Part shown: positions 1 to 64,000 of the stretch, piece after piece | Position numbering within the stretch: position 1 is the stretch's first letter | Layout of the letters: every line of letters begins with the position of its first letter | NCBI GenBank assembly: GCA_021776805.1 | Contig: JAJFFD010000210.1 | Location: forward strand, 6,908-70,907 | Length of the DNA stretch: 64,000 bases | Reading direction: 5' to 3' | Source of the DNA: Planctomycetota bacterium | GTDB lineage: Bacteria; Planctomycetota; UBA1135; UBA2386 | The notes under the pieces: generated by a model | Seen by the model: only the letters and a program-made list of their open reading frames with translations | Database searches by the model: none | Told to the model about the DNA's origin: nothing | Translations under genes and position numbers: made by a program

Positions 1-162
1 GAGATCTATCGCGACAACTCGGGCGGGCCCGGGGTCAACAACGTCGCGCCCATGGAAGAGCTGGCGATCATGGACAAGGTTCGCCTTCTCCATGATGTCT
101 TTGCACGCCGTGCAGCTGGCTACTTCAGCACGGTCAACAAGGCTATTCGAGGCAGGGCCTAG
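1..162 (+). CDS. flgB: Flagellar basal-body rod protein FlgB, C-terminal fragment (5' end outside window)
   Basis: Frame 1 reads EIYRDNSGGPGVNNVAPMEELAIMDKVRLLHDVFARRAAGYFSTVNKAIRGRA and stops at TAG 160-162. It lies immediately upstream of flgC, as in flgB-flgC operons. The call rests mainly on position plus a rod-protein-like C-terminus. Confidence 0.6.
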   Translation, partial: EIYRDNSGGPGVNNVAPMEELAIMDKVRLLHDVFARRAAGYFSTVNKAIRGRA

Positions 163-176
163 GGAGTTAGAACGCT

Positions 177-635
177 ATGAATCCTATGCAGGGAGTGTTC
201 AGGGGCTTTGACATCGCTACCTCCGGTTTGCATGCAGAGATGCAGCGGACGGAGATCGTCGCAGCCAACCTTTCCAATCTAAATTCGGTAGGCAACTCGG
301 CCAATCCGCCATACCGCCGTCGAGCAGTGATCTTTGATGAGATCATGCGCGAAACCGGCGGCGCGGATCCCTTCCATGGGATCAAGGGTGCGGAGAAGAT
401 GAATGTGGGCGTGAAGGTGAGCGAAGTCTTCGAAGACGAAGCCACACCCTTCAAGAAGATCTCCCTGCCGGGGCACCCTCTGGCTGACGAGGATGGCATG
501 GTGCTCTCACCAAACGTCGACCTCTTCAAGGAAATGGTCGACCTCACTGTCATCGAGCGCAGCTTCCAAGCCAATCTGGCTGCCATGCGTTCATACCGGT
601 CCATGTTGCAGGACACCCTGCGGCACTTCAACTAG
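177..635 (+). CDS. flgC: Flagellar basal-body rod protein FlgC
   Basis: 152 aa. The N-terminus FRGFDIATSGLHAEMQRTEIVAANLSNLNS is the conserved rod-protein N-terminal motif. The C-terminus VDLFKEMVDLTVIERSFQANLAAMRSYRSMLQDTL is typical FlgC. Gene order supports the call. Confidence 0.93.
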   Translation: MNPMQGVFRGFDIATSGLHAEMQRTEIVAANLSNLNSVGNSANPPYRRRAVIFDEIMRETGGADPFHGIKGAEKMNVGVKVSEVFEDEATPFKKISLPGHPLADEDGMVLSPNVDLFKEMVDLTVIERSFQANLAAMRSYRSMLQDTLRHFN

Positions 636-658
636 GGGAGCAGTAGGAGCCTCAGTGC

Positions 659-985
659 ATGAGCGGCTTTGATGTCATAGGCCCTGGTTTCGGTGAGAAG
701 CTTCCTGCGATTCGCGAGTCGCTAAGCAAGGAGCTAGCAGCTGACGAACTTGCCGGGGGTGAGAATGCCGACGGCTTTCTCGGCCACCTCACGGATGCCC
801 TCGAGGGAGTGCAGGGGCTTTCTGACGAAGTGAAGGGCAAAGCTGAGGCCTTGTCGCGCGGCGAACCCGTCGAGCTTCACGACCTGATGATCTCCATGGG
901 CAAGAGCGAAGTGGCCTTCAATCTCATGGTGGAAGTGCGAAACAAACTTCTCGAAGCCTGGCAGACACTGTCGAGGGCGGTCTGA
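659..985 (+). CDS. fliE: Flagellar hook-basal body complex protein FliE
   Basis: 108 aa. The C-terminal helix VELHDLMISMGKSEVAFNLMVEVRNKLLEAWQTLSRAV matches the FliE signature (vRNK..eAyqei). It sits between flgC and fliF. Confidence 0.85.
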   Translation: MSGFDVIGPGFGEKLPAIRESLSKELAADELAGGENADGFLGHLTDALEGVQGLSDEVKGKAEALSRGEPVELHDLMISMGKSEVAFNLMVEVRNKLLEAWQTLSRAV

Positions 986-988
986 GTC

Positions 989-2521
989 ATGCCGGTATTC
1001 CTTTCAGAAGTTCTCGGTCAGATGAAAGCCATCTGGGCTCGCCTCGATGGCGGTCAGCGCATGACCATCGTCGCAGTGGTTTTCGCGGCTCTCGTTGGTC
1101 TCGGTGGAATCGTCTGGTATGCGGGTCAGCCCGATTACATTCACGGCATCACTGTCGAAGACCCTGCGGAGCGAATGCGGGCGCAGGCATCACTGGAGAA
1201 GAGCGGCGTCCTCTTCAAAGTGAGTGGCGATGAGATTCAGGTCGAGCGTGCTGACTATTCTCGCGCATGGGCCTCTCTCGCTGCCGAAGGCATCTCCGGC
1301 CAGGTAGACCCTGAGCGCGGTGAGAACATCTCGAGCGTAACTCTGGATAGCGCCACCCGTCGAGACATGCTCATCGCCAAGAAGCGCGAGCGAGCGGTGC
1401 ATGCGGTCAAGAAACTACGCGGCGTCGTCGACGCCTACGTGACTTCGGACAAGCCCAAGCGCATGCCTTTCAAGGCGATGGACGATGAGACCAATCCGAG
1501 CTCAACCGTCACTCTCAATCTGGCCCCCGGCGCTTCCTTTCAGAGTGTTGCGCGCGCGGCCATCGCCTCCGTTTCCGGTGCCCTCGGAATCCAGGAGAAG
1601 TACATCAAGGCCGTCGATGCACGCACCAATGCGATCTATCTCATGGATGAGGTTGCCGGCGCTGGATTCAACTCGGGCGACTTCCTCAGCCAACAGAAAC
1701 TGCGAAGTCGGGACCTGACTTTCTTGGCCCAGCAGGTCCTGGATCGGGCTTACCCGGGCAAAGCCATGGTGACGGTCTCGGTGGAACTCGACCCCAGCTG
1801 GGAGCGGGTTAGCGAGAAGATCCAGCCTGCGACTCCTGCCATCGTGCGTGAAGAGATCACCAAGAACACGTCTTCGGATGGGAATCTGGGTTCTGGTGGT
1901 GACCCGAGTGTGGCCGCGCCAACCTCTGGTGGCTTGGCAAGCTCGAGCAGCAGCGGACCAAAGAACAGCACCAAGCAGGATACGAAGAACCGCACCATGG
2001 AACCATGGAGCGGTACTCGAGACTCGGGCAAGCTGGCGCCGGATATCCGGACTCTGAACATCGCTCTCGTTCTTGACGAGACCATTCCGGATGTAGTGAA
2101 CAAGCAGGAGCAGATCGAGGCTCTCGTCAAGGACGCCGTCGGCTTTTCGGAACTGCGGCCTGGCGGTGGAACGGATCGCTTCAGCGTCCATATCGCCCCC
2201 GAATTCATCGTTCCTCCACCGCCCGCCGCAGTCGGATTCGACTTCATGGAGACGGCCAGGGACTACGCGCCGCTCGTCGGACAGATCATCGCAGTGCTGA
2301 TCGTGGTCATGTTCCTACGCAGCCTGCTGAAGAAGGGCAACACTCCTTTGGCTCCCAAGGCAGCGACGAGTGCTGGTAGCGTAGTCGTCGAAGAAGAGGT
2401 CGAGCTGAGCACGGATGAGCAGGCTCTTCGCATGCGCCGCGAGATCGAGAAGAGTATCAATGAGGATCCGGGATCCATTTCCCGGCTGCTCGAGGGATGG
2501 TTGGCTGAGGTTCAGAGTTGA
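989..2521 (+). CDS. fliF: Flagellar M-ring protein FliF
   Basis: 510 aa. There is an N-terminal TM (MTIVAVVFAALVGLGGIVWY), a periplasmic ring-building region, a second TM (LVGQIIAVLIVVMFL) and a charged C-terminal tail ending ISRLLEGWL, typical of the FliG-binding end. It lies in the fliE-fliF-fliG position. Confidence 0.9.
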   Translation: MPVFLSEVLGQMKAIWARLDGGQRMTIVAVVFAALVGLGGIVWYAGQPDYIHGITVEDPAERMRAQASLEKSGVLFKVSGDEIQVERADYSRAWASLAAEGISGQVDPERGENISSVTLDSATRRDMLIAKKRERAVHAVKKLRGVVDAYVTSDKPKRMPFKAMDDETNPSSTVTLNLAPGASFQSVARAAIASVSGALGIQEKYIKAVDARTNAIYLMDEVAGAGFNSGDFLSQQKLRSRDLTFLAQQVLDRAYPGKAMVTVSVELDPSWERVSEKIQPATPAIVREEITKNTSSDGNLGSGGDPSVAAPTSGGLASSSSSGPKNSTKQDTKNRTMEPWSGTRDSGKLAPDIRTLNIALVLDETIPDVVNKQEQIEALVKDAVGFSELRPGGGTDRFSVHIAPEFIVPPPPAAVGFDFMETARDYAPLVGQIIAVLIVVMFLRSLLKKGNTPLAPKAATSAGSVVVEEEVELSTDEQALRMRREIEKSINEDPGSISRLLEGWLAEVQS

Positions 2522-3537
2522 AGGCAGAGAAGAAATCACTGCCTGCAGATCAGCAGATAGCTATTCTGCTGCTATCGATCTCTGACGAGGCTTCGGCGGA
2601 GTTGCTTCGGCATCTGGGTGATGACCAGGTCGACCAGGTCACCCGTGCCATGAAGCGACTGCAAGAGCTCTCCGTTGATCAGGATTCCGTGAGTCGGGTC
2701 TACCGCTCAACGATCAAGCGGCTGAATGCCGGTGGCATGGCTCTCGGTGACGTCGGTAGTCATATGGAGTCGGTGCTGGTCAAGGCCTTTGGTGAGTCCA
2801 AGGGCATGGAGGCATCGGAGCGAGCGAATACGGAGATCTTGGCGCGCCGCCCATTCGCGATGTTCGAGGCTCTCACCCCTGAAGATCTCGCATCACTCCT
2901 GGCCGAAGAGCATCCGCAGATCGCAGCCGTGTTTCTCGCTCACCTTGATCGTTCCAAGGCGGGCAAGGTCATGGCCTGCATCGACGAAGAGGATCGTGCT
3001 GACTTGATCAGTCGCGTGGCCAGTTTGGACCGAACGCCCCCGGATGTTGTTCAGCGGGTGCTCGACGTAATGCGTCGCAAGGTCAAGGATCTGGGCCTCA
3101 ACAGCCTGCGCTCCGAACCCAAGGCATGGATCAAGGCGGCTGCTGAGATCCTTAATAACATGGGCGGTGGCGAGAAGGCCATTCTCGAGATCATCGGCGA
3201 GCGCGATGAAGAAACCGCAACCAACATCCGTGAAGAGATGTTCACCTTCGACGACATCGCCAAGATCGACAAGAAGTCCATGCAGAAGATACTCGGCCAA
3301 ATCGAGACGCGAGTCCTGGCGCTGGCCATGAAGGCCACCGTTATGGCTGTCGAAGAAAAGGTCTTTGGCAATCTCTCAAAGCGCGCCGCCGACATGGTGC
3401 GAGAAGAGAGAGATACTCTCGGGCCGACGCCGCTATCCGATGTGATGGAGGCGCAGCAAGAGATTCTTGGCACCGTCAGAGACATGATGGACAAGGGTGA
3501 CATCGCTCCCGCGGGTGTCGGCGAGCAATTGGTATGA
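2518..3537 (+). CDS. fliG: Flagellar motor switch protein FliG
   Basis: 339 aa. The TTG start overlaps the fliF stop (TTGA). It carries FliG-type middle and C-terminal domains, e.g. EEHPQIAAVFLAHL and REEMFTFDDIAKIDKKSMQKILGQIETRVLALAMK. Confidence 0.93.
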   Translation: MKAEKKSLPADQQIAILLLSISDEASAELLRHLGDDQVDQVTRAMKRLQELSVDQDSVSRVYRSTIKRLNAGGMALGDVGSHMESVLVKAFGESKGMEASERANTEILARRPFAMFEALTPEDLASLLAEEHPQIAAVFLAHLDRSKAGKVMACIDEEDRADLISRVASLDRTPPDVVQRVLDVMRRKVKDLGLNSLRSEPKAWIKAAAEILNNMGGGEKAILEIIGERDEETATNIREEMFTFDDIAKIDKKSMQKILGQIETRVLALAMKATVMAVEEKVFGNLSKRAADMVREERDTLGPTPLSDVMEAQQEILGTVRDMMDKGDIAPAGVGEQLV

Positions 3538-4127
3538 TCGCTTCAGCGCGCCTTCAGTTGCGGCGACGGATCAAGGGCCTGCGCGGGCACTCGGCTTCAC
3601 CCGAGGCAAGTTCGCAGGTCGCGTCGAAGACCACTTGGCTGCTCAATCTCGAGTCTCAGGCGGAAAAGTCAGAGCTGGATCGTCAGGCTACCAATGCCTG
3701 CGTCCAGCAGATCACTAGCGAGCTCGACAAAACCAGCGCAATCGTTCTCGAGAACCTGACTGCGATCACTTCCCTTGCGACCGAGCTCGGATTGAGTCTG
3801 GCCCGAGAGATTGTCGGCGAAGCCCTGGACAAGGGCATTGTCGATCCAACTCCCACAGTCTTGCGAACACTGCAGTCCATGGTGCTTTCCGCGGAAGATG
3901 CTGGCATCAGGATCGCCATCTCCGCTGATGACTTTTCCTTGGTTGTAGCTCGACTGCAGGAGCAGCCCGAGTTCAGAGCCTACGCTGAGCAAGTTGAGTT
4001 CACCCTGGACCCAGGGTTGGCGAGAGGGTCTGTGCGTATCGAGACTGGTTCCGGCCGCCTGCAATACGAGCCACAGGAAGTCCTTGCCAAGCTCTGTGAT
4101 GAAGTTCGCCGTGGAGCGAGTGCATGA
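3534..4127 (+). CDS. fliH: Flagellar assembly protein FliH (short form)
   Basis: 197 aa, coupled by ATGA to fliG upstream and to fliI downstream. The C-terminus GSVRIETGSGRLQYEPQEVLAKLCDEV resembles the FliH C-terminal domain. The call is partly positional. Confidence 0.7.
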   Translation: MIASARLQLRRRIKGLRGHSASPEASSQVASKTTWLLNLESQAEKSELDRQATNACVQQITSELDKTSAIVLENLTAITSLATELGLSLAREIVGEALDKGIVDPTPTVLRTLQSMVLSAEDAGIRIAISADDFSLVVARLQEQPEFRAYAEQVEFTLDPGLARGSVRIETGSGRLQYEPQEVLAKLCDEVRRGASA

Positions 4128-5443
4128 CTCTGCCAGCCAATATTCAGGCGGCACTCGAGCGTGCCCGCTCCGTGAATCGCCCGCTGATGCAGGGCAAGGT
4201 GAATCGCATCTCCGGAGTTGCAGTCGAGGTTGGCGGACTCAAGTCTGCGATTGGTGAACTGTGCACGGTGCATTCCAAGGAGAGCAAGGTGCTGGCGGAG
4301 GTCGTTGGCTTCGATGGCGAACGTTCTATATTAATGCCCCTTGGCGAATGCCGAGGTATCAGCCCATTCGATCCGGTAACGGCACATGAACGACCGCATG
4401 AGATAACGGTTGGCAAAGCGCTGCTAGGTAGAGTTCTCAATGGACTAGGTGAGCCCATCGATGGCGGACCGCCTCTCTTTGGTGAGGAACGGCCGGTCAA
4501 TAGCGACGCCCCTGCACCACTCAGTCGTGAACCAATTCGTCAGGAGATCGAGACTGGAATCTCTTCCATCGACGGTTTCATGACCTGTGGCCTGGGCCAG
4601 AGAGTCGGGATCTTTGCCGGCTCCGGTGTCGGCAAGAGCACCGTGCTTGGCATGATTGCCAAGAACGGCTCGGCGGACGTCAATGTGATTGCTCTCATCG
4701 GCGAGCGCGGGCGTGAGGTTCGTGAGTTCGTTGAAGATTGTCTTGGCCCTGAGGGCATGGCGCGTTCGGTGGTGGTCGTAGCGACCTCAGACACTCCACC
4801 GATGCTGCGCTACAAGGGCGCGTTCGTTGCCGTGACGGTTGCAGAGGCATTCCGCGACATGGGCCTCAACGTCATGTTCATGATGGATTCGGTGACCCGT
4901 TTTGCCGGTGCGGCACGCGAGATCGGACTGGCTGCAGGGGAACCACCGACCTTGCGTGGCTATCCGCCCTCGCTCTTTGCGCAATTGCCGCGCCTGATCG
5001 AGCGTCTTGGCTATGACGAGCGTGGCAGTATCACCGGCCTGATTACGGTCCTTGTGGATGGTGACGATCTCAACGAACCGGTTGCGGACGCCCTCCGCGG
5101 TTACCTGGATGGGCACATCGTTCTGAGTCGAAGCATTGCGACTCGTGGACGCTTCCCAGCTGTCGACGTGCTCGCATCGATCAGCCGGCTCATGCCCAAA
5201 GTTTGTACAAGTGAGCGGATGCAGGCAGCAACTCGGGTCCGGGAACTATTGGCTCACTATGAGGAGTACCGGGACCTGGTGCAGGTCGGAGCCTATCGGA
5301 AGGGTGCAGATGCCCTGCTTGATGAGGCGCTGGAGAAACTGTCGGATATCGAAGCACTTCTCTTTCATGGGACGGGCGCTCGGTCTTCTGCAGAGACTCA
5401 GGAGCTGATCGAGAAGATCTCTCCTACCCCAGTGGCATCCTGA
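4124..5443 (+). CDS. fliI: Flagellum-specific ATPase FliI
   Basis: 439 aa. It has Walker A GSGVGKST and Walker B region VMFMMDSVTRFA, with T3SS/F1-type ATPase sequence throughout. Confidence 0.95.
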   Translation: MTLPANIQAALERARSVNRPLMQGKVNRISGVAVEVGGLKSAIGELCTVHSKESKVLAEVVGFDGERSILMPLGECRGISPFDPVTAHERPHEITVGKALLGRVLNGLGEPIDGGPPLFGEERPVNSDAPAPLSREPIRQEIETGISSIDGFMTCGLGQRVGIFAGSGVGKSTVLGMIAKNGSADVNVIALIGERGREVREFVEDCLGPEGMARSVVVVATSDTPPMLRYKGAFVAVTVAEAFRDMGLNVMFMMDSVTRFAGAAREIGLAAGEPPTLRGYPPSLFAQLPRLIERLGYDERGSITGLITVLVDGDDLNEPVADALRGYLDGHIVLSRSIATRGRFPAVDVLASISRLMPKVCTSERMQAATRVRELLAHYEEYRDLVQVGAYRKGADALLDEALEKLSDIEALLFHGTGARSSAETQELIEKISPTPVAS

Positions 5444-5480
5444 CTCCACTTCCCCCCATGCCATGGCCGATATGTAGGAC

Positions 5481-5915
5481 ATGAAGAGGTTTCGGTTTCC
5501 GCTTGCCAGGCTCGAGAGGCTACGTAGCCACATGGAGAAGATGGCAAGGCGGGATATGTCCGAAGCACTCGCGGCGGTGAACAGTTTGCGCAATCGGCAG
5601 TCAGTAGTGCTCGAGAACATCGAGGCTTGTGAAGCAGTGCGGAATTCGGCTCCTGCTCTCGGCGCCGCTTTGGCCGGTGGCCTCACCGAGGTGAACCGCC
5701 GACTGGAGACCGAGATCACTTCTGCAGAGCAGCAAGCTGACGAAGCGAGAACTGTCTACCAGATGCGACGCAGAGATGCTCTGTCCCTCCGGCGTCTGAA
5801 GGAGGCCAGGTTCGTTGCTTGGAAGGACGAGGTCATGAAGGAAGAACAGGCCGACCTCGAAGAGGTTTCCCGTCTGCGTTTCAATAGCCAGAAGGGGGCT
5901 AGGGCAAACCGATGA
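5481..5915 (+). CDS. fliJ: Flagellar export protein FliJ
   Basis: 144-aa coiled-coil protein. The N-terminus MKRFRFPLARLERLRSHMEKMARRDMSEAL is like the FliJ f.F.L..ll.lr pattern. It is located directly after fliI. Confidence 0.7.
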   Translation: MKRFRFPLARLERLRSHMEKMARRDMSEALAAVNSLRNRQSVVLENIEACEAVRNSAPALGAALAGGLTEVNRRLETEITSAEQQADEARTVYQMRRRDALSLRRLKEARFVAWKDEVMKEEQADLEEVSRLRFNSQKGARANR

Positions 5916-6874
5916 AGAACATTTTGGTCATGGCTGGAACCGGCGTCGGGCTGTTCACGGCCACGGTTGTCGGTCTCTTGGGAATGCAGGGCCGACTGAA
6001 TTACGAGGGCACGCGTGGACTCCCGCTGATCTCGGGCTTCTTTTCAGCACCCGAGAAGAGCGCCGAGGAACCTGCAGTCGATGCTGCCACTGGAGAAGAC
6101 GGCGCTCCTCCCGCAGACAAGCCCGAAGAGAGGGTCGATCTCCTGGGTTCCGGGTCTGGTGTGAAGATTACCGAGCGAAGTGTTTCCTTCGATGACACAG
6201 CTAAGGAGGAAGGTGGCGCTGCCGAGGCAGAGACGCCTGGGTCTCCAAGGCCTGCAGGCGAGACTGAAGCTGTGCAGCCACAAGAGCCGGCGGATCTGAT
6301 TCCGAAGCCAAGTCCACGCGAAGAATGGATGCAGCAAGAACAGTCCTCTCGTGGCAAGGCGGGACAGTTTTTCCAGTTTCCCCAGATGGAGACATCGCTC
6401 ACCGTAGACGAGATCAACGAGATATATCGCTATGCCAAGCAAGCTCAGGATGCGGCGGACAAGCGATTGGACGCCCTCGACGAGCGCGAAAAGAAGCTAG
6501 AGCAGCGGGAGAGAGACGTTCAGGATCGAGGCAAGGCACTCACCGGACAGATTCTCGAAATCCAACGGATGGAGAGGGAGCTGCAGGACAAGGTCGAAGA
6601 GTTCGAAGCCAAGGTCCTCTTGGTCAGCAAGTCCAAGGAACAAGATCTCAAACCCTATGCGGACAGCCTTGCGACCTTCGAGCCTGATAAGGCGGCGGAG
6701 ATTGTTCGCAACATGTGGGAGACCGAGAGTGGCCGTTTGCGCATAAGCATGGTTCTCAAGATCATGGATCCAGATGTGTCGAACGCGATCCTCTCCGAGA
6801 TGGAAGTCACGGAGATCAAGGAGATCCTCGACAACCTCCTGAAGGTGCATCGTGAGAAGGCGGGTGGTAAGTGA
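5912..6874 (+). CDS. Membrane-anchored YlxF/MotE-like flagellar protein (MgtE_N-type C-terminal helical domain)
   Basis: 320 aa. Domain order is an N-terminal TM (ILVMAGTGVGLFTATVVGLLG), an acidic Pro/Glu-rich linker, a coiled coil (DKRLDALDEREKKLEQRERDVQDRGK), then the C-terminus DKAAEIVRNMWETESGRLRISMVLKIMDPDVSNAILSEMEVTEIKEIL, which resembles MgtE-N/MotE repeats. It occupies the ylxF slot after fliJ. Confidence 0.5.
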   Translation: MKNILVMAGTGVGLFTATVVGLLGMQGRLNYEGTRGLPLISGFFSAPEKSAEEPAVDAATGEDGAPPADKPEERVDLLGSGSGVKITERSVSFDDTAKEEGGAAEAETPGSPRPAGETEAVQPQEPADLIPKPSPREEWMQQEQSSRGKAGQFFQFPQMETSLTVDEINEIYRYAKQAQDAADKRLDALDEREKKLEQRERDVQDRGKALTGQILEIQRMERELQDKVEEFEAKVLLVSKSKEQDLKPYADSLATFEPDKAAEIVRNMWETESGRLRISMVLKIMDPDVSNAILSEMEVTEIKEILDNLLKVHREKAGGK

Positions 6875-6979
6875 GCTCGTTTACGACGATGCACCGGAAA
6901 GGCCACATTCTCCGCTCAACGAGTGGTCTGGTCCTGTCGATAGGAAGGGTGAGTTAGCCCGCTGGGGCACGAGGTTGTC

Positions 6980-7498
6980 ATGGCTGAAGACGAAAAGAAG
7001 AAAGAGGACGCCAAGGAAGGCAAGAAGAAGGGATTGCCGCCTCTGGTGCTCGTTGCAGTTGGCGCCGCATTGGGCGGGGCCGGCGTCGTCTTCATGGCAC
7101 CCAAGCAGGAGCAGGTGCAGGACGAACCACGGCCTTCCGTGCCTGAGATCATCGACTGCATGGTCGAAGATCCCATCGAGCACAACTTCAATCCACGCAC
7201 GGATCGTGGGCGCTCGGCCGCAACCTTTAGCTTCAAGTTCAGTTACCGTGTCTCCAAGGATAACGCTGAAGAAGCTGAGGCTCTGCGGGAGAAGAATTGG
7301 GATCTGATGAAGTCCAAGGTGCTCCTGCTGTTCATGCAGCACACACCTGAGGAGCTCACGGACACCAAGGAGAACATCCACCTCGAGAAGCTCATGCGAG
7401 AGACCATGACGCTCTCACTATTTCCGCCCGAAGAAGGTGGAGAAAGCGGCATCGCGGTGGTGAAAGATATCCTCTGGAAGAAGCGTCTCGTGCAATGA
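6980..7498 (+). CDS. fliL: Flagellar basal body-associated protein FliL
   Basis: 172 aa. It has a Lys/Glu-rich N-terminus followed by a single TM (LPPLVLVAVGAALGGAGVVFMAP) and a periplasmic domain. It lies immediately upstream of fliM and overlaps it by 4 nt. Confidence 0.75.
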   Translation: MAEDEKKKEDAKEGKKKGLPPLVLVAVGAALGGAGVVFMAPKQEQVQDEPRPSVPEIIDCMVEDPIEHNFNPRTDRGRSAATFSFKFSYRVSKDNAEEAEALREKNWDLMKSKVLLLFMQHTPEELTDTKENIHLEKLMRETMTLSLFPPEEGGESGIAVVKDILWKKRLVQ

Positions 7499-8493
7499 AG
7501 GAGATCCTCAGCACAGAAGAGATCGATACTCTGCTCGAAATGTTTCGGGCAGAGGAGGCTGAGCTGGATGCTGCGAATGTCGATGCAATCAGTAGCCAGA
7601 TAAGCGAGGACGACGACGCTCCGCTCATCAGTCCTGTAAACCTGCTCAAGCCAAACCGGATTAGCAGGGAGCATCTACTCAGTTTTGAGCGCTACTTTGA
7701 GGCAGCAGCCAAGTCTATGGCTGCAACCATCAGTGAGAAACTGCGCACGGATATCCGCTGCGATTGTGTCGCTGTCGAGCAGCTACGTTTGGGTACCTGG
7801 CTCAATCAGGTTGGAGGGCCGATCGCTGTCTACCAGACGAAGATGGAGCCTCTGTCGCAACCGGTGCTGTTCTCGGCAACGACAGGCTTGCTCTACGCTG
7901 CGGTAGATAGAATCCTGGGCGGCACCGGGGAGATCGTGAAGGTCGTCAAAGAGTTCACAGCTGCTGAATACACAGTGGCGGACGCCTTCGTCGGGCCCTG
8001 CCTCGATCGCATCTGCGAATCGCTCGAAGAGGTCGTCAAGCTCGATTGGACGATCGAAGATCGCTTTGCCAACCCGGCCCTAGCCCAAATCGTGCCCCCG
8101 CATGATGTCGTTCTTGCGGTCTACTTTCAGGCCAGTGGCCACTCCATGCTCGGTGATTTGCGCATGGTCATCCCTTACGCCTCCCTCGAGCCCTACCTGG
8201 GCAAGCTCAGCCATGTGGCCTCGTCGGGCTTCGGGCATGAGCCTGGCAGCATGCGTGAAGCTGTCGCCAAGTCCTTGCAGGAGGTCTCGGTGGACATGAT
8301 GGTCCAGTTGGGTAAGACGAACATCCCCTTGCGTCAGCTGTTAGAGCTGAGTGAAGGAGACGTTGTGCCTCTGAGCACGAACGTCGGTCAAGATCTCGTT
8401 GCTCCGGTGCAGGGAATTCCCAAGTTCACCGGGCAACTTGGAACTCGCGGAAACAGACTCGCCTTTCGTGTAGGAGGCGTCCTCGATAGCTGA
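7495..8493 (+). CDS. fliM: Flagellar motor switch protein FliM
   Basis: 332 aa. The N-terminal LSTEEIDTLLEMF matches the CheY-P binding motif LSQxEIDALL. A C-terminal SpoA-like region (GDVVPLSTNVGQDLVAPVQGIPKFTGQLG) is present. Confidence 0.9.
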   Translation: MKEILSTEEIDTLLEMFRAEEAELDAANVDAISSQISEDDDAPLISPVNLLKPNRISREHLLSFERYFEAAAKSMAATISEKLRTDIRCDCVAVEQLRLGTWLNQVGGPIAVYQTKMEPLSQPVLFSATTGLLYAAVDRILGGTGEIVKVVKEFTAAEYTVADAFVGPCLDRICESLEEVVKLDWTIEDRFANPALAQIVPPHDVVLAVYFQASGHSMLGDLRMVIPYASLEPYLGKLSHVASSGFGHEPGSMREAVAKSLQEVSVDMMVQLGKTNIPLRQLLELSEGDVVPLSTNVGQDLVAPVQGIPKFTGQLGTRGNRLAFRVGGVLDS

Positions 8494-8901
8494 GTGAGGG
8501 CGAAGCAGATGGCTCAAGATGAAATGAACAGCGACGAAGGGATCGGATCGAATCCGCTGGAGAGTTCTTCTGCTGCCGTGCAGCCAGTGAGTTTTGGCCC
8601 CTTGGGTCCGGACATGGCTTCAGGGGGCGAGAACAACAACCTGGATATTCTCCTCGACGTGAACATCCCGGTGTCTGTCGAGGTCGGCGGAACCCATATG
8701 CCCGTGGCTGAGATTCTCAAGCTAGTGCCCGGCAGTATCGTCGCCCTGGAGAAAAAGGCCGAGGAGCCTGTGGATTTGCGGGTCAATGGCAAGTTGGTTG
8801 CTCGCGGTGAGGTTGTCATGGTGGATGACACCTATGGCCTGAGAATCACGCAGATCGTAGATGCTGCTGATCGACTCGAGACTCTGCGAGGCGGAGCCTA
8901 G
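8494..8901 (+). CDS. fliN: Flagellar motor switch protein FliN
   Basis: The C-terminal SpoA domain reads LDILLDVNIPVSVEVGGTHMPVAEILKLVPGSIVALEKKAEEPVDLRVNGKLVARGEVVMVDDTYGLRITQIV. The ORF opens at GTG 8494. ATG 8509, preceded by GAGGG, is an equally plausible start. Confidence 0.9.
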   Translation: MRAKQMAQDEMNSDEGIGSNPLESSSAAVQPVSFGPLGPDMASGGENNNLDILLDVNIPVSVEVGGTHMPVAEILKLVPGSIVALEKKAEEPVDLRVNGKLVARGEVVMVDDTYGLRITQIVDAADRLETLRGGA

Positions 8902-8931
8902 TCTGCCAGTTCTTGCTTGCTACCTCAGTCC

Positions 8932-11900
8932 TCAGGAACGATCGATAGCCAGGTTCACGAAGTGAATCTTCGTACCTGGCGGAGCCTTCAGAGTCAGAGT
9001 TAGAAAGGCGACAGATTCTCGTTCTGGCCCAGGGATCTCGATGATCGCCGTGTGTAGAGCCTGGCGACCGTGATCCCGTGGCAGGCTGAGGTCTTCGAGT
9101 ACCAATGCGTCCCAGGTAGCGTCTTCGGTGCGGAGATGAGCACTCAGCTGGGCGATCGTCTCTGCCGGCGCATCGGCTTCGAATCCGAGACAGATGCGCA
9201 TGGCGGAGTTGCCGGGAGGTAGGAGCAGAGGGACGACCAGCTCATCCTTCCCATCATCACTGGCTGTCATGCTATGGGTCTCGCCATAGCGAACCGAGTC
9301 CATGAGGAGAACATTGCTGTCCTGTCGGCCCGGCAGTCGGACCTGCTGTCGAGGGATCGCTCGCGGCACTAGGAGCAAGCGATCGAGCTCAGCGGTCCAC
9401 TCTCCACCATCGCCAACCAGGTCTATTTGCAAGCTATGCCTATTCAGGCTGGGTGAGAGGTCGATCTGCGCGAGGATTTCCTTTGGGCCGATCGGAATCC
9501 TTGTCACGATCCGTTCCTCGGCGTCGATCAAGAAGCTCATGTTCCCGCTGCCGGGGCCTTGCTTGCGAACTCGCACGAAGAGGCGTCGGGGATCATCGCT
9601 TGCCGGTACCAGAAACTCGCCGCGAATGCCGGCTCCCCTGGTCGGCCGCATGATCATTCGAAATCCCGAATCGTGCTTTGTGACGGAGCCCAGTCCTTGA
9701 CTCTGCCCGCCAAGTGGTAGGGGCTGGGGTCGATCGAAACGCATGGAGAACCAGCGGGAGCTGCCCAGGTTCATCAGCTCGACTCCCAAGTAGTCGAGTC
9801 GGAGATTCGCGCGTCCATCGTCGCTGCTCTGCAAGTCACGAATCGCCCAAAGCAGTTCGCCATGAATGGTTGCCAGGGAGGGGGCGCTGTCACCGTCGAG
9901 GCTGGCCGCCGAGCGGAAGAGGTCGCCTTCATTCCCTGGAGTGAATGGTGTCCGCGGTGTTGGCGTAATTGGAGATAGCCTGAGGAAGTGCGCCAGGGTT
10001 GACGAGTCTTGAATTTTGACGAAGGGCCGTCGCCCTTCGAATTCCCAATAGATGATGCACCCGCTGCCTGGGAGGCCTGGCTCGGCGTGCGACATTGCCC
10101 TCGACTCGAGAAGTAGATCGCCGCGATCCGGAAGGGAGTCGAAGGGAATGCGGTACAGAGTTCGTCCTTCCTGCAGCGATGACAACTGCAGCTGCCGTCG
10201 GCTGCGAGAGTTCGCATTTCGGGTCGAGCGATTCTGGGGCGGCTTGATTCGCAACTGGTCAGACCAACCCGCGCGGATGAGATTGACTCCCGCCAATCCA
10301 CTGGGGACATGGCCACGTCCCTCAGCGCTCAGCGCCAGTTCGCCGAAATTGCCGTTCTGGGGATCGCGCAGATCGTGCAGGTCATAGAGGCTGTCGACCA
10401 ATTCGAGCAGGGCCTGTCCCGAGCTCAAGAGCGAGCCGTCCACACTACGTTCTGGGACCAGGATACAGGGCAACGACCTGCCCTCCGCGCCCGCCGGCAG
10501 GGTGATGCGTTGCGGGCCGAGTACGCCACTGTGCACGATGAAGAGCAGATCTAGATCAGGATCCTGCAAGCCCATCTCTGCGAGGGACTGCGTTGCAGAC
10601 TTTGCGAGGAGCTCACCAGCAGTTCCAGGATCCGCGGAGAGGGATGAGGAGAGCAGCTGGCTGCGTTGCACATCGAGAGTCCTCCCCCGAATCTCACTCA
10701 ACCCACCCGACATGTTCTGCAGGAGGGTTCTGACCGAACCCGCAGTCATTCGTGTTTCGGGTCCCGGGGTCAATCGATACTGCGGGCCACCGAAGAAGAT
10801 CTGGTTGAGAACCTGTTTGTCCGCGCGAATCGGCGCGTCTGCCAGAGAGAGAGGCAGAATCAAGATGTCGATGACAGAATCCGGATTGCGAAGCGAGCGA
10901 CCCTCTCCCAACTCGGCAACAGACGCGGTCTCGCCTTGGCTTCGATAGAGAATGTGTGCCAGGTTGACCGGATCTGGTGAAGAGGCTGGAACCGAGAAAG
11001 TGAGCGGGAGGTTGCCGTCACGCCAGAGCCTTGGATCGGACAGCTTCAGGCGGACTGCGTGGATACCCTGCAGGTCTTCGCCATCTTCATGCAGTAGCAA
11101 GTCGTCGGTGCTGATGCGAACCCTGCCAGTTAGCAAGAACTCCAAGTCGACGTTTGTGCTCTGAGCTCCTACGGGGAGGGCGTAGGTCAGGCTCTGCTCA
11201 CCAGCTATTCTGCGTGCGTTCTCTCGTCCGTCCGCGAAGCGCACTACCGTGGATCCATCATCACCAACGAGCGCGATCTCCGCGTCGTCGCCGGAGTCCA
11301 GGCGATCCATGCTTCCCAGGCGAATGCTTCTAAACCCAGTCGGCGGAACGGTACTCAGTCGAGCACCTTCCTGATGGATGATTCGGGCACGAAGTTCTGC
11401 TCCCGCTGCAAGCCCTGAGACCAAGACTCCTTCTGTGCCGCGGAGGATGCCCTGTTCCGATTCAATGAGATCGATGCTTTGCAGAACGCCGCGTGCCGTG
11501 GAGATTTCAGCGGTAACCTTGGCTTCCGGACTGAGGGGGCCGCGCAATCGGGCGCTAGGCACCCAAGTCTGATCCATGCTGATCTGCGTGGGTGGCAGGA
11601 ACTCAATGCTGGCGACAAGTTCTGGAACCAGGTCGAGGCCCGCCCTCAGCTGCTGGCTCGTGAACTCGCCAAGTTCCACGCCATTGACCGTGAGCAGGAA
11701 GGACTCGAAGTCGGGCGGGAAGTCACGAAAGGTGATGCTGGCAGGCTGCTGGAACTCTGCATGACTCAGGACTCGGAAGGAAATCTCACCTTCGATCACC
11801 GTCAAGTCTTCGAACCAGAGTGCGTCCAGCCCTTGAGAATCCTGCTTGGCGATTTGGACCACGCCCTGGCCCAGACTTGCGCGCACTTCCTCGACCATCG

Positions 11901-13911
11901 CGATGGCGGCACTCTTGCCCCAAAGGAGGGATTCGGGCTTTGAAGCCTCAGGGCTCCAGCCAGCATCATCCGCAGTCAGGCCGGCTCGTAGGGCGGCCGC
12001 ACCCCTTTCCAGCCACTCGCCCCGGCCCAGGAGTTCGTAGCCTCGGAGGTAGACCCCCGCCGCCAGAGCTTCGACCGGGTCTCCCCAGATCACTGCATCG
12101 TTGCCCCGGCTCAGCCCGCCCTGCTGCTGGCCCGGCATCCAGCCAGGAGTCCAAACCTGCTGATGAAAGCTGATGGCAGAAAGGAAATCGTCTGCTCTGT
12201 CCAGGAGCGAGGGGTCCCCGCTGGCATCGATGAGAATCAAGCAGGCTCGCGCTGCCAGGCAGAGGAGAAAGGGGTTGCGGGTGTTGTTGCCGCTGCGCGG
12301 GTCGACGAGCCCTGGGCTTTCGCCAGGTGCTCGTATGGGCGCCGGCCAGACCGCCTTGGCCAAGGCCTCGACTTCGAGAAAGTCGATCGCCTTGCGGGCG
12401 GCTGCCAGGACCCGTTCGTCTTTGGTCTGACTGGCATACTCGGCCAGGAACATCGCCGGACCGGCTGTGTCCGCTGCCCACTTGGGATCTTCGAGAGGCT
12501 CGAGGAATTCGCGACCATACCAGACCGGTATGGCCCCATTGCTGTGCTGATTGAGGAGGAAGAAGTAGGCCAGTTTCCTGCAGGCTTCGAGACTATCGGC
12601 GCGTCGTTCCGGGAGGAGCTCGGCTGTCTTCAGCATCCAGTATCCGGAGACTGCGGAGTCCAGTCCGTGATGTCCCAGTGCCGAAGATGCTTCGGTGGAT
12701 CCGAGTTCCCATGTGTTGCGCGTCGCATCGACGCTGGACGCGAAGCGCGCGGGGATCAAGCCGGCTCGTCGTGGCGCAGCGAGGACCAGATCCAAGATTC
12801 GCCGCGCATAGTCCTGCAGCTCCGGTTGCGAATCCCGTGATGCGCGACTTGCCATGACGAAGGCGAGGCGGAGGAGTTGCTCTTCTGAATCGAAGCGTGC
12901 TTCGATGCCGCTGGACGCGTCCTTCAGTGCGCCCGCAGCGATCTCACCCAGATCTACTTCTTGCCAGTTTTCGGCGAGGATCCGATCGAGGTAGGCTGCA
13001 CAAATCTGCTCCCAGGTCCGTTCTTCCATGGGTGCGGCGGATCGCTTCAGGTCAGCGGACATGTAGCGTCGCCATACCTGGCTCTGTGCGGCCGCGAGAG
13101 TCTTGTGCTGAGATGCTGCTGCGTCGATCTGGAGAAAATGGCCAAAGCTGAGGGTCTCAGCTCGGACCTGCACACCCTCGGCATCGGCGCTGGTAAAGAC
13201 ACGTCGCCCAAAGGGCCCATCCGGAACCTCTTGAGCCTGTGCCATGAGGCCATGCCGAATACTTGCCGGCTTGCGACTTACGACCAGGCCCTGAGGAAGG
13301 CGCCGCTGTTGCAGGAGTAGTTCCAGATCGGGGCTGAGGGCGAGGGAGCGTGAGCCGGCGCGAAGGAAGGCCACTGGAGCCTGAAAGGCAAGATCCCCGG
13401 CGAGCTCGAATTCTCCGGGGTGGAGGTGAGGAGTGGAGCTCTCGTCGATCGGGGCTTCGCGGAGAAACTCGTAGTTCAGGCTCAACTCGAGGAGGGTGCT
13501 CCTGACTCCGACCTGGTCCAGCAAGAGCACACGCAAGTCGCCCGTCGATTCCCTCTCGATCCGGACACTGACTTCGTGACCAAGACTCGGGCGGCAATGC
13601 AGCTGCAGTGCATTCTCCTCTCTCTCGATTTCGACGAAAGGCAGGAGCTGATCTCTGCGAGCGCCTCCTCTCTCGATGGCGAGGTTTACGCCGGACAGCT
13701 TCGCTACGTCGATCGAGAGCTCGCCGGTCTTGGCGGTGAAGGTGACGGTCAAGTCCTCACCCTGACGGGCGGCGCTTACCTGCAGGCTGCTCCCCGACTG
13801 CGTTTCTGCAAACTCGAGACTGTCGTTGCCACCGCTCTTGCAGGCGAAGAGCAACAGTAGCAGCGCCAGGCAGGGGCCAGACCTGGGATCTTGGACTTGG
13901 AGCGAGGACAC
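8932..13911 (-). CDS. Giant (1659 aa) predicted lipoprotein of unknown function
   Basis: This is a single uninterrupted ORF. The N-terminus has a hydrophobic core plus lipobox (LALLLLLFAC-KSGG). Internal regions look like an alpha-helical toroid (about 12000-12780) and an M6-peptidase-like fold lacking HExxH (about 10258-10870). All long ORFs on the opposite strand within it look like GC artefacts. Confidence 0.75.
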   Translation of the reverse strand: MSSLQVQDPRSGPCLALLLLLFACKSGGNDSLEFAETQSGSSLQVSAARQGEDLTVTFTAKTGELSIDVAKLSGVNLAIERGGARRDQLLPFVEIEREENALQLHCRPSLGHEVSVRIERESTGDLRVLLLDQVGVRSTLLELSLNYEFLREAPIDESSTPHLHPGEFELAGDLAFQAPVAFLRAGSRSLALSPDLELLLQQRRLPQGLVVSRKPASIRHGLMAQAQEVPDGPFGRRVFTSADAEGVQVRAETLSFGHFLQIDAAASQHKTLAAAQSQVWRRYMSADLKRSAAPMEERTWEQICAAYLDRILAENWQEVDLGEIAAGALKDASSGIEARFDSEEQLLRLAFVMASRASRDSQPELQDYARRILDLVLAAPRRAGLIPARFASSVDATRNTWELGSTEASSALGHHGLDSAVSGYWMLKTAELLPERRADSLEACRKLAYFFLLNQHSNGAIPVWYGREFLEPLEDPKWAADTAGPAMFLAEYASQTKDERVLAAARKAIDFLEVEALAKAVWPAPIRAPGESPGLVDPRSGNNTRNPFLLCLAARACLILIDASGDPSLLDRADDFLSAISFHQQVWTPGWMPGQQQGGLSRGNDAVIWGDPVEALAAGVYLRGYELLGRGEWLERGAAALRAGLTADDAGWSPEASKPESLLWGKSAAIAMVEEVRASLGQGVVQIAKQDSQGLDALWFEDLTVIEGEISFRVLSHAEFQQPASITFRDFPPDFESFLLTVNGVELGEFTSQQLRAGLDLVPELVASIEFLPPTQISMDQTWVPSARLRGPLSPEAKVTAEISTARGVLQSIDLIESEQGILRGTEGVLVSGLAAGAELRARIIHQEGARLSTVPPTGFRSIRLGSMDRLDSGDDAEIALVGDDGSTVVRFADGRENARRIAGEQSLTYALPVGAQSTNVDLEFLLTGRVRISTDDLLLHEDGEDLQGIHAVRLKLSDPRLWRDGNLPLTFSVPASSPDPVNLAHILYRSQGETASVAELGEGRSLRNPDSVIDILILPLSLADAPIRADKQVLNQIFFGGPQYRLTPGPETRMTAGSVRTLLQNMSGGLSEIRGRTLDVQRSQLLSSSLSADPGTAGELLAKSATQSLAEMGLQDPDLDLLFIVHSGVLGPQRITLPAGAEGRSLPCILVPERSVDGSLLSSGQALLELVDSLYDLHDLRDPQNGNFGELALSAEGRGHVPSGLAGVNLIRAGWSDQLRIKPPQNRSTRNANSRSRRQLQLSSLQEGRTLYRIPFDSLPDRGDLLLESRAMSHAEPGLPGSGCIIYWEFEGRRPFVKIQDSSTLAHFLRLSPITPTPRTPFTPGNEGDLFRSAASLDGDSAPSLATIHGELLWAIRDLQSSDDGRANLRLDYLGVELMNLGSSRWFSMRFDRPQPLPLGGQSQGLGSVTKHDSGFRMIMRPTRGAGIRGEFLVPASDDPRRLFVRVRKQGPGSGNMSFLIDAEERIVTRIPIGPKEILAQIDLSPSLNRHSLQIDLVGDGGEWTAELDRLLLVPRAIPRQQVRLPGRQDSNVLLMDSVRYGETHSMTASDDGKDELVVPLLLPPGNSAMRICLGFEADAPAETIAQLSAHLRTEDATWDALVLEDLSLPRDHGRQALHTAIIEIPGPERESVAFLTLTLKAPPGTKIHFVNLAIDRS

Positions 13912-13943
13912 GGCCCGGCACTGTACACGGCATTCAGGTACAC

Positions 13944-13979
13944 AGAAGGGGGCAGGCTCGAGTGAGCCTGCCCCCTTCT
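13944..13979 (-). terminator. Strong hairpin (16-bp perfect stem, 4-nt loop) downstream of the porin gene
   Basis: AGAAGGGGGCAGGCTC (13944-13959), loop GAGT, then GAGCCTGCCCCCTTCT (13964-13979). It lies 41 nt after the porin stop and before the lipoprotein start. The flanks are T-rich within and after the stem (CCCCCTTCTGTGT on the minus strand). Confidence 0.6.
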
Positions 13980-14019
13980 TGATTCAGCCTAGCCGAATCC
14001 AGCCAGGCTGGAGTGGCGC

Positions 14020-15369
14020 TCAGAAGGCCAGGGTGAAGATCAGGTCGACGCCGTGGTTGTCGTCGTTGCCGACGCCGGCCACGTTATCCGGATCCGCATG
14101 CTGATAGGTGTAGGTCAGCTGGGTCTTCAGAGCGTGCTTGTGATAGTAGGCACTCGCCATCAGCTGGTACTCCATGATGTCGCCTTCGGCGCCCACCGGG
14201 TATCCCACTGCTGGAGCCAGACCGAAGGGGTCATTGCCGATGCCACCTGCACCGAGAATGGGATCGCCCTGACCGCTTTCCATGCCGGCGGCGTTCATGA
14301 AGATCGGCGGATCCTTGAAGTCGATCATGCTCACCCGGGCGCCAAAGGCGTACTGGGTGCCATCGTCCGGCGGCATGGTGTAGGAGCCTTGCACGTAGAA
14401 GCCATTGGAGTCCGCGCTGGGAACACCGGCCAGGTCCGCATCATCCTTGCGAGCGAAGAACTCGCCGGCTGCCGCGAAGCCATTGCCGAGCTTGAGGGCG
14501 GCATTGAGGTTGACGGTGGTTGATTCCACGTCGCCTTGGGCAATGCCGACATCAGCGTTTCCGAAGAGGACGCTGGCGCCAAGGCTGGAGGTCATGCTTC
14601 CACTGTGTTCCAAGTCGCCTTCCGAGTAGGCCATCTCGCCCTGCGGGTCGAAGCGGACACCGACGATGTAGTTGAGCTCGTTGTCGCCGACACCAGCCCC
14701 GTCCAGGTTTGTGGATTCGGGCGCCGCTGAAATCGACCCGGCTGCCAGGTCGTTGTTCATGGTGCCGAGGAACCAGTGCAACTTCTTGCCGCCGTTATCA
14801 TCGTTGAGCCCCGAGCCGAGGAACAAAGCGCCGGTCGAACGGGCTGAACCAAAGACTCGCGTGGCGAGAGCGCGATTGCTGAACTCCTGTTTCTGGGAGG
14901 AGATCGTGCCCTGACGGCTCTCTAACATCTTCTGGGTGCCCATGCGCAGGCCCAGGGTGTAGTGGTCCGTGTTATAGAAGTTGTAGCGGACCCAGGCGTC
15001 CTTGATCGACGAGTCATCGCTGTCGATGAAGTCGGTCTGCACCTTGTAGGTGAGCTCCCGGTCCCAGACGTGGCCGCTGAAATTCATGCGAACCCGCTTG
15101 GTGCGGAAGCTGTTGGTGTCCGGATTGCTATCCAGGGCCAAGTAGTACCACTTGATCTGGAAGTAGCTCTTCAGGTTGAGTGAGAAGTCATCACCACCGT
15201 CAAAGGTGATGCCTTTGCCGGGCTGGAAGGTCACCTTTGGTGCCTGCAGCGTGCCAGCCTTGGGAGGATCTTCCCCTCCCTTCTTCTTGTCGCCATTTGG
15301 TTCGTTGCCGGCCACCGCGAATGCGGTCGTGGCCAAGACTGCGAGGCCGAATCCGATTGGACTCTTCAT
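14020..15369 (-). CDS. Outer-membrane beta-barrel porin
   Basis: 449 aa. It has a signal peptide (MKSPIGFGLAVLATTAFAVAG), alternating amphipathic beta-strand pattern with aromatic girdles, and a C-terminal ...VDLIFTLAF ending in Phe, as in OMP sorting signals. Confidence 0.75.
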   Translation of the reverse strand: MKSPIGFGLAVLATTAFAVAGNEPNGDKKKGGEDPPKAGTLQAPKVTFQPGKGITFDGGDDFSLNLKSYFQIKWYYLALDSNPDTNSFRTKRVRMNFSGHVWDRELTYKVQTDFIDSDDSSIKDAWVRYNFYNTDHYTLGLRMGTQKMLESRQGTISSQKQEFSNRALATRVFGSARSTGALFLGSGLNDDNGGKKLHWFLGTMNNDLAAGSISAAPESTNLDGAGVGDNELNYIVGVRFDPQGEMAYSEGDLEHSGSMTSSLGASVLFGNADVGIAQGDVESTTVNLNAALKLGNGFAAAGEFFARKDDADLAGVPSADSNGFYVQGSYTMPPDDGTQYAFGARVSMIDFKDPPIFMNAAGMESGQGDPILGAGGIGNDPFGLAPAVGYPVGAEGDIMEYQLMASAYYHKHALKTQLTYTYQHADPDNVAGVGNDDNHGVDLIFTLAF

Positions 15370-15631
15370 ACTTGGGTTCCCTCCCTAGTAGGATCGATCA
15401 GAATTGCTCTTTGACTGAGGTACGAGGCTGATTCCAATCCTCGCCTGAGTAATGGTATGGCGCTCGAGGCCCGCTCGGGCAAATGAAGATCCAGTGATTC
15501 TTTGACGTGAACCTAACGGATGTTAGGTGTTTATCCAGAATCGGGTGCTCGGTCTTAGTTCGGTCAATACAGAGAGTTGGGACTTATAACCCAGTAAACA
15601 GACGGGCCGTGAAGGCTCGACCCCCTAGATC

Positions 15632-17554
15632 ATGGGTACAGAGCTCAGGAGAAGCACATGCAATCGCGACTGCCCCGATGCCTGCGGGCTGATTGCAGAG
15701 GTGGAGGATGGTCGCCTTCTAAGTCTCAAGGGTGACCCGGAGCACCCGGTTACTCGCGGCTTTCTTTGCACACGGACCAGCCGTTTTCCAGAACTCCTCG
15801 GTGGCGAGGACCGTCTGCGCCAGCCTCTCATGCGAGTGGATGGGAAGCTCCAAGCCTGCACTATGACACAGGCACTCGACTACGCTGCGGAGAGGCTCGC
15901 TGCGATTCGGGCGGAATCCGGGCCGGCAGCAATCTTCCACTATCGCTCGGGGGGGAGTCTCGGGCTGTTGAAGTCCGTGGCGGATCGCTTCTTTGAGCAG
16001 TTCGGGCCCTGCACGAGCAAGAGCGGTGACATCTGCAGTGGCGCCGGTGAAGCGGCGCAAGAGGCGGATTTTGGAGTCAGTGACAGCAACGACTTCTTCG
16101 ATCTGGATCGCAGCAAGCACATCGTCATCTGGGGCAAGAACCTTTTTGTCAGCAACATCCACCTGATTCCTCAGATTCGGAAGGCGCGGGCAGAAGGGCG
16201 GAAGGTCTGGCTCATAGACCCGGTGCACCACAAGGGCGCCAGCCTCGCCGACCGCTTTCTGCAGCCTTGTCCCGGCGGAGACCTGGACCTCGCTCTGGGT
16301 GTCATGCGAGTCCTCTTGGACCGCGATGCCTTGGACCCGAAGGCCGCGGAGTTTTGTGCCAACCTGGACGCATGCATCGAGCTGATCCGATCCAAGTCCG
16401 TTGCTGAGTACGCTCTCGCGGCGGATCTTGAGGTGGAAGCCTTGGTGGACCTGGCGGAGGCTTTTCGCGATGGGCCGACAGCCATCCTGGTGGGTTGGGG
16501 AATGCAGCGCCGTTTGGCGGGAGGGAGCATCGTTCGCGCTCTGGATGCCCTGTCCGCCCTCAGCGGCAATCTCTTCCGGCCCGGAGGCGGGAGTTCCTTC
16601 TACTTCGGGCGACGAACTGCCTTCGATGTTTCAGCGGTCAGTTCTGCTGCAGCAGCGCGCCACATTCGTGAGCCACTCTTCGGTCCAGACGTTCTCGCGG
16701 CCCAGGATCCGCCGATTCGTGCCATCTGGGTGACCGCTGGCAATCCGGTCTGCATGCTTCCGGACTCCAAGCAGGTTGCCGAAGCTCTGGAGCGGACTGA
16801 GTTCGTGGTGGTGGTCGACCCATTCCTGACCGACACAGGCAGGCGTGCTGACCTGGTCTTGCCAGTGCCCAGCCTCCTCGAGGATGATGACTTGCTCGGT
16901 GCTTATGGGCACCACTGGATTGGCGAGAGTCGACCGATTCTGTCACCACCGCCTGGAGTCCTGCACGAAGTCGAGCTCTTCCAAGGCCTGGCATCGCGCC
17001 TGGGGCTGTCGGCGGCCATGTCCGGGAGCGTAGACGAGTACAAACGGAGATTGCTGGGCAAGGTTGAGGGCCATGGGCTCAGCCTGGAGAAGCTCCGCGA
17101 GGGTCCGCAGCGGAACCCGCTTGCTACTGAGCAGCTCTTTGATGAGGCTCGCGTGCGCTCAGCCGACGGCAAGGTGCAGCTTATCTCAGAGCGTCCGGAG
17201 ACCCCTGCAGGGGCGGGGGACGCGGGCGATCTCTGGTTCTTGAGTCTCTCTAGTATTCGTTCCCAGGCCTCCCAGTGGTCGCGGGATCCCGGGGCTCTGC
17301 TGGAAGTGACGGTGCATCCGGACTCCGCTCCTGGGATGGCGACTGGAGACGAGGTCGCGGTGGAAAACGCGATGGGTTCCATACCTGCGCGCCTGATTCT
17401 GGACTCGCAGCAACGGCGTGATGTCGCCCTGTATCCGAAGGGTGGGCACTTTGATCGCGGCCAGTCGGCGAACGCACTCATTCAGGCTCGATGCACGGAC
17501 ATTGGCCTGGGTGCAGCCTTCTTGGATTGCCGCGTGAGGATTCGCAGACTGTGA
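15632..17554 (+). CDS. Molybdopterin-dependent oxidoreductase (bis-MGD family, substrate unknown)
   Basis: 640 aa. The N-terminal Cys cluster STCNRDCPDACG...GFLCTR resembles the 4Fe-4S domain of the family. It also has molybdopterin-binding core motifs (VIWGKN, WVTAGNP) and a C-terminal beta-barrel domain (LEVTVHPDSAPGMATGDEVAVENAMGSIPARL). Confidence 0.85.
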   Translation: MGTELRRSTCNRDCPDACGLIAEVEDGRLLSLKGDPEHPVTRGFLCTRTSRFPELLGGEDRLRQPLMRVDGKLQACTMTQALDYAAERLAAIRAESGPAAIFHYRSGGSLGLLKSVADRFFEQFGPCTSKSGDICSGAGEAAQEADFGVSDSNDFFDLDRSKHIVIWGKNLFVSNIHLIPQIRKARAEGRKVWLIDPVHHKGASLADRFLQPCPGGDLDLALGVMRVLLDRDALDPKAAEFCANLDACIELIRSKSVAEYALAADLEVEALVDLAEAFRDGPTAILVGWGMQRRLAGGSIVRALDALSALSGNLFRPGGGSSFYFGRRTAFDVSAVSSAAAARHIREPLFGPDVLAAQDPPIRAIWVTAGNPVCMLPDSKQVAEALERTEFVVVVDPFLTDTGRRADLVLPVPSLLEDDDLLGAYGHHWIGESRPILSPPPGVLHEVELFQGLASRLGLSAAMSGSVDEYKRRLLGKVEGHGLSLEKLREGPQRNPLATEQLFDEARVRSADGKVQLISERPETPAGAGDAGDLWFLSLSSIRSQASQWSRDPGALLEVTVHPDSAPGMATGDEVAVENAMGSIPARLILDSQQRRDVALYPKGGHFDRGQSANALIQARCTDIGLGAAFLDCRVRIRRL

Positions 17555-18915
17555 AGCGCATCACCGGCACGAACATCTACAGTATGTTCAAGTGCCCACG
17601 GATGGTGGCCTTGGATCTTCACGCCGACCGGAGTCTGCGTCGCGAAGTCCGTGCAGAAGAGGAGTTTCTTTTGCAGCGCGGGCGCGACCACGAGGCGCGC
17701 ATCGTCGCGGAATTGGGCTGGCCGGAGCCCGAGTATCCGACTGCCCAGTTCGAGCAGGGTGCCGAGCTCAGCTTGCAGATGATGCAGTCCGGCATGGAGG
17801 GGATCAGCCAGGCTGTGCTCATCGATGCGGACTACCTTGGGATTCCCGACTTGCTGCGTCGGCAAGAGGGTTCGTCCGTGTTTGGTGATTACCAATACGA
17901 AGTCGGTGACATCAAGTCCTCGAGTCGGCCGCGCAGTGATCAGGTATTGCAGGTGGCTTTCTACAGTCGTCTCCTGGGCAAGCTGCAGGCCAAGGTTCCT
18001 GAGTACGGCTACCTTGTCTTGAAGGATGGCAGCGAGGAGAGGTTTGCGCTCGGCGAACTTGACCCGGTGCTCGACGAGCTCATAGAGGACTTGTGTGCGC
18101 TCCGCGAGAATCCGGATGAAGTCGAACCCTTCTTCAGCAGGGCCTGCGATAGCTGTCTATGGTCCGACCTCTGTCTGCAGGAGATGCGCGCAGCGGGTGA
18201 TCTCTCATTTGTGCATGGCGTGACCAGGGGAATCAGGCGCTCGCTCCGTGTCGCTGGGATCGATTCCGTGACGAACTTGTCCAGGGCCAAGGTCGAGCCG
18301 GCAGCAAGGGCGTCTGGGCTCGAAGCGACCCTGCTGCGAAGACTCAAGAAGGCTGCGCAGGCAAGGATGAGTGGCGAGCCCGTTCTCGAGAAGCGCGGCA
18401 AGGGCGAGTCCCTCGGCTCTGCGGCAGTGCTGCACTTCTTGACAGACCCCTATGCGGAGCGAGTGCTCTTCATGGGTCTGCTCAGGCCTCGTGAAAACGA
18501 GGCGGAGTTCCTTGCTCACTGCCCGCAATCGGTAGAAGAGGAGCTGCCTGCCTTCGAAGACCTGCTTGCTCAGCTACCCAGTCGATTGCGGATACTCCAC
18601 TACGGCTCTGGCATTCCCCGTTGGCATGAGAATCGTGCTCACGGATCGGTGGCATCTGTGGGGTTTGAGCGTCGACTCATCGACATGGCTAGGCAACTTC
18701 GTGGGGCTGCCGTGTTTCCGGCGCCGATCTTCGGTCTTGATGAGCACGTGAGTGCCGGACTGTCCCGCGATCCGCATAGAAAGGGCAGGGCATCAGCAGC
18801 GGCCTATGCGGTCACCGATGCGCAAGATGGCGATTGGCTCATGAGCAAGGGGCGGAGTGATCTCGAGGACTTACTCGCTCTCAAGGAGCGGTACTTGGGA
18901 GACGAAGAGGATTGA
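17551..18915 (+). CDS. RecB/Cas4-like PD-(D/E)XK nuclease with 4-Cys Fe-S signature (TM0106-type)
   Basis: I place the start at GTG 17551, overlapping the upstream stop (GTGA). The ORF opens earlier at 17491 but would then overlap the upstream gene. Motifs seen are FKCPRM (N-terminal Cys), GIPDLL, YEVGDIKSS (D/ExK), QVAFY (QxxxY) and CDSCLWSDLC (CxxCx5C). The C-terminal half carries an HhH-like GVTRGIRRSLRVAGIDSV. Confidence 0.75.
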   Translation: MKRITGTNIYSMFKCPRMVALDLHADRSLRREVRAEEEFLLQRGRDHEARIVAELGWPEPEYPTAQFEQGAELSLQMMQSGMEGISQAVLIDADYLGIPDLLRRQEGSSVFGDYQYEVGDIKSSSRPRSDQVLQVAFYSRLLGKLQAKVPEYGYLVLKDGSEERFALGELDPVLDELIEDLCALRENPDEVEPFFSRACDSCLWSDLCLQEMRAAGDLSFVHGVTRGIRRSLRVAGIDSVTNLSRAKVEPAARASGLEATLLRRLKKAAQARMSGEPVLEKRGKGESLGSAAVLHFLTDPYAERVLFMGLLRPRENEAEFLAHCPQSVEEELPAFEDLLAQLPSRLRILHYGSGIPRWHENRAHGSVASVGFERRLIDMARQLRGAAVFPAPIFGLDEHVSAGLSRDPHRKGRASAAAYAVTDAQDGDWLMSKGRSDLEDLLALKERYLGDEED

Positions 18916-20780
18916 AGTCCCTGTCCCTTGAAGAACGCCTGATTCGCTTCCTCGAACGCGAAGAAGAGGATGAGCGGAAGAGTTCCCGAGACCTGCGCGC
19001 CTTGGCCATTGAAGAGCGTGTGCTAGAAGGGGAGTGTATTCGTGATGCGATTCTGCGTGAGCAGCAAGGTGATCGCTTCACCTTCAGCCTGGAAGAAAAC
19101 CTCAGCAAGTTTAGGAACGGCGACCCATTGACAGTGGGTGATGGCTTGGATTTTCAGGAGGCTTGCCCGCTGGTCTATGGGGACTATGACTCGATCGAGA
19201 GGAAGCTGATTCTGCGGCGAGACCCCTTCCAGCGTGGAGCCACACCGAGACTCGTGCCGGGTGTTAGTTACTGCATCGATCGGCGCCACTTGGGTATCCG
19301 CGGGCGCTTGCGTGATGTAGTTCGAGCTGCCTTCGAAGATGAGCTCCTCGCCTCGGTCCTGATGGGGGAGCACAAGCCCGAGCGCGACGAGGAGCGTCTC
19401 TTGCGCGCGCAAGAAGCTTTGAGCAAACGTGGTCTCAACGAGACTCAGTTCCTTGCGGGCACGAATGCCATTGCCAGCGATAGCTTGTCCTTGATCCAGG
19501 GGCCTCCGGGCACCGGCAAGACTCGACTCCTCGCTGAGATCATGCGAGTGCTCTGTGCATCGGGATGCAAGATCGCTCTCAGCGCCTTCACGCATCGTGC
19601 GGTTGACAATGCTCTCATGGCTCTCGCGCGGATCGCTCCGGAAATTCCCTTGGTGAAGTTAGGTCGGCCCGGACCTGGGACCCAAGCTCTCACGCGTGCA
19701 GGGATTCGCTTCGAAGATCCGCGACGGGGCCGGATGCCCCAGGAAGGCGCGGTAGTCGCCGGGACTTGCTTCGCTCTCGCCAAGTTGCCCGCTAGAGAAC
19801 GCTTTCATTTCACCGTCTTTGACGAAGCCGGTCAGCTGCCGATTCCGCACGCCTTGGCGGGGATGTTGCTCGCGCGTCGCTGGATCTTCTTTGGTGATCA
19901 TCGTCAGCTCCCGCCGGTGATCACGGCTGAGCATGTCGATCGGGAAGTCCAGCAGTCCATCTTTGAGCGGCTACACGGGTTTTATGGCGGCGACATGCTC
20001 GATGAGACCTACCGCATGAACGATGCGCTTTGCGCGGTCGTGAGCGATCTCTTCTATGGCGGCGGCCTCAAGTCAGCGCCTTCGTCGGCAGCACGTCGCC
20101 TGAGTTTCACTGCCGGTGGCAAGCTCGACGCTGTCCTGGATCCAGAGCACTCCGTGGTCTTCGCCAGGGTCGATCATCTGCAACCGGGGCAGAGGTCCAC
20201 GGAAGAAGCTAGATTGGTGGCGGACCTAGTGGCGGACTTGATCGAACATCATGGACTCGAGCCTGAGTCCCTTGGGGTGATCGCCCCCTTTCGGGCTCAG
20301 GTTCGCTTGCTGCGGGCAAGTTGCCAGCGGCGCGGGGTGAGGGATCTGGACAAGATCACCATCGACACCGTCGAACGCATTCAGGGGCAGGAGAGAGAGG
20401 TGATCATTCTCTCGCTTGCGGTGGGAGATCCAGACACTCTCAATGCGCGTGCGGCCTTCTTCTTCTCCAAGAACCGTCTCAACGTCGCGTTGTCCAGAGC
20501 GCGGAGCAAAGCCATTCTCGTCGCTTCCTCCGCTGCCTTCCGCGCGCTGCCACAAGACCCTGACAGCCTTCGGGCGGTCGCGGTTTTTCGTCGACTGGCT
20601 ACAGAGCTGCATCAGGTCGATCTCAGCTCACTCTATTGCAGCAGTTCTGACAGCAAGCCTGCGAAGGAACGGAAATCAAAAGCCGATCGCAGCCAGGGCA
20701 AGGTAGCCAGCAAAAAGCAAGAGGCCGAGAGCCAGGCCAAGCAGGAAGGTACGCAGGAAATGGGCGAAGCCGCCATGTAG
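18912..20780 (+). CDS. Superfamily 1B (Upf1/Dna2-like, AAA_11/AAA_12) DNA helicase
   Basis: 622 aa. The TTG start overlaps the nuclease stop (TTGA). Helicase motifs seen are GPPGTGKT, VFDEAGQ, GDHRQLPPV, ETYRMN, TIDTVERIQGQEREVIILS and NVALSRAR. The tail is Lys/Glu-rich. Confidence 0.85.
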   Translation: MKSLSLEERLIRFLEREEEDERKSSRDLRALAIEERVLEGECIRDAILREQQGDRFTFSLEENLSKFRNGDPLTVGDGLDFQEACPLVYGDYDSIERKLILRRDPFQRGATPRLVPGVSYCIDRRHLGIRGRLRDVVRAAFEDELLASVLMGEHKPERDEERLLRAQEALSKRGLNETQFLAGTNAIASDSLSLIQGPPGTGKTRLLAEIMRVLCASGCKIALSAFTHRAVDNALMALARIAPEIPLVKLGRPGPGTQALTRAGIRFEDPRRGRMPQEGAVVAGTCFALAKLPARERFHFTVFDEAGQLPIPHALAGMLLARRWIFFGDHRQLPPVITAEHVDREVQQSIFERLHGFYGGDMLDETYRMNDALCAVVSDLFYGGGLKSAPSSAARRLSFTAGGKLDAVLDPEHSVVFARVDHLQPGQRSTEEARLVADLVADLIEHHGLEPESLGVIAPFRAQVRLLRASCQRRGVRDLDKITIDTVERIQGQEREVIILSLAVGDPDTLNARAAFFFSKNRLNVALSRARSKAILVASSAAFRALPQDPDSLRAVAVFRRLATELHQVDLSSLYCSSSDSKPAKERKSKADRSQGKVASKKQEAESQAKQEGTQEMGEAAM

Positions 20781-20821
20781 GCTCTTGCTCCTCTCTGCTT
20801 CGTTCTCGATTGGCTTGCGAG

Positions 20822-22858
20822 TCACTGGAGCCCTTCGACGAGAGAGAGATAGTCTTCTTCGCTGAGCACCTGCAAGCCGAGCTTCTTGGCCTTCTCGAGT
20901 TTCGATCCGGCCTTGCTGCCGGCGACCACGTCCGTCACCTTCTTGGTGATGGAGTTGGAGGTCTTGGCACCCATGCCTTCGACCAGGATCTTTGCCTCGT
21001 CTCGGGACATGCTGTTCATGCCGCCGGTAAAGCAAAAGATGCGCCCGCTGAGTGGTCCGGATGTGCTGCTCTTGCCGGCAGTCTTGACGCGCATACCCGC
21101 GGCGTGGATCTTTTCGAGAAAGCGCTCAGTCTGCTTCCTGTCAAAGAAACTACGGATCGACTTGGCAACTTCCTCGCCAATTCCCTCGACCTCGATGAGT
21201 TGCTCTGAGCTGGCTTCACGAATCGCTGCGAGAGATCCCAGAGTCTCTGCCAGATCCTTGGCGGTCTGTTCGCCGACGTGTCGAATGCCGAGCCCGTATA
21301 GGAAGCGAGGCAGCTCCGGCTGTTTGGCTTTCTCGAGTTCCTTGACCAGATTGTCGAAGGAGCGCTCTGCCCAGCGATCGAGGGCGAGAATCTCATCTCG
21401 CCTTTGGTCGAGGGTGAAGACATCTTCCAAGCTCTTGATCAGACCTGCATCCATGAGCTGATCGACGTACTTCGGCCCCAGACGAATGATTTCCAGGGCG
21501 CGGCGCGAAGCAATATGCACAACATGCCCCTTCAACTGGTCCGGGCACTCCAGATTGACGCAGTAGAGGAAGGCACCTTCCTTTTCGAGTTCGCCGTCAC
21601 AACTGGGACAGGAGTCCGGGGGGTCAGTTGGCTGGGACTGCTTGCTTCGCTTGTTCAGGTCGACGGCGATGACAGCAGGGATCACGTCTCCCGCACGCTC
21701 GATCTCGACCTGGTCTCCGGCGCGGACGTCGCGCTCCTTGAGTAAATCCCAATTGTGCAAGGTAGCCCGGCGGACGGTGACTCCCGCCAGTTCGACAGCC
21801 TCGAGGTTTGCGACCGGCGTAATCGTGCCTGTGCGGCCCACCTGGGCGACGATCGAATCCACACGCGTTGTTGCTCGCTGCGGCGCGAACTTGTGGGCGA
21901 GGATCCAGCGTGGGTTGCGGGCAGTGCGACCCAGGCGTCGCTGTAGTTCGAAGTCGTTGAGCTTGGCGACGATGCCGTCCATGTCGTAGTCGATCTCTGC
22001 CCGCCGGGCTTCGAGTTCGTCGTGGAAGGCGATGACCTCCTCCAGGCTATTGACCACTGCAAACTGAGAGGAGACCTTGAATCCGAAGCCTTGAATGCGC
22101 TTCCGCAGCTCCTCGTGCGTTGCCGCCTGCAGCCCTTCGCTCTGCCCAATACCCCAGAAGATGAACTCGAGCCCTCGCTTGGCGACAATCCTCGGGTCGA
22201 GCAGCTTCAAAGAGCCTGCAACCGTGTTGCGTGGATTGCGGAATTGAGTTTCGCCCCTGGTCTCCGACTCGGTCTGCAGTCTTGCGAAGGCCTTACGACT
22301 GAGCATGACCTCGCCGCGAACCTCGATGATCTTCGGTGGCTGATCAGTCTCGCTGCTGCGGTGTAGGTGAAGAGGTAGGTTGCGGATCGTCTTCAAGCTC
22401 TGAGTGATGTCCTCCCCTTGGGCGCCATCGCCTCGCGAGAGCCCGCGAACCAGGATCCCATCTTCATAGAGCAGATTTGCGCTGACGCCGTCGAACTTCG
22501 GTTCGAGAGCCCAGCCAAGATCAATGCTGGATTCTCCCTCTTCTTCGAGCATGCGACCTGCCCTCTGCCCGAATTCTCGCACCTCATCGTCACTGGTAAG
22601 GGACTCGATTGAAAGCATTGGGAGCAGATGCGCAGCCTTCTTGAAGTTGCTTCCCTTGGGCAGGGGTGCGCCAACTCGCTGTGTCGGCGAGTCCTCACGC
22701 AACAAGTCCGGATTGGCGGCCTCGAGTTCCTGGAGTTCGCGAAAGAGCCGGTCGTACTCCTCGTCACTGATTTCAGGTCGACCCTCGTTGTAGTACAGAT
22801 GCGAGGCCTGCTCGAGCTTTGCGCGCAGTTTCTCGGCCTCTTTGCTCGCCTTTGACAC
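20822..22858 (-). CDS. ligA: NAD-dependent DNA ligase LigA
   Basis: 678 aa with full LigA architecture. The adenylation region contains the EPKFDG (KxDG) motif. It also has an OB fold, a Zn finger (CPSCDGELEKEGAFLYCVNLECP), HhH repeats and a C-terminal BRCT (GRIFCFTGGMNSMSRDEA). Confidence 0.97.
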   Translation of the reverse strand: MSKASKEAEKLRAKLEQASHLYYNEGRPEISDEEYDRLFRELQELEAANPDLLREDSPTQRVGAPLPKGSNFKKAAHLLPMLSIESLTSDDEVREFGQRAGRMLEEEGESSIDLGWALEPKFDGVSANLLYEDGILVRGLSRGDGAQGEDITQSLKTIRNLPLHLHRSSETDQPPKIIEVRGEVMLSRKAFARLQTESETRGETQFRNPRNTVAGSLKLLDPRIVAKRGLEFIFWGIGQSEGLQAATHEELRKRIQGFGFKVSSQFAVVNSLEEVIAFHDELEARRAEIDYDMDGIVAKLNDFELQRRLGRTARNPRWILAHKFAPQRATTRVDSIVAQVGRTGTITPVANLEAVELAGVTVRRATLHNWDLLKERDVRAGDQVEIERAGDVIPAVIAVDLNKRSKQSQPTDPPDSCPSCDGELEKEGAFLYCVNLECPDQLKGHVVHIASRRALEIIRLGPKYVDQLMDAGLIKSLEDVFTLDQRRDEILALDRWAERSFDNLVKELEKAKQPELPRFLYGLGIRHVGEQTAKDLAETLGSLAAIREASSEQLIEVEGIGEEVAKSIRSFFDRKQTERFLEKIHAAGMRVKTAGKSSTSGPLSGRIFCFTGGMNSMSRDEAKILVEGMGAKTSNSITKKVTDVVAGSKAGSKLEKAKKLGLQVLSEEDYLSLVEGLQ

Positions 22859-22939
22859 CTGTTCTATGACCTTCGCTCAGCCCTTGTCTTGGGATACTGC
22901 GCCGAGAACGTATGCCCGGACATGGAGCGTGGGCAAGGC

Positions 22940-23443
22940 TCAAAACGGAAGCTCGTCCTCCGGATCCGCTGGAAGAGCATCAGTACGGGCCTCGGTCGCC
23001 GTGTCCGCCTCAGCTGAGCCGCTATCCAGGTGCTGCTCATCTTCCCGGTCCTCCACGGCGCGGTAGCCGCGATAGGGGACTTCGTTGCGGCGCACGATTT
23101 GTCCGCTGTCCGGTTGCTCGAACTCGGAGGGTCGAACCTCCACGAAGGCGCGGCGGCCCTTGATGTCCTCCGGCTTGAGGCTGACTCTGCCCTTGGTGGG
23201 GATCCCCAGGGCCTCGAGGACAAGGCGGACTCGGACTTGCCCCCGAGTCGAGAAAATGAGGCTATCCCAGGCTGCCTGCCGACCGCAGAATTCGCCCTCA
23301 GCGACAACCAGCCGAAGTCCCCAGCGCTCATCGCCGTTCTTGGTGGTACTCTCGCGAACCTCAGCGATTTCGCAGAGATAGGTACCAGCCGGGACAGTGA
23401 CATAATCGGAGATCTTTTCTATTGCGTCGAAATCGAGATCCAC
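22940..23443 (-). CDS. Small SSB-like protein (DUF669/gp2.5-like N-terminal region, acidic tail ending DELPF)
   Basis: 167 aa, directly upstream of ligA on the same strand with an 81-nt gap. The N-terminus VPAGTYLCEIAEVRESTTKNGDERWGLRLVV resembles the DUF669 pattern. The C-terminal 45 aa are strongly acidic and terminate in EDELPF, similar to the SSB tip DDDIPF. Confidence 0.5.
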   Translation of the reverse strand: MDLDFDAIEKISDYVTVPAGTYLCEIAEVRESTTKNGDERWGLRLVVAEGEFCGRQAAWDSLIFSTRGQVRVRLVLEALGIPTKGRVSLKPEDIKGRRAFVEVRPSEFEQPDSGQIVRRNEVPYRGYRAVEDREDEQHLDSGSAEADTATEARTDALPADPEDELPF

Positions 23444-23484
23444 AGTTCATCCCTCCTATTGAGTGGTGTTGAATCTGTGAGCCG

Positions 23485-24378
23485 ATGGCCGCGATGGTGA
23501 CGATGGAACTGCGAGAAACTCCGTCCATTGCGCTCGACAGGGACCGTTTCATGGCCCTTGCCGCGAGCCACTACGAAAACTTTCCTGTCGGCTCGGTTCT
23601 CGTGCCCAGGAAGCTACGTCGACATGTGCACAGGCTCTATGCCTTCGCACGAACCGCGGACGACATAGCGGACGAGGAACAGGACCCGGTCCTGCTTGCA
23701 GCCTACCGCCAGAGCTTTCTCGAGCATGTGCAGGGTGAGGTAGCGGAGCCGATCCCCCTATTCATTGATCTTGCGGCCACCATCCACGAATTGCATCTGC
23801 CCTTGCCGCTGTTCACGGCCCTTCTCGATGCTTTTGCCCAGGACCTCGAGAAAGGCCGTTACTGTGAGTCGGAGCTCTTTGCTTACTGCCGTCGCTCGGC
23901 GGACCCGGTAGGGCGTCTCGTCTTGCGGATCTTTGACCGGCCTGGAGAAGACCTCGCGCAGCTCTCGGATCAAATTTGCACGGCGCTGCAATTGGTCAAT
24001 CACTTGCAGGACATGGCTTCGGATTATCGGGACAGGAATCGGATCTACTTCCCGCAAGAGGATCTCGAGAGATTCGCCGTGTCCGAGAAGGACCTGGAAG
24101 CTGGTTCAGCCTCGCCAGAGCTCCGGCGCCTGGTTCTGCATTGGTCGAGTCGTTGCACGGAGATGCTGGTTGCCGGCTGGCCGCTTACCAACACGGTGCC
24201 GGGCAGGTTGAGCATGGAGCTGCGCGCGGTGATTCGTGCTGCGGCCGCAGTCCTGGCGGGCATCAGAGCCGTCGATGGGGATGTGCTGGCAAATCGGGTG
24301 CGCCTGGGAAAGTGGCAGAAGTTCTCCATACTTCTGTCGGCCATGATGACTCGTCGGATGCCGGAGTCTCTGTCTTGA
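23485..24378 (+). CDS. hpnC: Hydroxysqualene synthase HpnC (squalene/phytoene synthase family)
   Basis: 297 aa. It carries HYENFPVGSVLVPRKLRRHVHRLYAFARTADDIADE (Asp-rich motif 1) and a second motif, QLVNHLQDMASD. It is the first gene of an hpnC-D-E triad. The start could be one of several nearby Met codons. Confidence 0.85.
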   Translation: MAAMVTMELRETPSIALDRDRFMALAASHYENFPVGSVLVPRKLRRHVHRLYAFARTADDIADEEQDPVLLAAYRQSFLEHVQGEVAEPIPLFIDLAATIHELHLPLPLFTALLDAFAQDLEKGRYCESELFAYCRRSADPVGRLVLRIFDRPGEDLAQLSDQICTALQLVNHLQDMASDYRDRNRIYFPQEDLERFAVSEKDLEAGSASPELRRLVLHWSSRCTEMLVAGWPLTNTVPGRLSMELRAVIRAAAAVLAGIRAVDGDVLANRVRLGKWQKFSILLSAMMTRRMPESLS

Positions 24379-25247
24379 TCGCCGAGGAGAGCAGCCTGGA
24401 GTCACCGGCGGAGGTGACGCGCTCCTCGGGTTCGAGCTTTCTCGTTTCCTTTGCTTTCCTCAGCAAGGAGCGGCGGGCTGGTATCTCGGCAATTTACGCC
24501 TTCTGCCGCGCCGTCGATGATGCGGTCGACGAAGCCGAGAATCACGCTGCAGCTGTGCGGAGACTGGCCTTTTGGCGTGCCGAGCTCGACAAGGTGAATC
24601 GGCGTGAGGCCGGATCTCCGATTGGGCGAGCGCTGCAGGAGACCATCGAACGCTTCGGTGTTTCTCCGGCGCATCTGGAGACAATCCTGGCGGGAATTGG
24701 CTCCGATTTGGATGAGAGGACCTTTGCGAACTGCGAAGCCTTGGAGGAATACTGCTTCAAGGTGGCCTCCGCCGTCGGGCTGGCTTGCTTGCCAGTCTTC
24801 GGCGTCTCAGGCCCTGCTGCAGAGCGTTATGCCGACCGCCTGGGCCTGGCCCTGCAGCTCACCAACATCCTCCGTGATGTGCGATCCGATGCCCTGGAGG
24901 GACGCGTCTATCTGCCGCAGGACCGATTGCGCTCGGCCTATGTGGAGACAGCCTGGCTGAAGGGCGAAGGTCCAGAACAGGTCTATCGTGTGGATGGCCC
25001 GGTCCACCAGCTTTTCCAGGGCATGGTAGCGATCGCTCGGCAGCGCTTTGCAGAAGCCAGCGCCGCCCTCTCCGATGACATTCGCCGAGCCCTTCTGCCC
25101 GCGGAGATCATGGCCTCGGTCTATGCCGAGCTACTGCAAATGATCGAGGGGGAAGGCTGGCAATTGAACCGTCAACAGCGACTTCGGGTCAGCAAGCCGC
25201 GGCGCGTCCTGCTTGCCCTCCGCACCTGGTGGCGAGGGCATAGGTGA
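24375..25247 (+). CDS. hpnD: Presqualene diphosphate synthase HpnD
   Basis: Motifs seen are SSFLVSFAFLSKERRAGISAIYAFCRAVDDAVDE and LQLTNILRDVRSDALEGRVYLP. I place the start at TTG 24375, overlapping the hpnC stop (TTGA). The longer ORF from 23976 would lie inside hpnC. Confidence 0.85.
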   Translation: MIAEESSLESPAEVTRSSGSSFLVSFAFLSKERRAGISAIYAFCRAVDDAVDEAENHAAAVRRLAFWRAELDKVNRREAGSPIGRALQETIERFGVSPAHLETILAGIGSDLDERTFANCEALEEYCFKVASAVGLACLPVFGVSGPAAERYADRLGLALQLTNILRDVRSDALEGRVYLPQDRLRSAYVETAWLKGEGPEQVYRVDGPVHQLFQGMVAIARQRFAEASAALSDDIRRALLPAEIMASVYAELLQMIEGEGWQLNRQQRLRVSKPRRVLLALRTWWRGHR

Positions 25248-26539
25248 AACGAGCCCTCGTTCTGGGTGGCGGTGTGGCAGGAATCGCCGCTGCCTTCGGT
25301 CTTCGCGATCGAGGTTATGCGGTCCGGCTTCTCGAGGCGCATTCCTGGTTGGGCGGACGAGCCTTCTCTCCACCGGCCAAGGGCGATGGAGCCCGGCCGG
25401 ACAACGGGCCACACGTCATGCTCGGTTGCTACGAGCACATGCGTGCCCTCCTCAGGCGACTCGGCACCGAGGCTGAGTTCGGAGCGGGCGAAGGCCTCTG
25501 TCTCGAGTACCAGAGCGTCGGCGGGCCGAGGCTTCGGCTGGAGTTGGCCGCGATGAGTCCAAACCTGGCTCTGCCCCTGGCGCTGCTGAAGTTTCCGGCC
25601 TTCAGTCTCTGGGAGAAGCTCAAGATCTGTCTCGGCCTGCCGGCAACCTACCTGGCCGGAAAGAACCGTAGCTTGGAAAGATGGCTGCAGCGATACCGCC
25701 AGGGGACGCAGATTCGAGCATATCTCTGGGATCCCCTCTGCCGGGCGATCATGAATGCGGAGGCATCGCAGGTGGACGCCGGGGTCTTCTTCAAGACCTT
25801 GCGCCGCGCCTTTGGGGGCTCGGCTGCAGACGCGGCGATTTGGCTGCCTCGTAAGCCGTGGTCCGAACTCATCGGTGAACCGGCCTTCGATGTCTTGTCG
25901 GCGGCCGGGGTCGAGGTGAGTCTCGGCCGTCGCGTCGCCGCTCTGCAGTTCGAGGATGGGCAGCTCTCGGGGATCGATCTGGCGGGAGGCGATTCTCTTC
26001 GGCTGGAATCAGGTGAGATCGTGTTTTCGGCACTTCCCTGGCATGTCTTGGCTCGCCTGATACCTGGCGGCCTGCCTGCAGCTGCAATCGCGAGTTCTGC
26101 GATTCTCTCCGTCTACTGCCAAACGGCAGAGAGGCAGGGCATACCCGCGTCTCCTTTGCTGGTGCTGGTCGACGGAGAGCCCTTCCACTTCTTCTGCCGT
26201 CGTGTCGCTGCGCCGCTGGGTGAGTTTGCCCTGCTAGCAGCTGGCGCCGAGTCCCTGCGTGGCAAGTCTGTGGATGCGATCTGTGCGATTGCTCGAGACC
26301 AGTTGCAGAGGTACTTCCCTGATCTCCCTGCAGACGCGGATATCAAGATGCAGGTGCTGCGTGAAGATCGGGCGACAATGATCGTCGCTCCCGGTGATGA
26401 ACGGCACCGACCGCCGCCGGGTCTCCTCGAGGGATTCACAAACTTCTATCTGTGCGGAGATTGGACAGCCACCGGTCTGCCTTCGACCCTCGAGTCTGCC
26501 GCCGAATCGGCGACTAGAGCGATCGCAGATCTGAGGTAA
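25244..26539 (+). CDS. hpnE: Hydroxysqualene dehydroxylase HpnE (FAD-dependent amine-oxidase fold)
   Basis: 431 aa. The GTG start overlaps the hpnD stop (GTGA). It has an N-terminal dinucleotide-binding motif [37 protein letters not shown] and a C-terminal LCGDWT motif. Confidence 0.85.
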
Positions 26540-26621
26540 GTACTTGGCTGGTCGGCGGGGATGGGCTACTAAGGCTCCCCCGAAATTACACCTGCATCGC
26601 AGCAAAATAGGAGATTTACAA

Positions 26622-27221
26622 ATGGCAGTTCTCGTTGGTAAGGAAGCCCCGGATTTCAAGGCGCAGGCAGTCATGCCTGATGGGAGTTTCAAGGAGCTCA
26701 GCTTGTCCGACTATCGCGGCAAGAACGTGATCCTCTTCTTCTATCCCCTGGACTTCACCTTTGTTTGCCCTTCCGAGATCATCGCCTTCCACAATCATCT
26801 CGGTGATTTCAAGGAGAAGAATGCGGAAGTGATCGGGGTGTCAGTCGACTCGCACTTCAGCCACCATGCCTGGCGCGAAACCGCAATCGACAATGGCGGC
26901 ATCGGCAAGATCGATTACCCGCTGGTCGCGGATCTGACCAAGAGTATCGCCCAGGACTATGACGTTCTCACTAGTGACGGTGCTGTTGCTTATCGCGGCA
27001 CTTTTCTGATCGACCAGAAAGGTGTGGTCCGGCATCAGGTAGTCAACGACTTGCCGCTCGGCCGCAACATCCACGAAGCCCTGCGCATGATCGATGCCCT
27101 GGCTTTCCACGAAGAGAATGGCGAGGTTTGCCCGGCGAACTGGAATCGTGGCAAGGCCGGCATGAAGCCGAGCGCCGCAGGCGTAGCCAGCTACCTGGCA
27201 GAGAACGCCAAGGACCTTTAG
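26622..27221 (+). CDS. Typical 2-Cys peroxiredoxin (AhpC/Prx1 family)
   Basis: 199 aa from ATG 26622, preceded by AGGAG. The peroxidatic Cys is in [14 protein letters not shown] and the resolving Cys in GEVCPANW. Confidence 0.95.
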
Positions 27222-27302
27222 TTCAGGCCGACTCTCGACTGCTCCTGGTCTCAAGTGCAGGCTTCCGAGGCCCCGATAACAAGGGGAGCAAAGGAGGCAG
27301 GC

Positions 27303-28118
27303 ATGTCAGTAGAAGAGAGCAGTCGAGAGATTTCCGCCCTGATCCCGTTCGTTAGCGGCAGGGCAGTCCAGTTGGGAGCTGCGTCCGAAGACGCCATCCC
27401 CGGCAGCGAGTTGGTCGACCGGGAGTCCGGTCAGGCTCACGACAGCCTCGGCCAGTACGAAGCCGGCTCGATCGACAGCCTGCTTTCCGTGCATGGCTTC
27501 GAGCGCCTTGAAGACGGCATCAAGGCGATGCGCGAATGGCGGCGGGTGCTTCATGAGGGCGGCACCCTGGCACTCGTGCTCCGCGATCCTTCTCAAGGGC
27601 TCGGCGATGCCAGTCATGTCTACAGCCCTGCGGCGCTCAACAACCTCATCTGTACGGTGGGGGGCTTCCGTGTGGATCAGTTCATTCGTCTCGATCAGAA
27701 CAGCGGCTGGCTCTTCGTCGCCAAGCGAGACGCGATCTTGGATGTGCGCATGCCCCTGGGGATTCAGGGTCCGGTCATATCTCAAACTGTGAGCACGACG
27801 CCAGGCGCACTCGCCGAGTTGTACTTTCAGATCGGCATCCTCATGTTGCGCAGTGGCGATCCCAAGCTGGCTGAGAGCTGCTTCCGTAGCCTGATGAATC
27901 ATGAGCCGGACAACGCGCACGCGTTCTTCGGCCTCGGAATGTGTCTCGCTTCTCGACAACTCTGGCCCGAAGCTCTCACTGAGCTACAGCGGGCAGTCTC
28001 GCTGGATGCCGGCAACCAGGAGGCTCAGCGCTGGGTGGAATTGGCCAAGTCGAAGTGCGAGGCCACAGAGAGTCCGGTGAAATTGGTGAGCACCGGCCCG
28101 GCTACTTCTTCTTCTTGA
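27303..28118 (+). CDS. Methyltransferase-fold-like / TPR protein (SAM motif I degenerate)
   Basis: ATG 27303 follows AGGAGG. The middle region SIDSLLSVHGFERLEDGIKAMREWRRVLHEGGTLALVL resembles the post-I to motif III part of class I methyltransferases. The GxGxG position, however, reads LGAAS. The C-terminus carries TPR-like helices (AELYFQIGILMLRSGDPKLAESCFRSLMNHEPDNAHAFFGLGMC). Confidence 0.5.
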   Translation: MSVEESSREISALIPFVSGRAVQLGAASEDAIPGSELVDRESGQAHDSLGQYEAGSIDSLLSVHGFERLEDGIKAMREWRRVLHEGGTLALVLRDPSQGLGDASHVYSPAALNNLICTVGGFRVDQFIRLDQNSGWLFVAKRDAILDVRMPLGIQGPVISQTVSTTPGALAELYFQIGILMLRSGDPKLAESCFRSLMNHEPDNAHAFFGLGMCLASRQLWPEALTELQRAVSLDAGNQEAQRWVELAKSKCEATESPVKLVSTGPATSSS

Positions 28119-30189
28119 ATAGCTTCTCGAGAAGTCTGTCGACACCCTTCTGAGCCTCTCGCCGGAGAGAATTCTCAGCAGCCTTGGTCAGGATCTCTTC
28201 CAGGTCAGGCATTAGGAGAATCGGTGCCTCGAGGCTGCCGCTCAAACGCGCCTCGAGGATGTTCTCGCCCAGGTACCTACGTACCCTTTCCCCGTCGCGA
28301 TGTCCCTTGAGCAGGTCGCTGCAATCGATGCGGTAGTCGATGCTGCCATCGAGACCGGTGCTGCCTGCAAAGGTGAACTCCCGCCCAGCGCTACTCAGTT
28401 CCAGCAGGCTGGTTTCGATGGAGCCACGATCCAGGACAAAGCTGCTGGATAGATCCTTCAGGTCGACGGTCTGCCTGCGTCCGGCGAGGACAAAGAGTCT
28501 GCTGAGTTCATCCGTGGGGACGAATTGGCCGCCGCGCATCATGAGATTGCCGCGCCCGGTCAATGCGCTCAGCCGGGTGGCCAGATTCGTGCGCTTGTCC
28601 GGGTCGATCATGCCGGCGAGCTCGAAGCTGAGATCGACCTCACTAGTAAAACGCAGAGCTCCCCCGGATCGAGCGCTGGCCATGAAGGGAACCAGGTAGC
28701 TCAGTGGCCGCATGTCCTTGGCGCTGGCCGTAGCGCCCTCGAGGTCGACTCTCATCTCGAGGGGGATACCGTTCGCCTGGCTCAGGCCAGCGAGCACATT
28801 CATCGCGACGGCGCCACCGTTCAATTTGCCTTCGCTCAGGTCGATGGCCAGCGAGCCATCATTGAGCAGAATGCTGCCGCGGCAGTCTTCGAGGGCATGG
28901 CCTTCGAAGCGCATGCGCTCGATGGAGAACTTCGAATCGAGGGCCTGATTCTGTAAACCAAGAGAACCGGTGAACTGTCCGCGACTCTCACGCAATCCGG
29001 TGAGACCGTCGATCCCCAGGTCTGGCAGCCCTTCCAGGTCCAGTTTGAATGCCACCGTCCCATAGGATTCTGCGCTTGGAGCTCCCTCCAGCTGAAGGAA
29101 TCCGAAGTCGGCTTCGAGATCGCTTACATCGACGGAATCGAGGGACCAGCCTTCGCCCAGACTGAGGGCGATATTCGGTCGTAGACTCCAGCGCTCTTCT
29201 GCGATCTTGGCACCGCCAAAGAAGTCTCCCCCGAAGCGCGGGCCCTCGACTTCGAGCAGGCCTTCTATCTCGAGGCGATGCTCTGGTTCGAAAGTCAGTT
29301 TGCAGTCGCCGCGCAGTTGACCTGAGAGATCGGTAATCTGGCCAGGAGGAAGCAGGGCTGTGATGATTGGGCGGTACCGATCCAACTCGATACCGAGGCA
29401 ATGCAGTTCGAGATCGATAGGATCCTCTGCCTTGGGACCCGCGTCGATGCGGAGATCGATCCTTCCCGGTCGATCAGGTCTGCTGGGTCGGTGAAAGTCC
29501 GCAGCGCATTCCAATCTCAGACTGGATGCTCCGAAGCTCTTGCTGAGCCGGATATTGATCCCTTGGACCTGTTCCAGAAGACCGAGATCCTCGTGCAAGA
29601 AGGATAGAGAGGAGTCGCGTATCTCCAGGTCCAGGCGAATGTCCTCGAGCTCTTCGATGGCCGGGAATTGGTCGCGCCATCGACGGCGACCAGAGAAAGA
29701 CCGCTGGCTCTGCCGGATGTTGATCTCGGGCCCGTCGATCTCGCCCACGACTTCTTCGAGATTCGAGTCGCCATTAGCAGATTGCACGACTTGGAGGTTC
29801 AGTCCGGAGAGGCTCGCCTGCAAATCAATCCGACCACGAATGAGCTGGGGGAGGCTGAGATCGCAGTCCAGTCGATCGATGCGCAAAGCCTCGGGCTGTC
29901 CAGAAATCCGTCGGTAGCCCGGGGGGTTTGCCAGGACCAGACCCTCGAGACTGAGGCCGCTGAACCAGCTTAGGCTGTAGCTGGCGACCTCAACTTCAGA
30001 GCCCAGTCGTTTGGAAAGTTGGGCCACCAGCTTGTCCCGCACATAGTCCGTGGTGAGCAGATAAGGCAGGCAGATCAGGCCTGCGGCCATGAGAAAAGCC
30101 AGACTGCCACTGATTCGGAGTACCCGGAACAGGCGAGAACGCCGGCGCTTTGTTGGGGTCGACGGCAGCTCTGGGAGCATTTCAGGCAA
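28102..30189 (-). CDS. AsmA/TamB-like envelope protein
   Basis: 695 aa. It has a basic N-terminus plus a TM anchor (ISGSLAFLMAAGLICLPYLL), then a long beta-rich region with AsmA-like N-terminal (VRDKLVAQLSKRLGSEVEVASYSLSWFSGLSLEGLVLANPPG) and C-terminal segments. Confidence 0.65.
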   Translation of the reverse strand: MPEMLPELPSTPTKRRRSRLFRVLRISGSLAFLMAAGLICLPYLLTTDYVRDKLVAQLSKRLGSEVEVASYSLSWFSGLSLEGLVLANPPGYRRISGQPEALRIDRLDCDLSLPQLIRGRIDLQASLSGLNLQVVQSANGDSNLEEVVGEIDGPEINIRQSQRSFSGRRRWRDQFPAIEELEDIRLDLEIRDSSLSFLHEDLGLLEQVQGINIRLSKSFGASSLRLECAADFHRPSRPDRPGRIDLRIDAGPKAEDPIDLELHCLGIELDRYRPIITALLPPGQITDLSGQLRGDCKLTFEPEHRLEIEGLLEVEGPRFGGDFFGGAKIAEERWSLRPNIALSLGEGWSLDSVDVSDLEADFGFLQLEGAPSAESYGTVAFKLDLEGLPDLGIDGLTGLRESRGQFTGSLGLQNQALDSKFSIERMRFEGHALEDCRGSILLNDGSLAIDLSEGKLNGGAVAMNVLAGLSQANGIPLEMRVDLEGATASAKDMRPLSYLVPFMASARSGGALRFTSEVDLSFELAGMIDPDKRTNLATRLSALTGRGNLMMRGGQFVPTDELSRLFVLAGRRQTVDLKDLSSSFVLDRGSIETSLLELSSAGREFTFAGSTGLDGSIDYRIDCSDLLKGHRDGERVRRYLGENILEARLSGSLEAPILLMPDLEEILTKAAENSLRREAQKGVDRLLEKLFKKKK

Positions 30190-30227
30190 GGCGGACAGGG
30201 GAAGAATCCGAAGAGGAGAATCAGTCT

Positions 30228-31016
30228 ATGAGCAGCGGATCTGAGCAGTACAGGCCTGGTGTAATCGAGCGACTGGATCTGGCTCTAGCTACCAGGTTCA
30301 GCGCTGCTCTCGGTCCCTCGAGCGAGCAGCGTATCGTAGACATCCAGTCCAGCGAACTGTCACTCAGCGAAGATGCCCGCTGCGAGTGGATCTCCGGCAT
30401 TCTGACAGTCCGCAACTATCGCGTTGCCAGTGAAGACGTCAGGGTAATCCTGGATGGGGGCGCAACCCGCTTCCGCAAGGAACACCAGGAGTTCGGCCTG
30501 GTCCATGGCCTGAACCGTGTTCTGGAGCTCCTTGAAGTGCAGGCGGGCGACGGTAAGTGGCCGAGTGGCAGGCGCCTGGTTGAGCTCTTCTCAGTTCTCA
30601 CCGATGGCATTGCTCGCTTTCGCAACAATCTGATCCGTAAGGATCAGCCCTGGGACAGCCTGCTCTATCTGGGCTATCCGCGGTCGCGTGACCTGCAAGA
30701 AATCCTCGATAGCTTCACCCAGAAGAATAGATACCGGGACATTCAGGCCATCTACGACCAGCTCCATCCGGTTCGCCAGGCCTGTCGGGTGCTCTGGCGC
30801 TATGCGCGGATCTCGCCGCATCCGGACCTGAATCTGATCATGGCCATGGTCGCCTTCAATGCCTGCCTACGCGCTGCGGGCTATCCGCTTCTGATCCCAG
30901 GACCGGAAGACCGAACGCGTCTGCTGAGACTCATCCCAGGGCCACCGCCAAGGCGGATCGTCCACTTCGAACTGCGCCTCTTGGAGCAGATCGAGTCGAT
31001 CTCCGTTCCTGACTGA
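30228..31016 (+). CDS. Fic-fold-like protein with degenerate active-site motif
   Basis: ATG 30228 follows GAGGAG. ISPHPDLNLIMAMVAFNACLRAAGYPLL aligns to the Fic core IHPFxDGNGRxxRLLxNxxLxxxGYP, but the catalytic His and the GNGR residues are replaced. Confidence 0.4.
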   Translation: MSSGSEQYRPGVIERLDLALATRFSAALGPSSEQRIVDIQSSELSLSEDARCEWISGILTVRNYRVASEDVRVILDGGATRFRKEHQEFGLVHGLNRVLELLEVQAGDGKWPSGRRLVELFSVLTDGIARFRNNLIRKDQPWDSLLYLGYPRSRDLQEILDSFTQKNRYRDIQAIYDQLHPVRQACRVLWRYARISPHPDLNLIMAMVAFNACLRAAGYPLLIPGPEDRTRLLRLIPGPPPRRIVHFELRLLEQIESISVPD

Positions 31017-31025
31017 GGGCGCTCC

Positions 31026-31772
31026 TCAGCGTAGGGAGAGGCCTTGCAGGTGGGCCAGGGGATAGGATTCGCCCCCCGCCAGGCGAATGTGTTCGAAGTC
31101 CAGAGCCTCGACCTTGCCGCTGGCGTCGATCTGGTCGCCGCGCAATCGGACGCTCCTGCCCAAGCATCCAAGGCGATCACAGAAGAGAGCAACGAGTTCA
31201 TCGCTTGTGCCTTCGGCCAGAGAACGCAGCGCGCCGTCGACGGCGGATGCGATGGCCAAGAGAACTTCGCTCCTGTCGAATTCTTCACCAGTTGCGAGCG
31301 CGAGGGAGCTGGCGCTCTCCTGCAGTTCCGCCGGGAAGTTGCTGCGATTGACATTGACCCCGATGCCGATCAGGAGTCTCTGCCTTGGTTGGCTGCTGGC
31401 GTCGATCAGGATCCCGCAAATCTTGCGCCCCTTGAATTGCAGGTCGTTGGGCCACTTGAGGCCTAGGCGCAGGCTCGAGCAGCCTTCGAGAGCCGCGAGG
31501 ATGGCGGTTGGTAGCGCAGCAGCGAGTTGACCCTGCTGGTCGATCTCCTCCTCGATGCGCAGGGTGATGGCGAGATCCTTGCCCGGTCGAGTGTCCCAGG
31601 ACCTGCCCTGCCGCCCGCGTCCGGATGTCTGTTCTTCGCTCCAGACGATGAGGTTTCCACTGGGCTCGCTTTCGGCCCCTAGATCTTGAGTGGATCCACA
31701 GCTCCGCACACATATGAGTCGCTCGAATCGGGTGGCATCCCGCAAGAGGCTTTCGAGTTGCGCAGGGTTCAT
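31026..31772 (-). CDS. birA: Biotin--[acetyl-CoA-carboxylase] ligase (class I, no HTH domain)
   Basis: 248 aa from ATG 31772. It carries CGSTQD...VWSEEQTSGRGRQGRSWDTRPGKDLAITL (the GRGRxGRxW biotin-ligase motif) and KWPNDL. The upstream ORF extension lacks any recognisable domain. Confidence 0.85.
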   Translation of the reverse strand: MNPAQLESLLRDATRFERLICVRSCGSTQDLGAESEPSGNLIVWSEEQTSGRGRQGRSWDTRPGKDLAITLRIEEEIDQQGQLAAALPTAILAALEGCSSLRLGLKWPNDLQFKGRKICGILIDASSQPRQRLLIGIGVNVNRSNFPAELQESASSLALATGEEFDRSEVLLAIASAVDGALRSLAEGTSDELVALFCDRLGCLGRSVRLRGDQIDASGKVEALDFEHIRLAGGESYPLAHLQGLSLR

Positions 31773-31836
31773 GGTGCCGGAGGAACTGAAGTCGGATGCC
31801 GCATGCGGCCGATAACTGTCGTGCAGGTATACGCCG

Positions 31837-34341
31837 ATGGCATCGGCGTTAAGCAAAGGAACAATCTTGAGTCGAGAGGATCTAGCGATCCTGCCCAGTG
31901 GATTTGCGGGCAGGCTGCGTGGATGGCATGAGCTGAAGCCGCCAGAAGGGCCGGTCCTCGCTCTGCCCGAAGATGCTATAGACGATGGCGGTTTCCTGCG
32001 GCTGCCAGAAGGACAATATTCGAGCATCCGGGTGCGTGGTCTGCTCGAGCGCTACGGCAACTTCGAGCGCTTCCTGAAGAGCATCGAAGCAAGCCTGGCC
32101 GTCGGTGGTGAATTGTTGCTCGACCTCGCCAACGCCCAATCCCCCGAGGCGCTGCGCCTGCTCCTCAGTGGTCGCAGCGGACAGAACGATCCGGCGGGCT
32201 CGATCAATGAGCCGGAGACAGCTCTGCTGCGAGGGCGTTTGGTTTCCGCTGCACTGGCCTCAGGTCTCTGCGTGGAAGACATCTTCGCGCTGCCTTCCGG
32301 ATCCAGCCTTCCCGATGACCTGGCATCTTCCTTGATCAGTCGGGGGATGATGGCTCTCAGTTTCATGGGGCGGAAACCCGCCGAGCGCTTTTGGTTGCGC
32401 TGCCGGAAACTGCCGATGATGGCAGGTTCGGTGCTCATCGGTCCCGGTTCAGAGCTCGAACAGGAGCAGACGCATGCCTCTCTGCGCAGCTTTCTGCCGC
32501 AGGATTGGGAAGTCCGTGCTTGCCAGCCAATGCGGGAGGAGATCGCCTTCAACCGAGAGATCGCAGCATCCAAGGGGCAGGCGATTCTCCTCTTACGCTC
32601 TGGGAGTCGCATGGATGCCGTGCAGTTCCAGGCGCTGCTTGGGGCGGTCGTAATCGCGCCAGCCATGCCGACCGTGCAGGCAGGAGAGGAGGGTCTATCG
32701 GACCCGAGCGGCTTGATGATGACGCGAGAGCAAGTGCTGCGCGTTGGTCCAATGAGCGAGACTTGGTGCTCAGCAAGCCTGAGTTACGAAGACTGGTTCT
32801 TGCGCATGAATGCGGAGCTGATGCGCCCGCAGCGCATCGCCGGGAGCTTTTCGACTCCGCCTTTGAGTTTGGAGGTCGGAATTGACCCTGGGCAACTTCA
32901 TGTGGAAACCGAGCGGCTCATCGAGACTTGGCAGGCCGAAGCCATGGTCAGCGACGCCCCTGATAGCCAGGCAGAAGCAGTTCCGAGCCCCCCATGGGCT
33001 GGCAGGGAGCCGCGCATCAGCCTGTGCATGATCACTCGGGACGAAGAAGACTTTTTGCCTGGCTGCCTGGAAAGGGCTGCTGGTGCTGTCGACGAGATCA
33101 TCATTGTCGACACAGGTTCCAAGGATCGCACGGTTGCGATCGCGGAGTCATTTGGCGCGAAGCTGATCCATCGCCAGTGGGAAGATGATTTTTCAGGCCC
33201 CAGGAATGCGGGCATCGCCGCGGCCACGGGCGATTGGATCCTCGTACTCGATGCCGATGAGCATCTGGATGCGGACTCGATCCAGGAACTTCACGATTGC
33301 GTGCGGGACGCCGCTGTCTCTGGATACCACCTGACTATCGAGAATCAGTTCGCCGCAGGTAAGAGCCAAGGAGTGCTACTGATTCGCCTCTTCCGCAACT
33401 TGCCTGGGCTGCGCTACCTCAATCGCATGCATGAGCAGATCGCGCCGTCTCTGCTCGAAGTTGGGCGTGAGCAGGGTTTGAAGCTCGCACTATCGAAGAT
33501 CAAGCTACTTCATCTGGGCTACGAGGACGAGGTAGTTGATGCTCGCCAAAAGAACGAGCGCAACGAGCGGCTCTTCAAGTTGCAGCTGCAGGATGATCCG
33601 GAGGATCCGTACAGCCTGTACAAGTACGGCGACTTCCTGAGACGCATTCCCGGGCGTGCAGCCGAGTCGATTGAAGTTCTCGACAAGACTTTTGATTTGA
33701 TCGTCGAGCGAACGCCGGGCTGCCCGCGTGGTCTTCCCTTTGCCAGCGAAGTGGCTGCTCTCTGTGCCCTCGAGCGTGCGAAGGCCGGAGACTACGAGCG
33801 CGCTCAGAGAGTCCTCGACCTGGCTTTGCAGCGCTTTGTTCCGACGCCGAATCTGCACTATGTGGCCGCAGGTATCGCCCTGCGGCGTGATGAGCCAGAC
33901 CAGGCCATAGAGCACTATCGCCGCTGCCTGCAATTCCACGATCAGGTTCTGGTGGTGCCAATTCAGGACGGAGTGACCAGTTACGTGTCACTCACGGGCA
34001 TTGCCATGGCCCTGCTCCGCAAGGGCGATGTAGTCGCTGCAAAGCGCATGCTCGAGCAATCCTACGCCTTGAATCAGGATCACGAGGTCACGAGCCTCGC
34101 GCTCTCACGAGTGGCCCTCGAGGAAAGAGACTCACAGCGGGCCCTGCGGTACCTGACAGATCATCTCAGTCAGAACCCCGAGGCTGTCGGCGCCTGTCAG
34201 CAGGCCACCATGATCCTGGCGAGCATGGGGCAGGTCGAGAAGGCGAGAGAATTAGGCGAGCGCGCGATTGTGTTGCTCGAGAGGAACGCTTCGTCAAGCG
34301 AGGCGAAGCGAATGAAGGAGTCACTGGCAGCCCTCTGTTGA
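31837..34341 (+). CDS. Multidomain glycosyltransferase family 2 protein with methyltransferase-like N-terminus and C-terminal TPR repeats
   Basis: 834 aa. The GT-A core reads ISLCMITRDEEDFLPGCLERAAGAVDEIIIVDTGSKDRTVAIAESFGAKLIHRQWEDDFSGPRNAGIAAATGDWILVLDADE (DxD = DAD). TPR-like repeats follow from about aa 560 onward. Confidence 0.8.
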   Translation: MASALSKGTILSREDLAILPSGFAGRLRGWHELKPPEGPVLALPEDAIDDGGFLRLPEGQYSSIRVRGLLERYGNFERFLKSIEASLAVGGELLLDLANAQSPEALRLLLSGRSGQNDPAGSINEPETALLRGRLVSAALASGLCVEDIFALPSGSSLPDDLASSLISRGMMALSFMGRKPAERFWLRCRKLPMMAGSVLIGPGSELEQEQTHASLRSFLPQDWEVRACQPMREEIAFNREIAASKGQAILLLRSGSRMDAVQFQALLGAVVIAPAMPTVQAGEEGLSDPSGLMMTREQVLRVGPMSETWCSASLSYEDWFLRMNAELMRPQRIAGSFSTPPLSLEVGIDPGQLHVETERLIETWQAEAMVSDAPDSQAEAVPSPPWAGREPRISLCMITRDEEDFLPGCLERAAGAVDEIIIVDTGSKDRTVAIAESFGAKLIHRQWEDDFSGPRNAGIAAATGDWILVLDADEHLDADSIQELHDCVRDAAVSGYHLTIENQFAAGKSQGVLLIRLFRNLPGLRYLNRMHEQIAPSLLEVGREQGLKLALSKIKLLHLGYEDEVVDARQKNERNERLFKLQLQDDPEDPYSLYKYGDFLRRIPGRAAESIEVLDKTFDLIVERTPGCPRGLPFASEVAALCALERAKAGDYERAQRVLDLALQRFVPTPNLHYVAAGIALRRDEPDQAIEHYRRCLQFHDQVLVVPIQDGVTSYVSLTGIAMALLRKGDVVAAKRMLEQSYALNQDHEVTSLALSRVALEERDSQRALRYLTDHLSQNPEAVGACQQATMILASMGQVEKARELGERAIVLLERNASSSEAKRMKESLAALC

Positions 34342-34369
34342 GGGCGAATGGAGTTCAAAGGAGAAGCAG

Positions 34370-35014
34370 ATGCAGACGATCCCCAACAACCCGAACGTGG
34401 TTACCCAGAATCCCGGTCAAGCCGAGACTTCGACCACTTCTACCGTTAGCAATGACGGCTTCGCAAAGATCCCGACCCGGATCAAGGACCTGGCACCGCT
34501 CGTGGTGGAAGATACTTCCTCCGAGCTGCGCACGCAGATTGTCGATGGCCTGCAGGAGCTGAATACGCACATTGCAGTTGTCCACCGGAACGCTGCAGAG
34601 GCATACATCAGCCAGAACCTCTATGAGAGTGCCCTCCCGCACCTGGAAGCGGCTGCTACCTTCTCACCGGAGGTCATGGAGTTTCGCAATCAGCTCGGCT
34701 TCGTCCAGTTCATCAATGGGCAGGATGACGCGGCGATACAGTCCTTTCAGGTCGTGCTCGCACAGAACCCGCAGCAGCCGGACGCTCTCTTCAACCTGGG
34801 CATGGTCCTCTTCGGCAAGAGCGAGTTCGTGCAGGCCGAGGAGTGCTTTCGTCGTAGTTTGGAGATTGATCCCAACGATGCCGAGACCTGGAACAACAGA
34901 GGCGCCTGCCTCTTCCAGTCCGGTCGGGGTGCAGATGCAGAAGTCTGCTTCCGTCGGGCACTGGAGATCGATCCGAACAACGAAGACGCGAAGATCAACC
35001 TGGCGAGCGTCTAG
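34370..35014 (+). CDS. TPR repeat protein
   Basis: 214 aa with a strong RBS (AAAGGAG). It has three or four canonical TPRs, e.g. AEAYISQNLYESALPHLEAAATFSP, ALFNLGMVLFGKSEFVQAEECFRRSLEIDPND and AETWNNRGACLFQSGRGADAEVCFRRALEIDPNN. Confidence 0.75.
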   Translation: MQTIPNNPNVVTQNPGQAETSTTSTVSNDGFAKIPTRIKDLAPLVVEDTSSELRTQIVDGLQELNTHIAVVHRNAAEAYISQNLYESALPHLEAAATFSPEVMEFRNQLGFVQFINGQDDAAIQSFQVVLAQNPQQPDALFNLGMVLFGKSEFVQAEECFRRSLEIDPNDAETWNNRGACLFQSGRGADAEVCFRRALEIDPNNEDAKINLASV

Positions 35015-35076
35015 CTTCCGGGTTGTCGCAGGGATCACCTTGGAGTGCAGAGCGTGGCTCGAGGCCACGTTCTGCC

Positions 35077-35409
35077 TCAGACTTCGCTGCGTAGGTTCTG
35101 GCCGGCGCCCTCTGGTTGCCGGGCAAAGCGCTTGAGGTCCTGACGCCCCCGCCGGACCTTGCCTAGTTCGTTGCGCGCAGAATCCATGGCCGCGGCCATG
35201 GCGCTGCGTAGACGTCCGTGGCTCGCCTTGACGCGCTGGATGGCTGGCGCAGTTCCGGGCTGTCGATTACGCAGTCCTGCGAGAATCGACTCCGCCTGCT
35301 CCATCAACTTGTCCAGTTGACCGAGTTCTTCGCTACTTAGCGCCTGATAGCCACGATCGTAGACCCTGGTCAGTTCATCCAGAAGAAGATCAGTTGGGGA
35401 TGACTGCAT
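35077..35409 (-). CDS. Small helical protein, possible flagellar export chaperone (FliT/FlgN-like by position)
   Basis: 110 aa, predicted all-helical. It overlaps the 3' end of fliS by 20 nt and is the last gene of the flagellin-fliD-fliS string. No diagnostic motif was recognised. Confidence 0.35.
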   Translation of the reverse strand: MQSSPTDLLLDELTRVYDRGYQALSSEELGQLDKLMEQAESILAGLRNRQPGTAPAIQRVKASHGRLRSAMAAAMDSARNELGKVRRGRQDLKRFARQPEGAGQNLRSEV

Positions 35410-35770
35410 CCCAACCTTCCTTCAGAGTGCGCATTACTTGCAGAGTGTTCTCTACAGGCTTGGCAGTGCGGCTGATGTTGGCCTGTGAGACCTGATCCAT
35501 GCTGAACTCGTAGAGGGAGCCCAGGTTCTCCGCGATGTCACCGCCGCGTTCCATGTCGAGGGCGGTCTTCAGTTCGCCGATGATGCTGAGTGCCTTGCCC
35601 AGACATTCGCCGACTTCGGCGCTGTGCGTGCGCGCGGGATCGGAGAGGGCCATGCGGCTGATTTCAAGATTGCGAATCGCGGCATCGTAAAGCATCTTGA
35701 CCAGCTTCTCCGGAGAAGCGGTGAGGATTGAATTGCGGCGATAGGCTTCGGCAGCATTTGAGTGGCTCAT
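35390..35770 (-). CDS. fliS: Flagellin-specific chaperone FliS
   Basis: 126 aa. AYRRNSILTASPEKLVKMLYDAAIRNLE...LGKALSIIGELKTALDMERGGDIAENLGSLYEFS is a typical FliS sequence. Confidence 0.9.
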   Translation of the reverse strand: MSHSNAAEAYRRNSILTASPEKLVKMLYDAAIRNLEISRMALSDPARTHSAEVGECLGKALSIIGELKTALDMERGGDIAENLGSLYEFSMDQVSQANISRTAKPVENTLQVMRTLKEGWDAVIPN

Positions 35771-35803
35771 TCTGGGGACTCCGTATTCAGGGATAGATAA
35801 ACT

Positions 35804-37168
35804 TCATCTTGGAATCGGCGGGAGTCCGGAGAGAGCCGAACCCTGGCTTTGCAGCCGACTCAGTAGGATTTCCATCTTGGAAAAGCGATCGGTGAGCTGG
35901 ATCTCCTTCTTTTCGAGTCGATCCTCTGCTCTTTCGATCTGTCGATTGAGGTCCTTGACGCTGCGCTCGATGCCATCTGTGCGGACCTTGATCAGGCCAT
36001 CGACGAAGTCTGTGTAGACGTCGATCTGCTCGCTGAGGACCTTGGCGAGACCATCGGTCTGGTTGGAGAAGAGGTCTCTGACCTGGAGCTCGTCCGTGCT
36101 AAGAGCCTCTTCGAAGTCAGTCTTGTTGAAGGTCAGGCGCCCGTCGCGATCTGATTCGATACCCACCTGGCTGAGCAGTTGGAAGCTTGGATCGTTGGCG
36201 GGGACCAGGCGTCCCAATGCTGAGCGCAGCCCGGAGCGAATACTACGGACAGTGGAATCACCAAAGAGCGGGCTGTCGCTCTGCCCTTCTTCGTCAACTG
36301 TCGACTGAGCGGCAAAGAAGTCGAGGACCTCGTTGTACTTGTCTACCAGTTCCTGGATCTTCTCCGAGGTTGCTTCCGCATCGGGGGTGACCGTCACCTT
36401 CGTGGGCGTGGCACCGCTGATGCCTTTGAGCTCCAAGGTCACGCCCGGAACAAGATCTGAGATGGTGTTCGTTGACCTGAAGACAGTGACCCCGTTGTAG
36501 GTCAGTTGCGCATCAGAGCCGGCTGTGATGGTGTTGGCTTCAGTTTCGTTGAGGAGATTAACCAATTCCGATGGTCCGAGATCTCCAGAGACTGTGAAGC
36601 TACCGTCGGCTCCTGGTGCCGTGCTGGTCAGAATCAACTGGAAGGGATCGCTTGGAGTGCCGGTATCGATGACCTGAGCGCGGACCTCGAGATCGGTGAT
36701 GCCATTGATAGCGCTGGCGACTCCGTCCAGACTTGCTGCGTTCACCGTCGTGCTGAAGCTGCTGCCATCGGGCATGTCGAAGAAGATCGTGCCCGTGAAG
36801 TCTGGAGTGTCCTTGCTAGCTCGTCCGAGGCTCGCTTTGGTCTCGGCGGCAGCCAGTTGCTGGATGGCGATGTCGAAGGTGCCGCTGATGGCGCCAGTGC
36901 CTGCGCTTGCGGTGAGATAATCTTCGACGTCGGTTGCGGCGGAGAAGTCCAAGAAGTTTGGCGCCAGCTTGATGGCGTCCGCGGCTTCTTGCAGGCCCTT
37001 GAGCTTCTCCTCCAAGGAGTTAAAGAGGCTCTTGCTCCTGTTGAAGCCGATCTTCTTGGACTCGAGGGCGTCAATCGGACGGCGCTCTACTGCGAGCAAA
37101 GCCGAAATGATCGCCTGCGTGTCCAAGCCGGAGGCAAGGCCTCCGAAGCTGATTCCTGAGGTGGACAT
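35804..37168 (-). CDS. fliD: Flagellar filament cap protein FliD
   Basis: 454 aa from ATG 37168, preceded by GAGGAAG. The N-terminus reads ISFGGLASGLDTQAIISALLAVERRPI. The C-terminal coiled coil IQLTDRFSKMEILLSRLQSQGSAL is characteristic of FliD. Confidence 0.9.
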   Translation of the reverse strand: MSTSGISFGGLASGLDTQAIISALLAVERRPIDALESKKIGFNRSKSLFNSLEEKLKGLQEAADAIKLAPNFLDFSAATDVEDYLTASAGTGAISGTFDIAIQQLAAAETKASLGRASKDTPDFTGTIFFDMPDGSSFSTTVNAASLDGVASAINGITDLEVRAQVIDTGTPSDPFQLILTSTAPGADGSFTVSGDLGPSELVNLLNETEANTITAGSDAQLTYNGVTVFRSTNTISDLVPGVTLELKGISGATPTKVTVTPDAEATSEKIQELVDKYNEVLDFFAAQSTVDEEGQSDSPLFGDSTVRSIRSGLRSALGRLVPANDPSFQLLSQVGIESDRDGRLTFNKTDFEEALSTDELQVRDLFSNQTDGLAKVLSEQIDVYTDFVDGLIKVRTDGIERSVKDLNRQIERAEDRLEKKEIQLTDRFSKMEILLSRLQSQGSALSGLPPIPR

Positions 37169-37288
37169 AGGTTCTTCCTCAGGACTAGATCGGAATACTG
37201 TCACCCTGCACTTGACCTTGTGGTGGCCAGATGCGGGTTCAGCAGTCTGCTGTCGAGATAGACAACAGCCGGCCACTCAGGGCGGAGC

Positions 37289-38116
37289 TCAGGCCAGCAG
37301 TGTCAGCGCCAGGCTGGGGTGGCTGTTCGCCTGGGCGAGGATCGAGATACTGGCCTGTTGCAGGATGCTGTTTCTGGTCAGCATGGATGTCTCGAAGGCG
37401 ATGTCTACGTCCCGTATTCGGCTGTTGGCTTCGCTGAGGATCTGGCTCTGGCCGGAGAGATAGTCGATGGTCGAGTTCAGGCGGTTTTGCATCCCACCCA
37501 ATCTGCCTCGGATGCTGCCCAGGGAATCGATAGCGGCATCCACCGCGGTGATTGCCCCAGCCGCGTCGCCGCCGCTACCGATGTCCAGGCTGTCGATCCC
37601 CAGGGTGGTGTCGGAGAGTGCATCCACGTTGACGTCCACTGTGTCAACGCCGGCACTGGTCCCGGTGCCCACCTGAAAGGTCACGCTGCTGGCGCTGCCA
37701 TCGAAGAGGCTGATCCCAGCAAACTCGGTGGAAGCTCCTATGCGATCGATTTCGCTGACCAAGGATTGGAACTCCGCGTCCAGCGTCTCTTGATCCTGGG
37801 TTGAAGTGGTGCCATTGGCGGATTGCACAGCAAGCTCGCGTAGGCGAATGAGGAGATTGCTCACTTCTCCCAGGGCACCTTCTGCAGTCTGGAGAAGGGA
37901 AACCCCTTGATTGGCATTCCGCCCGGCCTGGTCTAGGGAGCGAATCTGCGCTCTCAGCCTTTCTGAGATGGCAAGGCCAGCGGGGTCATCGGCGGCTCTG
38001 GTGATCCTCAGCCCACTGGCGAGGCGTTGGAAGTTCCGACTCAGATCGCGGTTCGTCCTCGTCAAGCTGCTTTGGACGATCAGCGAAGCCGTATTGGTGT
38101 TGATTCGAAGTCCCAT
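37289..38116 (-). CDS. fliC: Flagellin (minimal, D0/D1-only, 275 aa)
   Basis: The N-terminus reads MGLRINTNTASLIVQSSL...RLASGLRITRAADDPAGLAISERL. The C-terminus reads NRLNSTIDYL...RIRDVDIAFETSMLTRNSILQQASISILAQAN. Confidence 0.95.
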   Translation of the reverse strand: MGLRINTNTASLIVQSSLTRTNRDLSRNFQRLASGLRITRAADDPAGLAISERLRAQIRSLDQAGRNANQGVSLLQTAEGALGEVSNLLIRLRELAVQSANGTTSTQDQETLDAEFQSLVSEIDRIGASTEFAGISLFDGSASSVTFQVGTGTSAGVDTVDVNVDALSDTTLGIDSLDIGSGGDAAGAITAVDAAIDSLGSIRGRLGGMQNRLNSTIDYLSGQSQILSEANSRIRDVDIAFETSMLTRNSILQQASISILAQANSHPSLALTLLA

Positions 38117-38363
38117 GTCTTCTCCCGTTCATGCTGGCTGAATCAACATCGGCAGAGGGGCGCGGGTCAACTTGAGGTGGATTCGTACAGGCTGCGAGCC
38201 TTTGCGGCGATTCTGCACAACCCTCCACTATGGCGGCCTTCTTGGCCTATGCCTCGAGGAGGGAATTCGTGCCTGCCAAGCAGCCCTTAACGAGGAAGAG
38301 CGGCCGGGAAGGACTCCCGGTCGCTCTTCTTGACGTAGCTTGCCCGCGTGGGCAACCGGTCTA

Positions 38364-39188
38364 CTACAGCAGCTGGAGAGCTGACTGCGGGGCGGCGTTA
38401 GCCTGGGCGAGGATCGAGATGCTGGCCTGCTGCAGGATGTTGTTCCTGGTCAGTTCAGAGGTCTCGAATGCAACGTCCACATCGCGGATGCGGCTGTTGG
38501 CGGCCGAGAGGTTCTCGATCTTGTTGTCCAGATTGCTAATGGTCGAGTTGAGGCGGTTTTGCACAGCGCCCAGACGGCCACGGATACTGGAGACCGAGTT
38601 GATGGCGGCATCGACTGCGGTGATGGCGGCGTTCGTATCGCCGGTGGCGCCGATGTCCAGGGTGTTGAGACCCAGGGTGGTATCGGAGACCGAGGCGACA
38701 GTCACGTCGATGGTATCGACGCCGGCGGTGGTGCCTGCTCCGACCTGGAAGGTCACGGTGCTGGCGCTGCCGTCGAAGAGATTGACACCGTTGAACTCGC
38801 TCGAGCTGCCGATGCGGTCGATTTCGCTGACTAGGGAGGCGAACTCCTGCTGCAGCGTGTCCTGGTCAGCTCCGGCGAAGGTGCCGTTGGCGGACTGGAT
38901 GGAGAGCTCGCGCAGACGCACGAGAATGTTGCTGACCTCGTTCAAGGCACCTTCGGCGGTCTGCACGAAGGAGATGCCATCGTTGGCATTGCGCTTGTTC
39001 TGCTGCGATGAACGAATCTGAGCCTTCATGCGCTCAGAGATGGCCAAGCCGGCGGCGTCGTCGGCGGCGGTGCTGATGCGGAGGCCAGTAGCCAGACGAC
39101 GGAAGTTGCCTTCCAGACGGCCGTTGACCTGTGAGAGATTCCGCTGGGTATTCAGCGATGCGACGTTGGTATTGACTCTGAGTCCCAT
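38364..39188 (-). CDS. fliC: Flagellin paralogue (274 aa)
   Basis: The sequence runs MGLRVNTNVASLNTQRNL...RIRDVDVAFETSELTRNNILQQASISILAQAN. It is about 69% identical to the neighbouring flagellin over an ungapped hand alignment. Confidence 0.95.
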   Translation of the reverse strand: MGLRVNTNVASLNTQRNLSQVNGRLEGNFRRLATGLRISTAADDAAGLAISERMKAQIRSSQQNKRNANDGISFVQTAEGALNEVSNILVRLRELSIQSANGTFAGADQDTLQQEFASLVSEIDRIGSSSEFNGVNLFDGSASTVTFQVGAGTTAGVDTIDVTVASVSDTTLGLNTLDIGATGDTNAAITAVDAAINSVSSIRGRLGAVQNRLNSTISNLDNKIENLSAANSRIRDVDVAFETSELTRNNILQQASISILAQANAAPQSALQLL

Positions 39189-39442
39189 ATTCCCCTGTGC
39201 TCCTTGGTGTTTATCTGAAGTTGCTTCGCGGGCGAGTGTTAGTCGTCACCGCATGATCCGGCGGAACTGTCCAGTCCTTGAGGAATGGAGGCCTCGAGGC
39301 GCCACTTTTTTCACCGAAATCAGAGAACTGACCAAAAGGCGGACAGCCCATCGTGCCGAAAGACTCCTTGGCAAGGTGCTCTGCGGTGTTCACGCCAATG
39401 CAGCAAGCGCCCGCAGAAATCCCCAACAGTCGAGGTCGGCAA

Positions 39443-40864
39443 ATGAAGAACCTGAACTACCCCGGACTTCCCAGGATCCTGGTCATCGATGATGAAGACG
39501 GCATCCGCGAAGGTCTGCGTACACTTCTGCAGAGCGAAGGCGTAAGCGTCGAGACGGCAAAGAGTGCCGAGGACGGAATCCAACGCGTCAAGCAGAAGAA
39601 CTTTGATGTCATCATTCTGGACATCAATCTCCCCGGTGCGGATGGACTTTCCATACTCTCCTCTCTTCGCACCAATTCGAGCCCGGCAGATGTCGTGGTT
39701 CTCACCGGTTACGGCACCGTTGCCAATACCGTTGAAGCGATGCGCAAGGGAGCGACCGATGTCATCGAGAAGCCCTTCACTCACGACCGCATGTTGGCGG
39801 TGATTCGGCGCTGCCTGGAGACTCGTCAACTCAAGAACGAGCTGACCTGGCTGCATGATCGTGTCCGTGAGTTGACCGCGACCGAGTTGATCGGCCTATC
39901 TCCTTCTATCCGCGAGGTGCAGACCCTGATCGATCAGGTTGCCCACGCTCCCGATACCACCGTGCTTGTCACTGGTCAGAGTGGAACCGGCAAGGAGCTG
40001 GTTGCCCGATGTGTCCATGAGCACAGCAATCGGCGTCATGGGCCCTTCGTCGCCATCAACTGTGCGGCGCTGAACGAGAATCTCCTAGAAGCGGAGCTCT
40101 TCGGCTACGAGGCCGGCTCCTTTACTGGTGCCAACAAGGAAGGCAAGCAAGGCCTCTTCGCCATGGCCGCAGGCGGCACGCTCTTCCTGGACGAGATTGG
40201 CGAGATGGAGAAGACTCTCCAAGCCAAGCTCCTGCGAGTTCTTCAGGAGCGGACCTTCCGTCGCGTCGGTGGTGTCCAAGATATCGCCGCTGATGTTCGC
40301 ATTATCGCCAGCACGAATCGTGACCTGCGCAGCGAGGTCGATGGGGGGCGCTTCCGCGAGGACCTCTTCTATCGCCTCAATGTGATGACCATCGAAGTGC
40401 CGCCCTTGGCGGAAAGGCAGCAGGACATCCCGCTCCTCGCCCACTACTTCTTGGACCAGTTCGGTCGCCAAATGGGCAAGAGCCTCACCGGCTTCACCGA
40501 AGAATCCACGGAGACCCTCTGCGAATATCGCTGGCCAGGCAACATTCGCGAGCTCAAGAACGCTATCGAGCACGCTTCGATCGTCTGCCCCGGTGGGATG
40601 ATCGATGAATGCCACCTGCCGAAGTTCTCTGGCGGTGCTGTGGACGGAAGCGATGCGATCGCCAGGAACGTCATCGTTCTCGAGGGTGCAGACTGCTCGA
40701 TTCGGAATCTCGAGAGCCAATTGGTTGGTCGAGTACTCGAGATGACCAAGTGGAACATCAGCCGTGCTGCTTCCATGCTGGGCATCAATAGAACGACGCT
40801 CTACAACAAGATCCGCCTATACAACCTGGGGTCACGCCCCAGCCGTGCACAGGTCAGCGTGTAA
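39443..40864 (+). CDS. Sigma-54-dependent response regulator (REC + AAA+ EBP + Fis-type HTH)
   Basis: 473 aa from ATG 39443. The REC domain has its acceptor Asp in DVIILDINLPG. The AAA+ domain has Walker A GQSGTGKE, the sigma-54 contact loop GSFTGA and Walker B LFLDEIGE. The C-terminal HTH reads ISRAASMLGINRTTLYNKIR. Confidence 0.92.
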   Translation: MKNLNYPGLPRILVIDDEDGIREGLRTLLQSEGVSVETAKSAEDGIQRVKQKNFDVIILDINLPGADGLSILSSLRTNSSPADVVVLTGYGTVANTVEAMRKGATDVIEKPFTHDRMLAVIRRCLETRQLKNELTWLHDRVRELTATELIGLSPSIREVQTLIDQVAHAPDTTVLVTGQSGTGKELVARCVHEHSNRRHGPFVAINCAALNENLLEAELFGYEAGSFTGANKEGKQGLFAMAAGGTLFLDEIGEMEKTLQAKLLRVLQERTFRRVGGVQDIAADVRIIASTNRDLRSEVDGGRFREDLFYRLNVMTIEVPPLAERQQDIPLLAHYFLDQFGRQMGKSLTGFTEESTETLCEYRWPGNIRELKNAIEHASIVCPGGMIDECHLPKFSGGAVDGSDAIARNVIVLEGADCSIRNLESQLVGRVLEMTKWNISRAASMLGINRTTLYNKIRLYNLGSRPSRAQVSV

Positions 40865-41541
40865 TGACCTTGCCCGCCGGCACGAGCGAGCGGCGCTTAT
40901 GCGCCATCCTCGGTCATGAACTGCGAAACCCTCTGGCATCCGCCATGGTCAGCATGTCCGTGGTCGAAGAGATGACCGCTGCAGGAGATCCGCGAGGAGC
41001 CTTCCTGCAGCGGGCTCGCACTGACCTGGAGCGACTCTCGAGCTTGCTCAGCAGCTACCTCGACTTCGGTAGGGCTGCTGAGAGCTCCAAGCACGAGGCC
41101 CTCGACTTGCGCGAGTTGCTTGACCAGCGCTGTGGACAGCAGGCCAAGCCAACTCTCGCGCTGAGGCTGCCCATCGATCCGGTCACAATCGAGGCTGATC
41201 CAGGCTTGCTCGGACGTGCCATCGACAATGTCCTCGAGAACGCTTTCGCCATGGGTGCTGAACGAGTCGAGGTCGATCTCAAAGAAGACGGGGGCCGGGC
41301 GGTCCTGCGAATTCGTGATGACGGCCCCGGAGTACCCGCGAAGCTTCGCGACAACTTGTTCAAGCCCTTTGTCTCCGGGCGAGGTAGTAGCGGCCTTGGT
41401 TTGGCGCTCAGCCGGGAGTTGCTAGCTGCCCACGGTGGCAGCATAGAACTCGAAGCTACGGTGACCGGCGCATGTTTCAGGATCCTGCTGCCTGTCAAGG
41501 TCGAACAGGAAGCTGAACTTGCAGTCGCTACATCCCTCTGA
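40864..41541 (+). CDS. Sensor-less soluble histidine kinase (HisKA + HATPase_c only)
   Basis: 225 aa. The ATG overlaps the upstream TAA (TAATG). It has H-box LGHELRNPL, N-box NVLENAF, G1 DDGPGV and G2 GSSGLGLALS. There is no TM segment and no sensory domain before the H-box. Confidence 0.85.
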   Translation: MTLPAGTSERRLCAILGHELRNPLASAMVSMSVVEEMTAAGDPRGAFLQRARTDLERLSSLLSSYLDFGRAAESSKHEALDLRELLDQRCGQQAKPTLALRLPIDPVTIEADPGLLGRAIDNVLENAFAMGAERVEVDLKEDGGRAVLRIRDDGPGVPAKLRDNLFKPFVSGRGSSGLGLALSRELLAAHGGSIELEATVTGACFRILLPVKVEQEAELAVATSL

Positions 41542-41546
41542 AGAAC

Positions 41547-42431
41547 ATGAAGATTCTGTTCGTCGATGATGAGGAAGGTATCCGTGAGGGCTGTAGCTCC
41601 TACCTTCGGCTGAAGGGCCACACGGTGCGCAGCGCCGCCAGCCTTGGATCTGCGCTCGGCGACCTCGTCGAGGATGAGTTTGACCTGGTCGTCAGTGATT
41701 GGCGTCTTGGAGAGGAACTCGCGAGGGATCTGATTGCCGCGGCTACATGTCCATGCATCGTGGTCAGCGGGTTCCCAGAAGAAGTGACTGGCTGTTCCCC
41801 TGGAGTGCACGTGCTCGCCAAACCCATGCCCATGGACCTTCTCCTGCGAACTATCGAAGCCTTGGACTCCTCAGAAGGCGGCGAGGAAGAGTCTGCGGTC
41901 GCCTCCGACTGGGAGCGGGACCTACCCGGTGACGCTGCCGATCGAGTCCGACTCGTCCTGACCTTGGCCGGTGAGAAAGGCGCAGAGGGTCGGATCAGCG
42001 ATGATGGAAATCTCATCACGTTGCGGATTCCCTGGTCCGGAACGGAGGCTGCCCTCGCCCAGATCGAAACACTCGGTGGCGATCTGCGAGTCCTGGCTGA
42101 CGAAGCGGAGACCACTCTCGAATACCGCGTCCGCCGCGATGGCTGCCCGGAGGGCTTCTCTGGACCCTTGGGGCCTGAGACGCCATGGCCGGAGAATGCC
42201 AGATCCCTGGCCATCGATCTCCACCGGGCGAAGGAAATGCGCCCCGACACCTTCCTCGATCTGCTGGATCGATGCCGTGCTGCGGAGGCGGAGGGTCGGG
42301 AAATCTGCCTGCTCAATGTCCCGACTCATCTGAGCCTTTTCGCCGATGCCTTGGGAAGAACCGGCGATTTGCCGAAAAGAAGAAGGGCAGGTCCAAGCCT
42401 GCCAGAAGTCCTCAGCGAACTGTGGGGGTGA
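41547..42431 (+). CDS. Response-regulator receiver fused to a STAS-like (anti-sigma antagonist-like) C-terminal domain
   Basis: 294 aa. The REC domain reads MKILFVDDEEGIREG...FDLVVSDWRLGE...VLAKP. The C-terminus LAIDLHRAKEMRPDTFLDLLDRCRAAEAEGREICLLNVPTHLSLFADALGRTGDL follows the STAS pattern (vviDls.v.fidS.gl..L......g..l.L.gv...v...l...gl). REC confidence is high. STAS confidence is moderate. Confidence 0.7.
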   Translation: MKILFVDDEEGIREGCSSYLRLKGHTVRSAASLGSALGDLVEDEFDLVVSDWRLGEELARDLIAAATCPCIVVSGFPEEVTGCSPGVHVLAKPMPMDLLLRTIEALDSSEGGEEESAVASDWERDLPGDAADRVRLVLTLAGEKGAEGRISDDGNLITLRIPWSGTEAALAQIETLGGDLRVLADEAETTLEYRVRRDGCPEGFSGPLGPETPWPENARSLAIDLHRAKEMRPDTFLDLLDRCRAAEAEGREICLLNVPTHLSLFADALGRTGDLPKRRRAGPSLPEVLSELWG

Positions 42432-42434
42432 GCC

Positions 42435-43316
42435 TTGAGCAAGGAACTAGACGAAAGCCAGAAGGCTTCTGATGAGCCAGAGATCGAGGGCGAGTCTACG
42501 CCTGGAAAGATTGCTCCTGAGGCTGAGGAATTGCATGGTCTGATGCAGGAGGAGCCTCTCGCCGATCAGGCGGAGCGACTCGACCAGGAAGCACTGGCCG
42601 CAGCGGAAGCGGCCCTTGCTGCAGGCGAGCTCAGTTTGGGCGAACTTACCTCGGAGCTCGAAACTGCAGAAGAGGAAGTGGTCCCGGAATCCGAGCCCAG
42701 CTGGATTCTGCGTGGTCTGCTCATTCTCAATTTGCTGCTGATGGTGGTGATGATGTCCCTGCCCGAGGCCGCGCCGCCAGCAGAGCCTGAGACTCCCAGC
42801 ACAAGCAATCAACCGGCCGAGAACCCAGTTGCCCAGATCGAAGAGCAAGACCCCTTTGTTTCGCCACCGATGGAGAGCAGGAATGTCTTCGGTGATGCCG
42901 GTATGCGTGCGATCGAGCTTGCTGGGGAAGGCAACTTCAAAGCTGCCATCCGTGTCCTCGAAGACTGGATGCAGGGTGAAGGTGCCAAGGATCCGGACTT
43001 TCTCAAGCGTCAGAACTATGCCGCGCTCAGCCGCTATAGCTGGAAGGTCGGAAATCACGAGGCCGCGGCCAAGTACGACAACCTTGCCGAGAGCCTGCAC
43101 AGCTATTTGAAGCTGCCAGCTCAGTTGTTTCGCGAGGCAGAGGAAGCGGAAGCGAGAGGAGATGGGCGACTCATGCGCCAGGCCTACGCCCGCCTTCTCC
43201 TCGTGCAAAGCCAGGTCTCGCCATCCGATTTCGACAGAATCACCGCAGCCTACTTGAAGCTCGCTGACTCCTTCCGACTCGAGGCGCGACAAGCCGAGAA
43301 GGAGGCGGGCAAATGA
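42435..43316 (+). CDS. Bitopic membrane protein: acidic cytoplasmic N-terminus, one TM, periplasmic helical (TPR-like) domain
   Basis: 293 aa with a TTG start 4 nt after the upstream stop. It has a Glu/Asp-rich N-terminus, a TM (WILRGLLILNLLLMVVMMSL), a Pro-rich linker and then helical repeats (AIELAGEGNFKAAIRVLEDWM...). Confidence 0.55.
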   Translation: MSKELDESQKASDEPEIEGESTPGKIAPEAEELHGLMQEEPLADQAERLDQEALAAAEAALAAGELSLGELTSELETAEEEVVPESEPSWILRGLLILNLLLMVVMMSLPEAAPPAEPETPSTSNQPAENPVAQIEEQDPFVSPPMESRNVFGDAGMRAIELAGEGNFKAAIRVLEDWMQGEGAKDPDFLKRQNYAALSRYSWKVGNHEAAAKYDNLAESLHSYLKLPAQLFREAEEAEARGDGRLMRQAYARLLLVQSQVSPSDFDRITAAYLKLADSFRLEARQAEKEAGK

Positions 43317-44959
43317 TCGCGGCGGCACTCTGTCTTGGTCTGCTCATGCCCCAGTTTCAGAGCGGCGATAGCATGTTCGCCATTACGGGCAAGGGCGAAG
43401 ACCGGCGGGTCTCCGCAGATAGGCCCTCGGTCAGCGCCGCAGATGCTCTGCGCACCCTCGGCACAGTGATGGGCTGGGATGTGGAATTCGAGACGGTGGG
43501 GCTGAGAGAGAATCTCGCCAATCGCCCACTTGCCTTGGCCTTCGTCGATCAAGATCCACGGACGATTGCGAGTCTCATCGCGGCCGCCGGGAATGCAGAC
43601 GTGGTATTCGATGATGTGAGTCGTGCAGCCTTGTTGCGGCCGCAGGCGAATATCGTGTCGCTGCCCTCAGCAGATACCGAGTCCGGTCGCAATCGACTGA
43701 TGAAACACTCGGTGGATTGGTACCACACCTTCTTGCAGGAGGAGCTCTCATTCGAGCCTCTCCGCAAGCGCGAAGGCATGCGCGCGCGCATGGATCTCGC
43801 CAAACTCCTCATGGATCGAGGAGATTACGATACGGCTGCCGAGCAGTATCTGCAGGTGCACAAGGAGAACAGGACCCACGAGTACGTTCCGCTGGCTCTT
43901 CTGAAGCTCTCCGAGTGCTTCTACGAGATGGGAGCGCAGCTCCAGCGGCGGGTAGATAGCAAGGACGCGGTGATTGCCGAAGAGGCGCGTGCTGAGCAGG
44001 GCGAGTTCTTCGACAAGTCCGAGAAGTACGCCCGTCTAGTGTCTGAGCGGCACGCGGAGAAGTGGGAGTCGGCCAAGGCGACGGTCTTCCTCGGCAAGAT
44101 CATGTTGGCGCAGCAGCGGTACTCAGAGTGCGTCAACTTCATGACCGCCAACTATCTTCGCCTGACGGGCACTCCGGAGATCGTCGATCTCTATCTGATC
44201 ACCGGTCAGGCTGAGCAGGCCAGGGGTAACACCCAGCGTGTCCTCGACGCCATGCTGACCCTCGAAGGAGCCCTCGATGAATTCCGCGGAATGACTCGAG
44301 AGCAGATGCTCGACTACCTGTTCATGCGCGCTGATGCTCTGCAGAGGCTCGGACACCACGAAGAAGCGGTCTTCACTGTGCACGAGTTCTTTGGCCTGGG
44401 ACCTGGAGATGGTCGCCGTGGCGCCGCATTCGTGATCATGGGTCGTGCGTACCTGGCTCTGGGGCAAGTCCTCGAGGCCTGGTCAGCGGCACTGGAAGCA
44501 CACAGTCTGCGACCGATCATGGATCGGAATTGGGCGCGGGAAGAGGGCAGGTTCTATGCCAAGGCTGCCCTCGAGGTAGGAGATCGTGACGAGGCCTTCG
44601 AGCGTCTCGAATTGGAAGTGCGTGATCGTCCCGAGTCGGAGCCCGAACTGGTGCTCTATCTGGTCGACGCCTTTGTCGCCCAGGGAAGATTCGAGAAGGC
44701 CGTGATAACCGCCGCGCTCCTCGTGGACTACGAGGATGAGTGGGGTGATCAGGCGCGCATGAAGACTGTGGAGGCGATGTGGAAGCAGGCAGATGCTGCC
44801 AACCAGATGGCTGGCTTCCCTCGCAAGGCTCTACCCTATGCACTCAGAATCAAGGACAAGTCCAAGCAAGAGGCTGTCTCCGAGCTCTTTGGCAAGGCCT
44901 ATGAACGCATGGGTCTCATCGACCTCGCCGCGAAGGCCTATCGGGGGATTCTGCAGTGA
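43313..44959 (+). CDS. Secreted TPR-repeat protein with STN-like N-terminal module
   Basis: 548 aa, coupled by ATGA. It has a signal-like N-terminus (MIAAALCLGLLMPQF). AADALRTLGTVMGWDVEFETVGL...RTIASLIAAAGNADVVFDD resembles secretin/TonB short N-terminal (STN) domains. Multiple TPR-like helices follow (MDLAKLLMDRGDYDTAAEQYLQV, FVIMGRAYLALGQVLEAWSAALEA). Confidence 0.65.
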   Translation: MIAAALCLGLLMPQFQSGDSMFAITGKGEDRRVSADRPSVSAADALRTLGTVMGWDVEFETVGLRENLANRPLALAFVDQDPRTIASLIAAAGNADVVFDDVSRAALLRPQANIVSLPSADTESGRNRLMKHSVDWYHTFLQEELSFEPLRKREGMRARMDLAKLLMDRGDYDTAAEQYLQVHKENRTHEYVPLALLKLSECFYEMGAQLQRRVDSKDAVIAEEARAEQGEFFDKSEKYARLVSERHAEKWESAKATVFLGKIMLAQQRYSECVNFMTANYLRLTGTPEIVDLYLITGQAEQARGNTQRVLDAMLTLEGALDEFRGMTREQMLDYLFMRADALQRLGHHEEAVFTVHEFFGLGPGDGRRGAAFVIMGRAYLALGQVLEAWSAALEAHSLRPIMDRNWAREEGRFYAKAALEVGDRDEAFERLELEVRDRPESEPELVLYLVDAFVAQGRFEKAVITAALLVDYEDEWGDQARMKTVEAMWKQADAANQMAGFPRKALPYALRIKDKSKQEAVSELFGKAYERMGLIDLAAKAYRGILQ

Positions 44960-45954
44960 GGGTTCTGTTCCTTGCGAGCCTCCTGACCTTGATCTGCACT
45001 GGGACTTCCCATGGGCAGAGTCGTCGGCTCATGGGCTCGCTGCGCGAGGACCTAATGGCCAGCGAAGCCAAGCTGAGGGCCTCCAAAGAGCATGAGAAGC
45101 GGATCTTGGAGCTGCGCATTCGCCATGATCTCGGTCTGCCGGTTCGCGCCGGTCGCTACTTGAGTCTTACTGAGCAGGAGACAGAGGCCCTCCGCTATGC
45201 GGACCCGAGCATCCTCGCAGAAGAAGAAAACGAGACGCGAAGACTGGCGCGCCAGTTGGCCTCTCTACAGGATCAGATCGAGGCCGCCGGCGGCAACCCC
45301 GAGGCAGAAGTGTTCACCCCGGTGGAGCTGCCAGCGAAGCCAGGTGTGAGGAGCGAGCAGCCGAGGCCGCAGATTGAGTTGCCAGCCGAAGAGCCAGACA
45401 TCCTGGTCCCCGCCCAGCCCGGGCTCGAAACCCAGGCGCGAGGATTCTCACTGAGTTCCGAAGGCATGGGTGGAGAGCTCCATTTGATCAAGGGCTCTCC
45501 GGATCGGGCTGAGATCGGCCGAGTTCTGCTTCACTATGGAGAGACACTCGACGCAAGAGCGGAACTGTTGGCTAACGAGGGCGACAGCTCCGAAGCAGAG
45601 AAGCATCGACAGTTGGCGAAGCGCGAGTATCTGCGTGCGAAGCAGGAGCTCGATCCGCTCGTATGGCAGGAGAACGAAGGCAAGCTGAGTCGCAAACTTC
45701 GCGACGAAGTTGAGCTTCCGGTGATGTTCCTCCTGGCCCAGTGCGAAGAGAAGCTCGGCAACTACGGGGTCGCCAGCGAGATCTACCTGGACATCAAGAA
45801 TCTCGACAAGGTCAAGGACGAGGCTGGCAACAACGACCTCGGCAGTTGGGGTTTGGCCGCCGACGTAGCTCGGCGAGTCATGGAATTCATGCTCGAGCAC
45901 GGGGAGTGGGCACCAGTGCCCGCAATCAACTCGATCCAATGGCCGGGCAAGTGA
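44956..45954 (+). CDS. Secreted coiled-coil / TPR-like protein
   Basis: 332 aa, coupled by GTGA. It has a clear signal peptide (MRVLFLASLLTLICTGTSHGQ), a coiled-coil N-terminal half, a Pro/Glu-rich linker and a helical C-terminal half. Confidence 0.55.
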   Translation: MRVLFLASLLTLICTGTSHGQSRRLMGSLREDLMASEAKLRASKEHEKRILELRIRHDLGLPVRAGRYLSLTEQETEALRYADPSILAEEENETRRLARQLASLQDQIEAAGGNPEAEVFTPVELPAKPGVRSEQPRPQIELPAEEPDILVPAQPGLETQARGFSLSSEGMGGELHLIKGSPDRAEIGRVLLHYGETLDARAELLANEGDSSEAEKHRQLAKREYLRAKQELDPLVWQENEGKLSRKLRDEVELPVMFLLAQCEEKLGNYGVASEIYLDIKNLDKVKDEAGNNDLGSWGLAADVARRVMEFMLEHGEWAPVPAINSIQWPGK

Positions 45955-47078
45955 GCTCCAGCCTGGCGGGAATGTCGGAGACCGATCTCCGGCAGGGCTT
46001 CGAGACCTTCGTCGATGCAGCCTGTCGCTTGGAGGATAGCTATCGTGAGCTCAAGTCTCGCGCGGCCAAGATTGATCTGGAGCTGGCAGCGAGCAATGCC
46101 AAGCTCGCCGCAACCCTGCGCGAGCGAGAGGCGGTCTTTTCTGCCATGCCCGTTGGCGTGGTCGCTTTTGATGCTGCGGAGCAGAGTTCCTGGTCAAACC
46201 CGGAAGCGGATCGGCTCCTGGCCCTGGCCAGCGAGAACGGCCTGAGGCTCGGCGATATGGAACCCGGCCTCTTCGAGTCATCGAAGTTGGCGGTGAATAT
46301 CAATCGTGTGCCGCTTCCCGATGGCGGCAGCCTGCTGCTGCTCGAGGATCGCAGCAAGCTCCTGCGCCTCGAAAGAGAGGTGCATCGATTGGATCGGCTG
46401 GCCGGGCTGTCCGAGTTGGCGCTCGGTGTTGCTCATGAGATCAAAAACCCCCTCAACGGCGTAGTGGGCTTTGCATCTCTGCTGGAGCGATCCGAGGACC
46501 CAGCGGTGATGAAACGCTTCTCCCAGAAGATCCTGCAAGGGCTCGCACAGGTGGACGAAATCGTCAAAGCCATGCTCGAGTTTGCCCGCCCACAGGCGAA
46601 GGGCATGGCGATGGCCTCCCTGGCGAGCATTATTCGCGAGGCAGCTTCCCATGCGGGATTGTCTGCCGGTCATCTGTCTCTTGCCGGGGACTTGGAGACG
46701 GAAGCGCAGAGCTTCGCATTGGTTCGAGTTCTGACCAATCTCTTCCGCAACAGCCTCGAAGCAGCTGGCAGCTCCAGCGTGAAGATTTCGGTCCGAGTCG
46801 AGACCGCTGTCGAGGCGACGCAAGTCTTGGTCAGTGATGACGGGCCAGGAATCGATCCTGAACTCGGTGATCGCATTTTCGAGCCATTCGTGAGCACCAA
46901 GGAGCGGGGCCACGGACTCGGACTGGCTCTCTCATGCCGCGTGCTCTCCTTTCTTGGTGGATCGGTGGAGCTCGCCGAAGGCGAAGCATCCGGTGCATGC
47001 TTCAGAATCCAATTGCCGGGCCTGTCCACGAGCATCCTGCCGAATCCTCAGCTAGCGGAGAGAGCGGTCGATGACTGA
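45939..47078 (+). CDS. Cytoplasmic PAS-domain sensor histidine kinase (FleS/FlrB/NtrB-like)
   Basis: I place the start at ATG 45939. The longer ORF from 45741 lies inside the upstream gene. It has a PAS-like region (AVFSAMPVGVVAFDAAEQSSWSNPEADRLL), H-box VAHEIKNPLNG, N-box LTNLFRNSLEA, G1 DDGPGI and G2 GHGLGLAL. Confidence 0.85.
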   Translation: MAGQVSSSLAGMSETDLRQGFETFVDAACRLEDSYRELKSRAAKIDLELAASNAKLAATLREREAVFSAMPVGVVAFDAAEQSSWSNPEADRLLALASENGLRLGDMEPGLFESSKLAVNINRVPLPDGGSLLLLEDRSKLLRLEREVHRLDRLAGLSELALGVAHEIKNPLNGVVGFASLLERSEDPAVMKRFSQKILQGLAQVDEIVKAMLEFARPQAKGMAMASLASIIREAASHAGLSAGHLSLAGDLETEAQSFALVRVLTNLFRNSLEAAGSSSVKISVRVETAVEATQVLVSDDGPGIDPELGDRIFEPFVSTKERGHGLGLALSCRVLSFLGGSVELAEGEASGACFRIQLPGLSTSILPNPQLAERAVDD

Positions 47079-48429
47079 GACTGGTTCCAAGGGCTCAGTC
47101 CTCGTTGCCGATGATGAGCCGATCAGCAGGGAATTCCTAGCCGAGGCCCTGGGCATGCTCGGTCTGCAGGTCACCGAAGCCGAGGATGGTCTCTCGGCGA
47201 TCGCGATGCTCAATGAGCAGCATTTCGACTACGTCTTCACCGATCTGCAGATGCCTGGGCAGGACGGTTTGGCGGTGCTTGGCGCATCCAAGAAGCAGGA
47301 TTCGGATCGACCAGTCGTCCTGGTGACCGCTCATGGCACCATGGAGGTAGCCATCGAAGTGATGCGCAAGGGCGCCGACGACATCCTGGAGAAGCCAGCC
47401 ACTGCCAATGACCTGGAGCTGTCCTTGATGCGGGTGATGGATCGCGCTCGGCTCCGGCGAGAGAACCGCTACTTCCGCCGGCAGAGCGTTGGCCAAGGGA
47501 TGCTCGTCAAGAGCGAGCAGATGCAGCAGCTCATGGATCTGATCGGCAAGGTCGCTCAGAGCAAGGCTTCGGTTCTGATTCGCGGTGAAAGCGGAACTGG
47601 CAAGGAGCGGGTCGCTGCCGAGCTCCACCGACGCAGTGGACGCGCCACGGGACCATTCGTGAAGATCAATTGTGCGGCCATCCCAGAGAGCTTGATGGAG
47701 AGCGAGCTATTCGGGCACGAGGCGGGCGCCTTTACAGGTGCAAACAAGCGTCGTGAGGGCTGCTTCGAGCTCGCCGATGGTGGCACTCTCTTTCTCGACG
47801 AGATCGGGGAGATGGCACATGGCATGCAGGCCAAGCTTCTCCGAGTGATCCAGGAAGGTGAATTCAGCCGTGTCGGTGGCAGCCACGCGGTCAATGTGGA
47901 TGTGCGCATCGTCTCGGCGACCAACCGTGATCTCGAGCGTGACATCGAAGAGGAACGCTTCCGTGGCGACCTCTTCTATCGACTCAATGTTGTGCCTCTG
48001 AACGTGCCTCCCCTGCGCGAGCGCAAGAGCGAGATCCAGGACTTGGTGGCGCATTTCCTGCCCGAGACTGTTTCCGTGAGTGGGCCGGCCATGCGACTTC
48101 TCGAGTCGCATGATTGGCCAGGCAATGTCAGAGAGCTGGAGAACATGATTCAGCGCGCTTGCATTCTCTGTACTGGTGGAGTCATTCAGGCTGCGCTGAT
48201 CGCCCCCTGGTTGGGCCTTGGCGTCGAGCCCACGGTCGAGATACCCGGCCCGGTTCAGCCTGCCGAGAGCCTGGCAGGCCGCAGCTTGAGCGAAGTCGAG
48301 ATGCAGGCGATCTTCGAAACTTTGGACTTTTGCGAGGGCAATCGGACCAAGGCAGCGAACATGCTTGGCATTGGGGTTCGTACCCTCTTCAACAAGCTCA
48401 AGGGACAGAGTCCCCAACGCAGCCACTGA
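47071..48429 (+). CDS. Sigma-54-dependent response regulator (FleR/FlrC/NtrC-like)
   Basis: 452 aa, overlapping the kinase gene by 8 nt. The REC acceptor Asp is in DYVFTDLQMPG. It has Walker A GESGTGKE, the GAFTGA loop present exactly, and a C-terminal HTH RTKAANMLGIGVRTLFNKLK. Confidence 0.93.
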   Translation: MTETGSKGSVLVADDEPISREFLAEALGMLGLQVTEAEDGLSAIAMLNEQHFDYVFTDLQMPGQDGLAVLGASKKQDSDRPVVLVTAHGTMEVAIEVMRKGADDILEKPATANDLELSLMRVMDRARLRRENRYFRRQSVGQGMLVKSEQMQQLMDLIGKVAQSKASVLIRGESGTGKERVAAELHRRSGRATGPFVKINCAAIPESLMESELFGHEAGAFTGANKRREGCFELADGGTLFLDEIGEMAHGMQAKLLRVIQEGEFSRVGGSHAVNVDVRIVSATNRDLERDIEEERFRGDLFYRLNVVPLNVPPLRERKSEIQDLVAHFLPETVSVSGPAMRLLESHDWPGNVRELENMIQRACILCTGGVIQAALIAPWLGLGVEPTVEIPGPVQPAESLAGRSLSEVEMQAIFETLDFCEGNRTKAANMLGIGVRTLFNKLKGQSPQRSH

Positions 48430-48440
48430 TTCCAGACCGC

Positions 48441-49361
48441 ATGCCCTTTGTCGTTGATGGCCAAAAGCGTGGGCTGGTCTCGCCCCCGTCGATCGAGGTC
48501 GATCCGCTGGACTACCGTCCCAGCCGCAAGCACTGGCTTTCCTCGCGCTGTTCTGGGGCCCTAAATCGCCTGCTGAATTATGTCCCCGGCAGTCGGCTTC
48601 TAAACCGACTGAGCCAACGAGGCACCGAGTTCAGAGAGGTTGAAGTTCCGCTGGACTCGGCTGCGCAGAGCCTCGACGGATTCAAGATCGCCTTCCTCTC
48701 CGATGTTCATGTCGGCAGTTTCATGGACGAGGCGGATCTCCTGCGCATCTTCGCGCGCATCGCGGAATTCGAACCGGACCTGGTCTGCCTGGGAGGCGAC
48801 CTGATCAATACCCAGGCGAGCGAACTGCATGCCTTCGCCCGGCCGCTTGACATGCTTCGGCCAAGCCAAGGCATCTATGCCATTCCCGGCAATCACGAGC
48901 ACTCCTGGGGAGCCGGCATGGATCACTGGCATGAGACCATGGCAGGGATGGGAGTAACCTGCCTCTTCAACGCAGGCCGGCGAATCGAACGCGATGGCGC
49001 TGGGTTTTGGCTGTGTGGTGTCGATGACCTTTGCGAAGGCGACCCGGATCTGGAGGCAGCCTTGCAGGGCAAGGGGCATGGGGAGCCGGTTGTCCTTCTC
49101 TCCCATAATCCTGACTACTACCTGAAGGCTGCTGCGAGCTCCGTTGACCTGACCATCTCAGGCCATACACATGGCGGTCAGATTCTGTTCTTCGGCTGGA
49201 CGCCTCTTGGGCATAGCCGACACGGCTACTGGAAGGGATTGTATAGCGATGGACGCAGCTCGCTCTACGTCAGCCGTGGGGTGGGTGTGAGCATCTTGCC
49301 CCTGCGACTCGGCGCACGGCCCGAGATCTCGATCTTGCGCCTACGCAGCTCTCGCCCCTAG
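48441..49361 (+). CDS. Calcineurin-like metallophosphoesterase (YaeI-like)
   Basis: 306 aa from ATG 48441. Motifs seen are FLSDVHVG, GGDLIN, GNHE, LSHNP and SGHTHGGQ. Confidence 0.85.
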   Translation: MPFVVDGQKRGLVSPPSIEVDPLDYRPSRKHWLSSRCSGALNRLLNYVPGSRLLNRLSQRGTEFREVEVPLDSAAQSLDGFKIAFLSDVHVGSFMDEADLLRIFARIAEFEPDLVCLGGDLINTQASELHAFARPLDMLRPSQGIYAIPGNHEHSWGAGMDHWHETMAGMGVTCLFNAGRRIERDGAGFWLCGVDDLCEGDPDLEAALQGKGHGEPVVLLSHNPDYYLKAAASSVDLTISGHTHGGQILFFGWTPLGHSRHGYWKGLYSDGRSSLYVSRGVGVSILPLRLGARPEISILRLRSSRP

Positions 49362-49936
49362 GGATCGTGAAAGATCTTCCAGGCCCGCTGGATGAGTTTG
49401 CAGGACAAGGCCGCTGAGAAAGCGATGCCCAGCACGGCCCGATCTCCCGGATCTTCAGGCAGATCGAAGGCGCCGAGGTGTTGCAGAGCGACGGTCGCGG
49501 AGCTGTAGAGGATGAGCTCGACGAGAACGGCCTTGCGATGGAACTGCCAATCGAACCAGGAGCCCAGAACCCAGGTCACTACGTCGGCCAGAAAGCAGCC
49601 GGAGAGGGCGACCAGCAAGAATGGGTAGCGGGTCGAAAGGCCATAGAATACGCCAAAGAAGGCGAGCTTGATGGCCATGCCCGAGATGCGGTAGGCCTTG
49701 TCAGCAAGCCGGATTGCCTCGGCGGAACTCATCAGCGGTTTCTCGTCCGCAGCGAGTCCAGACGCCTCCATGATCGGCGAGTCCTGCGCTTCCTGCATAC
49801 AGCCCCGGTGGCAAGATGCGCATAGCCAGGCGATACCGATCTTGGTCAGATGCAGGATGTCGAGGCGATTGCCACATCCATTGCACTCACGCTGCGGTAT
49901 GAGGTGGCGGGGTCTGTCGAGGACCTTCCCTTCCAT
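49358..49936 (-). CDS. Zinc-ribbon membrane protein, function unknown
   Basis: 192 aa from ATG 49936. There are two CxxC pairs (CNGCG, CASCH) followed by 3-4 hydrophobic segments. The longer ORF version would run into the divergent permease gene. Confidence 0.45.
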   Translation of the reverse strand: MEGKVLDRPRHLIPQRECNGCGNRLDILHLTKIGIAWLCASCHRGCMQEAQDSPIMEASGLAADEKPLMSSAEAIRLADKAYRISGMAIKLAFFGVFYGLSTRYPFLLVALSGCFLADVVTWVLGSWFDWQFHRKAVLVELILYSSATVALQHLGAFDLPEDPGDRAVLGIAFSAALSCKLIQRAWKIFHDP

Positions 49937-50059
49937 GCTATGGACATCGGCCCTTCCCCCCTTGTTCCTGAGTTCGGAGCCTGGATCTTCGGTGGCAAGA
50001 GGTCTTGGCCGGCTGATGCTTCCGTGACCGATGCTCCGAGCTAAGATCCAGCCTAGCCA

Positions 50060-51070
50060 ATGTTCGTGTATCTGACGAAGCGGCTGCTTTGGATGATCCC
50101 CTCTCTCTTTGGGATCAGCCTGCTGATTTTCTTGCTTCTCGACCTTGTGCCGGCAGACCGGGCCGAAGTCGAGATGCAGCGCGTGAGCGCGAATCAGGAT
50201 CGTGCAGCGAGGGAGGAAGGAATCATCAACCTTCGCATCCGCTACGGTCTGATTGATCGGGTGACTCACGAGCCCCGTTCAGTCTGGGAGCGCTACTGGA
50301 ACTGGGTGCTGCACGCATCCCAGTTGGACTTCGCGGACCCTAGCGAAGATTCCGCGCTCTTCCGTCAACGCTTCCTCTCTGCTCTCTCCGTCAGCGCCTT
50401 GATCGGATTAAGCGCCATGCTGGTCGCTCTGATCATCGGCTTGGTTCTTGGCGGCTACCTTGGAATGCGCGCGGGTGGTCTGCTGGACCGAGGAGTCTCG
50501 GGCATTCTCTTGGTTTGCTACGGACTTCCCGAGTTCCTCCTCGCAACCCTGGTAGTTCTAGCCATCAGCAGTGAAGCGCTGATGGGAATGTTTCCTGGCG
50601 CTGGCCTGCGTTCTCCAGGTGCGGAGAATTGGTCGCTGAGCGAGCAGGTACTCGATCTGGGCTGGCACCTCATGCTGCCGGTCTTGATCATTGCCCTCGG
50701 ACCGGCAACGACCCTGCTGCGTTTCGTTCGCGAGTCTGTGGCGCGGGCGGCGCGCAGGCCCTTCGTCCAATCCCTGCGTGCCTGGGGTTTCGAAGAACGG
50801 CAGATTCGTGCACGGGTTCTCAGGCATGGCCTCACTCCCCTGGCGACAATGGCCAGCACCCTTCTGCCCATGTTGGTCTCCGGTTCCCTCGTCGTGGAGA
50901 TGGTCTTTGCCCTGCCCGGCCTGACGCCAATGATCTACGAGGCGATCAATGCCCGCGAGTACGCCCTGGTAATGGCGGGCTTGATGTTGGTGGCGATCGT
51001 GGTCCTGGTCTCCATGGTCATCTCGGATGTCCTCCAGCGCTGCTTCGATCCGCGGGTGAGCTTGCGATGA
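50060..51070 (+). CDS. ABC transporter permease, OppB/DppB family
   Basis: 336 aa. The N-terminus KRLLWMIPSLFGISLLIFLLLDLVP and an EAA-like loop region (FVQSLRAWGFEERQIRARVLRHGLTP) are typical of peptide/nickel permeases. Confidence 0.88.
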   Translation: MFVYLTKRLLWMIPSLFGISLLIFLLLDLVPADRAEVEMQRVSANQDRAAREEGIINLRIRYGLIDRVTHEPRSVWERYWNWVLHASQLDFADPSEDSALFRQRFLSALSVSALIGLSAMLVALIIGLVLGGYLGMRAGGLLDRGVSGILLVCYGLPEFLLATLVVLAISSEALMGMFPGAGLRSPGAENWSLSEQVLDLGWHLMLPVLIIALGPATTLLRFVRESVARAARRPFVQSLRAWGFEERQIRARVLRHGLTPLATMASTLLPMLVSGSLVVEMVFALPGLTPMIYEAINAREYALVMAGLMLVAIVVLVSMVISDVLQRCFDPRVSLR

Positions 51071-52026
51071 GGATCCTCAGCAGCTTCGTTCTCTGGAGCT
51101 TCCTCCTGGTGGCCGCCCTGGCACCCTTTCTCGCTGGCGATCGGCCCTTCATGGCCCGAGTGGCCGGCGAGCTCAGCTTCCCTGGTCTCTCGAGCTATCT
51201 CGGGACTGAGGAACCCGGTCCTGCCGGGCAGACCTGGCGGCAGTGGTGGTTGAGTCTGGACAGCAGTTCGGAGGACTGGGGGATCATGCCGATCTGGATG
51301 CAGGGTCCAGAGGAGGTTCACGAGGATCTATTCCTCGCTGGACCCAGTGACAGCCATCCCCTGGGCAACGATGACACCGGTCGAGACCAGTTGTCGCGCC
51401 TGATCCACGGTGCCCTGCGCGCCCTGACTGTGGCCTTGGGAACCGTCTGCCTCGGGATTCTGATCGGGGTTCCCCTCGGCGCCCTGGCCGGGCTGCGTGG
51501 CGGCTGGACTGATATCCTGGTCCTGCGTGCCATGGAGGTCTTCCTCTGCTTCCCCGGTGTCCTGGCGATCCTGGCTGCCGCCGCTTTCTTCGGCGGCAGC
51601 ACATGGCTGGTCATCCTCGTTCTGGGGATCGTCTACTGGCCTGCCTTTGCCCGCATTGTCCGTGGCGAATTCCTTTCCCTGCGTGAGCGCGAGTTTGTGC
51701 ATGTTGCTCGCAGTCTCGGCATCTCGGCTCCGGCCATCCTCTTCCGGCACATGCTGCCCTGTATCAAAGGGCAGGTCTATGTCACCGCCGCCTTCGTCGC
51801 TGCCAATGCCATCATCGCCGAGTCCACCCTCTCCTTTCTCGGTCTCGGTGCTGGTCTGAGAGAGGTTTCCTGGGGTGGGATGCTCGCCCAGGGGAAGACA
51901 CACGCGGCCGGTCCGGCCTGGCATCTCTGGCTCTTTCCAGCAATTGTGGTCGTCGCCGTGATCCTCAGCCTGCACGCATTGGCGGACAGGATGGCCAAGC
52001 CCGCCAGAGATCAGGCCATAAGATAA
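51067..52026 (+). CDS. ABC transporter permease, OppC/DppC family
   Basis: 319 aa from ATG 51067 (ATGA overlap). It carries the HPLGNDDTGRDQLSRLIHGA signature and the EAA loop EFVHVARSLGISAPAILFRHMLP. Confidence 0.88.
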   Translation: MRILSSFVLWSFLLVAALAPFLAGDRPFMARVAGELSFPGLSSYLGTEEPGPAGQTWRQWWLSLDSSSEDWGIMPIWMQGPEEVHEDLFLAGPSDSHPLGNDDTGRDQLSRLIHGALRALTVALGTVCLGILIGVPLGALAGLRGGWTDILVLRAMEVFLCFPGVLAILAAAAFFGGSTWLVILVLGIVYWPAFARIVRGEFLSLREREFVHVARSLGISAPAILFRHMLPCIKGQVYVTAAFVAANAIIAESTLSFLGLGAGLREVSWGGMLAQGKTHAAGPAWHLWLFPAIVVVAVILSLHALADRMAKPARDQAIR

Positions 52027-52257
52027 ATAATTGCATGGACTTATGCTGTCGCGATCGCTCGCATGCTGAGTTCTGATTGGCGACAGATGAGGTCTTGCCT
52101 CCGGTAGCTACTTTTCGGTAGATCTGTGCCCCCCTAAACCGGCCTCGAAGGCTGGTTTCAAGCGGCCGCGAGCGAATCCGGTTTCGCCCTCGCCTGGGAA
52201 GTTTCTGTCCGAGTCTCCCGTTTGTTGGCGACTACGTAGATATCCAAACATTCCGTC

Positions 52258-52989
52258 ATGACTGACCACAAGACGATGATCGAGGCGAAGGGCCTCACCA
52301 AGCACTACGGCTCCTTCGCAGCGATCGAAGACCTGAGCTTTAAAATCCACGCCGGCGAAGTGGTCGCCTTTCTCGGTCCCAACGGGGCCGGCAAGTCGAC
52401 CACCATGAAGATCTTGACCGGCTACCTGGCGCCCTCTTCTGGAACGGCGCTGATCGCTGGCCTGGATGTGCTGGATCAGCGCATCGCCGCGGCAGAGAAG
52501 ATCGGCTACCTCCCGGAGAACGGGCCGCTCTACCCGGACATGACGCCCCGTGAGCTCCTGCACTTCTTCGGCGAAGCCCGTGGCCTGTCCACCAATCAGG
52601 TTCATCAACGCCTGGCGGTGGTCACCGAGGAGTGCGTTCTCGCAGAAGTCCTCGAGCGGCCCATCGGGCAGCTCTCCAAGGGCTTTCGCCAGCGAGTGGG
52701 CATGGCCTGCGTCCTGCTCCACGATCCGGAAGTGCTCATCATGGATGAGCCGACTACCGGCCTCGATCCCAACCAGATCAAGCACGTGCGCGAGACCATC
52801 AAGAATCTGGGCAAGACCAGAACTGTGCTCCTCTCGACACACATCCTGCAGGAAGTCGAAGCGATGGCTTCTCGAGTGATCATGGTCAACGAAGGTCGGC
52901 TGGTTTTTGATGGCAGCCCGGAAGAGCTGCGTGGCAAGGGTGAAGGCAGCCTCGATGGCGCCTTCCATGCACTGACGGAGGTGAACTGA
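52258..52989 (+). CDS. ABC-2 type transporter ATP-binding protein (GldA-like)
   Basis: 243 aa. It has Walker A GPNGAGKST, signature LSKGFRQR, Walker B VLIMDEPTTGLD and H-loop LSTH. Confidence 0.92.
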   Translation: MTDHKTMIEAKGLTKHYGSFAAIEDLSFKIHAGEVVAFLGPNGAGKSTTMKILTGYLAPSSGTALIAGLDVLDQRIAAAEKIGYLPENGPLYPDMTPRELLHFFGEARGLSTNQVHQRLAVVTEECVLAEVLERPIGQLSKGFRQRVGMACVLLHDPEVLIMDEPTTGLDPNQIKHVRETIKNLGKTRTVLLSTHILQEVEAMASRVIMVNEGRLVFDGSPEELRGKGEGSLDGAFHALTEVN

Positions 52990-55643
52990 TGGCCAAGCCA
53001 GTTGTGCGTGCGATCTTCAAGCGTGACCTGCGAAGCTGGTTCGGCAATCCGACCGGCTACGTGTTCATTATTCTCTTCGTGTTCCTCTCCGCCGCCGCGC
53101 TGGTGGGACCGACTCAGTTCTTTCAGAGCAACCTGGCCAACCTGGATACCCTGAACGAGTGGTATCGGATGCTGCTGCTCCTCTTCATCCCGGCGGTGAC
53201 TATGGGGATCTGGGCCAGCGAGCGCAGCCACGGCACCAATGAGCTGCTGTTTACATTGCCAGCCAGCGACGCGCAGATTCTGCTGGGCAAGTATCTGGCT
53301 GCGGCGGGGATCTACACCGCGGCGCTGCTCTTCACCATCTCACTGCCCATCGGGCTGAGCTTTCTGGGTAGCCCGGACTACGGACTGATCTTCAGCAACT
53401 ATGTCGGCTACTGGTTGCTGGGTTTGATGCTGATCAGCGTCTCCATGGTGGGCTCCCAGCTCACCGAGAATCTGACGGTTTCCTTCATCCTCGGCGCTCT
53501 GCTCTGCACCCTGGTGATGTTCTCCGAGGACATCATCTCGAGTGTTGCGCCGGTGCTCGGTAGGACATGGGGGTCTTACGGTCCGAATGCACTCTTCGAA
53601 GAGATGGGCCGCGGCGTGGTATCGGCGGCTTCCGTGCTGCTCTTTGCCGCCATGACCATCGCCTTCCTCTATCTCAACCTGACCCTCCTTTCGCGCCGAC
53701 ACTGGGGCCGCCGGGAGAACCAGGGACTGCACCACGGCTTGCGTTTCAGCTCCTTGCTGGTGGTTGCGATCTCCTTGGGAGTCATCGGCATCAACCAGCT
53801 GCCCCGCATGGATAGCACCAGCGAGCAGATTCACTCCCTGTCCGATGAGACTCTGGCTCTGCTCTCGGATCTCGATCCGGATCGCCCGGTCTACGTGCAG
53901 GCCTATGTCTCGGACGAGGTGCCGGCGGAATACGTGCAGACCAGGCGCACTCTTCTCAATTTGCTCCGCCAATACGATTCGATCGGAGGCTCGGCCGTGG
54001 AAGTGCGCATCGTGCCCACGGAGAAGTTCACGGCAGAGGCAACCGAGGCGCAGCAGAACTACGGCATCAGATCCCAGCAGCGAGTCAGCGAGGAAGGTGC
54101 TCGCCTGCGCAGCTTCGATATCTACCTCGGACTCGCCTTCCAGTGCGGCACCGAAGAAGTGGTCCTACCCTTCATGGATCGCAAGATCCCGGTGGAGTAC
54201 GAAGTTACGCGCTCGATTCGGGTGGTCGCCAGCACAGAACGGAAGCGAGTCGGCGTGCTCAAGACGGATGCGGATCTCTTCGGTGGCTTCGATTTTCAAA
54301 CCATGCGTCAGAGCCCGGAATGGGACATCGTGCGCGAGCTCAAGCTGCAGTACGAGGTGCAGTCCGTTGGGGTCGACGAGGACTATCCTGCCGGTCTGGA
54401 TGTGCTCCTGGTGCCCATGGCCTCGAGCCTGACACAGCCACAGATGGATCGGCTGGCCACCTACATCTCTTCGGGCAATCCAACTCTGATCCTCGATGAC
54501 CCTATGCCCTTCTCCTTGCCGGGCCTTGCTCCGGATGAGCCCAAGGGTGGTCAGCAGAATCCGATGATGATGGGGCAGCAGCCGCCGCCGGAGCAGAAGG
54601 GCGATATCGAGTCCATGCTCAGCGCCTTCAACATCCGCTGGCAGAAGAGCACCATCGTCTGGGCCTCACACAATCCGCACCCGGATCTCGAGCTGGTTCA
54701 GCCCGAGATCGTCTTCGTAACGGAGAACTCTGGAGCTCCAGAGCCCTTCAACGAGGACCTGTCCATCACTTCGGGATTGCAGGAGCTGATCACCATCTTC
54801 GGTGGCGAGGTGAAGCCCGGCGACTACGCCAGCATCACCTTCACTCCGTTGATGCAGGCGGGTCCCGATTCGGGCCTGCTTGCCAAGCAGGTGGCCTTCA
54901 GGTTCAACCCATTTGGCGGTGGCGCCATGCTTGATCCCAATCGCCAGTTCCGCCAAGACGGTATGCCCAAGATTCTGGGCTGCATGGTGCAGGGTAAGCC
55001 GGTCGACGATGCGGAGCATGCGATCAGCCTGATCTTCATTCCGGACATCGACTTCATCGGTCGCGACTTCTTCCGGATTCGTAGCCAGGGCTTTGGTGGT
55101 ACCAAGATCCAGCTCGACAACGTCACCTTCATCCTCAACTGCGTGGACTACCTGGCCAAGGACGAGAGTTTCATCGATCTCCGCAAGCGTCGGCCCCTGC
55201 ATCGTTCCCTGGTGACCATCGAGGCCGAGCAGGAGGTCTACAACAAGACCTGGTTGGGTGAGAAGGCAAAGGCGGAGGAGGATGCGGTGCTTGCCCTCAG
55301 TGATGCCCAGGCCCGCCTCGACGAGCGCGTCAATCAGGTCAAGAACGATGCCGAATTGGATGCGCGCGCCAAGGACATTCAGATCCAGGCCATCCAGAAC
55401 GCCGAGCAGCGCAAGCTGGATCTACGCAAGGCCCGCATCGAAGAGGAAAAGCAAAAGGCCATCGATCAAGCCAAGGCGGACAAGCTGGCCCAGCAGCAAG
55501 CCATTCAGACTCGGTACACCAGCTTGACTCTGGTCGGGGCGCCTATCCCGGCGGTGGTCGTCGCCTTTGTCTTCTGGATACGAAGAAGAAAACGTGAGCT
55601 CGAGGTTGTTCCCAGCTCTCGACGTGTTGGAGGTGCAGCATGA
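52989..55643 (+). CDS. Fusion of ABC-2 permease (GldF-like) with GldG-like auxiliary domain
   Basis: 884 aa. The N-terminal 240 aa have six hydrophobic segments and the motif ASERSHGTNELLFTLP (GldF-type). Next comes a GldG-like domain (PVYVQAYVSDEVPAEYVQTRRTLLNLLRQYDSIGGSAVEVRIVP). It ends with a Lys/Glu/Gln coiled coil and a terminal TM (LVGAPIPAVVVAFVFWI). Confidence 0.8.
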   Translation: MAKPVVRAIFKRDLRSWFGNPTGYVFIILFVFLSAAALVGPTQFFQSNLANLDTLNEWYRMLLLLFIPAVTMGIWASERSHGTNELLFTLPASDAQILLGKYLAAAGIYTAALLFTISLPIGLSFLGSPDYGLIFSNYVGYWLLGLMLISVSMVGSQLTENLTVSFILGALLCTLVMFSEDIISSVAPVLGRTWGSYGPNALFEEMGRGVVSAASVLLFAAMTIAFLYLNLTLLSRRHWGRRENQGLHHGLRFSSLLVVAISLGVIGINQLPRMDSTSEQIHSLSDETLALLSDLDPDRPVYVQAYVSDEVPAEYVQTRRTLLNLLRQYDSIGGSAVEVRIVPTEKFTAEATEAQQNYGIRSQQRVSEEGARLRSFDIYLGLAFQCGTEEVVLPFMDRKIPVEYEVTRSIRVVASTERKRVGVLKTDADLFGGFDFQTMRQSPEWDIVRELKLQYEVQSVGVDEDYPAGLDVLLVPMASSLTQPQMDRLATYISSGNPTLILDDPMPFSLPGLAPDEPKGGQQNPMMMGQQPPPEQKGDIESMLSAFNIRWQKSTIVWASHNPHPDLELVQPEIVFVTENSGAPEPFNEDLSITSGLQELITIFGGEVKPGDYASITFTPLMQAGPDSGLLAKQVAFRFNPFGGGAMLDPNRQFRQDGMPKILGCMVQGKPVDDAEHAISLIFIPDIDFIGRDFFRIRSQGFGGTKIQLDNVTFILNCVDYLAKDESFIDLRKRRPLHRSLVTIEAEQEVYNKTWLGEKAKAEEDAVLALSDAQARLDERVNQVKNDAELDARAKDIQIQAIQNAEQRKLDLRKARIEEEKQKAIDQAKADKLAQQQAIQTRYTSLTLVGAPIPAVVVAFVFWIRRRKRELEVVPSSRRVGGAA

Positions 55644-57307
55644 GCCCTGTTATCAAGACGATTGTATATGCAGCCGCGGCCATCGGACTCGCCCTGGTGG
55701 CGCTGATCTCGGCGCCTGGCGCCAAGGACTTGGAGCTCTTCAGTGACGAGGGTGAGCTCTTCTTCCCGGATTTCGATGATCCTCTCGCAGCCACGGATCT
55801 GGAGGTCTGGGAGTTCATCCCTGACACGGCGGAGGCCTCGGCCTTCAACGTCAAGAGCGAGAAGGGCTACTGGACCATTCCCTCCCACTCCAACTATCCA
55901 GCGGATGCAGAGGATCGCATGGCCAAGGCCGCGGTCATGCTCATCGACCTGCGCAAGGCAGCGGTCAAGTCAGACCAGATCCAGGACCACGCCAATTTTG
56001 GAGTGGTCGATCCAACCGAGCAGGACCTTGATCCGGAAGGTCGCGGCAAGCGCATTACCTTTCGCGACAGCAGCGGGTCGGTGCTTGGCGATTTGATCAT
56101 CGGCAAGCAGGTTGAGGACCGCCCAGGTCAATTTTATGTGCGCTTGCCCGGTAAGAAGCGCACCTACGCCGTCGAAAGAGACTTCGATCTCTCCACCAAC
56201 TTTGAGGATTGGATCGAGCGCGACCTTCTCAAAGTCAGCGCCACCGATCTCAGTCAGATCGTCTTCGACAACTATTCTGTCGACGAGACGCGGAACACTC
56301 TCGTGCAGGGCGACGTCGTTGAGCTCGAAAAGCCGGAGACAGATTGGGTAGTCAAGGGCCTGGCCGAGGATGAGGAGACTGCAAAGGAAGTCATCGACAC
56401 GGCGCAGAGCACTCTCACGGATCTGAAGATAGTCGGGGTGCGGCCGAAACCCGAAGGCCTCACCGCTGCACTCGAGCGGGCCCAGGGAATTACGCGGGAA
56501 CTCCTGGCGAGCCAGTTGGCGCGCAAGGGCTTCTTCTTGTCCCAGGGCAAGCTCTACTCCAACGAGGGTGACCTCTTCGTCAAGACGAGCAAGGGCGTGG
56601 TCTACACCCTCAAGTTTGGCGAGGTCATCTTTGGCACCGGGGACAGCATTACTGCCGGTGGTGGCGACGAGGCCACTGCGGCTCAGGATGCCAGCGCCGG
56701 CGAGGATGCAGCCAAGGGATCACACCGTTATCTCATGGTCACCGCCAGCTTCGATGCGGGTCTCCTCGAAGCCCCCGAGGGCACGACTGTCCCCCAGAGT
56801 CATCTCGACAAACTGAAGACCGCTCGTAACGAGATGGAGAAGATCATCTCGGCCATCGATTCTTACGCGCAGAACAAGGGTGAACACCCACCGGCCCTTA
56901 CGGATCTCGTCACCGGTGAGCAGAAGTTCATCGGTGCTCTGCCACAAGATCCCTGGGAGAAGGACTTTGTCTACGAGAAGACCGAGGACGGATTCGTTCT
57001 GACCTGCCTTGCCGAAGACGGCGTAGCTGGCGGCGAAGGCATCAACGCGGATCTACGCTCCGACGCCTTCAACATGATCGATGACCAGCAGGCCATCGTG
57101 GATAGGCATCAGGATCACGCCAACAAGATCACCGAAGGCGAGGAAGAAGTGCAGAAGCTCAATGAGCGCTTCGGACCGTGGTACTACGTGATCGATGCGG
57201 AGGCCTTCAACAAGCTGCATCTGGCCCGCGAGCAGTTGGTCAAGAAGAAGGAAGTCGAAGCGACTCCCGAGGCTGGCAAGGACGGCGGACAGGGCGAAGG
57301 CAAGTAG
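55640..57307 (+). CDS. Membrane-anchored periplasmic protein (DUF4340-like position/architecture) with C-terminal GspG-type pseudopilin globular domain
   Basis: 555 aa, coupled by ATGA. It has an N-terminal anchor (IVYAAAAIGLALVALISAPG). It sits in the position normally held by the DUF4340 partner of GldG-like proteins. Residues encoded at about 56800-57080 read ALPQDPWEKDFVYEKTEDGFVLTCLAEDGVAGGEGINADL, matching the GspG motif LPxDPWGxxYxY...f.l.SlGaDGxxGGeGxxaDi. Confidence 0.65.
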   Translation: MSPVIKTIVYAAAAIGLALVALISAPGAKDLELFSDEGELFFPDFDDPLAATDLEVWEFIPDTAEASAFNVKSEKGYWTIPSHSNYPADAEDRMAKAAVMLIDLRKAAVKSDQIQDHANFGVVDPTEQDLDPEGRGKRITFRDSSGSVLGDLIIGKQVEDRPGQFYVRLPGKKRTYAVERDFDLSTNFEDWIERDLLKVSATDLSQIVFDNYSVDETRNTLVQGDVVELEKPETDWVVKGLAEDEETAKEVIDTAQSTLTDLKIVGVRPKPEGLTAALERAQGITRELLASQLARKGFFLSQGKLYSNEGDLFVKTSKGVVYTLKFGEVIFGTGDSITAGGGDEATAAQDASAGEDAAKGSHRYLMVTASFDAGLLEAPEGTTVPQSHLDKLKTARNEMEKIISAIDSYAQNKGEHPPALTDLVTGEQKFIGALPQDPWEKDFVYEKTEDGFVLTCLAEDGVAGGEGINADLRSDAFNMIDDQQAIVDRHQDHANKITEGEEEVQKLNERFGPWYYVIDAEAFNKLHLAREQLVKKKEVEATPEAGKDGGQGEGK

Positions 57308-57326
57308 GGCCTTCGCCTGAGGCGGC

Positions 57327-58232
57327 CTAGCTCCTGCTGCCTGCTATTTGCAGGGGGCAGCTAGCTCGGCTCATCATGCGGCAAAGGTCTTCGATGCCGA
57401 GGCTGGCTTCCCAACCCATCTGGCCCATGCTCCTCGGGTCACAGACGAGAATCGGGTATTCGGCCCGATAGCCTTCGATCTCTCGAACATGCTCTCTCCA
57501 GTCGAGGCCGTGTTCTGCAAAGCAGAGCCGGGCCCAGTCACGAATGCTGTGGGCCTGACCCGAGCCGATGACCGCCTCGAAGACTTCATCCTGCTGAATC
57601 AGAGTCAGGATTCCAGCGGCCACGTCCCCGGCGAAGGTCCACTCCTTGGCTACGGTTGTGTCGCCGAGTTCGAGGCAGTCGAGTTCTCCTGCGGCGATCC
57701 TGCGAGCGCCGTCGAGAATCTTCATGCTCACGTGCTCCGGTCCGCGCAGGGGGCTCTCGTGGTGGAAGAGGTAGCCCACGTAGGTGGCTAGCCCGCGATC
57801 GCGAAAGTACCGCGCCGCATGCACCGAGTGGATGCGTTCCACGGCGTAGGCGCTGGCGGCGTCAAAGGGATCCTGCTCATGAATGGGATCGCCCACATTC
57901 AGGAACTGCAGACCTGAGCCGGTGATGAAGACCCGCGCCCTAGGGCAATGGTCCCATGCGGCCTGGAGCACGTTCCAAGTGCCACCGCTGATAGTGCGGT
58001 GATTTTCGAAGATCGCATCCTGCCTGGTGCTGGACCTTGCGGCCAGATGAAAGATCAGCTCTGGCCGATGCTCCGCGATGATTGCATCCACGAATTGCCG
58101 GTCGCCCACATCGCCTTTGCAATGCCCATGCTGTCGTGAGCTGCCGATGACTTCATAGCCGGCCTCAGTACAGAGGCGTGACAAGTACTGTCCGTCCTGC
58201 CCGCCGACTCCGAATATGACCGCCTTTCCCAT
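57327..58232 (-). CDS. GDP-mannose 4,6-dehydratase-like short-chain dehydrogenase/epimerase
   Basis: 301 aa from ATG 58232. It has a Rossmann motif FGVGGQDGQYL, a Gmd-like FHHESPLRGPEHVSMKI and LGDTTVAKEWTFAGDV. The catalytic YxxxK position reads YAVER. Confidence 0.8.
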   Translation of the reverse strand: MGKAVIFGVGGQDGQYLSRLCTEAGYEVIGSSRQHGHCKGDVGDRQFVDAIIAEHRPELIFHLAARSSTRQDAIFENHRTISGGTWNVLQAAWDHCPRARVFITGSGLQFLNVGDPIHEQDPFDAASAYAVERIHSVHAARYFRDRGLATYVGYLFHHESPLRGPEHVSMKILDGARRIAAGELDCLELGDTTVAKEWTFAGDVAAGILTLIQQDEVFEAVIGSGQAHSIRDWARLCFAEHGLDWREHVREIEGYRAEYPILVCDPRSMGQMGWEASLGIEDLCRMMSRASCPLQIAGSRS

Positions 58233-58317
58233 CCGCCTCGCTTCCGCTTTCATCGGAAGGGCGAGGAGCCTGGCTGGAACCTTTCGGCGAAGTCCAGCGG
58301 CCCTCCCTGCCGATAGC

Positions 58318-59340
58318 ATGGGAGTGAAGAGGGTTCTCTACGTGGGAATGGGTAGGGCCTGGGGAGATATCGCCAGGGGTGCAGGCTACGAGGATCAGTT
58401 CTTCCGCCGCAGCCTGGAGGATCATCCCGGCCTGGTGGTCGAGCATCTGGACTTCATGGCCAAGATCGCTCAGCGCGGTCAAGAGGATATGTCCGAGATC
58501 CTGTGGCGGCGGGTCTGCGAGAGCCGCCCGGACATGGTCTTCCTGGTTCCCTTCGCTGACTGGGCCGGACCTCTGCGAGAGACCGTGCGGCGCATCACCG
58601 AGTGCAGCAGTGCCAAGACCGTTCTCTGGATCTGTGATGATCCCTGGCAGTTCGAGGACTTCTCTTCTCGTTGGGCGCCCTGCGTCGATCACATCATCAC
58701 GACGGATCCTGGCATGCTGTCGGCATATCGCGCGATTGGCTGCGAAGACCGCCTGGTAATCAGTCAGTGGGGAGTCAATACGTCCATCTACTCGGCAAAG
58801 ACGGTTGCGCAGGACATCGACGTGAGCTTCGTCGGGCATGCACACAGCGATCGCCAGGCAAGCATCCGAGCCATCGAAGCCGGAGGCATCGAGGTTCAGG
58901 TCTTCGGCCGTGGCTGGGGGGCTCGCGGTCAGAGGCTGAGCGATGGCGAGATGATCGATGTCTTTCGTCGATCCAAGATCAATCTGAATCTGGGCTTGTC
59001 CATCGAATCGAGCTGCCGGCAAATCAAGGCGAGGAACTTCGAGGTCCTGGCTGCTGGAGGATTCTTGATCACCCAACGAGTCCCGTACCTCGATCGATAT
59101 CTGGAAGATGGCAGAGACTTGGTGATGTACGAGCACTGCTCGGAGATACCGCAGTTGATTGAGCGGTACCTGAGCGATAACGAGAGTCGTGCGGCGATCG
59201 CCAGACGTGGTGCCGCGCGCTGCCGCAGAGAGCATGACTGGCAGCAGCGTTTCGTCGAAATCTTCGACGCTATCGGCTTCGACCCGTTGAGTTCAAATAG
59301 AGCCGTTTCGGGCCCACAGAGGGTTCAGCTGGGCGCTTAG
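58318..59340 (+). CDS. CgeB-family / GT1-like glycosyltransferase
   Basis: 340 aa from ATG 58318. The C-terminal half KINLNLGLSIESSCRQIKARNFEVLAAGGFLITQRVPYLDRYLEDGRDLVMYEHCSEIPQLIERYLSDNESRAAIARRGAARCRREHDWQQRF is typical of CgeB-like glycosyltransferases. Confidence 0.65.
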   Translation: MGVKRVLYVGMGRAWGDIARGAGYEDQFFRRSLEDHPGLVVEHLDFMAKIAQRGQEDMSEILWRRVCESRPDMVFLVPFADWAGPLRETVRRITECSSAKTVLWICDDPWQFEDFSSRWAPCVDHIITTDPGMLSAYRAIGCEDRLVISQWGVNTSIYSAKTVAQDIDVSFVGHAHSDRQASIRAIEAGGIEVQVFGRGWGARGQRLSDGEMIDVFRRSKINLNLGLSIESSCRQIKARNFEVLAAGGFLITQRVPYLDRYLEDGRDLVMYEHCSEIPQLIERYLSDNESRAAIARRGAARCRREHDWQQRFVEIFDAIGFDPLSSNRAVSGPQRVQLGA

Positions 59341-59389
59341 AAACTCCGATAAGTCCATTCGGTGCACTGTTTCGGGACGCACGCGGGCA

Positions 59390-59839
59390 ATGGCGGAAAC
59401 ACTAGGATCACTTTGCGACAAGCTGACGATCGTCAAGCTGAAGCAATGGCACGCTGAAGAAGATTCGAAGCGGGCCAGCTTGAAGACTCAGGAGAGCTTG
59501 TTGCGCGGAGAGCTTGACGAGTTCGTCAGTGACGCCACCGCCGGTGCAATCCCGGCAGAGCGACTCACCTTTGCGGCCAACAAGGTGCTGAAGGGTGAGG
59601 CGAGTCGAGTGCCGAACGCAGAAGGAAGTATTGGCGAGGTCTTTGCCGAGCTGGCTCGCGTGAATTGCGAGCTTTGGCACGAGCAGGAAAAGGTCTACGA
59701 GTTCGAGGCGGTGCCCGATGGGGAGAGGGTGCCGATGGTCAAGAAGCTGGGTGTCCTCAATATCGAGCGCACCAAATGCATCGACGCTATCGACAATCGG
59801 TTTCTCGAACTCCTCAGTCGAGAGGAGCAAGTTGTATGA
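59390..59839 (+). CDS. Small conserved-looking hypothetical protein coupled to the C-methyltransferase
   Basis: 149 aa, helical. Its stop overlaps the downstream start (ATGA). It contains a Trp/His-rich motif NCELWHEQEKVYEF. I cannot assign it to a family with confidence. Confidence 0.5.
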   Translation: MAETLGSLCDKLTIVKLKQWHAEEDSKRASLKTQESLLRGELDEFVSDATAGAIPAERLTFAANKVLKGEASRVPNAEGSIGEVFAELARVNCELWHEQEKVYEFEAVPDGERVPMVKKLGVLNIERTKCIDAIDNRFLELLSREEQVV

Positions 59840-61161
59840 GTCATCCTGAAGACCTCATGGTTTCTCCGTCGGAAGTCAGCTCGCAGACCTATGTGAGTTT
59901 CGACTGCTGCCGAGTCTGCGGCGGAAAGCGCATGGTTCCTGTGCTGGATCTCGAGCAACAGTGCATCGGCAATGCCTTTCATCATGCCGATGATCCTGCC
60001 AGCGAGACTGCTCCCCTCGAGCTAGTGCGCTGCAACGAGTGCAGCCTGGTTCAGTTGGCTCATTCCGTCGACACGAGTCTGATGTACAGCACCTACTGGT
60101 ACAAGTCGGGTGTCAACCGGACGATGCGGGAGCATCTTTCCGGGCTTGCACAGCAGGCACAGCGATTGGTGACCTTGGATGCAGGCGATGCGGTGATCGA
60201 CATCGGTTGCAATGATGGCACTTCACTGAGTTGCTACCCTGAATCCGCTCGTCGAATTGGTGTGGATCCGAGCAATATCGTTCCGACTGTCTGTGACCAC
60301 TTCGTCAATGACTACTTTTCTTGGCAGGCTGTCGAAGGCGCTCTGGCTGGGAAGAAGGCGAAGGTGATCAGCTCCATCGCGATGTTTTACGATCTCGATG
60401 ACCCGCACGCCTTTGTCGAGAGCATCGAGAATTGCCTCCATCCTGAGGGTGTTTGGGTCCTCGAACTGAGTTATCTGCCGTCGATGCTGCGTGCAGTTTC
60501 TTATGACACCATTTGTCATGAGCACGTGACCTACTACAGATTGCGGACCTTCGAGCGTCTCCTCGCCGAAACCGGGCTCGAGCTCTTCGATGTCGAGTTC
60601 AATGACTGCAATGGCGGCTCCTTCCGCCTCTTCGTTGCGCCGAAGAACAGTCGCGAAGTCAGCAGTCGCCTCAGTGTTGCCAGGATCGAAGAGGCCAACG
60701 GTCTCTATGACACCAGGTACCCCTATGAAGGCTTCCAGACCCGGGTCTTCCGCGCAAAGGAGGCTTTCCAGCGCTTCCTTTCCGAGGCCAAGACCGAAGG
60801 CAAGAAGGTCTACGGTTACGGCGCGTCGACGAAAGGCCAGGTGACTCTGCAGTACTGTGGCGTCAAGCCAAAGCAGATGGTCGCCATCGCGGAAAGGAAC
60901 CCTGACAAGTACGGGTTGTACACGCCAGGCACCAATATCCCGATTTGTTCAGAGTCGGAGATGCGTGCGGCCAACCCGGATTATCTGGTGGTCCTGCCCT
61001 GGCACTTCATCGGTGAGTTCTTGCAACGCGAAGAGGCCTACCTGCGTGGTGGCGGCCAGATCGTAGTGCCGCTGCCCGAATTCAGGATCTACAGCGAAGC
61101 CGACCTGCCTAAAGTTGGTTATCGATCCGCCGTCGGAGCCAGGCCTCCGTTCTTCGATTGA
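59836..61161 (+). CDS. NDP-sugar C-methyltransferase (Zn-ribbon + class I SAM MTase + C-methyltransferase C-terminal domain)
   Basis: 441 aa from ATG 59836. It has Zn-binding CCRVCGGKRMVPVLDL...VRCNECSLVQL, SAM motif VIDIGCNDGTSL, and a C-terminal Rossmann-like VYGYGASTKGQVTLQYCGV. Confidence 0.85.
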   Translation: MSHPEDLMVSPSEVSSQTYVSFDCCRVCGGKRMVPVLDLEQQCIGNAFHHADDPASETAPLELVRCNECSLVQLAHSVDTSLMYSTYWYKSGVNRTMREHLSGLAQQAQRLVTLDAGDAVIDIGCNDGTSLSCYPESARRIGVDPSNIVPTVCDHFVNDYFSWQAVEGALAGKKAKVISSIAMFYDLDDPHAFVESIENCLHPEGVWVLELSYLPSMLRAVSYDTICHEHVTYYRLRTFERLLAETGLELFDVEFNDCNGGSFRLFVAPKNSREVSSRLSVARIEEANGLYDTRYPYEGFQTRVFRAKEAFQRFLSEAKTEGKKVYGYGASTKGQVTLQYCGVKPKQMVAIAERNPDKYGLYTPGTNIPICSESEMRAANPDYLVVLPWHFIGEFLQREEAYLRGGGQIVVPLPEFRIYSEADLPKVGYRSAVGARPPFFD

Positions 61162-62884
61162 TCGCAGCTCCGGTCTCCGAGTCGATCGGGGGTGCTTGGA
61201 GATTCAGGATTCTCTTGAGGGCATAGGCGGCAGCTTCTCGACCGGCGGCCGGAAACTGCTTGCGCTTAAGGACACCGACGAGATAGATCGCGAGCTCCTT
61301 GCTGCGCTTCTTACTCATCGCCTTGACCAAATCATCGGGCACAGTCTGCTTGCGCAGCTGACGCTCGATACGGTCCAGGTCCAGTCTGCGCACCAAATCC
61401 AGGGCCTCGGTAGAGACCTTGGTCTTGCGGTTATCGGCAATGCGGTAGACCTCTTCGATGCTGTCCTGATATTCGTGTCCGATCGCCAGGCTGAAGACAT
61501 GCTTGAGGATCAGCTGCTCGTCTTCGAGGGAGATACAGGATCCATTGCCAAACTCGGCGATGTCGGCGAAGCACTCTTCCGTGGCCTTTTGCACCTTACT
61601 ACCACTATGCGGAGTGGTCATGATGGAGTGCACGAAGGAGCGTCCATCGCGAGCGAAGCCCCGCACAAGTCGTTTGATCTTTTTGACGCTCTTGGGCTGG
61701 GGAGGGGCGTCACCAATAAGAACCACCACACGCTTCGCCCCCGGCTGCCAGTTCTGATCGAAGGCCTCATCGAGTCCTTCAAAGACTGCCTCCGGGGTAT
61801 CGCCCCCGCCGCCCGCATCCACCGACTGCATGAAGTTGACTGAGCGGTAGTAGTCCGAGCCCAGGGGGACGGATCTGGTCAGGTAGTCTTCGCTGGGGCC
61901 GCGATCACGGTAGGTCACGATTCCCATGCGAGTCTCAGGGATGAGGAAGTGCAAGACCCCAACCATGCGCTCGATGTGATCCTTCGTTGCGTTGAGCACC
62001 GGATTCATCGATCCAGTGCTGTCGAAGACGAAGATGATCTCGAGGCCGGATTTTCTGAGGTTGCTGACCGTGCGTTTGAAGCCGCCGGAGAGTTTGTTTT
62101 GCCCACCGAGATTCAGCACGTCCTTGTTTGACTGGCCTTTGATCTTCTCGAAGAGGGCGTCCGAATCGCCGAAGGCTTCAGCAAACTTGTTCGAGAGCGG
62201 ATTGAACTTCTCGTTCGGTGCTTCAGCGACCTCGACTTCCTCCGATTCGATGTGGATGTCCTGCAGGGATTGATCCTCTTCACTAAGCCGCTCGATTTCG
62301 ACCGGATCGTCAGTCTCAGGATGTGGTCCGACTACCTCGCTGCGATCTTCAGTTGAGACGATGGTCGCGAAGACCGATGCCCGGGGTGGTGGTGGTGGAA
62401 CCAGCCACCAGAGGAGAAAGAGGTAGATGATCAGATGGAAGGCTACGGAGCTCAGGACCCATGGAGTCCGGCGCATGACCGAGGCCATGTTCTCCGCGAA
62501 ACTCTCTTGCTGTCCCAGGCCGATGTGTAATCCAGGCCCGATGTGTGTCGACTGGAACTCGGGCATGAGCAAGGCCGGGGCCTTGCCAGCAGAGATCTGG
62601 ACCTGAATCTCGCCGAAGCGGAGCTTGGCCTTTCCAGGATTGAAGCTTGTCGCCTGAATCCTTGTGTCATCGACCCATGTGCCGGCCAAGGACCCCAGGT
62701 CTTCGACATGTACCTGGCCATCACGAAAACAAAGCCAGGCATGACGAGCGGAGATTGACCCATGGACGATGCGGATGTCGTTCTCCGGATCGGACCCAAT
62801 CGTGTAAGTGAGGTCAGGCCGGATCGGCAGATCCTGGCTGCCGATCCTCACCGTCAACTGGCGAGGGCCTGAATTCTGGGTCAT
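61109..62884 (-). CDS. FHA domain / TM / von Willebrand factor A domain protein
   Basis: 591 aa. The FHA domain reads YTIGSDPENDIRIVHGSISARHAWLCFRDGQVHVEDLGSLAGTWVDD. The TM reads WVLSSVAFHLIIYLFLLWWLV. An acidic linker follows. The vWA domain has the MIDAS motif IIFVFDSTGSM (DxSxS). Confidence 0.85.
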   Translation of the reverse strand: MTQNSGPRQLTVRIGSQDLPIRPDLTYTIGSDPENDIRIVHGSISARHAWLCFRDGQVHVEDLGSLAGTWVDDTRIQATSFNPGKAKLRFGEIQVQISAGKAPALLMPEFQSTHIGPGLHIGLGQQESFAENMASVMRRTPWVLSSVAFHLIIYLFLLWWLVPPPPPRASVFATIVSTEDRSEVVGPHPETDDPVEIERLSEEDQSLQDIHIESEEVEVAEAPNEKFNPLSNKFAEAFGDSDALFEKIKGQSNKDVLNLGGQNKLSGGFKRTVSNLRKSGLEIIFVFDSTGSMNPVLNATKDHIERMVGVLHFLIPETRMGIVTYRDRGPSEDYLTRSVPLGSDYYRSVNFMQSVDAGGGGDTPEAVFEGLDEAFDQNWQPGAKRVVVLIGDAPPQPKSVKKIKRLVRGFARDGRSFVHSIMTTPHSGSKVQKATEECFADIAEFGNGSCISLEDEQLILKHVFSLAIGHEYQDSIEEVYRIADNRKTKVSTEALDLVRRLDLDRIERQLRKQTVPDDLVKAMSKKRSKELAIYLVGVLKRKQFPAAGREAAAYALKRILNLQAPPIDSETGAAINRRTEAWLRRRIDNQL

Positions 62885-62898
62885 CGTGTAGTCTGGAC

Positions 62899-63777
62899 TT
62901 AGCGCGCCAGCTCATCCGAGTAACCTGCGAGTGCCCGGACGAGCATCTCCCTGTTTCCATCGGCCATTCGGCAGAGGGGGAGGCGGAATTCTTCGGCAAT
63001 CCTACCCTCTATTGCCAGGGCTGTCTTGATGGGCTGGGGGTTCGTTTCGACGCCCAGGGCGCGCATCAGGGGGAAGAGTCTCTCGTGGATTTTTCTGGCC
63101 CCTGCAAGGTCGTTTTCTCGGGCAGTTTGAACCAGATTGCTCATTTGCTCCGGGAGAAGGTTGCTCAGTACCGAAACCACGCCCACCGCACCCAAGGAAA
63201 GCATGGGCAAAGTAAGGCTGTCATCTCCGCTGAGGATTGCCAGATCGCAGCAGTCCCGTGTGGGCGTGATGTTCTCCACCGTGCCCGTCGCATCCTTGAT
63301 CGCCTGGATATTCGGATGCTCCGCCAACTTGGCGATGGTATCCATGCTCAGAGCGACACCGGTGCGGCCTGGAATGTTGTACAGCACCACCGGCAAAGCG
63401 CTGCAGTCAGCCACTGCAGAGAAGTGTGCGAAGAGGCCGGACTGTGAAGGTCGGTTGTAGTACGGATTGACACTGAGCACCGCCGTAGCTCCGGCCTTCT
63501 CCGCGGCCTTGGTCAGCCGAACTGCCTCGCTCGTAGAATTGCTGCCGGCGCCGGCGATGACCGGCACCCTCCCGTTCACCGCTTCGGTGACGAAGGCGAC
63601 TACCTGGTCATGCTCCTCGTGGCTGAGGCTTGGCGACTCCCCGGTGGTCCCGCAGGGGACGACAGCCGAGATGCTGCGGCTTAACATGTGGTCGATCAGG
63701 CCCGCCATCGCATCGAGATCAAGGCTGCCATTGCGGAACGGCGTGACCAAGGCCACCATGTTGCCAGTGAATTCCAT
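62899..63777 (-). CDS. dapA: 4-hydroxy-tetrahydrodipicolinate synthase DapA
   Basis: 292 aa from ATG 63777. It carries ALVTPF, PCGTTGESPSLSHEEH, YNIPGRTG and AIKDATG (the Schiff-base Lys region). Confidence 0.95.
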   Translation of the reverse strand: MEFTGNMVALVTPFRNGSLDLDAMAGLIDHMLSRSISAVVPCGTTGESPSLSHEEHDQVVAFVTEAVNGRVPVIAGAGSNSTSEAVRLTKAAEKAGATAVLSVNPYYNRPSQSGLFAHFSAVADCSALPVVLYNIPGRTGVALSMDTIAKLAEHPNIQAIKDATGTVENITPTRDCCDLAILSGDDSLTLPMLSLGAVGVVSVLSNLLPEQMSNLVQTARENDLAGARKIHERLFPLMRALGVETNPQPIKTALAIEGRIAEEFRLPLCRMADGNREMLVRALAGYSDELAR

Positions 63778-63846
63778 ACTCCACCAAACTATAGGGTTTG
63801 CCCAGCCCAGTGAAGTGCATCCGTGGGCGAGGGAGAATGCCCTGCT

Positions 63847-64000
63847 ATGAGCCTCAAGATTATCGGCGGTGAACACGGGGGCAGGATCCTCAAGTCGGTC
63901 CGCGGTTCACTTACCAGGCCCCTCCTGGGTCAGGTCCGGGAAGCCCTGTTCAATGTCCTGGGCGACCGGGTGGTCGAAGCCAGGGTTTGGGACCTGTTTG
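63847..64000 (+). CDS. rsmD: 16S rRNA (guanine966-N2)-methyltransferase RsmD, N-terminal fragment (3' end outside window)
   Basis: MSLKIIGGEHGGRILKSVRGSLTRPLLGQVREALFNVLGDRVVEARVWDLF matches the RsmD N-terminal pattern (iigG...gr.l......tRPt.drvrEalFn.l......vlDLF). Confidence 0.7.
   Translation, partial: MSLKIIGGEHGGRILKSVRGSLTRPLLGQVREALFNVLGDRVVEARVWDLF

Follow-up and report, generated by a model that had tools for sequence, protein, structure and literature searches.

A predicted planctomycete lipoprotein with a six-hairpin barrel and an M6-like domain without its zinc site, encoded beside a porin gene

The window analysed here is a stretch of 64,000 nucleotides from a Planctomycetota bacterium. 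A gene at 8932..13911 on the minus strand, stop codon included, encodes a protein of 1659 amino acids. The ORF list and the translation give a single reading frame of 1659 codons with a GTG start codon, and the uninterrupted ORF of about 5 kb reported in a preliminary description of this DNA is therefore real. An NCBI record (P0001) holds a protein identical to the query. On the plus strand fliN (FliN, 8494-8901) converges on the 3′ end of the gene across a gap of 30 nt, and the convergence on flagellar genes described earlier was found as stated. Upstream, also on the minus strand, lies the gene of an outer-membrane porin of the Porin_O_P family (14020..15369; Pfam PF07396, E 1.3e-8). The spacer between the porin and lipoprotein genes is 108 nt long and contains two strong hairpins of 11 and 16 bp (13944..14010, minus strand; RNA fold -67.8 kcal/mol, z = -7.2). 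It had been claimed that the gene directly follows a porin gene and its terminator. The porin is indeed the direct neighbor, but the terminator is unproven because the hairpins have no U tract and were not called by the terminator scan. They could be a terminator, an attenuator or a processing site.

The 1659-residue protein is considered real because it has about 35 full-length homologues and because AlphaFold2 produced confident models of amino acids 25-970 (me7473e32f5b4; mean pLDDT 94.0, pTM 0.94) and 960-1659 (m1d37550e1e21; mean pLDDT 91.6, pTM 0.89). The homologues are all metagenomic and share 20-35% identity. A word-indexed search yielded no more than 3 proteins, also when a profile was used, and it was an exhaustive HMMER scan that revealed the family. 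A few hundred unannotated proteins of about 800 residues contain the barrel described below without the C-terminal half, and these are the nearest sequence relatives of the barrel. When the whole query was compared with Pfam, NCBIfam and PHROGs, the sole match was a 12-bit 'MiiA motif' far under the cutoff. A phmmer search of the PDB gave no match, a scan of GTDB genomes with back-translated peptide patterns found no relative, and literature searches turned up neither an account of the family nor a dead M6 module from Planctomycetes. The family is apparently planctomycete and unannotated, a new family made of known folds.

The gene product is a predicted lipoprotein. Its signal peptide (13840..13911, minus strand) reads MSSLQVQDPRSGPCLALLLLLFAC at the N-terminus and closes with the lipobox L-F-A-C, in which Cys24 is the predicted lipidation site. 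This agrees with the pattern used, [LVI][ASTVIF][GAS]C at the end of the signal peptide, and the lipobox is preceded by a hydrophobic stretch of 10 residues. The first 7 residues contain no Lys or Arg (R10 is the only one), a departure from one strict PROSITE side rule. Of 33 full-length homologues, about 26 (79%) retain the cysteine at the Cys24 column. Most homologues have the lipobox, and the 5 most distant carry ordinary signal peptides instead. The signal sequence and lipobox proposed in the preliminary description are thus supported by both the pattern and the conservation of Cys24.

In all 8 loci examined, including that of a homologue at 22% identity, the gene immediately upstream has the same orientation and encodes 419-439 amino acids. 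The upstream gene matches Porin_O_P in 6 of the 8 loci, weakly or faintly in 3 of them, and no match is on record in L124 and L126. The conservation of the pairing suggests that the porin is more than an incidental neighbor. The adjacency may nevertheless reflect shared ancestry and not function because the whole neighborhood is syntenic across the lineage, with a Mo-oxidoreductase, a nuclease, a helicase, the porin, the lipoprotein gene and fli genes. The two strong hairpins in the spacer also mean that porin and lipoprotein may be transcribed separately. The porin (37% identity) and the lipoprotein (30%) have diverged faster than the flanking housekeeping genes (58-59%), which would fit two envelope-exposed proteins that evolve together.

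An envelope component associated with the flagellum, such as a lipoprotein of an outer-membrane-linked disk or collar like FlgP or FlgT of other bacteria, would account for the position beside fliM and fliN. Flagellar genes adjoin in 6 of the 8 loci (the window, L001, L123, L124, L125 and L126), and L125 keeps the adjacency although its fli block is inverted. However, the downstream neighbors in L002 are haem-biosynthesis genes, and the synteny of the whole region leaves the adjacency little independent weight. The gene converges on fliN in most loci and is therefore a separate transcription unit, and no likeness to known flagellar proteins was seen in Pfam, NCBIfam or the PDB. A flagellar role is considered very unlikely.

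The N-terminal half of the protein begins with a beta-sandwich at amino acids 29-265 (13117..13827, minus strand; strands at model residues 6-239, pLDDT >90). It is followed by a helical region at amino acids 270-680 (11872..13104, minus strand), for which the AlphaFold2 model shows 13 long helices with pLDDT >90. The preliminary description had called this region toroid-like, and the model, the Foldseek results and weak profile matches in the PDB now identify it as an (alpha/alpha)6 six-hairpin barrel. The motifs quoted there, GHHGLDSAVSGYWMLKTAELL (amino acids 413-433), LNQHSNGAIPVWYG (453-466) and AGPAMFLAEYAS (483-494), lie in this barrel, and every peptide quoted was found in the translation. 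Foldseek matches of the model over amino acids 29-680 include GH94, GH63, GH116, GH15, GH127 and GH76 enzymes and AGE epimerases, the last with TM 0.57-0.62 across the barrel. The order of beta-sandwich and then barrel is also seen in the GH94, GH63 and GH116 matches. When the family profile was compared with the PDB, weak matches to the six-hairpin proteins AprG (1.6e-5), GH76 (1.6e-3) and PL10 were obtained, and the short relatives give sub-threshold six-hairpin Pfam matches spread over several families. The query also contains the hairpin motif L-x-x-N-Q-x-x-D/N-G-x-I-P, which is typical of six-hairpin and prenyltransferase-like toroids. At the level of the fold, amino acids 29-680 are modeled as a beta-sandwich and (alpha/alpha)6 barrel of the six-hairpin glycosidase-like superfamily. 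Three more beta-sandwich domains were assigned from AlphaFold2 secondary structure at amino acids 683-970 (11002..11865, minus strand), and the family alignment shows the conserved motifs D872-x-G-D-D-x-E878 and D959-x-R-L-W963 within them.

Size, a lipoprotein anchor and a toroid are also features of bacterial alpha-2-macroglobulins, which are lipoproteins of about 1650 amino acids that have A2M/MG domains and carry the CxEQ thioester within a toroid at the C-terminus. This candidate was rejected: the query has no A2M Pfam domains, its toroid is N-terminal, and TEP1 was only a weak Foldseek match with TM 0.2.

It is doubtful that the barrel of the query still has catalytic acids. The short relatives share a W-x-D-x-E motif, taken here as their probable catalytic motif, with D524 and E526 conserved in 38/39 and 35/39 of them by column counts. 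In the query the motif reads W522-P-A524-P-I526, and in P0003, a relative 30% identical to the query, the pair is deleted. D524 is still kept by 19 of the 32 full-length members, which speaks against erosion of the barrel; E526 is present in 11. In the alignment of the full-length family, no acidic position of the barrel is invariant. Catalytic residues could not be mapped through GH76 or AprG because these alignments span the hairpin repeats only. A Pfam search of the query gave no curated-model match to a specific CAZy family (GH15, GH63, GH76, GH88/105, GH94, GH116, GH127 or PL10). In addition, curated models for GH, PL and epimerase families all stayed below threshold, both for the query in Pfam and NCBIfam and for the short relatives in Pfam. 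It appears that the likely catalytic acids have been eroded in the query, and barrel activity may have been lost.

Alternatively, the protein could be an active carbohydrate enzyme whose barrel hydrolyses, lyses or epimerises a glycan with residues other than those of W-x-D-x-E, while the dead M6-like domain and the beta-sandwiches do no more than bind the substrate or hold it in position at the envelope. The barrel and the N-terminal beta-sandwich do have the domain order of real GH94, GH63, GH116 and GH15 enzymes. Q455, Q584, R636, R642 and, in part, D611 are more than 85% conserved in both the short and the long families, and one short relative is encoded among sugar-metabolism genes beside a GH51 arabinofuranosidase. 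Set against this are the full-length family without any invariant barrel acid, the A/I pair of the query with its deletion in P0003, and the sub-threshold scores of all the curated models. An active enzyme is regarded as unlikely. The conserved polar residues Q455, Q584, R636, R642, D418 and D611 could make an active site that is not recognised as such.

The C-terminal half begins with a domain at about amino acids 1002-1300 (10012..10908, minus strand) that is homologous to the M6 (InhA) metallopeptidase domain. This homology, which had been proposed as a resemblance, is based on hhalign and Foldseek. Against 54 M6 proteins, which were verified as TIGR03296 with E 1e-44 to 1e-86, hhalign gave a probability of 98.1% and E 6.7e-14 over 253 columns; reversed and shuffled negative controls gave E 0.27 and 0.58. 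The whole-family profile also matches M6, with E 8e-12 over 335 columns. InhA2 (4YU6) was found by Foldseek with E 7e-8, and its TM-score of 0.26 is the top value among the Foldseek hits. The query was unmatched by TIGR03296 and by Pfam M6 (PF05547) even at E = 10, and a Pfam scan of all 33 M6-like domains of the family gave no M6 match. For this region the family profile matched only generic helical repeats and DnaJ-like beta-hairpins in the PDB. Both domains of the preliminary description were located, but each extends beyond the limits given there, the toroid to 11872-13104 and the M6-like domain to 10012-10908. The remainder of the protein, amino acids 1301-1659 (8935..10011, minus strand), consists of jelly-roll beta-sandwiches that are CBM- or MAM-like according to AlphaFold2 and Foldseek, the model being all-beta from model residue 306 on with pLDDT >90. 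Foldseek matches in the C-terminal half include InhA2, aligned over 649-679 columns, and CBM22, CBM51, EngBF and the C-terminal domains of Vip3, and the C-terminal beta-sandwiches resemble carbohydrate-binding modules.

The zinc site of the M6-like domain is degenerate. The earlier reading placed LELVD at the HExxH position; in the translation LLELVD occupies amino acids 1168-1173 (nt 10393-10410) and DSLYDL...IRAGW amino acids 1173-1216. The alignment by hhalign agrees and sets HEFGHxLGLPD of M6 onto LELVDSLYDLHD, so that HExxH is aligned to L1169, E1170 and S1174. The segment L1169-E1170-L-V-D-S1174-L-Y-D-L-H-D1180 (10372..10407, minus strand) corresponds to H-E-x-x-H-x-L-G-L-P-D. The third zinc ligand of M6 peptidases is the Asp of HExxHxxGxxD. 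D1180 is aligned with the Asp of LGLPD, and the column is Asp in 14 of 33 members. No family member (0/33) has HExxH at the aligned position, where the first His column is A12/L7/R5, the Glu column is Ala in 15 and Glu in 3, and the second His column is Ala in 19. An intact HExxH elsewhere in the protein had been named beforehand as the finding that would refute this reading, and none is present anywhere in the query. With the zinc motif missing in all 33 members, the domain is predicted to be catalytically dead, as had been suspected. S1059 and W1216 are invariant and H1201, E1269 and G1187/G1190 are more than 90% conserved among the 33 members, a pattern suggesting that the fold is kept under purifying selection despite the loss of the zinc site. 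The conserved H1201 could form part of a new site.

A protease with a non-canonical site, in which H1201, D1158, E1269 and others replace HExxH, is extremely unlikely. These residues are well conserved (H1201 in 30/33, D1158 in 27/33 and E1269 in 31/33), and nothing in the M6 consensus corresponds to H1201. However, E1269-x-R1271 is equivalent to the E-x-R motif that has a structural role in ordinary M6 domains, and all four canonical ligand or catalytic positions are degenerate, mostly Ala. No fold of the metzincin or M6 type is known to function once the HExxH helix is missing.

The reading we prefer, tentatively and at somewhat less than an even chance, is that of a non-catalytic binding or scaffold lipoprotein with two enzyme-derived modules that is a partner of the upstream porin. 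The N-terminal half would be a glycoside-hydrolase-like unit (beta-sandwich, barrel and three beta-sandwiches) in common with the barrel-only family of about 800 residues, and the C-terminal half an InhA-type unit made of the catalytic-domain fold and beta-sandwiches. Catalytic residues would have been lost from the M6 zinc site in the whole lineage and from the acidic motifs of the barrel in the query, with the residues of the folds retained. The lipoprotein may then serve without catalysis as a ligand-binder or scaffold for the Porin_O_P-type channel, for example by acting at the membrane to capture a polymer of glycan or glycopeptide and hand it to the pore. The cellular location, the porin interaction and the ligand are all inferred.

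Why does this family matter? Its roughly 35 full-length members and few hundred barrel-only relatives lie outside all Pfam and NCBIfam models. It suggests that a whole InhA-type module can stay under selection after zinc-site loss and be invisible to ordinary HMM searches. If the preferred reading is true, two enzyme folds have turned non-catalytic in one envelope protein, which would be a useful example of pseudoenzyme evolution. The constant pairing with a porin is a lead on nutrient capture in Planctomycetota, a phylum whose cell envelope is little understood. Should the pairing be no more than inherited synteny, what is left is a well-described hypothetical protein.

Several known systems can be compared with this protein. 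GH94 cellobiose phosphorylase, GH63 YgjK, GH116 and GH15 have the fold and domain order of amino acids 29-680, and AGE epimerases have the barrel alone. The query differs from these enzymes in that identity is 8-15%, no curated model matches and the catalytic acid pair is not conserved. SusC/SusD with glycan-binding lipoproteins and TbpA/TbpB offer a functional analogy only: in every locus a large lipoprotein with beta-sandwich or CBM-like domains is co-oriented with an adjacent gene for an outer-membrane beta-barrel. However, the neighbor here is a Porin_O_P-type diffusion porin and not a TonB-dependent transporter, and the query is unrelated to SusD and TbpB in sequence and fold. That porin and lipoprotein form an undescribed two-component outer-membrane module of a planctomycete lineage, with a former glycosidase barrel and a former M6 protease as polymer receptors in a porin-based analogue of SusCD/TbpAB, would be an improbable extension of the analogy. 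The M6 peptidases (InhA and PrtV; 4YU6 is B. anthracis InhA2) have a catalytic-domain fold homologous to that of the query. Both show the same order of motifs, namely a D-ending beta-strand, G-S-x(8)-S-G-G-x(5)-G, h-h-V-H-x-G, G-x-x-G-x-L-x-L...P...G-W and L-x-E-x-R...G-L-L-x-W, and beta-sandwich domains follow the M6 fold in both InhA2 and the query. The query has neither HExxH nor a conserved third ligand, and its M6-like domain lies behind a GH-like module of about 1000 residues with a predicted lipid anchor, whereas M6 peptidases are secreted zymogens. Finally, the NCBIfam model NF052323, 'T9SS-dependent M6-like inactivated metalloprotease', partly matches true M6 proteins and leaves the query unmatched up to E 10. 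Its proteins have a T9SS C-terminal domain as sorting signal in place of a lipobox and, judged by name and model length, seem to lack the six-hairpin module. They provide a precedent for a non-catalytic M6-derived domain in large proteins of the envelope or surface.

A single uninterrupted ORF of 1659 codons with a GTG start occupies 8932-13911 on the minus strand, and its product is identical to an unnamed NCBI record (P0001). The N-terminus, MSSLQVQDPRSGPCLALLLLLFAC, has a hydrophobic stretch followed by the lipobox L-F-A-C24, with signal peptide and lipobox spanning aa 1-24. The lipobox Cys column is conserved in 79% of full-length homologues (n=33). Most of these homologues have classic LAGC or LAAC boxes, and plain signal peptides occur in the five most divergent. 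The 1659-aa lipoprotein proposed in the preliminary description is thus encoded by a real gene, a conclusion that is firmly supported, and all the peptides quoted there were found in the translation where they had been placed.

The protein escapes standard annotation tools. No match was obtained from Pfam (E up to 10), from PHROGs or from the PDB searched by sequence, and none of meaning from NCBIfam, TIGR03296 included; no different, well-characterised domain was assigned by the Pfam and NCBIfam profiles. The sole NCBIfam match, an insignificant 'MiiA motif', falls on aa 872-891 (11238-11297) in the third beta-sandwich region, where a conserved acidic L-D-x-G-D-D-x-E, a possible Ca2+-binding loop, is followed by F-x-D-G-R-E-x-A-R. 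A word-indexed search of 5.8 billion proteins returned only three sequences: the lipoprotein itself, a 73%-identical fragment whose record names a Planctomycetota MAG as source, and one 30%-identical full-length protein (P0003). When the scan was made exhaustive in HMMER, a profile of three sequences over aa 280-1479 picked up 358 proteins (E <= 1e-3). One group comprises about 35 proteins, 1500-1750 aa long, that align over their whole length at 20-35% identity; the other, larger one consists of proteins of ~750-870 aa that align over the N-terminal third only (query aa ~335-765).

AlphaFold2 models made with alignments of the HMMER-found homologues as input are confident (aa 25-970, mean pLDDT 94.0, pTM 0.94; aa 960-1659, mean pLDDT 91.6, pTM 0.89). 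They predict a beta-sandwich (aa 29-265), a barrel of 13 long helices (aa 270-680), three beta-sandwich domains (aa 683-970), a short low-confidence linker (aa ~971-1001), a mixed alpha/beta domain (aa ~1002-1300) and all-beta domains up to the C-terminus (aa ~1301-1659). In Foldseek searches of the PDB the N-terminal model matched GH94 cellobiose phosphorylases, GH63 YgjK, GH116 beta-glucosidases, GH15 dextran dextrinase, GH127 and GH76, with AGE-family epimerases matching over the barrel only (target TM 0.57-0.62). The (alpha/alpha)6 toroid suggested earlier for aa 378-637 is correct at fold level, as this region lies inside the barrel. For the C-terminal model the lowest E-values were to tandem CBM-like beta-sandwiches (EngBF, CBM22, CBM51, Vip3), and B. 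anthracis InhA2 (4YU6), the M6 peptidase of known structure, ranked first both by TM-score and by alignment length (649-679 columns, E 7e-8). The lipoprotein's fusion of a GH-like beta-sandwich/six-hairpin module with an InhA-like M6 module and CBM-like domains is firmly supported.

The short relatives (P0045-P0088 and similar) are a sizeable family of ~750-870-aa proteins with a beta-sandwich and six-hairpin barrel and without a Pfam model. Their Pfam matches are all sub-threshold and spread across the six-hairpin families GH127, GH88, GH76, GH47, C5-epimerase and PL10, giving no family assignment. One (L128 6001-8397) is found in a sugar-metabolism cluster, where its neighbours include a GH51 arabinofuranosidase and sugar dehydrogenases. 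They are a candidate new glycoside-hydrolase-like family. Two acidic loop motifs are strongly conserved in them, W-F-D-F-E-T (W 38/39, D 38/39, E 35/39) and Q-N-T-D-x-E-W-S-D-A-R-Q, and because of this conservation and loop position the acids are probably catalytic. W-F-D-F-E-T is eroded in the full-length family (D524 kept in 19/32, E526 in 11/32); the lipoprotein has W-P-A-P-I-R at this site and P0003 a deletion. The barrel of the lipoprotein may therefore be inactive too. Residual or altered activity is nevertheless possible, since the polar barrel residues Q455, Q584, R636 and R642 are >88% conserved in both groups. A barrel that is still an enzyme, with the rest of the protein accessory, is the main rival to a non-catalytic role, though we consider it rather unlikely.

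The M6-like domain gave nothing in HMM-versus-sequence searches, whether with a 33-sequence profile or member by member, and an independent M6 reference was therefore built. A degenerate DNA pattern for HE[FY]GHxLGLPDxY found 120 loci in GTDB genomes, and 480-residue windows round the motif were thinned to 54 sequences below 60% identity. Three sampled sequences match TIGR03296 (E 2e-44 to 2e-86), which establishes the set as M6. By hhalign, family alignment A8 (aa 1005-1300) matches this reference with 98.1% probability and E 6.7e-14 over 253 columns, versus E 0.27 with the template reversed and 0.58 with it column-shuffled; the full-length family profile gives E 8e-12 over 335 columns. The M6 landmarks are met in the same order: h-h-V-x-P-x-x-x-x-D in the first strand (M6 vlvilveFsD), T-A-G-S-V-x-x-L-x-x-x-x-S-G-G-x-T-x-L-x-G-x-V (gS-x-x-x-YY-x-e-x-S-x-G-x-x-x-x-x-G-x-V), D-x-x-x-V-V-H-x-G (vD-x-v-x-ivHaG), G-N-F-G-x-L-A-L...G-H-x-P...G-W (vG-x-W-x-lM...P...lGW) and L-x-L-E-x-R...G-L-L-x-Y-W (flvE-x-R...G-x-x-iW). 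HEFGHxLGLPD of M6 aligns on L1169-E1170-L-V-D-S1174-L-Y-D-L-H-D1180, which bears out both the M6-like domain and the LELVD reported at its HExxH position. A regular-expression search found no HExxH anywhere in the lipoprotein, nor at the aligned position in any member. Column counts (n=33) show A12, L7, R5 and no His at the first His, A15 with E in 3/33 at the Glu, A19 at the second His and D in 14/33 at the Asp, and no zinc site in any of the 33 members. The family-wide loss of the canonical metalloprotease site is firmly supported. The fold-defining S1059, S1068, G1187, G1190, P1203, W1216, E1269 and R1271 are invariant or nearly so, and the family-specific H1201 is kept in 30/33. A lost zinc site with kept fold residues marks this as a pseudoenzyme domain retained under selection; that the domain is a non-canonical protease is very improbable.

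The lipoprotein gene follows a same-strand Porin_O_P family gene (14020-15369, minus strand, E 1.3e-8), as the preliminary description had it, but the terminator placed between them stays an interpretation, as the 108-nt spacer lacks a U tract and a consensus terminator scan made no call there. Past the porin stop codon and ahead of the lipoprotein start, the spacer folds into two strong hairpins of 11 and 16 bp (13944-14010, minus strand; -67.8 kcal/mol, z = -7.2 versus shuffles), which could set the porin-to-lipoprotein expression ratio. Among eight loci (the window and the contigs of seven homologues), a same-strand gene of 419-439 aa lies directly upstream, 47-146 nt away, in 8/8, the locus of the 22%-identical P0034 included. 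It has a Porin_O_P match in 6/8, weak or faint in three of those; for L124 and L126 no such match is recorded. Conservation of the porin pairing is firmly supported.

FliN (8494-8901, 30 nt away) and FliM (7495-8493) run toward the 3' end of the lipoprotein gene, confirming the convergence noted earlier. Flagellar genes occupy this flank in 6/8 loci, convergent in five and inverted yet adjacent in L125, where the block (fliJ ... fliL, fliM, fliN; 10936-14398) lies downstream on the strand of the lipoprotein gene. Haem-biosynthesis genes replace them in L002, and the L127 contig ends before this side. A divergent block beside the porin (15632-20780, plus strand) is likewise conserved in nearly all related loci (L001, L002, L123-L125 and L127). 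It encodes a molybdopterin oxidoreductase (640 aa; missing in L127), a 474-aa protein without a Pfam match in the window, whose orthologues show faint PDDEXK_1 or Cas4 nuclease matches, and an SF1 helicase (AAA_11/AAA_12, 622 aa). All full-length members thus share one orthologous position in one lineage, and adjacency proves less. A flagellar accessory role is improbable and, like the protease reading, less likely than an active barrel. Elsewhere, 50001-52000 has a strong AT skew (-0.277) unlike the rest of the window and overlapping long plus-strand ORFs (50060-51070 and 50629-52026), and no tandem repeat was found there.

Between the window and L001, FliM is 59% and the Mo-oxidoreductase 58% identical, versus 37% for the porin and 30% for the lipoprotein, the two fastest-evolving of the four. 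Such divergence is compatible with an envelope-exposed, possibly co-evolving pair. We tentatively favour a lipoprotein that would bind or scaffold without catalysis, serving the adjacent porin; the probability left over from the named readings goes to something else.

Large multidomain envelope proteins restricted to one lineage are common in Planctomycetota. Similar size and a lipid anchor suggested an alpha-2-macroglobulin, which the lipoprotein is not. It descends from, and works like, M6 peptidases and six-hairpin glycosidases. It fails the defining membership tests for M6, having no HExxH and no match to the family model, and those of every specific CAZy family. Dead M6 modules have precedent, since NCBIfam already holds NF052323, 'T9SS-dependent M6-like inactivated metalloprotease', although the lipoprotein does not match that model. 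The literature searched holds no description of the family or its domain combination. The apparent double loss of catalytic residues together with an invariable porin partner is noteworthy and testable, and the lipoprotein represents a new unannotated family and architecture built from recognisable folds.

Follow-up and report, generated by a model that had tools for sequence, protein, structure and literature searches.

A predicted split Dna2-like nuclease-helicase encoded by neighbouring genes in a Planctomycetota lineage

Two adjacent genes on the forward strand of the window, a 64,000-nucleotide stretch of DNA from a Planctomycetota bacterium (contig JAJFFD010000210.1), appear from their sequences to encode a split version of a fused Dna2-like enzyme of about 1140 aa that is common in many other bacterial phyla. 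The first gene encodes a nuclease and the second a helicase, and we consider it probable that the two proteins are the halves of a Dna2-like nuclease-helicase with a core-genome role in DNA repair or replication in this Planctomycetota lineage. An earlier note on this DNA had proposed that the domain logic of Dna2 is divided here between two polypeptides. Both open reading frames are present where that note placed them, and its proposal is borne out by abundant fused, single-gene homologues that are colinear with the nuclease and helicase.

Domains of the nuclease and the helicase

The nuclease gene (17551-18915, + strand) encodes a 454-aa protein whose AF2 model has a pLDDT of 94. An HMM search with TIGR03491 gave 146.9 bits (E 8.6e-43) against a curated cutoff of 97.45, which places the protein in the TM0106 family as the earlier note had suggested; the split nuclease covers positions 4-357 of the 462 in the profile, while a scanned fusion covers positions 3-462. 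Close homologues of about 455 aa numbered 87, and those with a named source were all labelled Planctomycetota. The first residues of the orthologues (M/V-K/R-R-I-T-G-T) match the codon at 17551, so this is the true start of the gene. An ATG at 17491 was considered as the start and ruled out, as the orthologues begin at the residue encoded at 17551.

Residues 1-215 (17551-18195, + strand) form a Cas4/Dna2-type PD-(D/E)XK nuclease domain with a four-cysteine 'iron staple'. The motifs FKCP, GIPDLL, EVGDIKSS, QVAFY and CDSCLWSDLC, from which such a nuclease had been proposed, are all present in the translation. The cysteines C15 (17593-17595), C199, C202 and C208 (18145-18174) are invariant or nearly so in 28-34 homologues, as are E48, D100 (17848-17850), D120 (17908-17910), K122 (17914-17916), Q134 and Y138, all on the + strand. 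A Foldseek search with the AF2 model agreed with this assignment, finding Cas4 as the best match (8d3l, 1.6e-06; also 4r5q) and Dna2 (5eaw) as the next. PADLOC Cas4 models matched the domain at 4.7e-07. Of the Pfam and TIGR profiles that the earlier note named for the pair, TIGR03491, AAA_11 and AAA_12 did so, whereas Cas4 and PDDEXK_1 matches covered the nuclease core below threshold.

The earlier note had placed an RNase H-like fold at about 18200-18915, which holds from near 18391 onward. The preceding segment (residues 216-280; 18196-18390, + strand) is a helix-hairpin-helix-like linker domain, with helical segments in the AF2 model and weak Foldseek matches to RadA chains that we attribute to the helix-hairpin-helix region of RadA; PF14520 (HHH_5) is on record for one homologue (P0008). 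Residues 281-454 (18391-18912, + strand) form the RNase H-like domain, of the DnaQ/YprB type and with a degenerate active site. It gave weak RNase H-fold Foldseek matches to DnaQ (8h18), integrases and MrfB, and a Pfam scan found no match to PF13482 in the split nuclease, while the relatives scanned, mostly fused, scored 63-89 bits. Alignment to canonical and fused members indicates that the domain has lost its DxE metal-binding motif, the positions of which are occupied by H295-F-L297 (18433-18441, + strand) followed by a conserved T-D299-P. The earlier reading of 'FLTDPY rather than DxE' was therefore essentially right. Across the clade these columns hold H in 20 of 28 sequences and L in 26 of 28. 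Both DxE and one further glutamate are gone clade-wide from the split nuclease, whereas DxE is kept in 33/33 fused and 21/21 intermediate-length representatives, a pattern in keeping with the suggestion that this half of the protein may be inactive. The conserved D299, E331, H350 and D378 that are left could form a non-canonical active site.

The helicase gene (18912-20780, + strand) encodes a 622-aa SF1B protein of the Dna2/Upf1-like type, matched in Pfam by AAA_12 (9.4e-34) and AAA_11 (1.4e-21). Its assignment to the Dna2/Upf1 family stands, the closest solved relative being mouse DNA2 both by sequence (7.1e-40 among PDB entries) and by fold (5ean, 8.6e-37, TMq 0.65). The helicase motifs are all invariant among 29 homologues; they include the Walker A sequence GPPGTGKT (residues 197-204; 19500-19523, + strand) and motif III (residues 328-336; 19893-19919, + strand), which reads GDHRQLPPV as had been noted and in which G328, D329, H330, Q332, L333, P334 and P335 are invariant. 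AF2 secondary structure outlines an N-terminal module of helix, beta-barrel and stalk (residues 1-170; 18912-19421, + strand), and hhalign showed it to be colinear with the linker (about 562-740) of the fused proteins. The Lys/Glu/Gln-rich C-terminal tail (residues 578-622; 20643-20777, + strand) has pLDDT values below 50 at residues 578-604 and 615-622 and is probably disordered. Most orthologues, at 572-590 aa, are without this tail.

Fused homologues and related helicase-nucleases

The fused proteins, which carry the NCBI name 'TM0106 family RecB-like putative nuclease' and are uncharacterised, are about 1110-1190 aa long and join a TIGR03491 module to AAA_11/AAA_12. They occur in Chloroflexota, Actinomycetota, Gemmatimonadota, Saccharimonadales and Sericytochromatia, and also on plasmids of Alphaproteobacteria, Pseudomonas and other genera, and at least 7309 matches were of the fused type. 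Among the best 150 representatives, 33 were at least 1000 aa long with the TM0106 module N-terminal, and an SF1 helicase domain lay toward the C-terminus in 5/6 of the long representatives scanned. Fused single-gene versions of the pair are thus abundant in other phyla: hhalign aligned the helicase family with the fused family at a probability of 100 (E 3.8e-61), with helicase residues 12-577 corresponding to fused residues 562-1134, and the helicase is 31% identical to one fused protein, P0254 (5e-40).

Fused and split forms share a domain order of Fe-S Cas4-like nuclease, helix-hairpin-helix, RNase H-like domain, barrel/stalk and SF1B helicase, and neither form varies in the nuclease residues or the cysteines. 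The split form differs in being encoded by two genes, with the cut falling between the RNase H-like domain and the barrel-stalk module, and in having lost the DxE and the further glutamate that are invariant in the fusions. The contexts differ as well, in that the split pair occupies a stable chromosomal site among housekeeping genes whereas the fusions are found on plasmids or in defence-like islands. A stand-alone TM0106 protein with no helicase neighbour also exists (P0090).

Among solved structures, eukaryotic Dna2 (mouse DNA2, PDB 5eax/5ean) is the closest to the helicase. Its iron-staple nuclease has a fold that the nuclease subunit matches, and it likewise lies N-terminal to the SF1B motor. 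Unlike the pair, Dna2 is a single polypeptide without helix-hairpin-helix or RNase H-like domains, and sequence identity is only about 22%. Dna2 has in addition an N-terminal OB-fold and alpha-helical elements, and it works in partnership with RPA. Cas4 (PDB 8d3l, 4r5q) gives the N-terminal domain its best structural match and shares the four-cysteine cluster and PD-(D/E)XK motifs, but the Cas4 family model TIGR00372 scored only 21.8 bits against a cutoff of 65, and the nuclease has two extra domains and a helicase partner. AddAB, RecBCD and AdnAB resemble the pair in being multi-subunit helicase-nucleases, and AddB has the same iron-staple nuclease. The main motors of these complexes are UvrD-like SF1A helicases, and RecD is an SF1B accessory motor; the motor of the split pair is Dna2/Upf1-like, and RecD models matched it only at the Walker A region.

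As described in the literature, Bad, a DNA2-like helicase-nuclease of Geobacillus stearothermophilus, resembles the split pair in having an Fe-S RecB-type nuclease, an SF1B helicase and a conserved central region. Bad is one protein of 1245 aa for which ssDNA endonuclease activity and a 5'-3' motor have been demonstrated, while its physiological role is not established (Wilkinson et al. 2020, PMC7430649). According to that paper (PMC7430649), the central domain of Bad lacks detectable homology to known domains, in contrast to the split pair, in which helix-hairpin-helix and RNase H-like domains are recognisable. The 'second class in Mycobacteria/Rhodococcus' of that paper may correspond to the TM0106 fusions.

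The gene block and its conservation

The pair is the distal part of a three-gene block headed by an oxidoreductase gene (15632-17554, + strand). Its product, a 640-aa cytoplasmic molybdopterin oxidoreductase of the DMSO-reductase superfamily with an N-terminal 4Fe-4S domain, matched Pfam Molybdopterin (5.2e-34), Molybdop_Fe4S4 (1.5e-10) and Molydop_binding (1.3e-07), and in an NCBIfam scan it reached no equivalog. The GTG start of the nuclease overlaps the TGA stop of the oxidoreductase (17552-17554) in a GTGA junction (17551-17554, + strand), which the earlier note had overlooked. As that note had stated, the TTG start of the helicase in turn overlaps the TGA stop of the nuclease (18913-18915) in a TTGA junction (18912-18915, + strand), and orthologous helicases begin at the point equal to 18912 (M-x-LSLEQRLL). 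The oxidoreductase-nuclease overlap is the more conserved of the two.

The related loci comprise 73 species-level loci, all from Planctomycetota MAGs, in which a porin-oxidoreductase-nuclease block recurs. The oxidoreductase lies directly 5' of the nuclease and heads the conserved block in 54 of 70 informative loci, and the 4-nt overlap is the best-fitting nuclease start in 38 of 55. Synteny of nuclease and helicase is frequent and not obligatory. Of 61 informative loci, 37 have the two genes side by side, 9 have the helicase displaced but no more than 5 kb away, and 15 have no helicase in the flank. In the 18 orthologous loci that allowed the helicase start to be placed, the gap between the genes ranged from -47 to +123 nt and was +9 nt or less in 13. 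Since the helicase is displaced or outside the flank in 24/61 loci, the two proteins do not need to be co-translated and may be less tightly linked than proposed. In one sub-lineage, unrelated genes, often for a membrane protein of about 450 aa, lie between the two, while adjacency is retained in the most divergent planctomycete group (35-38% identity).

Across these loci, nuclease identity rises and falls with the identities of the oxidoreductase, helicase and LigA (r 0.75-0.87; 0.84 with the helicase), and the helicase has diverged no more quickly than LigA (58.6% vs 59.8%). In GC and GC3 the pair equals its neighbours. The annotated syntenic loci contained no integrase, transposase or toxin gene and no called cas gene, and no periodic repeat array was found in the window.

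Possible function of the pair

What might the pair do? By analogy with DNA2 and Bad, the SF1B helicase would load on a 5' single-stranded DNA end or flap and translocate 5'->3' in an ATP-driven manner. As in Cas4, AddB, Dna2 and Bad, the strand would be cut endonucleolytically by the partner PD-(D/E)XK domain, with C15, C199, C202 and C208 holding a 4Fe-4S cluster that staples the domain. The RNase H-like domain, lacking DxE, may now serve as a scaffold or docking surface, and its docking partner is probably the barrel-stalk module of the helicase, which comes next in order in the fused proteins. The pair would be transcribed with the rest of the oxidoreductase-headed block, at its distal end, and its translation would often be coupled. 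The role itself is the least certain step, the most likely one being to process 5' ends or flaps during DNA repair or replication. A stable gene context, a native composition and conservation like that of the ligase speak for such a role. The function would be vertically inherited in the core genome of this lineage, with a mobile anti-phage role less likely.

A role in defence, in which the nuclease-helicase would unwind and degrade invading phage or plasmid DNA and has become fixed at one chromosomal site in the lineage, is an unlikely alternative. Plasmids with a full-length fused homologue number at least 59, 26 of the 89 plasmid records matched are typed as conjugative, and the neighbours of fused homologues include transposases, an integrase, BrxE, toxin-antitoxin pairs, HNH and non-specific endonucleases, SNF2 and SIR2 genes; the family may therefore be defensive in origin. 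Defence has also been suggested for Bad, the gene of which adjoins a Type III-like methyltransferase (PMC7430649), for Nhi-type enzymes and for DNA2-like fusions associated with BRIGADE systems, and the helicase core resembles the helicase domains of MkoA, PLuB, DpdJ and ProA. The window locus is without these hallmarks, however, and is flanked by the same housekeeping genes in 73 species-level genomes, at identities as low as 35%, with divergence that tracks LigA and native composition. The matches to defence families are partial, confined to the helicase and far under their cutoffs (PLuB 201/999, ProA 61/1500, Hhe 24.5/2000), no PADLOC model matched beyond generic helicase or Cas4 cores, and phage homologues were not found. 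The evidence at the window locus leans to repair.

It is also conceivable, but quite improbable, that the two proteins are neighbours and not partners, the nuclease working with the oxidoreductase or just being co-expressed with it, the helicase acting as an independent Dna2/Upf1-like motor and their overlap reflecting compaction. The oxidoreductase-nuclease overlap does persist where the helicase has moved away, and the intervening genes of the sub-lineage and the solitary P0090 would fit such an arrangement. Against it stand the thousands of natural fusions of the same modules in the same order, which strongly support a functional link, together with the adjacency retained in the most divergent group and the co-variation of the two proteins; moreover, none of the fused homologues examined had a molybdoenzyme neighbour. 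We consider it very improbable that the pair acts on RNA, in surveillance or R-loop removal, with the helicase working as Upf1, IGHMBP2 and Sen1 do. These three are strong relatives of the helicase by structure and sequence, the IGHMBP2 family model TIGR00376 scored 176.7 bits and the partner protein has an RNase H-like fold. That score is nevertheless under the cutoff of 348.9, the RNase H-like site is degenerate, and the partner nuclease belongs with the DNA nucleases of the Cas4/AddB/Dna2 type. DNA2 is the top fold match, and its sequence E-value is about 15 orders of magnitude better than that of any RNA helicase.

Gene boundaries and domains of the nuclease

The nuclease gene (17551-18915) and the helicase gene (18912-20780) were called on the same strand as two separate ORFs whose stop and start codons overlap. 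The TGA stop codon of the nuclease gene (18913-18915) overlaps the TTG at 18912, and the alignment of helicase orthologues places their first residues at the position of this TTG, with the consensus M-x-LSLEQRLLRFL. The GTG at 17551 is overlapped by the TGA stop codon of the upstream gene to form a GTGA overlap at 17551-17554, and aligned nuclease orthologues have the N-terminus M/V-K/R-R-I-T-G-T at the position of this GTG. Since the orthologues begin there, the longer ORF from the ATG at 17491 is ruled out as the gene, and the ORFs, codon overlaps and orthologue starts agree that the coordinates proposed for both genes in the earlier note are right. The motifs quoted in that note were all found in the sequence. 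Scans for Rfam families, tandem repeats, promoter patterns and terminator patterns gave no signal above chance.

The nuclease (454 aa) matched the NCBIfam model TIGR03491 ('TM0106 family RecB-like putative nuclease') with 146.9 bits, above the curated cutoff of 97.45 (E = 8.6e-43), which confirms the suggested kinship with the TM0106 family, and the match was limited to model positions 4-357 of 462. Residues E48, D100 (GIPDLL), D120-x-K122 (GDIK) and Q134/Y138 (QVAFY) are invariant or nearly so in 28-34 homologues, as are cysteines C15, C199, C202 and C208. D100, D120, K122 and the cysteines are also kept across the 150 best family representatives in a library of 1.84 billion proteins. The proposed arrangement of one N-terminal and three C-terminal cysteines with a Cas4-like PD-(D/E)XK domain is thus conserved in homologues, and the fold of the domain matches that of Cas4. 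Cas4 and PDDEXK_1 models matched the nuclease core with sub-threshold scores, the Cas4 models falling below the cutoffs of TIGR00372 (21.8 versus 65) and PF01930 (18.8 versus 22.7). The TM0106 family is not known to be linked to CRISPR arrays or to cas genes, and the locus agrees with this description, in that Tandem Repeats Finder detected no periodic repeat array in the window and no cas genes were called in syntenic loci.

In a fold comparison with the PDB, the AlphaFold2 model of the nuclease (pLDDT 94) came closest to Cas4 (8d3l and 4r5q) and next to Dna2 (5eaw), a nuclease-helicase. Lower-scoring matches were to RadA chains, which we ascribe to the helix-hairpin-helix part of RadA, and to proteins with an RNase H fold, namely a DnaQ domain, retroviral integrases and MrfB. 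These matches account for the rest of the chain, and the protein therefore has three parts: an iron-staple PD-(D/E)XK nuclease (residues 1-215), a helix-hairpin-helix linker (residues 216-280) and an RNase H-like domain (residues 281-454). A profile search of the PDB with the nuclease family returned no match, and the kinship to Cas4 and Dna2 is visible only at the level of fold.

The window protein shares the Cas4-like domain of the TM0106 family but differs from the family in its RNase H-like domain, whose catalytic site is degenerate; the protein is a divergent subfamily member. An alignment of fused relatives shows no variation at the exonuclease residues D324-x-E326, E393, D422 and Y488/D492. 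In the alignment to these relatives, the window nuclease has H295-F-L297 at the DxE positions and the motif II glutamate is replaced. Within the clade of related planctomycete proteins, the DxE columns hold histidine in 20 of 28 members and leucine in 26 of 28. PF13482 (RNase_H_2) did not match the window nuclease even though the fold is present, and it scored 63-89 bits in the six long relatives scanned. These results support the earlier suspicion that the second half of the protein is inactive. The RNase H-like domain has also diverged more than any other part of the protein, its mean identity to the window being 37%, compared with 52% in the nuclease domain. All 33 fused and all 21 intermediate-length proteins in the set of 150 best representatives retain DxE, and 51 of the 89 short ones (400-599 aa) lack it. 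The DxE-less short proteins include some labelled as non-planctomycete, such as the Gemmatimonadota representative P0228. A metagenome scan with P0228 for split, exonuclease-dead forms beside helicases outside the Planctomycetota found nothing.

The helicase and its fused relatives

The helicase (622 aa) contains the Pfam domains AAA_11 and AAA_12, as had been anticipated. None of the SF1 motifs varies among 29 homologues; they include GPPGTGKT, DEAGQ, GDHRQLPP, QGQERE and the SRAR motif (VALSRAR). Its assignment to the Upf1/Dna2 family of SF1B helicases was upheld by the PDB, in which DNA2 is the top match by both sequence and fold. The best solved relative by sequence is mouse DNA2 (7.1e-40, versus 1.6e-24 for IGHMBP2 and about 1e-22 for Upf1), and the best by fold is DNA2 5ean (E = 8.6e-37, TM 0.65 over 627 columns). 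The IGHMBP2-family model TIGR00376 scored 176.7 bits, below its cutoff of 348.9. The AlphaFold2 model shows a beta-barrel and a stalk after a long helix in residues 1-170. The C-terminal tail (20643-20777) comprises 45 residues rich in lysine, glutamate and glutamine with pLDDT below 50, and is absent from most helicase orthologues (572-590 aa).

The hallmarks of Dna2 are 5'-3' translocation, ssDNA endonuclease activity with threading of 5' ends, and regulation by RPA. Eukaryotic Dna2 carries its iron-staple nuclease and SF1B helicase in one polypeptide, whereas the window pair occupies two ORFs. The only characterized bacterial DNA2-like enzyme is Bad of Geobacillus stearothermophilus (WP_053413574), which has a unique central domain and combines an Fe-S ssDNA endonuclease with a processive 5'-3' motor; its gene adjoins that of a methyltransferase (PMC7430649).

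The question of whether single-gene versions exist in relatives was answered positively. A profile search with the nuclease family recovered 8496 relatives, many of which are 1110-1190 aa in length with the TM0106 module at the N-terminus, and an SF1 helicase domain lies towards the C-terminus in five of the six long representatives scanned. A profile built from 32 fusions matched at least 7309 proteins from Chloroflexota, Actinomycetota, Gemmatimonadota, Saccharimonadales and other phyla, as well as from plasmids, making the TM0106-helicase fusions a very large prokaryotic family. NCBI also names the fusions 'TM0106 family RecB-like putative nuclease', and in the fused protein scanned TIGR03491 matched over the full model. 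Alignment of the helicase family with the fused family by hhalign (probability 100, E = 3.8e-61) paired helicase residues 12-577 with fused residues 562-1134 and took in the N-terminal barrel/stalk module of the helicase. The alignment is colinear, and the break between the two genes therefore falls at a domain boundary after the RNase H-like domain.

One candidate for a short stand-alone relative, family representative P0088 (L078, 5001-8516), was rejected because the two following ORFs (253 aa and 367 aa, AAA_11/AAA_12) complete a fused protein. The contig is a long-read assembly at 4x coverage, and P0088 is probably a fused gene broken by assembly frameshifts rather than a natural split. 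Papers that mention Rv1251c, a putative fused TM0106-helicase member, only list the gene.

Synteny and the upstream oxidoreductase

Wherever a source was named, the close homologues of both proteins were labelled Planctomycetota. A scan limited to one genome per species yielded 73 related loci, all from MAGs and nearly all labelled Planctomycetota. Some records with the planctomycete synteny block (loci L033; L007, L009, L025, L027 and others) are titled 'Luminiphilus sp.' or 'candidatus Brocadiaceae', and these titles are probably binning or labelling errors. Synteny of the two genes holds in related genomes: of 61 informative loci, 37 have the helicase gene directly downstream, and the most divergent group (35-38% identity) is among them. 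The helicase gene is displaced by 1.5-4.7 kb of unrelated genes in nine loci and does not lie within the available flank (2.5-6 kb) in 15, where insertion of a gene for a membrane protein of about 450 aa is common. Where the helicase start could be placed, its spacing from the nuclease stop ranges from -47 to +123 nt and is +9 nt or less in 13 of 18 cases. Coupling of the nuclease and helicase genes is thus frequent but not obligatory.

The gene directly upstream (15632-17554) encodes a cytoplasmic molybdopterin oxidoreductase of the DMSO-reductase superfamily with an N-terminal 4Fe-4S domain, for which no specific family assignment was obtained. It directly precedes the nuclease gene in 54 of 70 informative loci, and a 4-nt NTGA overlap provides the best-fitting nuclease start in 38 of 55. 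The oxidoreductase-nuclease junction shows stronger conservation than that between nuclease and helicase and persists where the helicase gene has moved away. None of the six contexts examined for fused homologues contained a molybdoenzyme neighbour. It seems improbable to us that the conserved unit comprises all three genes, with a functional tie between the oxidoreductase and a Dna2-like Fe-S nuclease-helicase. If it were so, the processing of DNA ends might be under redox- or Fe-S-linked control, or oxidized or N-oxidized bases might be reduced in a step coupled to their excision. In one lineage of Planctomycetota, a mobile, defence-type fusion would then have become domesticated, been divided into two genes and lost its exonuclease activity. 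The strongly conserved translational coupling to a molybdoenzyme could be a sign of a new connection between redox metabolism and the processing of DNA.

The recurrent order in the clade is a 1600-aa protein gene and a porin gene on the minus strand, followed by the oxidoreductase, nuclease and helicase genes. In the window, the two divergent genes, whose positions are kept across much of the clade, are at 8932-13911 (minus strand; a 1659-aa protein) and 14020-15369 (minus strand); neither has an NCBIfam match, and counterparts of the latter in syntenic loci were called Porin_O_P. Genes for LigA and squalene synthase lie beyond the block in closer relatives. The ligA gene (NAD-dependent DNA ligase; 20822-22858, minus strand) converges on the helicase gene across a gap of 41 nt, an arrangement that is kept in closer relatives and absent from the most divergent group, and this convergence may be accidental or may hint at a connection with the processing of nicks or flaps. 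The region 23485-26539 holds two genes of the squalene/phytoene-synthase family in tandem and one of the amine-oxidase family. In our interpretation these resemble the hpnC/hpnD/hpnE squalene pathway, and in syntenic loci they are followed by a peroxiredoxin gene.

Repair or defence

The TM0106 family, its relationship to Cas4 and its helicase fusions are already in annotation databases, and the JGI label of these helicases is already 'Dna2'. Four features appear to be new: the enzyme is split, its exonuclease site has been lost throughout the clade, its coupling to a molybdoenzyme is conserved, and its stable core-genome context contrasts with the plasmid and island contexts of the fusions. 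No member of the TM0106 family has been characterized, and the literature open to searching mentioned neither the family nor TIGR03491. The planctomycete pair represents a natural separation into nuclease and motor subunits in which one of two nuclease sites has been switched off in evolution, and is therefore a convenient system for assigning activities to domains. It is also suited to testing how an iron-staple nuclease couples to a Dna2-type motor, and to asking which of two roles bacterial Dna2-like enzymes play: repair, which the stable context here suggests, or defence, to which the surroundings of the fused relatives point.

The proteins that unite both modules are strong Rosetta-stone evidence that the nuclease and helicase work together, and it is quite unlikely that the two are unrelated neighbours. 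An RNA role seems very improbable for a pair whose helicase belongs to the Dna2 subfamily. The possibility that the pair is a defence nuclease-helicase draws on its fused relatives, which occur full-length on at least 59 plasmids. Their neighbours in each of the six contexts examined are drawn from resolvase, transposase and integrase genes, BrxE, toxin-antitoxin pairs, HNH and other endonucleases, SNF2 and SIR2. The TM0106 family as a whole is, in our reading, mobile and may serve in defence. However, the same block recurs across the clade, its annotated syntenic loci are free of mobile-element and toxin genes, the GC and GC3 of the pair are indistinguishable from those of its neighbours, and no homologue of the nuclease was found in a phage collection. 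Moreover, the defence helicases MkoA, PLuB, ProA, DpdJ, Hhe and Nhi gave partial matches that were confined to the helicase core and far below cutoffs (PLuB 201.4 versus 999; ProA 61 versus 1500; Hhe 24.5 versus 2000), with MkoA of Mokosh aligned over profile positions 770-1097 of 1112 only and Nhi over the Walker A region only (E = 0.0034). A defence role for the planctomycete pair is thus unlikely.

We consider a two-gene Dna2-like nuclease-helicase with a housekeeping role to be the probable explanation overall, and its identity and architecture are much more certain than its biological role. Across loci, the percent identity of the nuclease is correlated with the identities of the oxidoreductase, helicase and LigA (r 0.75-0.87), and the mean identity of the helicase is 58.6% versus 59.8% for LigA, an essential ligase. 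Most plausibly, the split pair has a vertically inherited core function in the processing of 5' ends or flaps.

The toxin-antitoxin pairs near fused genes include VapBC and ParE (on plasmids NZ_CP034922.1, NZ_CP140847.1 and NZ_CP118613.1, among related loci L082-L087). On plasmid pRlX2 of Rhizobium johnstonii, the fused gene adjoins an imuA-imuB-dnaE2-dinB cluster, and its annotation consists of two overlapping CDS, which may result from a frameshift.

What the first reader, a model, noticed from the sequence alone, without database searches (positions are those of the whole stretch)
56800..57080. GspG-type pseudopilin globular domain embedded at the C-terminus of the GldG-cluster partner protein
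The 555-aa protein encoded downstream of the GldF-GldG fusion contains ISAIDSYAQNKGEHPPALTDLV...ALPQDPWEKDFVYEKTEDGFVLTCLAEDGVAGGEGINADLRSD. This matches the hallmark of the type II secretion major pseudopilin GspG globular domain (LPxDPWGxxYxYxxPGxxGxfDLxSLGADGxxGGEGxxADI).

It lacks the N-terminal prepilin leader and hydrophobic helix at that location. Instead, the domain is the tail of a membrane-anchored periplasmic protein. A pseudopilin head domain recruited into an ABC-transporter-associated envelope complex is something I have not seen described.
Basis: partly seen in the sequence, partly recalled or inferred. Interest (0 to 1): 0.55.

Follow-up and report, generated by a model that had tools for sequence, protein, structure and literature searches.

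The report
Pseudopilin head inserted in transporter subunit
One uncultured lineage of Planctomycetota has inserted the globular head of the type II secretion major pseudopilin, without its filament-forming helix, into a variable loop of the DUF4340 accessory protein of a widespread ABC transporter; the domain transplant is real, conserved and apparently undescribed, but what it does is still inferred.

Summary
ORF 55640-57307 (+, 555 aa) is the third, translationally coupled gene of an operon: GldA-like ATPase, GldF-GldG fusion, DUF4340 protein. Residues ~386-477 (nt 56795-57070) are a genuine GspG-type pseudopilin head. Pfam T2SSG scores 34.9 bits (cut-off 21). A profile of the module hits EpsG in the PDB at E=1.3e-13. 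The AlphaFold2 model (pLDDT 85) matches only EpsG structures in the PDB (TM 0.71-0.79, rmsd ~2 A). The DPW core and the two calcium-ligand aspartates (D460, D471) are conserved in 79-88 of 88 distinct copies. There is no prepilin leader or hydrophobic helix, so it cannot be a filament subunit.

One correction: the module is not the C-terminal tail. It is an ~85-aa insertion into a hypervariable loop and is followed by a conserved helix-strand element (aa 478-536). In other Planctomycetota, Acidobacteriota, Zixibacteria, KSB1, Ignavibacteriales and others, the same slot holds 35-236 aa of low-complexity sequence while the operon is conserved. Module-bearing proteins form one clade (81/100 bootstraps), which fits a single acquisition.

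Databases already auto-annotate both domains, but I found no paper describing the architecture. The likely role is a calcium-stabilised globular protrusion or contact module. That role is inferred, not shown. Moderate interest.

The parts
52258..52989 (+). GldA-like ABC transporter ATPase (243 aa), first gene of the operon
   Evidence: ABC_tran 105.6 bits. The best NCBIfam match is GldA_ABC_ATP at 279.6 bits, below its equivalog cut-off of 402.6. The stop overlaps the next start codon (TGATG at 52987-52991).
52989..55643 (+). GldF-GldG fusion (884 aa): ABC-2 permease, large periplasmic GldG-type domain, charged helical stretch and C-terminal hydrophobic anchor
   Evidence: ABC2_membrane_2 aa 58-237, DUF7088 aa 279-384, ABC_transp_aux aa 418-718 (116 bits). 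GldF and GldG NCBIfam hits are below cut-off. It is conserved upstream of the DUF4340 gene in all loci with enough flank.
55640..57307 (+). DUF4340 accessory protein (555 aa) that carries the inserted pseudopilin head
   Evidence: ORF. ATGA start/stop overlap and a GGAGG at 55629-55633. AF2 model: pLDDT 85.1, pTM 0.74. 3204 representatives at E<1e-3.
55646..55708 (+). N-terminal hydrophobic helix (aa 3-23): membrane anchor or signal-anchor, not a prepilin leader
   Evidence: Helix 3-23 in the model. The sequence VIKTIVYAAAAIGLALVALISA has no G/FTLIE motif, and there is no N_methyl Pfam hit.
55871..56461 (+). DUF4340 Pfam domain (aa 78-274), part of the beta-rich periplasmic body (aa ~50-371)
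   Evidence: PF14238, 71.1 bits, cut-off 25. Secondary structure.
56726..56752 (+). Conserved strand RYLMVTASF (aa 363-371): the upstream anchor of the variable loop
   Evidence: R363 is invariant across 150 diverse representatives. Strand 361-371 in the model.
56795..57070 (+). Inserted GspG-type pseudopilin head (aa 386-477): alpha1C helix 386-413, short helix 420-423, strands 444-448 and 451-456, and the calcium loop
   Evidence: Pfam T2SSG, PDB profile search E=1.3e-13, Foldseek to EpsG, pLDDT 86-96 across the region. Present only in one clade.
56948..56956 (+). DPW motif (D437-P438-W439), a hallmark of the GspG core
   Evidence: 88, 86 and 87 of 88 distinct module sequences. It aligns with the DPW of EpsG.
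57008..57052 (+). Putative calcium-binding loop L457-AED460-GVAGGEGINA-D471
   Evidence: D460 in 79/88, G464 in 82/88, G465 in 88/88, D471 in 88/88. It aligns residue for residue with EpsG LGADGQEGGEGTGAD. The equivalent Asp pair (D117/D125) binds calcium in PulG and OutG (PMC13081927).
57071..57247 (+). Conserved C-terminal element (aa 478-536): long helix 478-511, then the RFGPWYYVI strand 510-519 and short helices; it closes the loop back onto the DUF4340 body
   Evidence: L507, R510, F511, W514 and Y516 are >=90% conserved across 150 diverse representatives with or without the module. Secondary structure.

Best explanation
The protein is the membrane-anchored periplasmic DUF4340 subunit of a three-gene ABC-2 transporter (GldA-like ATPase, GldF-GldG fusion, DUF4340 protein). 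That system is conserved across Planctomycetota, Acidobacteriota, Zixibacteria, KSB1, Ignavibacteriales, Calditrichaceae and Latescibacterota. In the common ancestor of one uncultured Planctomycetota clade, the soluble head of a GspG-type major pseudopilin (alpha1C helix, beta-sheet and calcium loop) was inserted into a hypervariable surface loop of this subunit. The class III leader and the hydrophobic alpha1N polymerisation helix were not included. Other lineages carry a disordered Pro/Glu/Lys/Ala-rich segment of very variable length in the same loop. Shown here: the homology, the fold, the insertion topology, the single-clade distribution, purifying selection on the fold core and on both calcium-ligand aspartates, and operon conservation. 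Inferred: because alpha1N is missing, the module cannot enter a pseudopilus. It most likely acts as a rigid, calcium-stabilised globular protrusion that replaces the floppy loop. That protrusion would serve as a spacer or protein-contact surface within the periplasmic superstructure of the transporter.
For: Homology and fold. Insertion rather than tail: the model places the module between strand 361-371 and helix 478-511 plus strand 514-519. The anchor-to-anchor distance is ~146 aa in the 20 module-bearing GTDB loci, against ~61 aa (35 aa in three Acidobacteriota loci) outside Planctomycetota and 56-83 aa in most other Planctomycetota (two hold 130- and 166-aa low-complexity spacers). The slot holds 35-236 aa of low-complexity sequence elsewhere, with no T2SSG hit. 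Single origin: an NJ tree of the core sequence, with the insert excluded, recovers the 30 module-bearing proteins as an exact bipartition in 81 of 100 bootstraps. Selection: D437 88/88, P438 86/88, W439 87/88, P417 88/88, D460 79/88, G465 88/88, D471 88/88. Not a pilin: no N_methyl hit, a polar linker before the module, and GspG equivalog score 24.4 against a cut-off of 88.85. Operon: gldA and gldFG sit upstream in every locus with enough flank, with or without the module, and start/stop codons overlap in the window. No T2SS or T4P genes in the 64-kb window. DUF4340 proteins have been predicted independently to be ABC transporter subunits (bioRxiv 10.64898/2025.12.11.693642), and a DUF4340 domain is essential in V. 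spinosum (PMC12283558).
Against: No experiment or complex model bears on the role of the module. Model coordinates and PAE were not available, so I could not see whether the module packs against the DUF4340 body or the long helix. Calcium binding is inferred from aligned residues only, and 9 of 88 copies have Gly at the first Asp position. The substrate and function of the whole GldA/GldFG/DUF4340 system are unknown. A neutral 'filler' role is hard to separate from a specific contact role, although the strong conservation argues against pure filler. Gain rather than loss rests on parsimony across phyla, not on a rooted tree.
Confidence: 0.6

Rival explanations
1. The module is a docking or mimicry element. 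By resembling a GspG subunit, it couples the ABC transporter physically or in a regulatory way to a type II secretion or type IV filament machine encoded elsewhere in these genomes, for example by binding the assembly platform, the secretin vestibule or the side of an endopilus.
For: The module matches only major pseudopilins, not minor pseudopilins or type IV pilins. Surface-exposed parts, including the calcium loop, are conserved. From general knowledge, not tested here: Planctomycetota encode many pseudopilin-like proteins, so partner machines may exist.
Against: There are no T2SS or T4P genes in the window, and no conserved neighbour beyond the three-gene operon in the module-bearing loci. 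From general knowledge of pseudopilus structures, pseudopilin-pseudopilin and pseudopilin-platform contacts depend mainly on alpha1N, which is absent here. The alpha-beta loop, which determines secretion specificity in OutG and PulG (PMC13081927), is about 13 residues shorter here than in EpsG.
Confidence: 0.1
2. The module is essentially a neutral structured filler. The loop tolerates any content, as its extreme variability elsewhere shows. A pseudopilin head landed there once and persists with no function beyond being soluble and stable.
For: The slot holds anything from 35 to 236 aa of unrelated low-complexity sequence in other lineages. Some copies tolerate a further K/E-rich insertion inside the module's beta-hairpin (P0012 and P0010).
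Against: Sequence conservation within the module is as strong as in the core of the protein: invariant DPW, P417, G465 and D471 at only ~45% overall identity. No member of the clade has lost or degraded it (30 of 30 in the tree; 24 of 24 hit Pfam). A neutral insert would be expected to decay or be lost in some lineages.
Confidence: 0.2
3. The similarity is spurious or an assembly or annotation artefact, such as a chimeric contig joining a gspG fragment to a DUF4340 gene.
For: The single-sequence PDB search is only marginal (E=2e-4), and the NCBIfam GspG equivalog score is far below its cut-off.
Against: The same architecture with the same junctions occurs in 20 independent GTDB species genomes, including closed chromosomes (L004, 7.19 Mb), and in more than 100 protein clusters from NCBI, JGI, ENA and Logan. 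The profile and fold evidence is strong. The reading frame is continuous, and conserved family sequence lies on both sides.
Confidence: 0.01

Closest known systems
GspG/EpsG/PulG/XcpT, the major pseudopilin of the type II secretion system (Pfam T2SSG PF08334; PDB 3FU1, 4LW9, 3GN9, 2KEP, 1T92)
   Same: It has the same alpha1C helix, beta-sheet head fold (TM 0.71-0.79, rmsd ~2 A), the same LPxDPWGxxY core motif, and the same L-x-x-D-G-x-x-G-G-E-G-x-x-x-D calcium-loop spacing as Vibrio EpsG.
   Different: It has no class III signal peptide, no N-methylation site or Glu5, and no hydrophobic alpha1N, so it cannot polymerise. The alpha-beta loop is about 13 residues shorter. It is embedded inside another protein and continues C-terminally into a long helix. 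It is not in a T2SS gene cluster, and it scores 24 bits against the 88.85-bit GspG equivalog cut-off.
DUF4340 (PF14238) accessory proteins of GldG-type ABC-2 transporters without the insert (e.g. loci L025-L080: Acidobacteriota, Zixibacteria, KSB1, Ignavibacteriales)
   Same: They share the N-terminal anchor, the beta-rich body, the RYLxV strand, the terminal helix and the RFxxWYYV motif (38-47% identity in the best aligned segment; conserved anchor motifs), and the same three-gene operon.
   Different: They carry a 35-236-aa low-complexity segment where the window protein has a folded pseudopilin head.
GldA/GldF/GldG gliding-motility ABC transporter of Flavobacterium johnsoniae (TIGR03522/03518/03521)
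   Same: These are the best-scoring NCBIfam models for the two upstream genes, and the domain content is the same: ABC ATPase, ABC-2 permease and GldG-type ABC_transp_aux domain.
   Different: All three scores are far below the equivalog cut-offs (279.6 vs 402.6; 122.8 vs 288.5; 45.9 vs 389.85). GldF and GldG are fused here. The window encodes flagellar genes rather than Bacteroidota gliding or T9SS genes. From general knowledge: the Flavobacterium gld set does not include a DUF4340 gene.
Modular or 'pilin-like' proteins of type IV filaments (CpaL/TadG, GspK, PilY1-PilK complexes)
   Same: These are also cases where a pilin-type globular module is combined with other domains (bioRxiv 10.64898/2026.02.14.705861).
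   Different: Those proteins remain components of the filament tip complex. Here the head sits in an ABC-transporter subunit, with no filament context detected.

Membership tests
Pfam T2SSG domain (PF08334) | Score at or above the curated gathering threshold (21 bits) | tested here: met
   34.9 bits in the full protein and 39.6 bits for the module alone. 24 of 24 family modules match, best E=7e-16.
GspG major pseudopilin (functional T2SS subunit; NCBIfam TIGR01710 equivalog) | Equivalog score at or above 88.85 bits | tested here: not met
   24.4 bits, with only aa 428-473 aligned.
GspG major pseudopilin (functional T2SS subunit; NCBIfam TIGR01710 equivalog) | Class III (prepilin) signal peptide with a G/F-T-L-x-E cleavage and methylation motif | tested here: not met
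   No N_methyl hit at E<=1. The protein N-terminus MSPVIKTIVYAAAAIGLALVALISAPGAKD and the residues before the module (LEAPEGTTVPQSHL) lack the motif.
GspG major pseudopilin (functional T2SS subunit; NCBIfam TIGR01710 equivalog) | Hydrophobic alpha1N helix contiguous with alpha1C, required for membrane insertion and filament packing | tested here: not met
   The Pfam alignment starts at profile position 10. The helix begins at aa 386 after a polar linker, and no hydrophobic stretch lies between aa 340 and 386.
GspG major pseudopilin (functional T2SS subunit; NCBIfam TIGR01710 equivalog) | Alpha-beta head fold (alpha1C packed on an antiparallel beta-sheet) | tested here: met
   Foldseek returns EpsG chains 4lw9, 3fu1 and 3gn9 as the only significant PDB hits, with prob 1.00, TMt 0.71-0.79 and rmsd 1.8-2.5 A.
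GspG major pseudopilin (functional T2SS subunit; NCBIfam TIGR01710 equivalog) | C-terminal calcium-binding loop with two ligand aspartates | tested here: met
   At the sequence level, D460 (79/88) and D471 (88/88) align with the two Asp of the EpsG LGADG...GADI loop, and the homologous D117/D125 bind calcium in PulG and OutG (PMC13081927). Actual calcium binding cannot be tested with these tools.
GspG major pseudopilin (functional T2SS subunit; NCBIfam TIGR01710 equivalog) | Encoded with T2SS core genes (GspD/E/F and others) | tested here: not met
   No secretin, GspE/F or prepilin peptidase families appear among 43 window proteins scanned. The rest of the genome could not be examined.
DUF4340 family (PF14238), accessory subunit of GldG-type ABC-2 transporters | DUF4340 domain above the gathering threshold | tested here: met
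   71.1 bits against a cut-off of 25, aa 78-274.
DUF4340 family (PF14238), accessory subunit of GldG-type ABC-2 transporters | Encoded immediately downstream of an ABC ATPase and a permease/GldG-type auxiliary gene | tested here: met
   The window operon has overlapping start/stop codons, and the same order is seen in all related loci with enough flank.
Bacteroidota GldA/GldF/GldG gliding-motility transporter (equivalogs TIGR03522/03518/03521) | Scores at or above the equivalog cut-offs | tested here: not met
   279.6 < 402.6; 122.8 < 288.5; 45.9 < 389.85. These are GldAFG-like proteins, not orthologues.

The most novel reading that the evidence does not exclude
The GspG head has been co-opted as a subunit mimic that plugs this ABC-2 transporter into a type II secretion or type IV filament apparatus. 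For example, it could occupy a GspG-binding site on the assembly platform or secretin. That would create a hybrid trans-envelope export machine specific to one Planctomycetota lineage. It would also be the first case of a type IV filament pilin head working outside a filament as an inter-machine adaptor.
Probability: 0.08. Interest if true: 0.8.

Novelty: new variant of a known kind. Interest (0 to 1): 0.42.

Why it matters
Pilin and pseudopilin heads are normally discussed only as the outer part of a filament subunit, tied to the N-terminal polymerisation helix. This clade shows that the GspG head, with its calcium site, is an autonomous and transplantable folding unit. It has been kept under selection for a long time in a non-filament protein. 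That gives pseudopilin biologists a natural 'head-only' construct. It also gives people working on the poorly understood GldG/DUF4340 ABC-2 systems a handle: the loop it occupies must be exposed and functionally tunable. A DUF4340 domain is reported as essential in Verrucomicrobium spinosum, and DUF4340 proteins are predicted transporter subunits in SAR11. The practical impact is limited, because the organisms are uncultured and the transporter's substrate is unknown.

Tried and rejected
1. GldFG-DUF4340 triple fusions. My ORF finder returned 1400-1680-aa ORFs in six loci. The GldFG match starts at a 107-nt offset, which is not a multiple of 3, so it lies in another frame. These are open off-frame stretches in high-GC DNA. 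Rejected.

2. Degenerate pseudopilin modules in other long-insert homologues. Ten representatives with 124-236-aa inserts show no T2SSG hit at E<=0.01, and their inserts are low-complexity P/E/K/A/T-rich sequence. Rejected.

3. Conserved flanking genes that might name a partner. None of 11 window neighbours recurs next to the operon in any module-bearing locus; only four module-less loci show a hit, to sigma54-regulator or metallophosphoesterase-family proteins. Among module-bearing loci, the only recurrent extra gene is a TlpA/redoxin-like gene, in 11 of 20, and the window lacks it. Not informative.

4. Raw p-distances on the core did not separate module-bearing from module-less proteins because they are saturated. 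A Kimura-corrected NJ tree with bootstrap did.

5. Foldseek gave no credible PDB relative for the DUF4340 body. Spindlin and LolA hits have E>0.03 and rmsd above 15 A.

6. Rfam found nothing in the window, so there is no rRNA for finer taxonomy. NCBI labels of the MAGs ('Brocadiaceae', 'Phycisphaerales', 'Planctomycetia') disagree with each other, and I did not trust them for naming the clade.

I replaced it with a local iterated HMM plus spot checks.

8. Literature searches for DUF4340, PF08334/T2SSG and 'pseudopilin-like domain' found no description of this architecture.
Full report
OBSERVATION

The window encodes a 555-aa protein at 55640..57307 on the + strand. It is the last gene of a compact three-gene unit:
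- a 243-aa GldA-like ABC ATPase (52258..52989);
- an 884-aa fusion of a GldF-like ABC-2 permease with a GldG-type periplasmic domain (52989..55643; ABC2_membrane, DUF7088 and ABC_transp_aux);
- the 555-aa protein itself.

The junctions are TGATG (52987-52991) and ATGA (55640-55643), with a GGAGG seven bases upstream of the last start codon. This indicates translational coupling. Pfam finds DUF4340 at aa 78-274 (71.1 bits) and T2SSG at aa 391-474 (34.9 bits, gathering cut-off 21, profile positions 10-107 of 108).

IS IT REALLY A PSEUDOPILIN HEAD?

Four independent lines say yes.
- Pfam: all 24 diverse copies of the module that I tested hit T2SSG (best E=7e-16), and the window's copy alone scores 39.6 bits.
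- PDB sequence profile: a profile built from those copies finds V. cholerae EpsG (3FU1, 4LW9) at E=1.3e-13 and V. vulnificus EpsG at 2.8e-13. Further hits are 2KEP at 2.9e-11, then 29JD, 1T92/5O2Y, 5WDA and 3G20. All are deposited as protein G or the major pseudopilin. No minor pseudopilin or type IV pilin appears.
- Predicted fold: a template-free AlphaFold2 model built on 64 family sequences is confident (mean pLDDT 85.1, pTM 0.74; 86-96 across the module). It gives helix 386-413, a short helix 420-423, strands 444-448 and 451-456, and a loop to residue 477.
- Structure comparison: Foldseek of the whole 555-residue model against the PDB returns EpsG chains as the only significant matches (probability 1.00, target-normalised TM 0.71-0.79, rmsd 1.8-2.5 A over 105-114 columns). 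The next hits have E>0.03 and rmsd above 15 A.

The HMM alignment lines up the family's ...kDPWgkdy... and ...lgaDkaegGegaaaDv... with EpsG LPKDPWGNDYQY and LGADGQEGGEGTGADI. The spacing between the two aspartates is identical to the Vibrio type. In PulG and OutG the homologous pair D117/D125 supplies the side-chain ligands of the stabilising calcium ion (PMC13081927).

WHAT IT IS NOT

It is not a pseudopilin subunit.
- The NCBIfam GspG equivalog scores 24.4 bits against a cut-off of 88.85.
- No N_methyl or prepilin motif is detected.
- The Pfam match begins at profile position 10, that is, at alpha1C.
- The fourteen residues before the helix (LEAPEGTTVPQSHL) are polar.
- The N-terminus of the protein is an ordinary hydrophobic anchor (helix aa 3-23) without the G/FTLIE signature.

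Without alpha1N the head cannot be inserted into the membrane as a pilin or packed into a filament core. The second point rests on established knowledge of type IV filament architecture. None of the 43 window proteins I scanned belongs to a T2SS or type IV pilus family. The window holds flagellar genes, squalene synthase-like genes, sigma54 two-component systems, an ABC importer and sugar-nucleotide modification genes.

The module is not the C-terminal tail. It is followed by a 34-residue helix (478-511), the strand RFGPWYYVI (510-519) and short helices up to residue 536. That C-terminal element is among the most conserved parts of the whole family: L507, R510, F511, W514 and Y516 are at least 90% conserved in 150 representatives clustered at 50% identity. 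The module therefore sits in an excursion between two conserved elements, the strand RYLMVTASF (R363 is invariant) and the terminal helix-strand.

DISTRIBUTION

A search of 5.8 billion proteins gave 1378 hits at E<1e-5. Of the 120 best clusters, 118 carry precomputed PF14238 + PF08334. They come from Planctomycetota MAGs, and some JGI records are even named 'DUF4340/Type II secretion system protein G'. An exhaustive search of 1.84 billion representatives found 3204 relatives at E<1e-3 and 902 at E<1e-30. A scan of one genome per GTDB species found at least 588 species with a relative.

For the best 80 loci I measured the distance between the two anchors and searched with an iterated HMM of the module:
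- 20 loci have about 146 aa and the module. Eighteen are labelled Planctomycetota or Planctomycetia; L012 and L046 carry an automatic 'Brocadiaceae' label.
- Loci from Acidobacteriota, Zixibacteria, KSB1, Ignavibacteriales, Calditrichaceae, Latescibacterota and Polarisedimenticolia have about 61 aa (35 in three Acidobacteriota) and no module.
- Other Planctomycetota (Isosphaeraceae including Singulisphaera, Planctomycetales, Phycisphaerales) mostly have 56-83 aa and no module; two (L036, L042) have 166- and 130-aa low-complexity spacers.

Among the 150 representatives, 13 (including the window's own protein) have the module. The rest have 23-236 aa in the slot. Ten long-insert examples show no T2SSG hit, and their inserts are low-complexity Pro/Glu/Lys/Ala/Thr-rich sequence. 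So the slot is a hypervariable, normally disordered loop, and one clade has filled it with a folded domain.

SINGLE ORIGIN AND SELECTION

I built a neighbour-joining tree (Kimura distances, 381 columns, 210 sequences) from the core only: 330 aa upstream of the first anchor plus the C-terminal element, with the insert removed. It recovers the 30 module-bearing proteins as an exact bipartition, in 81 of 100 bootstrap replicates. The module-less state is found in other Planctomycetota and in at least six other phyla. One gain within Planctomycetota is therefore more parsimonious than repeated loss. This is an inference, because the tree is unrooted.

Within the clade overall identity is only about 45%, yet conservation in 88 distinct module sequences is high:
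- D437 88/88, P438 86/88, W439 87/88;
- P417 88/88, A395 86/88, A405 83/88, L420 83/88, L423 86/88;
- D460 79/88, G464 82/88, G465 88/88, D471 88/88.

No clade member has lost the module. This is the pattern of a folded, functional domain whose calcium site is retained.

OPERON CONTEXT

In every related locus with enough flanking sequence, a GldA-like gene and a GldF-GldG fusion lie immediately upstream on the same strand, whether or not the module is present. Nothing else is syntenic with the window in the module-bearing loci. The transporter is therefore an autonomous, widely conserved three-gene system, and the module is a lineage-specific decoration of its third subunit.

The upstream genes best match the Flavobacterium GldA/GldF/GldG models, but far below the equivalog cut-offs. 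They are GldAFG-like proteins, not gliding-motility orthologues.

The only literature on DUF4340 in the searchable library offers two relevant points. A DUF4340 domain is essential in Verrucomicrobium spinosum (PMC12283558). A SAR11 DUF4340 protein is predicted to form a complex with neighbouring ABC transporter components (bioRxiv 10.64898/2025.12.11.693642).

MECHANISM

Shown: a GspG-type head lacking alpha1N, inserted in an exposed variable loop of a periplasmic, membrane-anchored ABC-transporter subunit. It has a single origin, is under purifying selection, and keeps its calcium ligands.

Inferred: the head cannot polymerise. It most likely replaces a floppy loop with a rigid, calcium-stabilised globular protrusion that serves as a spacer or contact surface within the transporter's periplasmic assembly (confidence about 0.6 for the whole statement).

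Rivals:
- An adaptor or mimic that couples the transporter to a T2SS or type IV filament machine (about 0.1). No such genes are nearby, the main interaction helix is missing, and the specificity loop is shortened.
- A neutral structured filler (about 0.2). This is disfavoured by the strong conservation and the absence of any loss.
- An artefact (about 0.01). This is refuted by recurrence in 20 species genomes, including closed chromosomes.

COMPARISON WITH WHAT IS KNOWN, AND NOVELTY

The head belongs to the Pfam T2SSG domain family, but the protein fails the defining features of a GspG pseudopilin: leader, alpha1N, equivalog score and gene context. The protein as a whole is a member of the DUF4340 family.

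Known proteins that combine a pilin-like module with other domains (CpaL/TadG, GspK, the PilY1-PilK complexes) are still filament components. I found no report of a pseudopilin head in a non-filament protein. However, the library excludes much of the subscription literature, and the domain pair is already visible in automated annotation.

I therefore rate it a new variant of a known kind: real, clean and evolutionarily neat, but a domain-shuffling event in an uncharacterised system of uncultured bacteria. Interest 0.42.

LIMITS

Calcium binding is inferred from aligned residues. The rest of these genomes could not be checked for T2SS genes. The clade could not be named beyond phylum.

Noticed in passing
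window 56753-57169 (aa 372-510) and the equivalent slot in L019-L080 and P0130-P0268: The loop between the RYLxV strand and the RFxxWYYV motif of DUF4340 proteins is hypervariable across phyla. It ranges from 23 to 236 aa and is usually Pro/Glu/Lys/Ala-rich low-complexity sequence, reminiscent of periplasm-spanning spacers. Its length seems to be lineage-specific: about 61 aa in most Acidobacteriota, Zixibacteria and KSB1, 35 aa in one acidobacterial group, and mostly 56-83 aa in other Planctomycetota.
   Followed up: partly
P0012 and P0010 (alignment A1, columns ~530-575): Some copies of the pseudopilin module carry a further 30-40-aa Lys/Glu/Asp-rich insertion between the two beta-strands of the head. 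In P0010 this drops the precomputed Pfam T2SSG hit. So the module itself tolerates loop expansion.
   Followed up: no
L004 9863-10645 (+) and the equivalent position in 11 of 20 module-bearing loci: A secreted TlpA/redoxin-like gene (ending ...YRGKVVLLDFWGFW) lies just downstream of the DUF4340 gene in about half of the module-bearing genomes. In L004 the frame appears to break at the thioredoxin motif. The window lacks this gene and has a GDP-mannose-dehydratase-like gene on the opposite strand instead.
   Followed up: partly
window 989-8493 (+) and 35804-38116 (-): There are two flagellar gene groups (FliF, FliG, FliI-type ATPase, FliM; and FliD plus flagellin) in this Planctomycetota genome. 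A sigma54 activator / histidine kinase cassette sits at 39353-48429.
   Followed up: no
window 8932-13911 (-): A 1659-aa ORF has no Pfam family at E<=1e-6. The 695-aa ORF at 28102-30189 (-) and the 474-aa ORF at 17491-18915 (+) also have none.
   Followed up: no
window 23485-26539 (+): Two consecutive squalene/phytoene synthase-family genes are followed by a flavin amine-oxidase gene. This arrangement resembles the three-step HpnCDE squalene pathway (resemblance from general knowledge, not tested).
   Followed up: no
window 55180-55643 (aa ~730-884 of the GldF-GldG fusion): The GldG part ends in a long, highly charged Ala/Glu/Lys/Gln-rich stretch that looks like a coiled coil, followed by a C-terminal hydrophobic segment (LTLVGAPIPAVVVAFVFWI). 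The conserved charged helix 478-511 of the DUF4340 protein, right after the module, could be its partner. This is speculation and was not tested.
   Followed up: no
L002, L006, L007, L009, L013, L016 (upstream of the DUF4340 gene): Stop-free stretches of 1400-1680 codons run through the GldFG gene in a different frame. This is a reminder that naive ORF extension in ~60% GC DNA creates false 'fusions'.
   Followed up: yes
window 61109-62884 (-): A 591-aa protein combines an N-terminal FHA domain, a predicted membrane segment and a von Willebrand factor A domain. It lies next to a sugar C-methyltransferase / glycosyltransferase cluster (57327-61161).
   Followed up: no
window 1-64000: No Rfam family reaches its gathering score anywhere in the 64 kb, so no RNA family, tRNA and rRNA included, was detected in this stretch.
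   Followed up: yes
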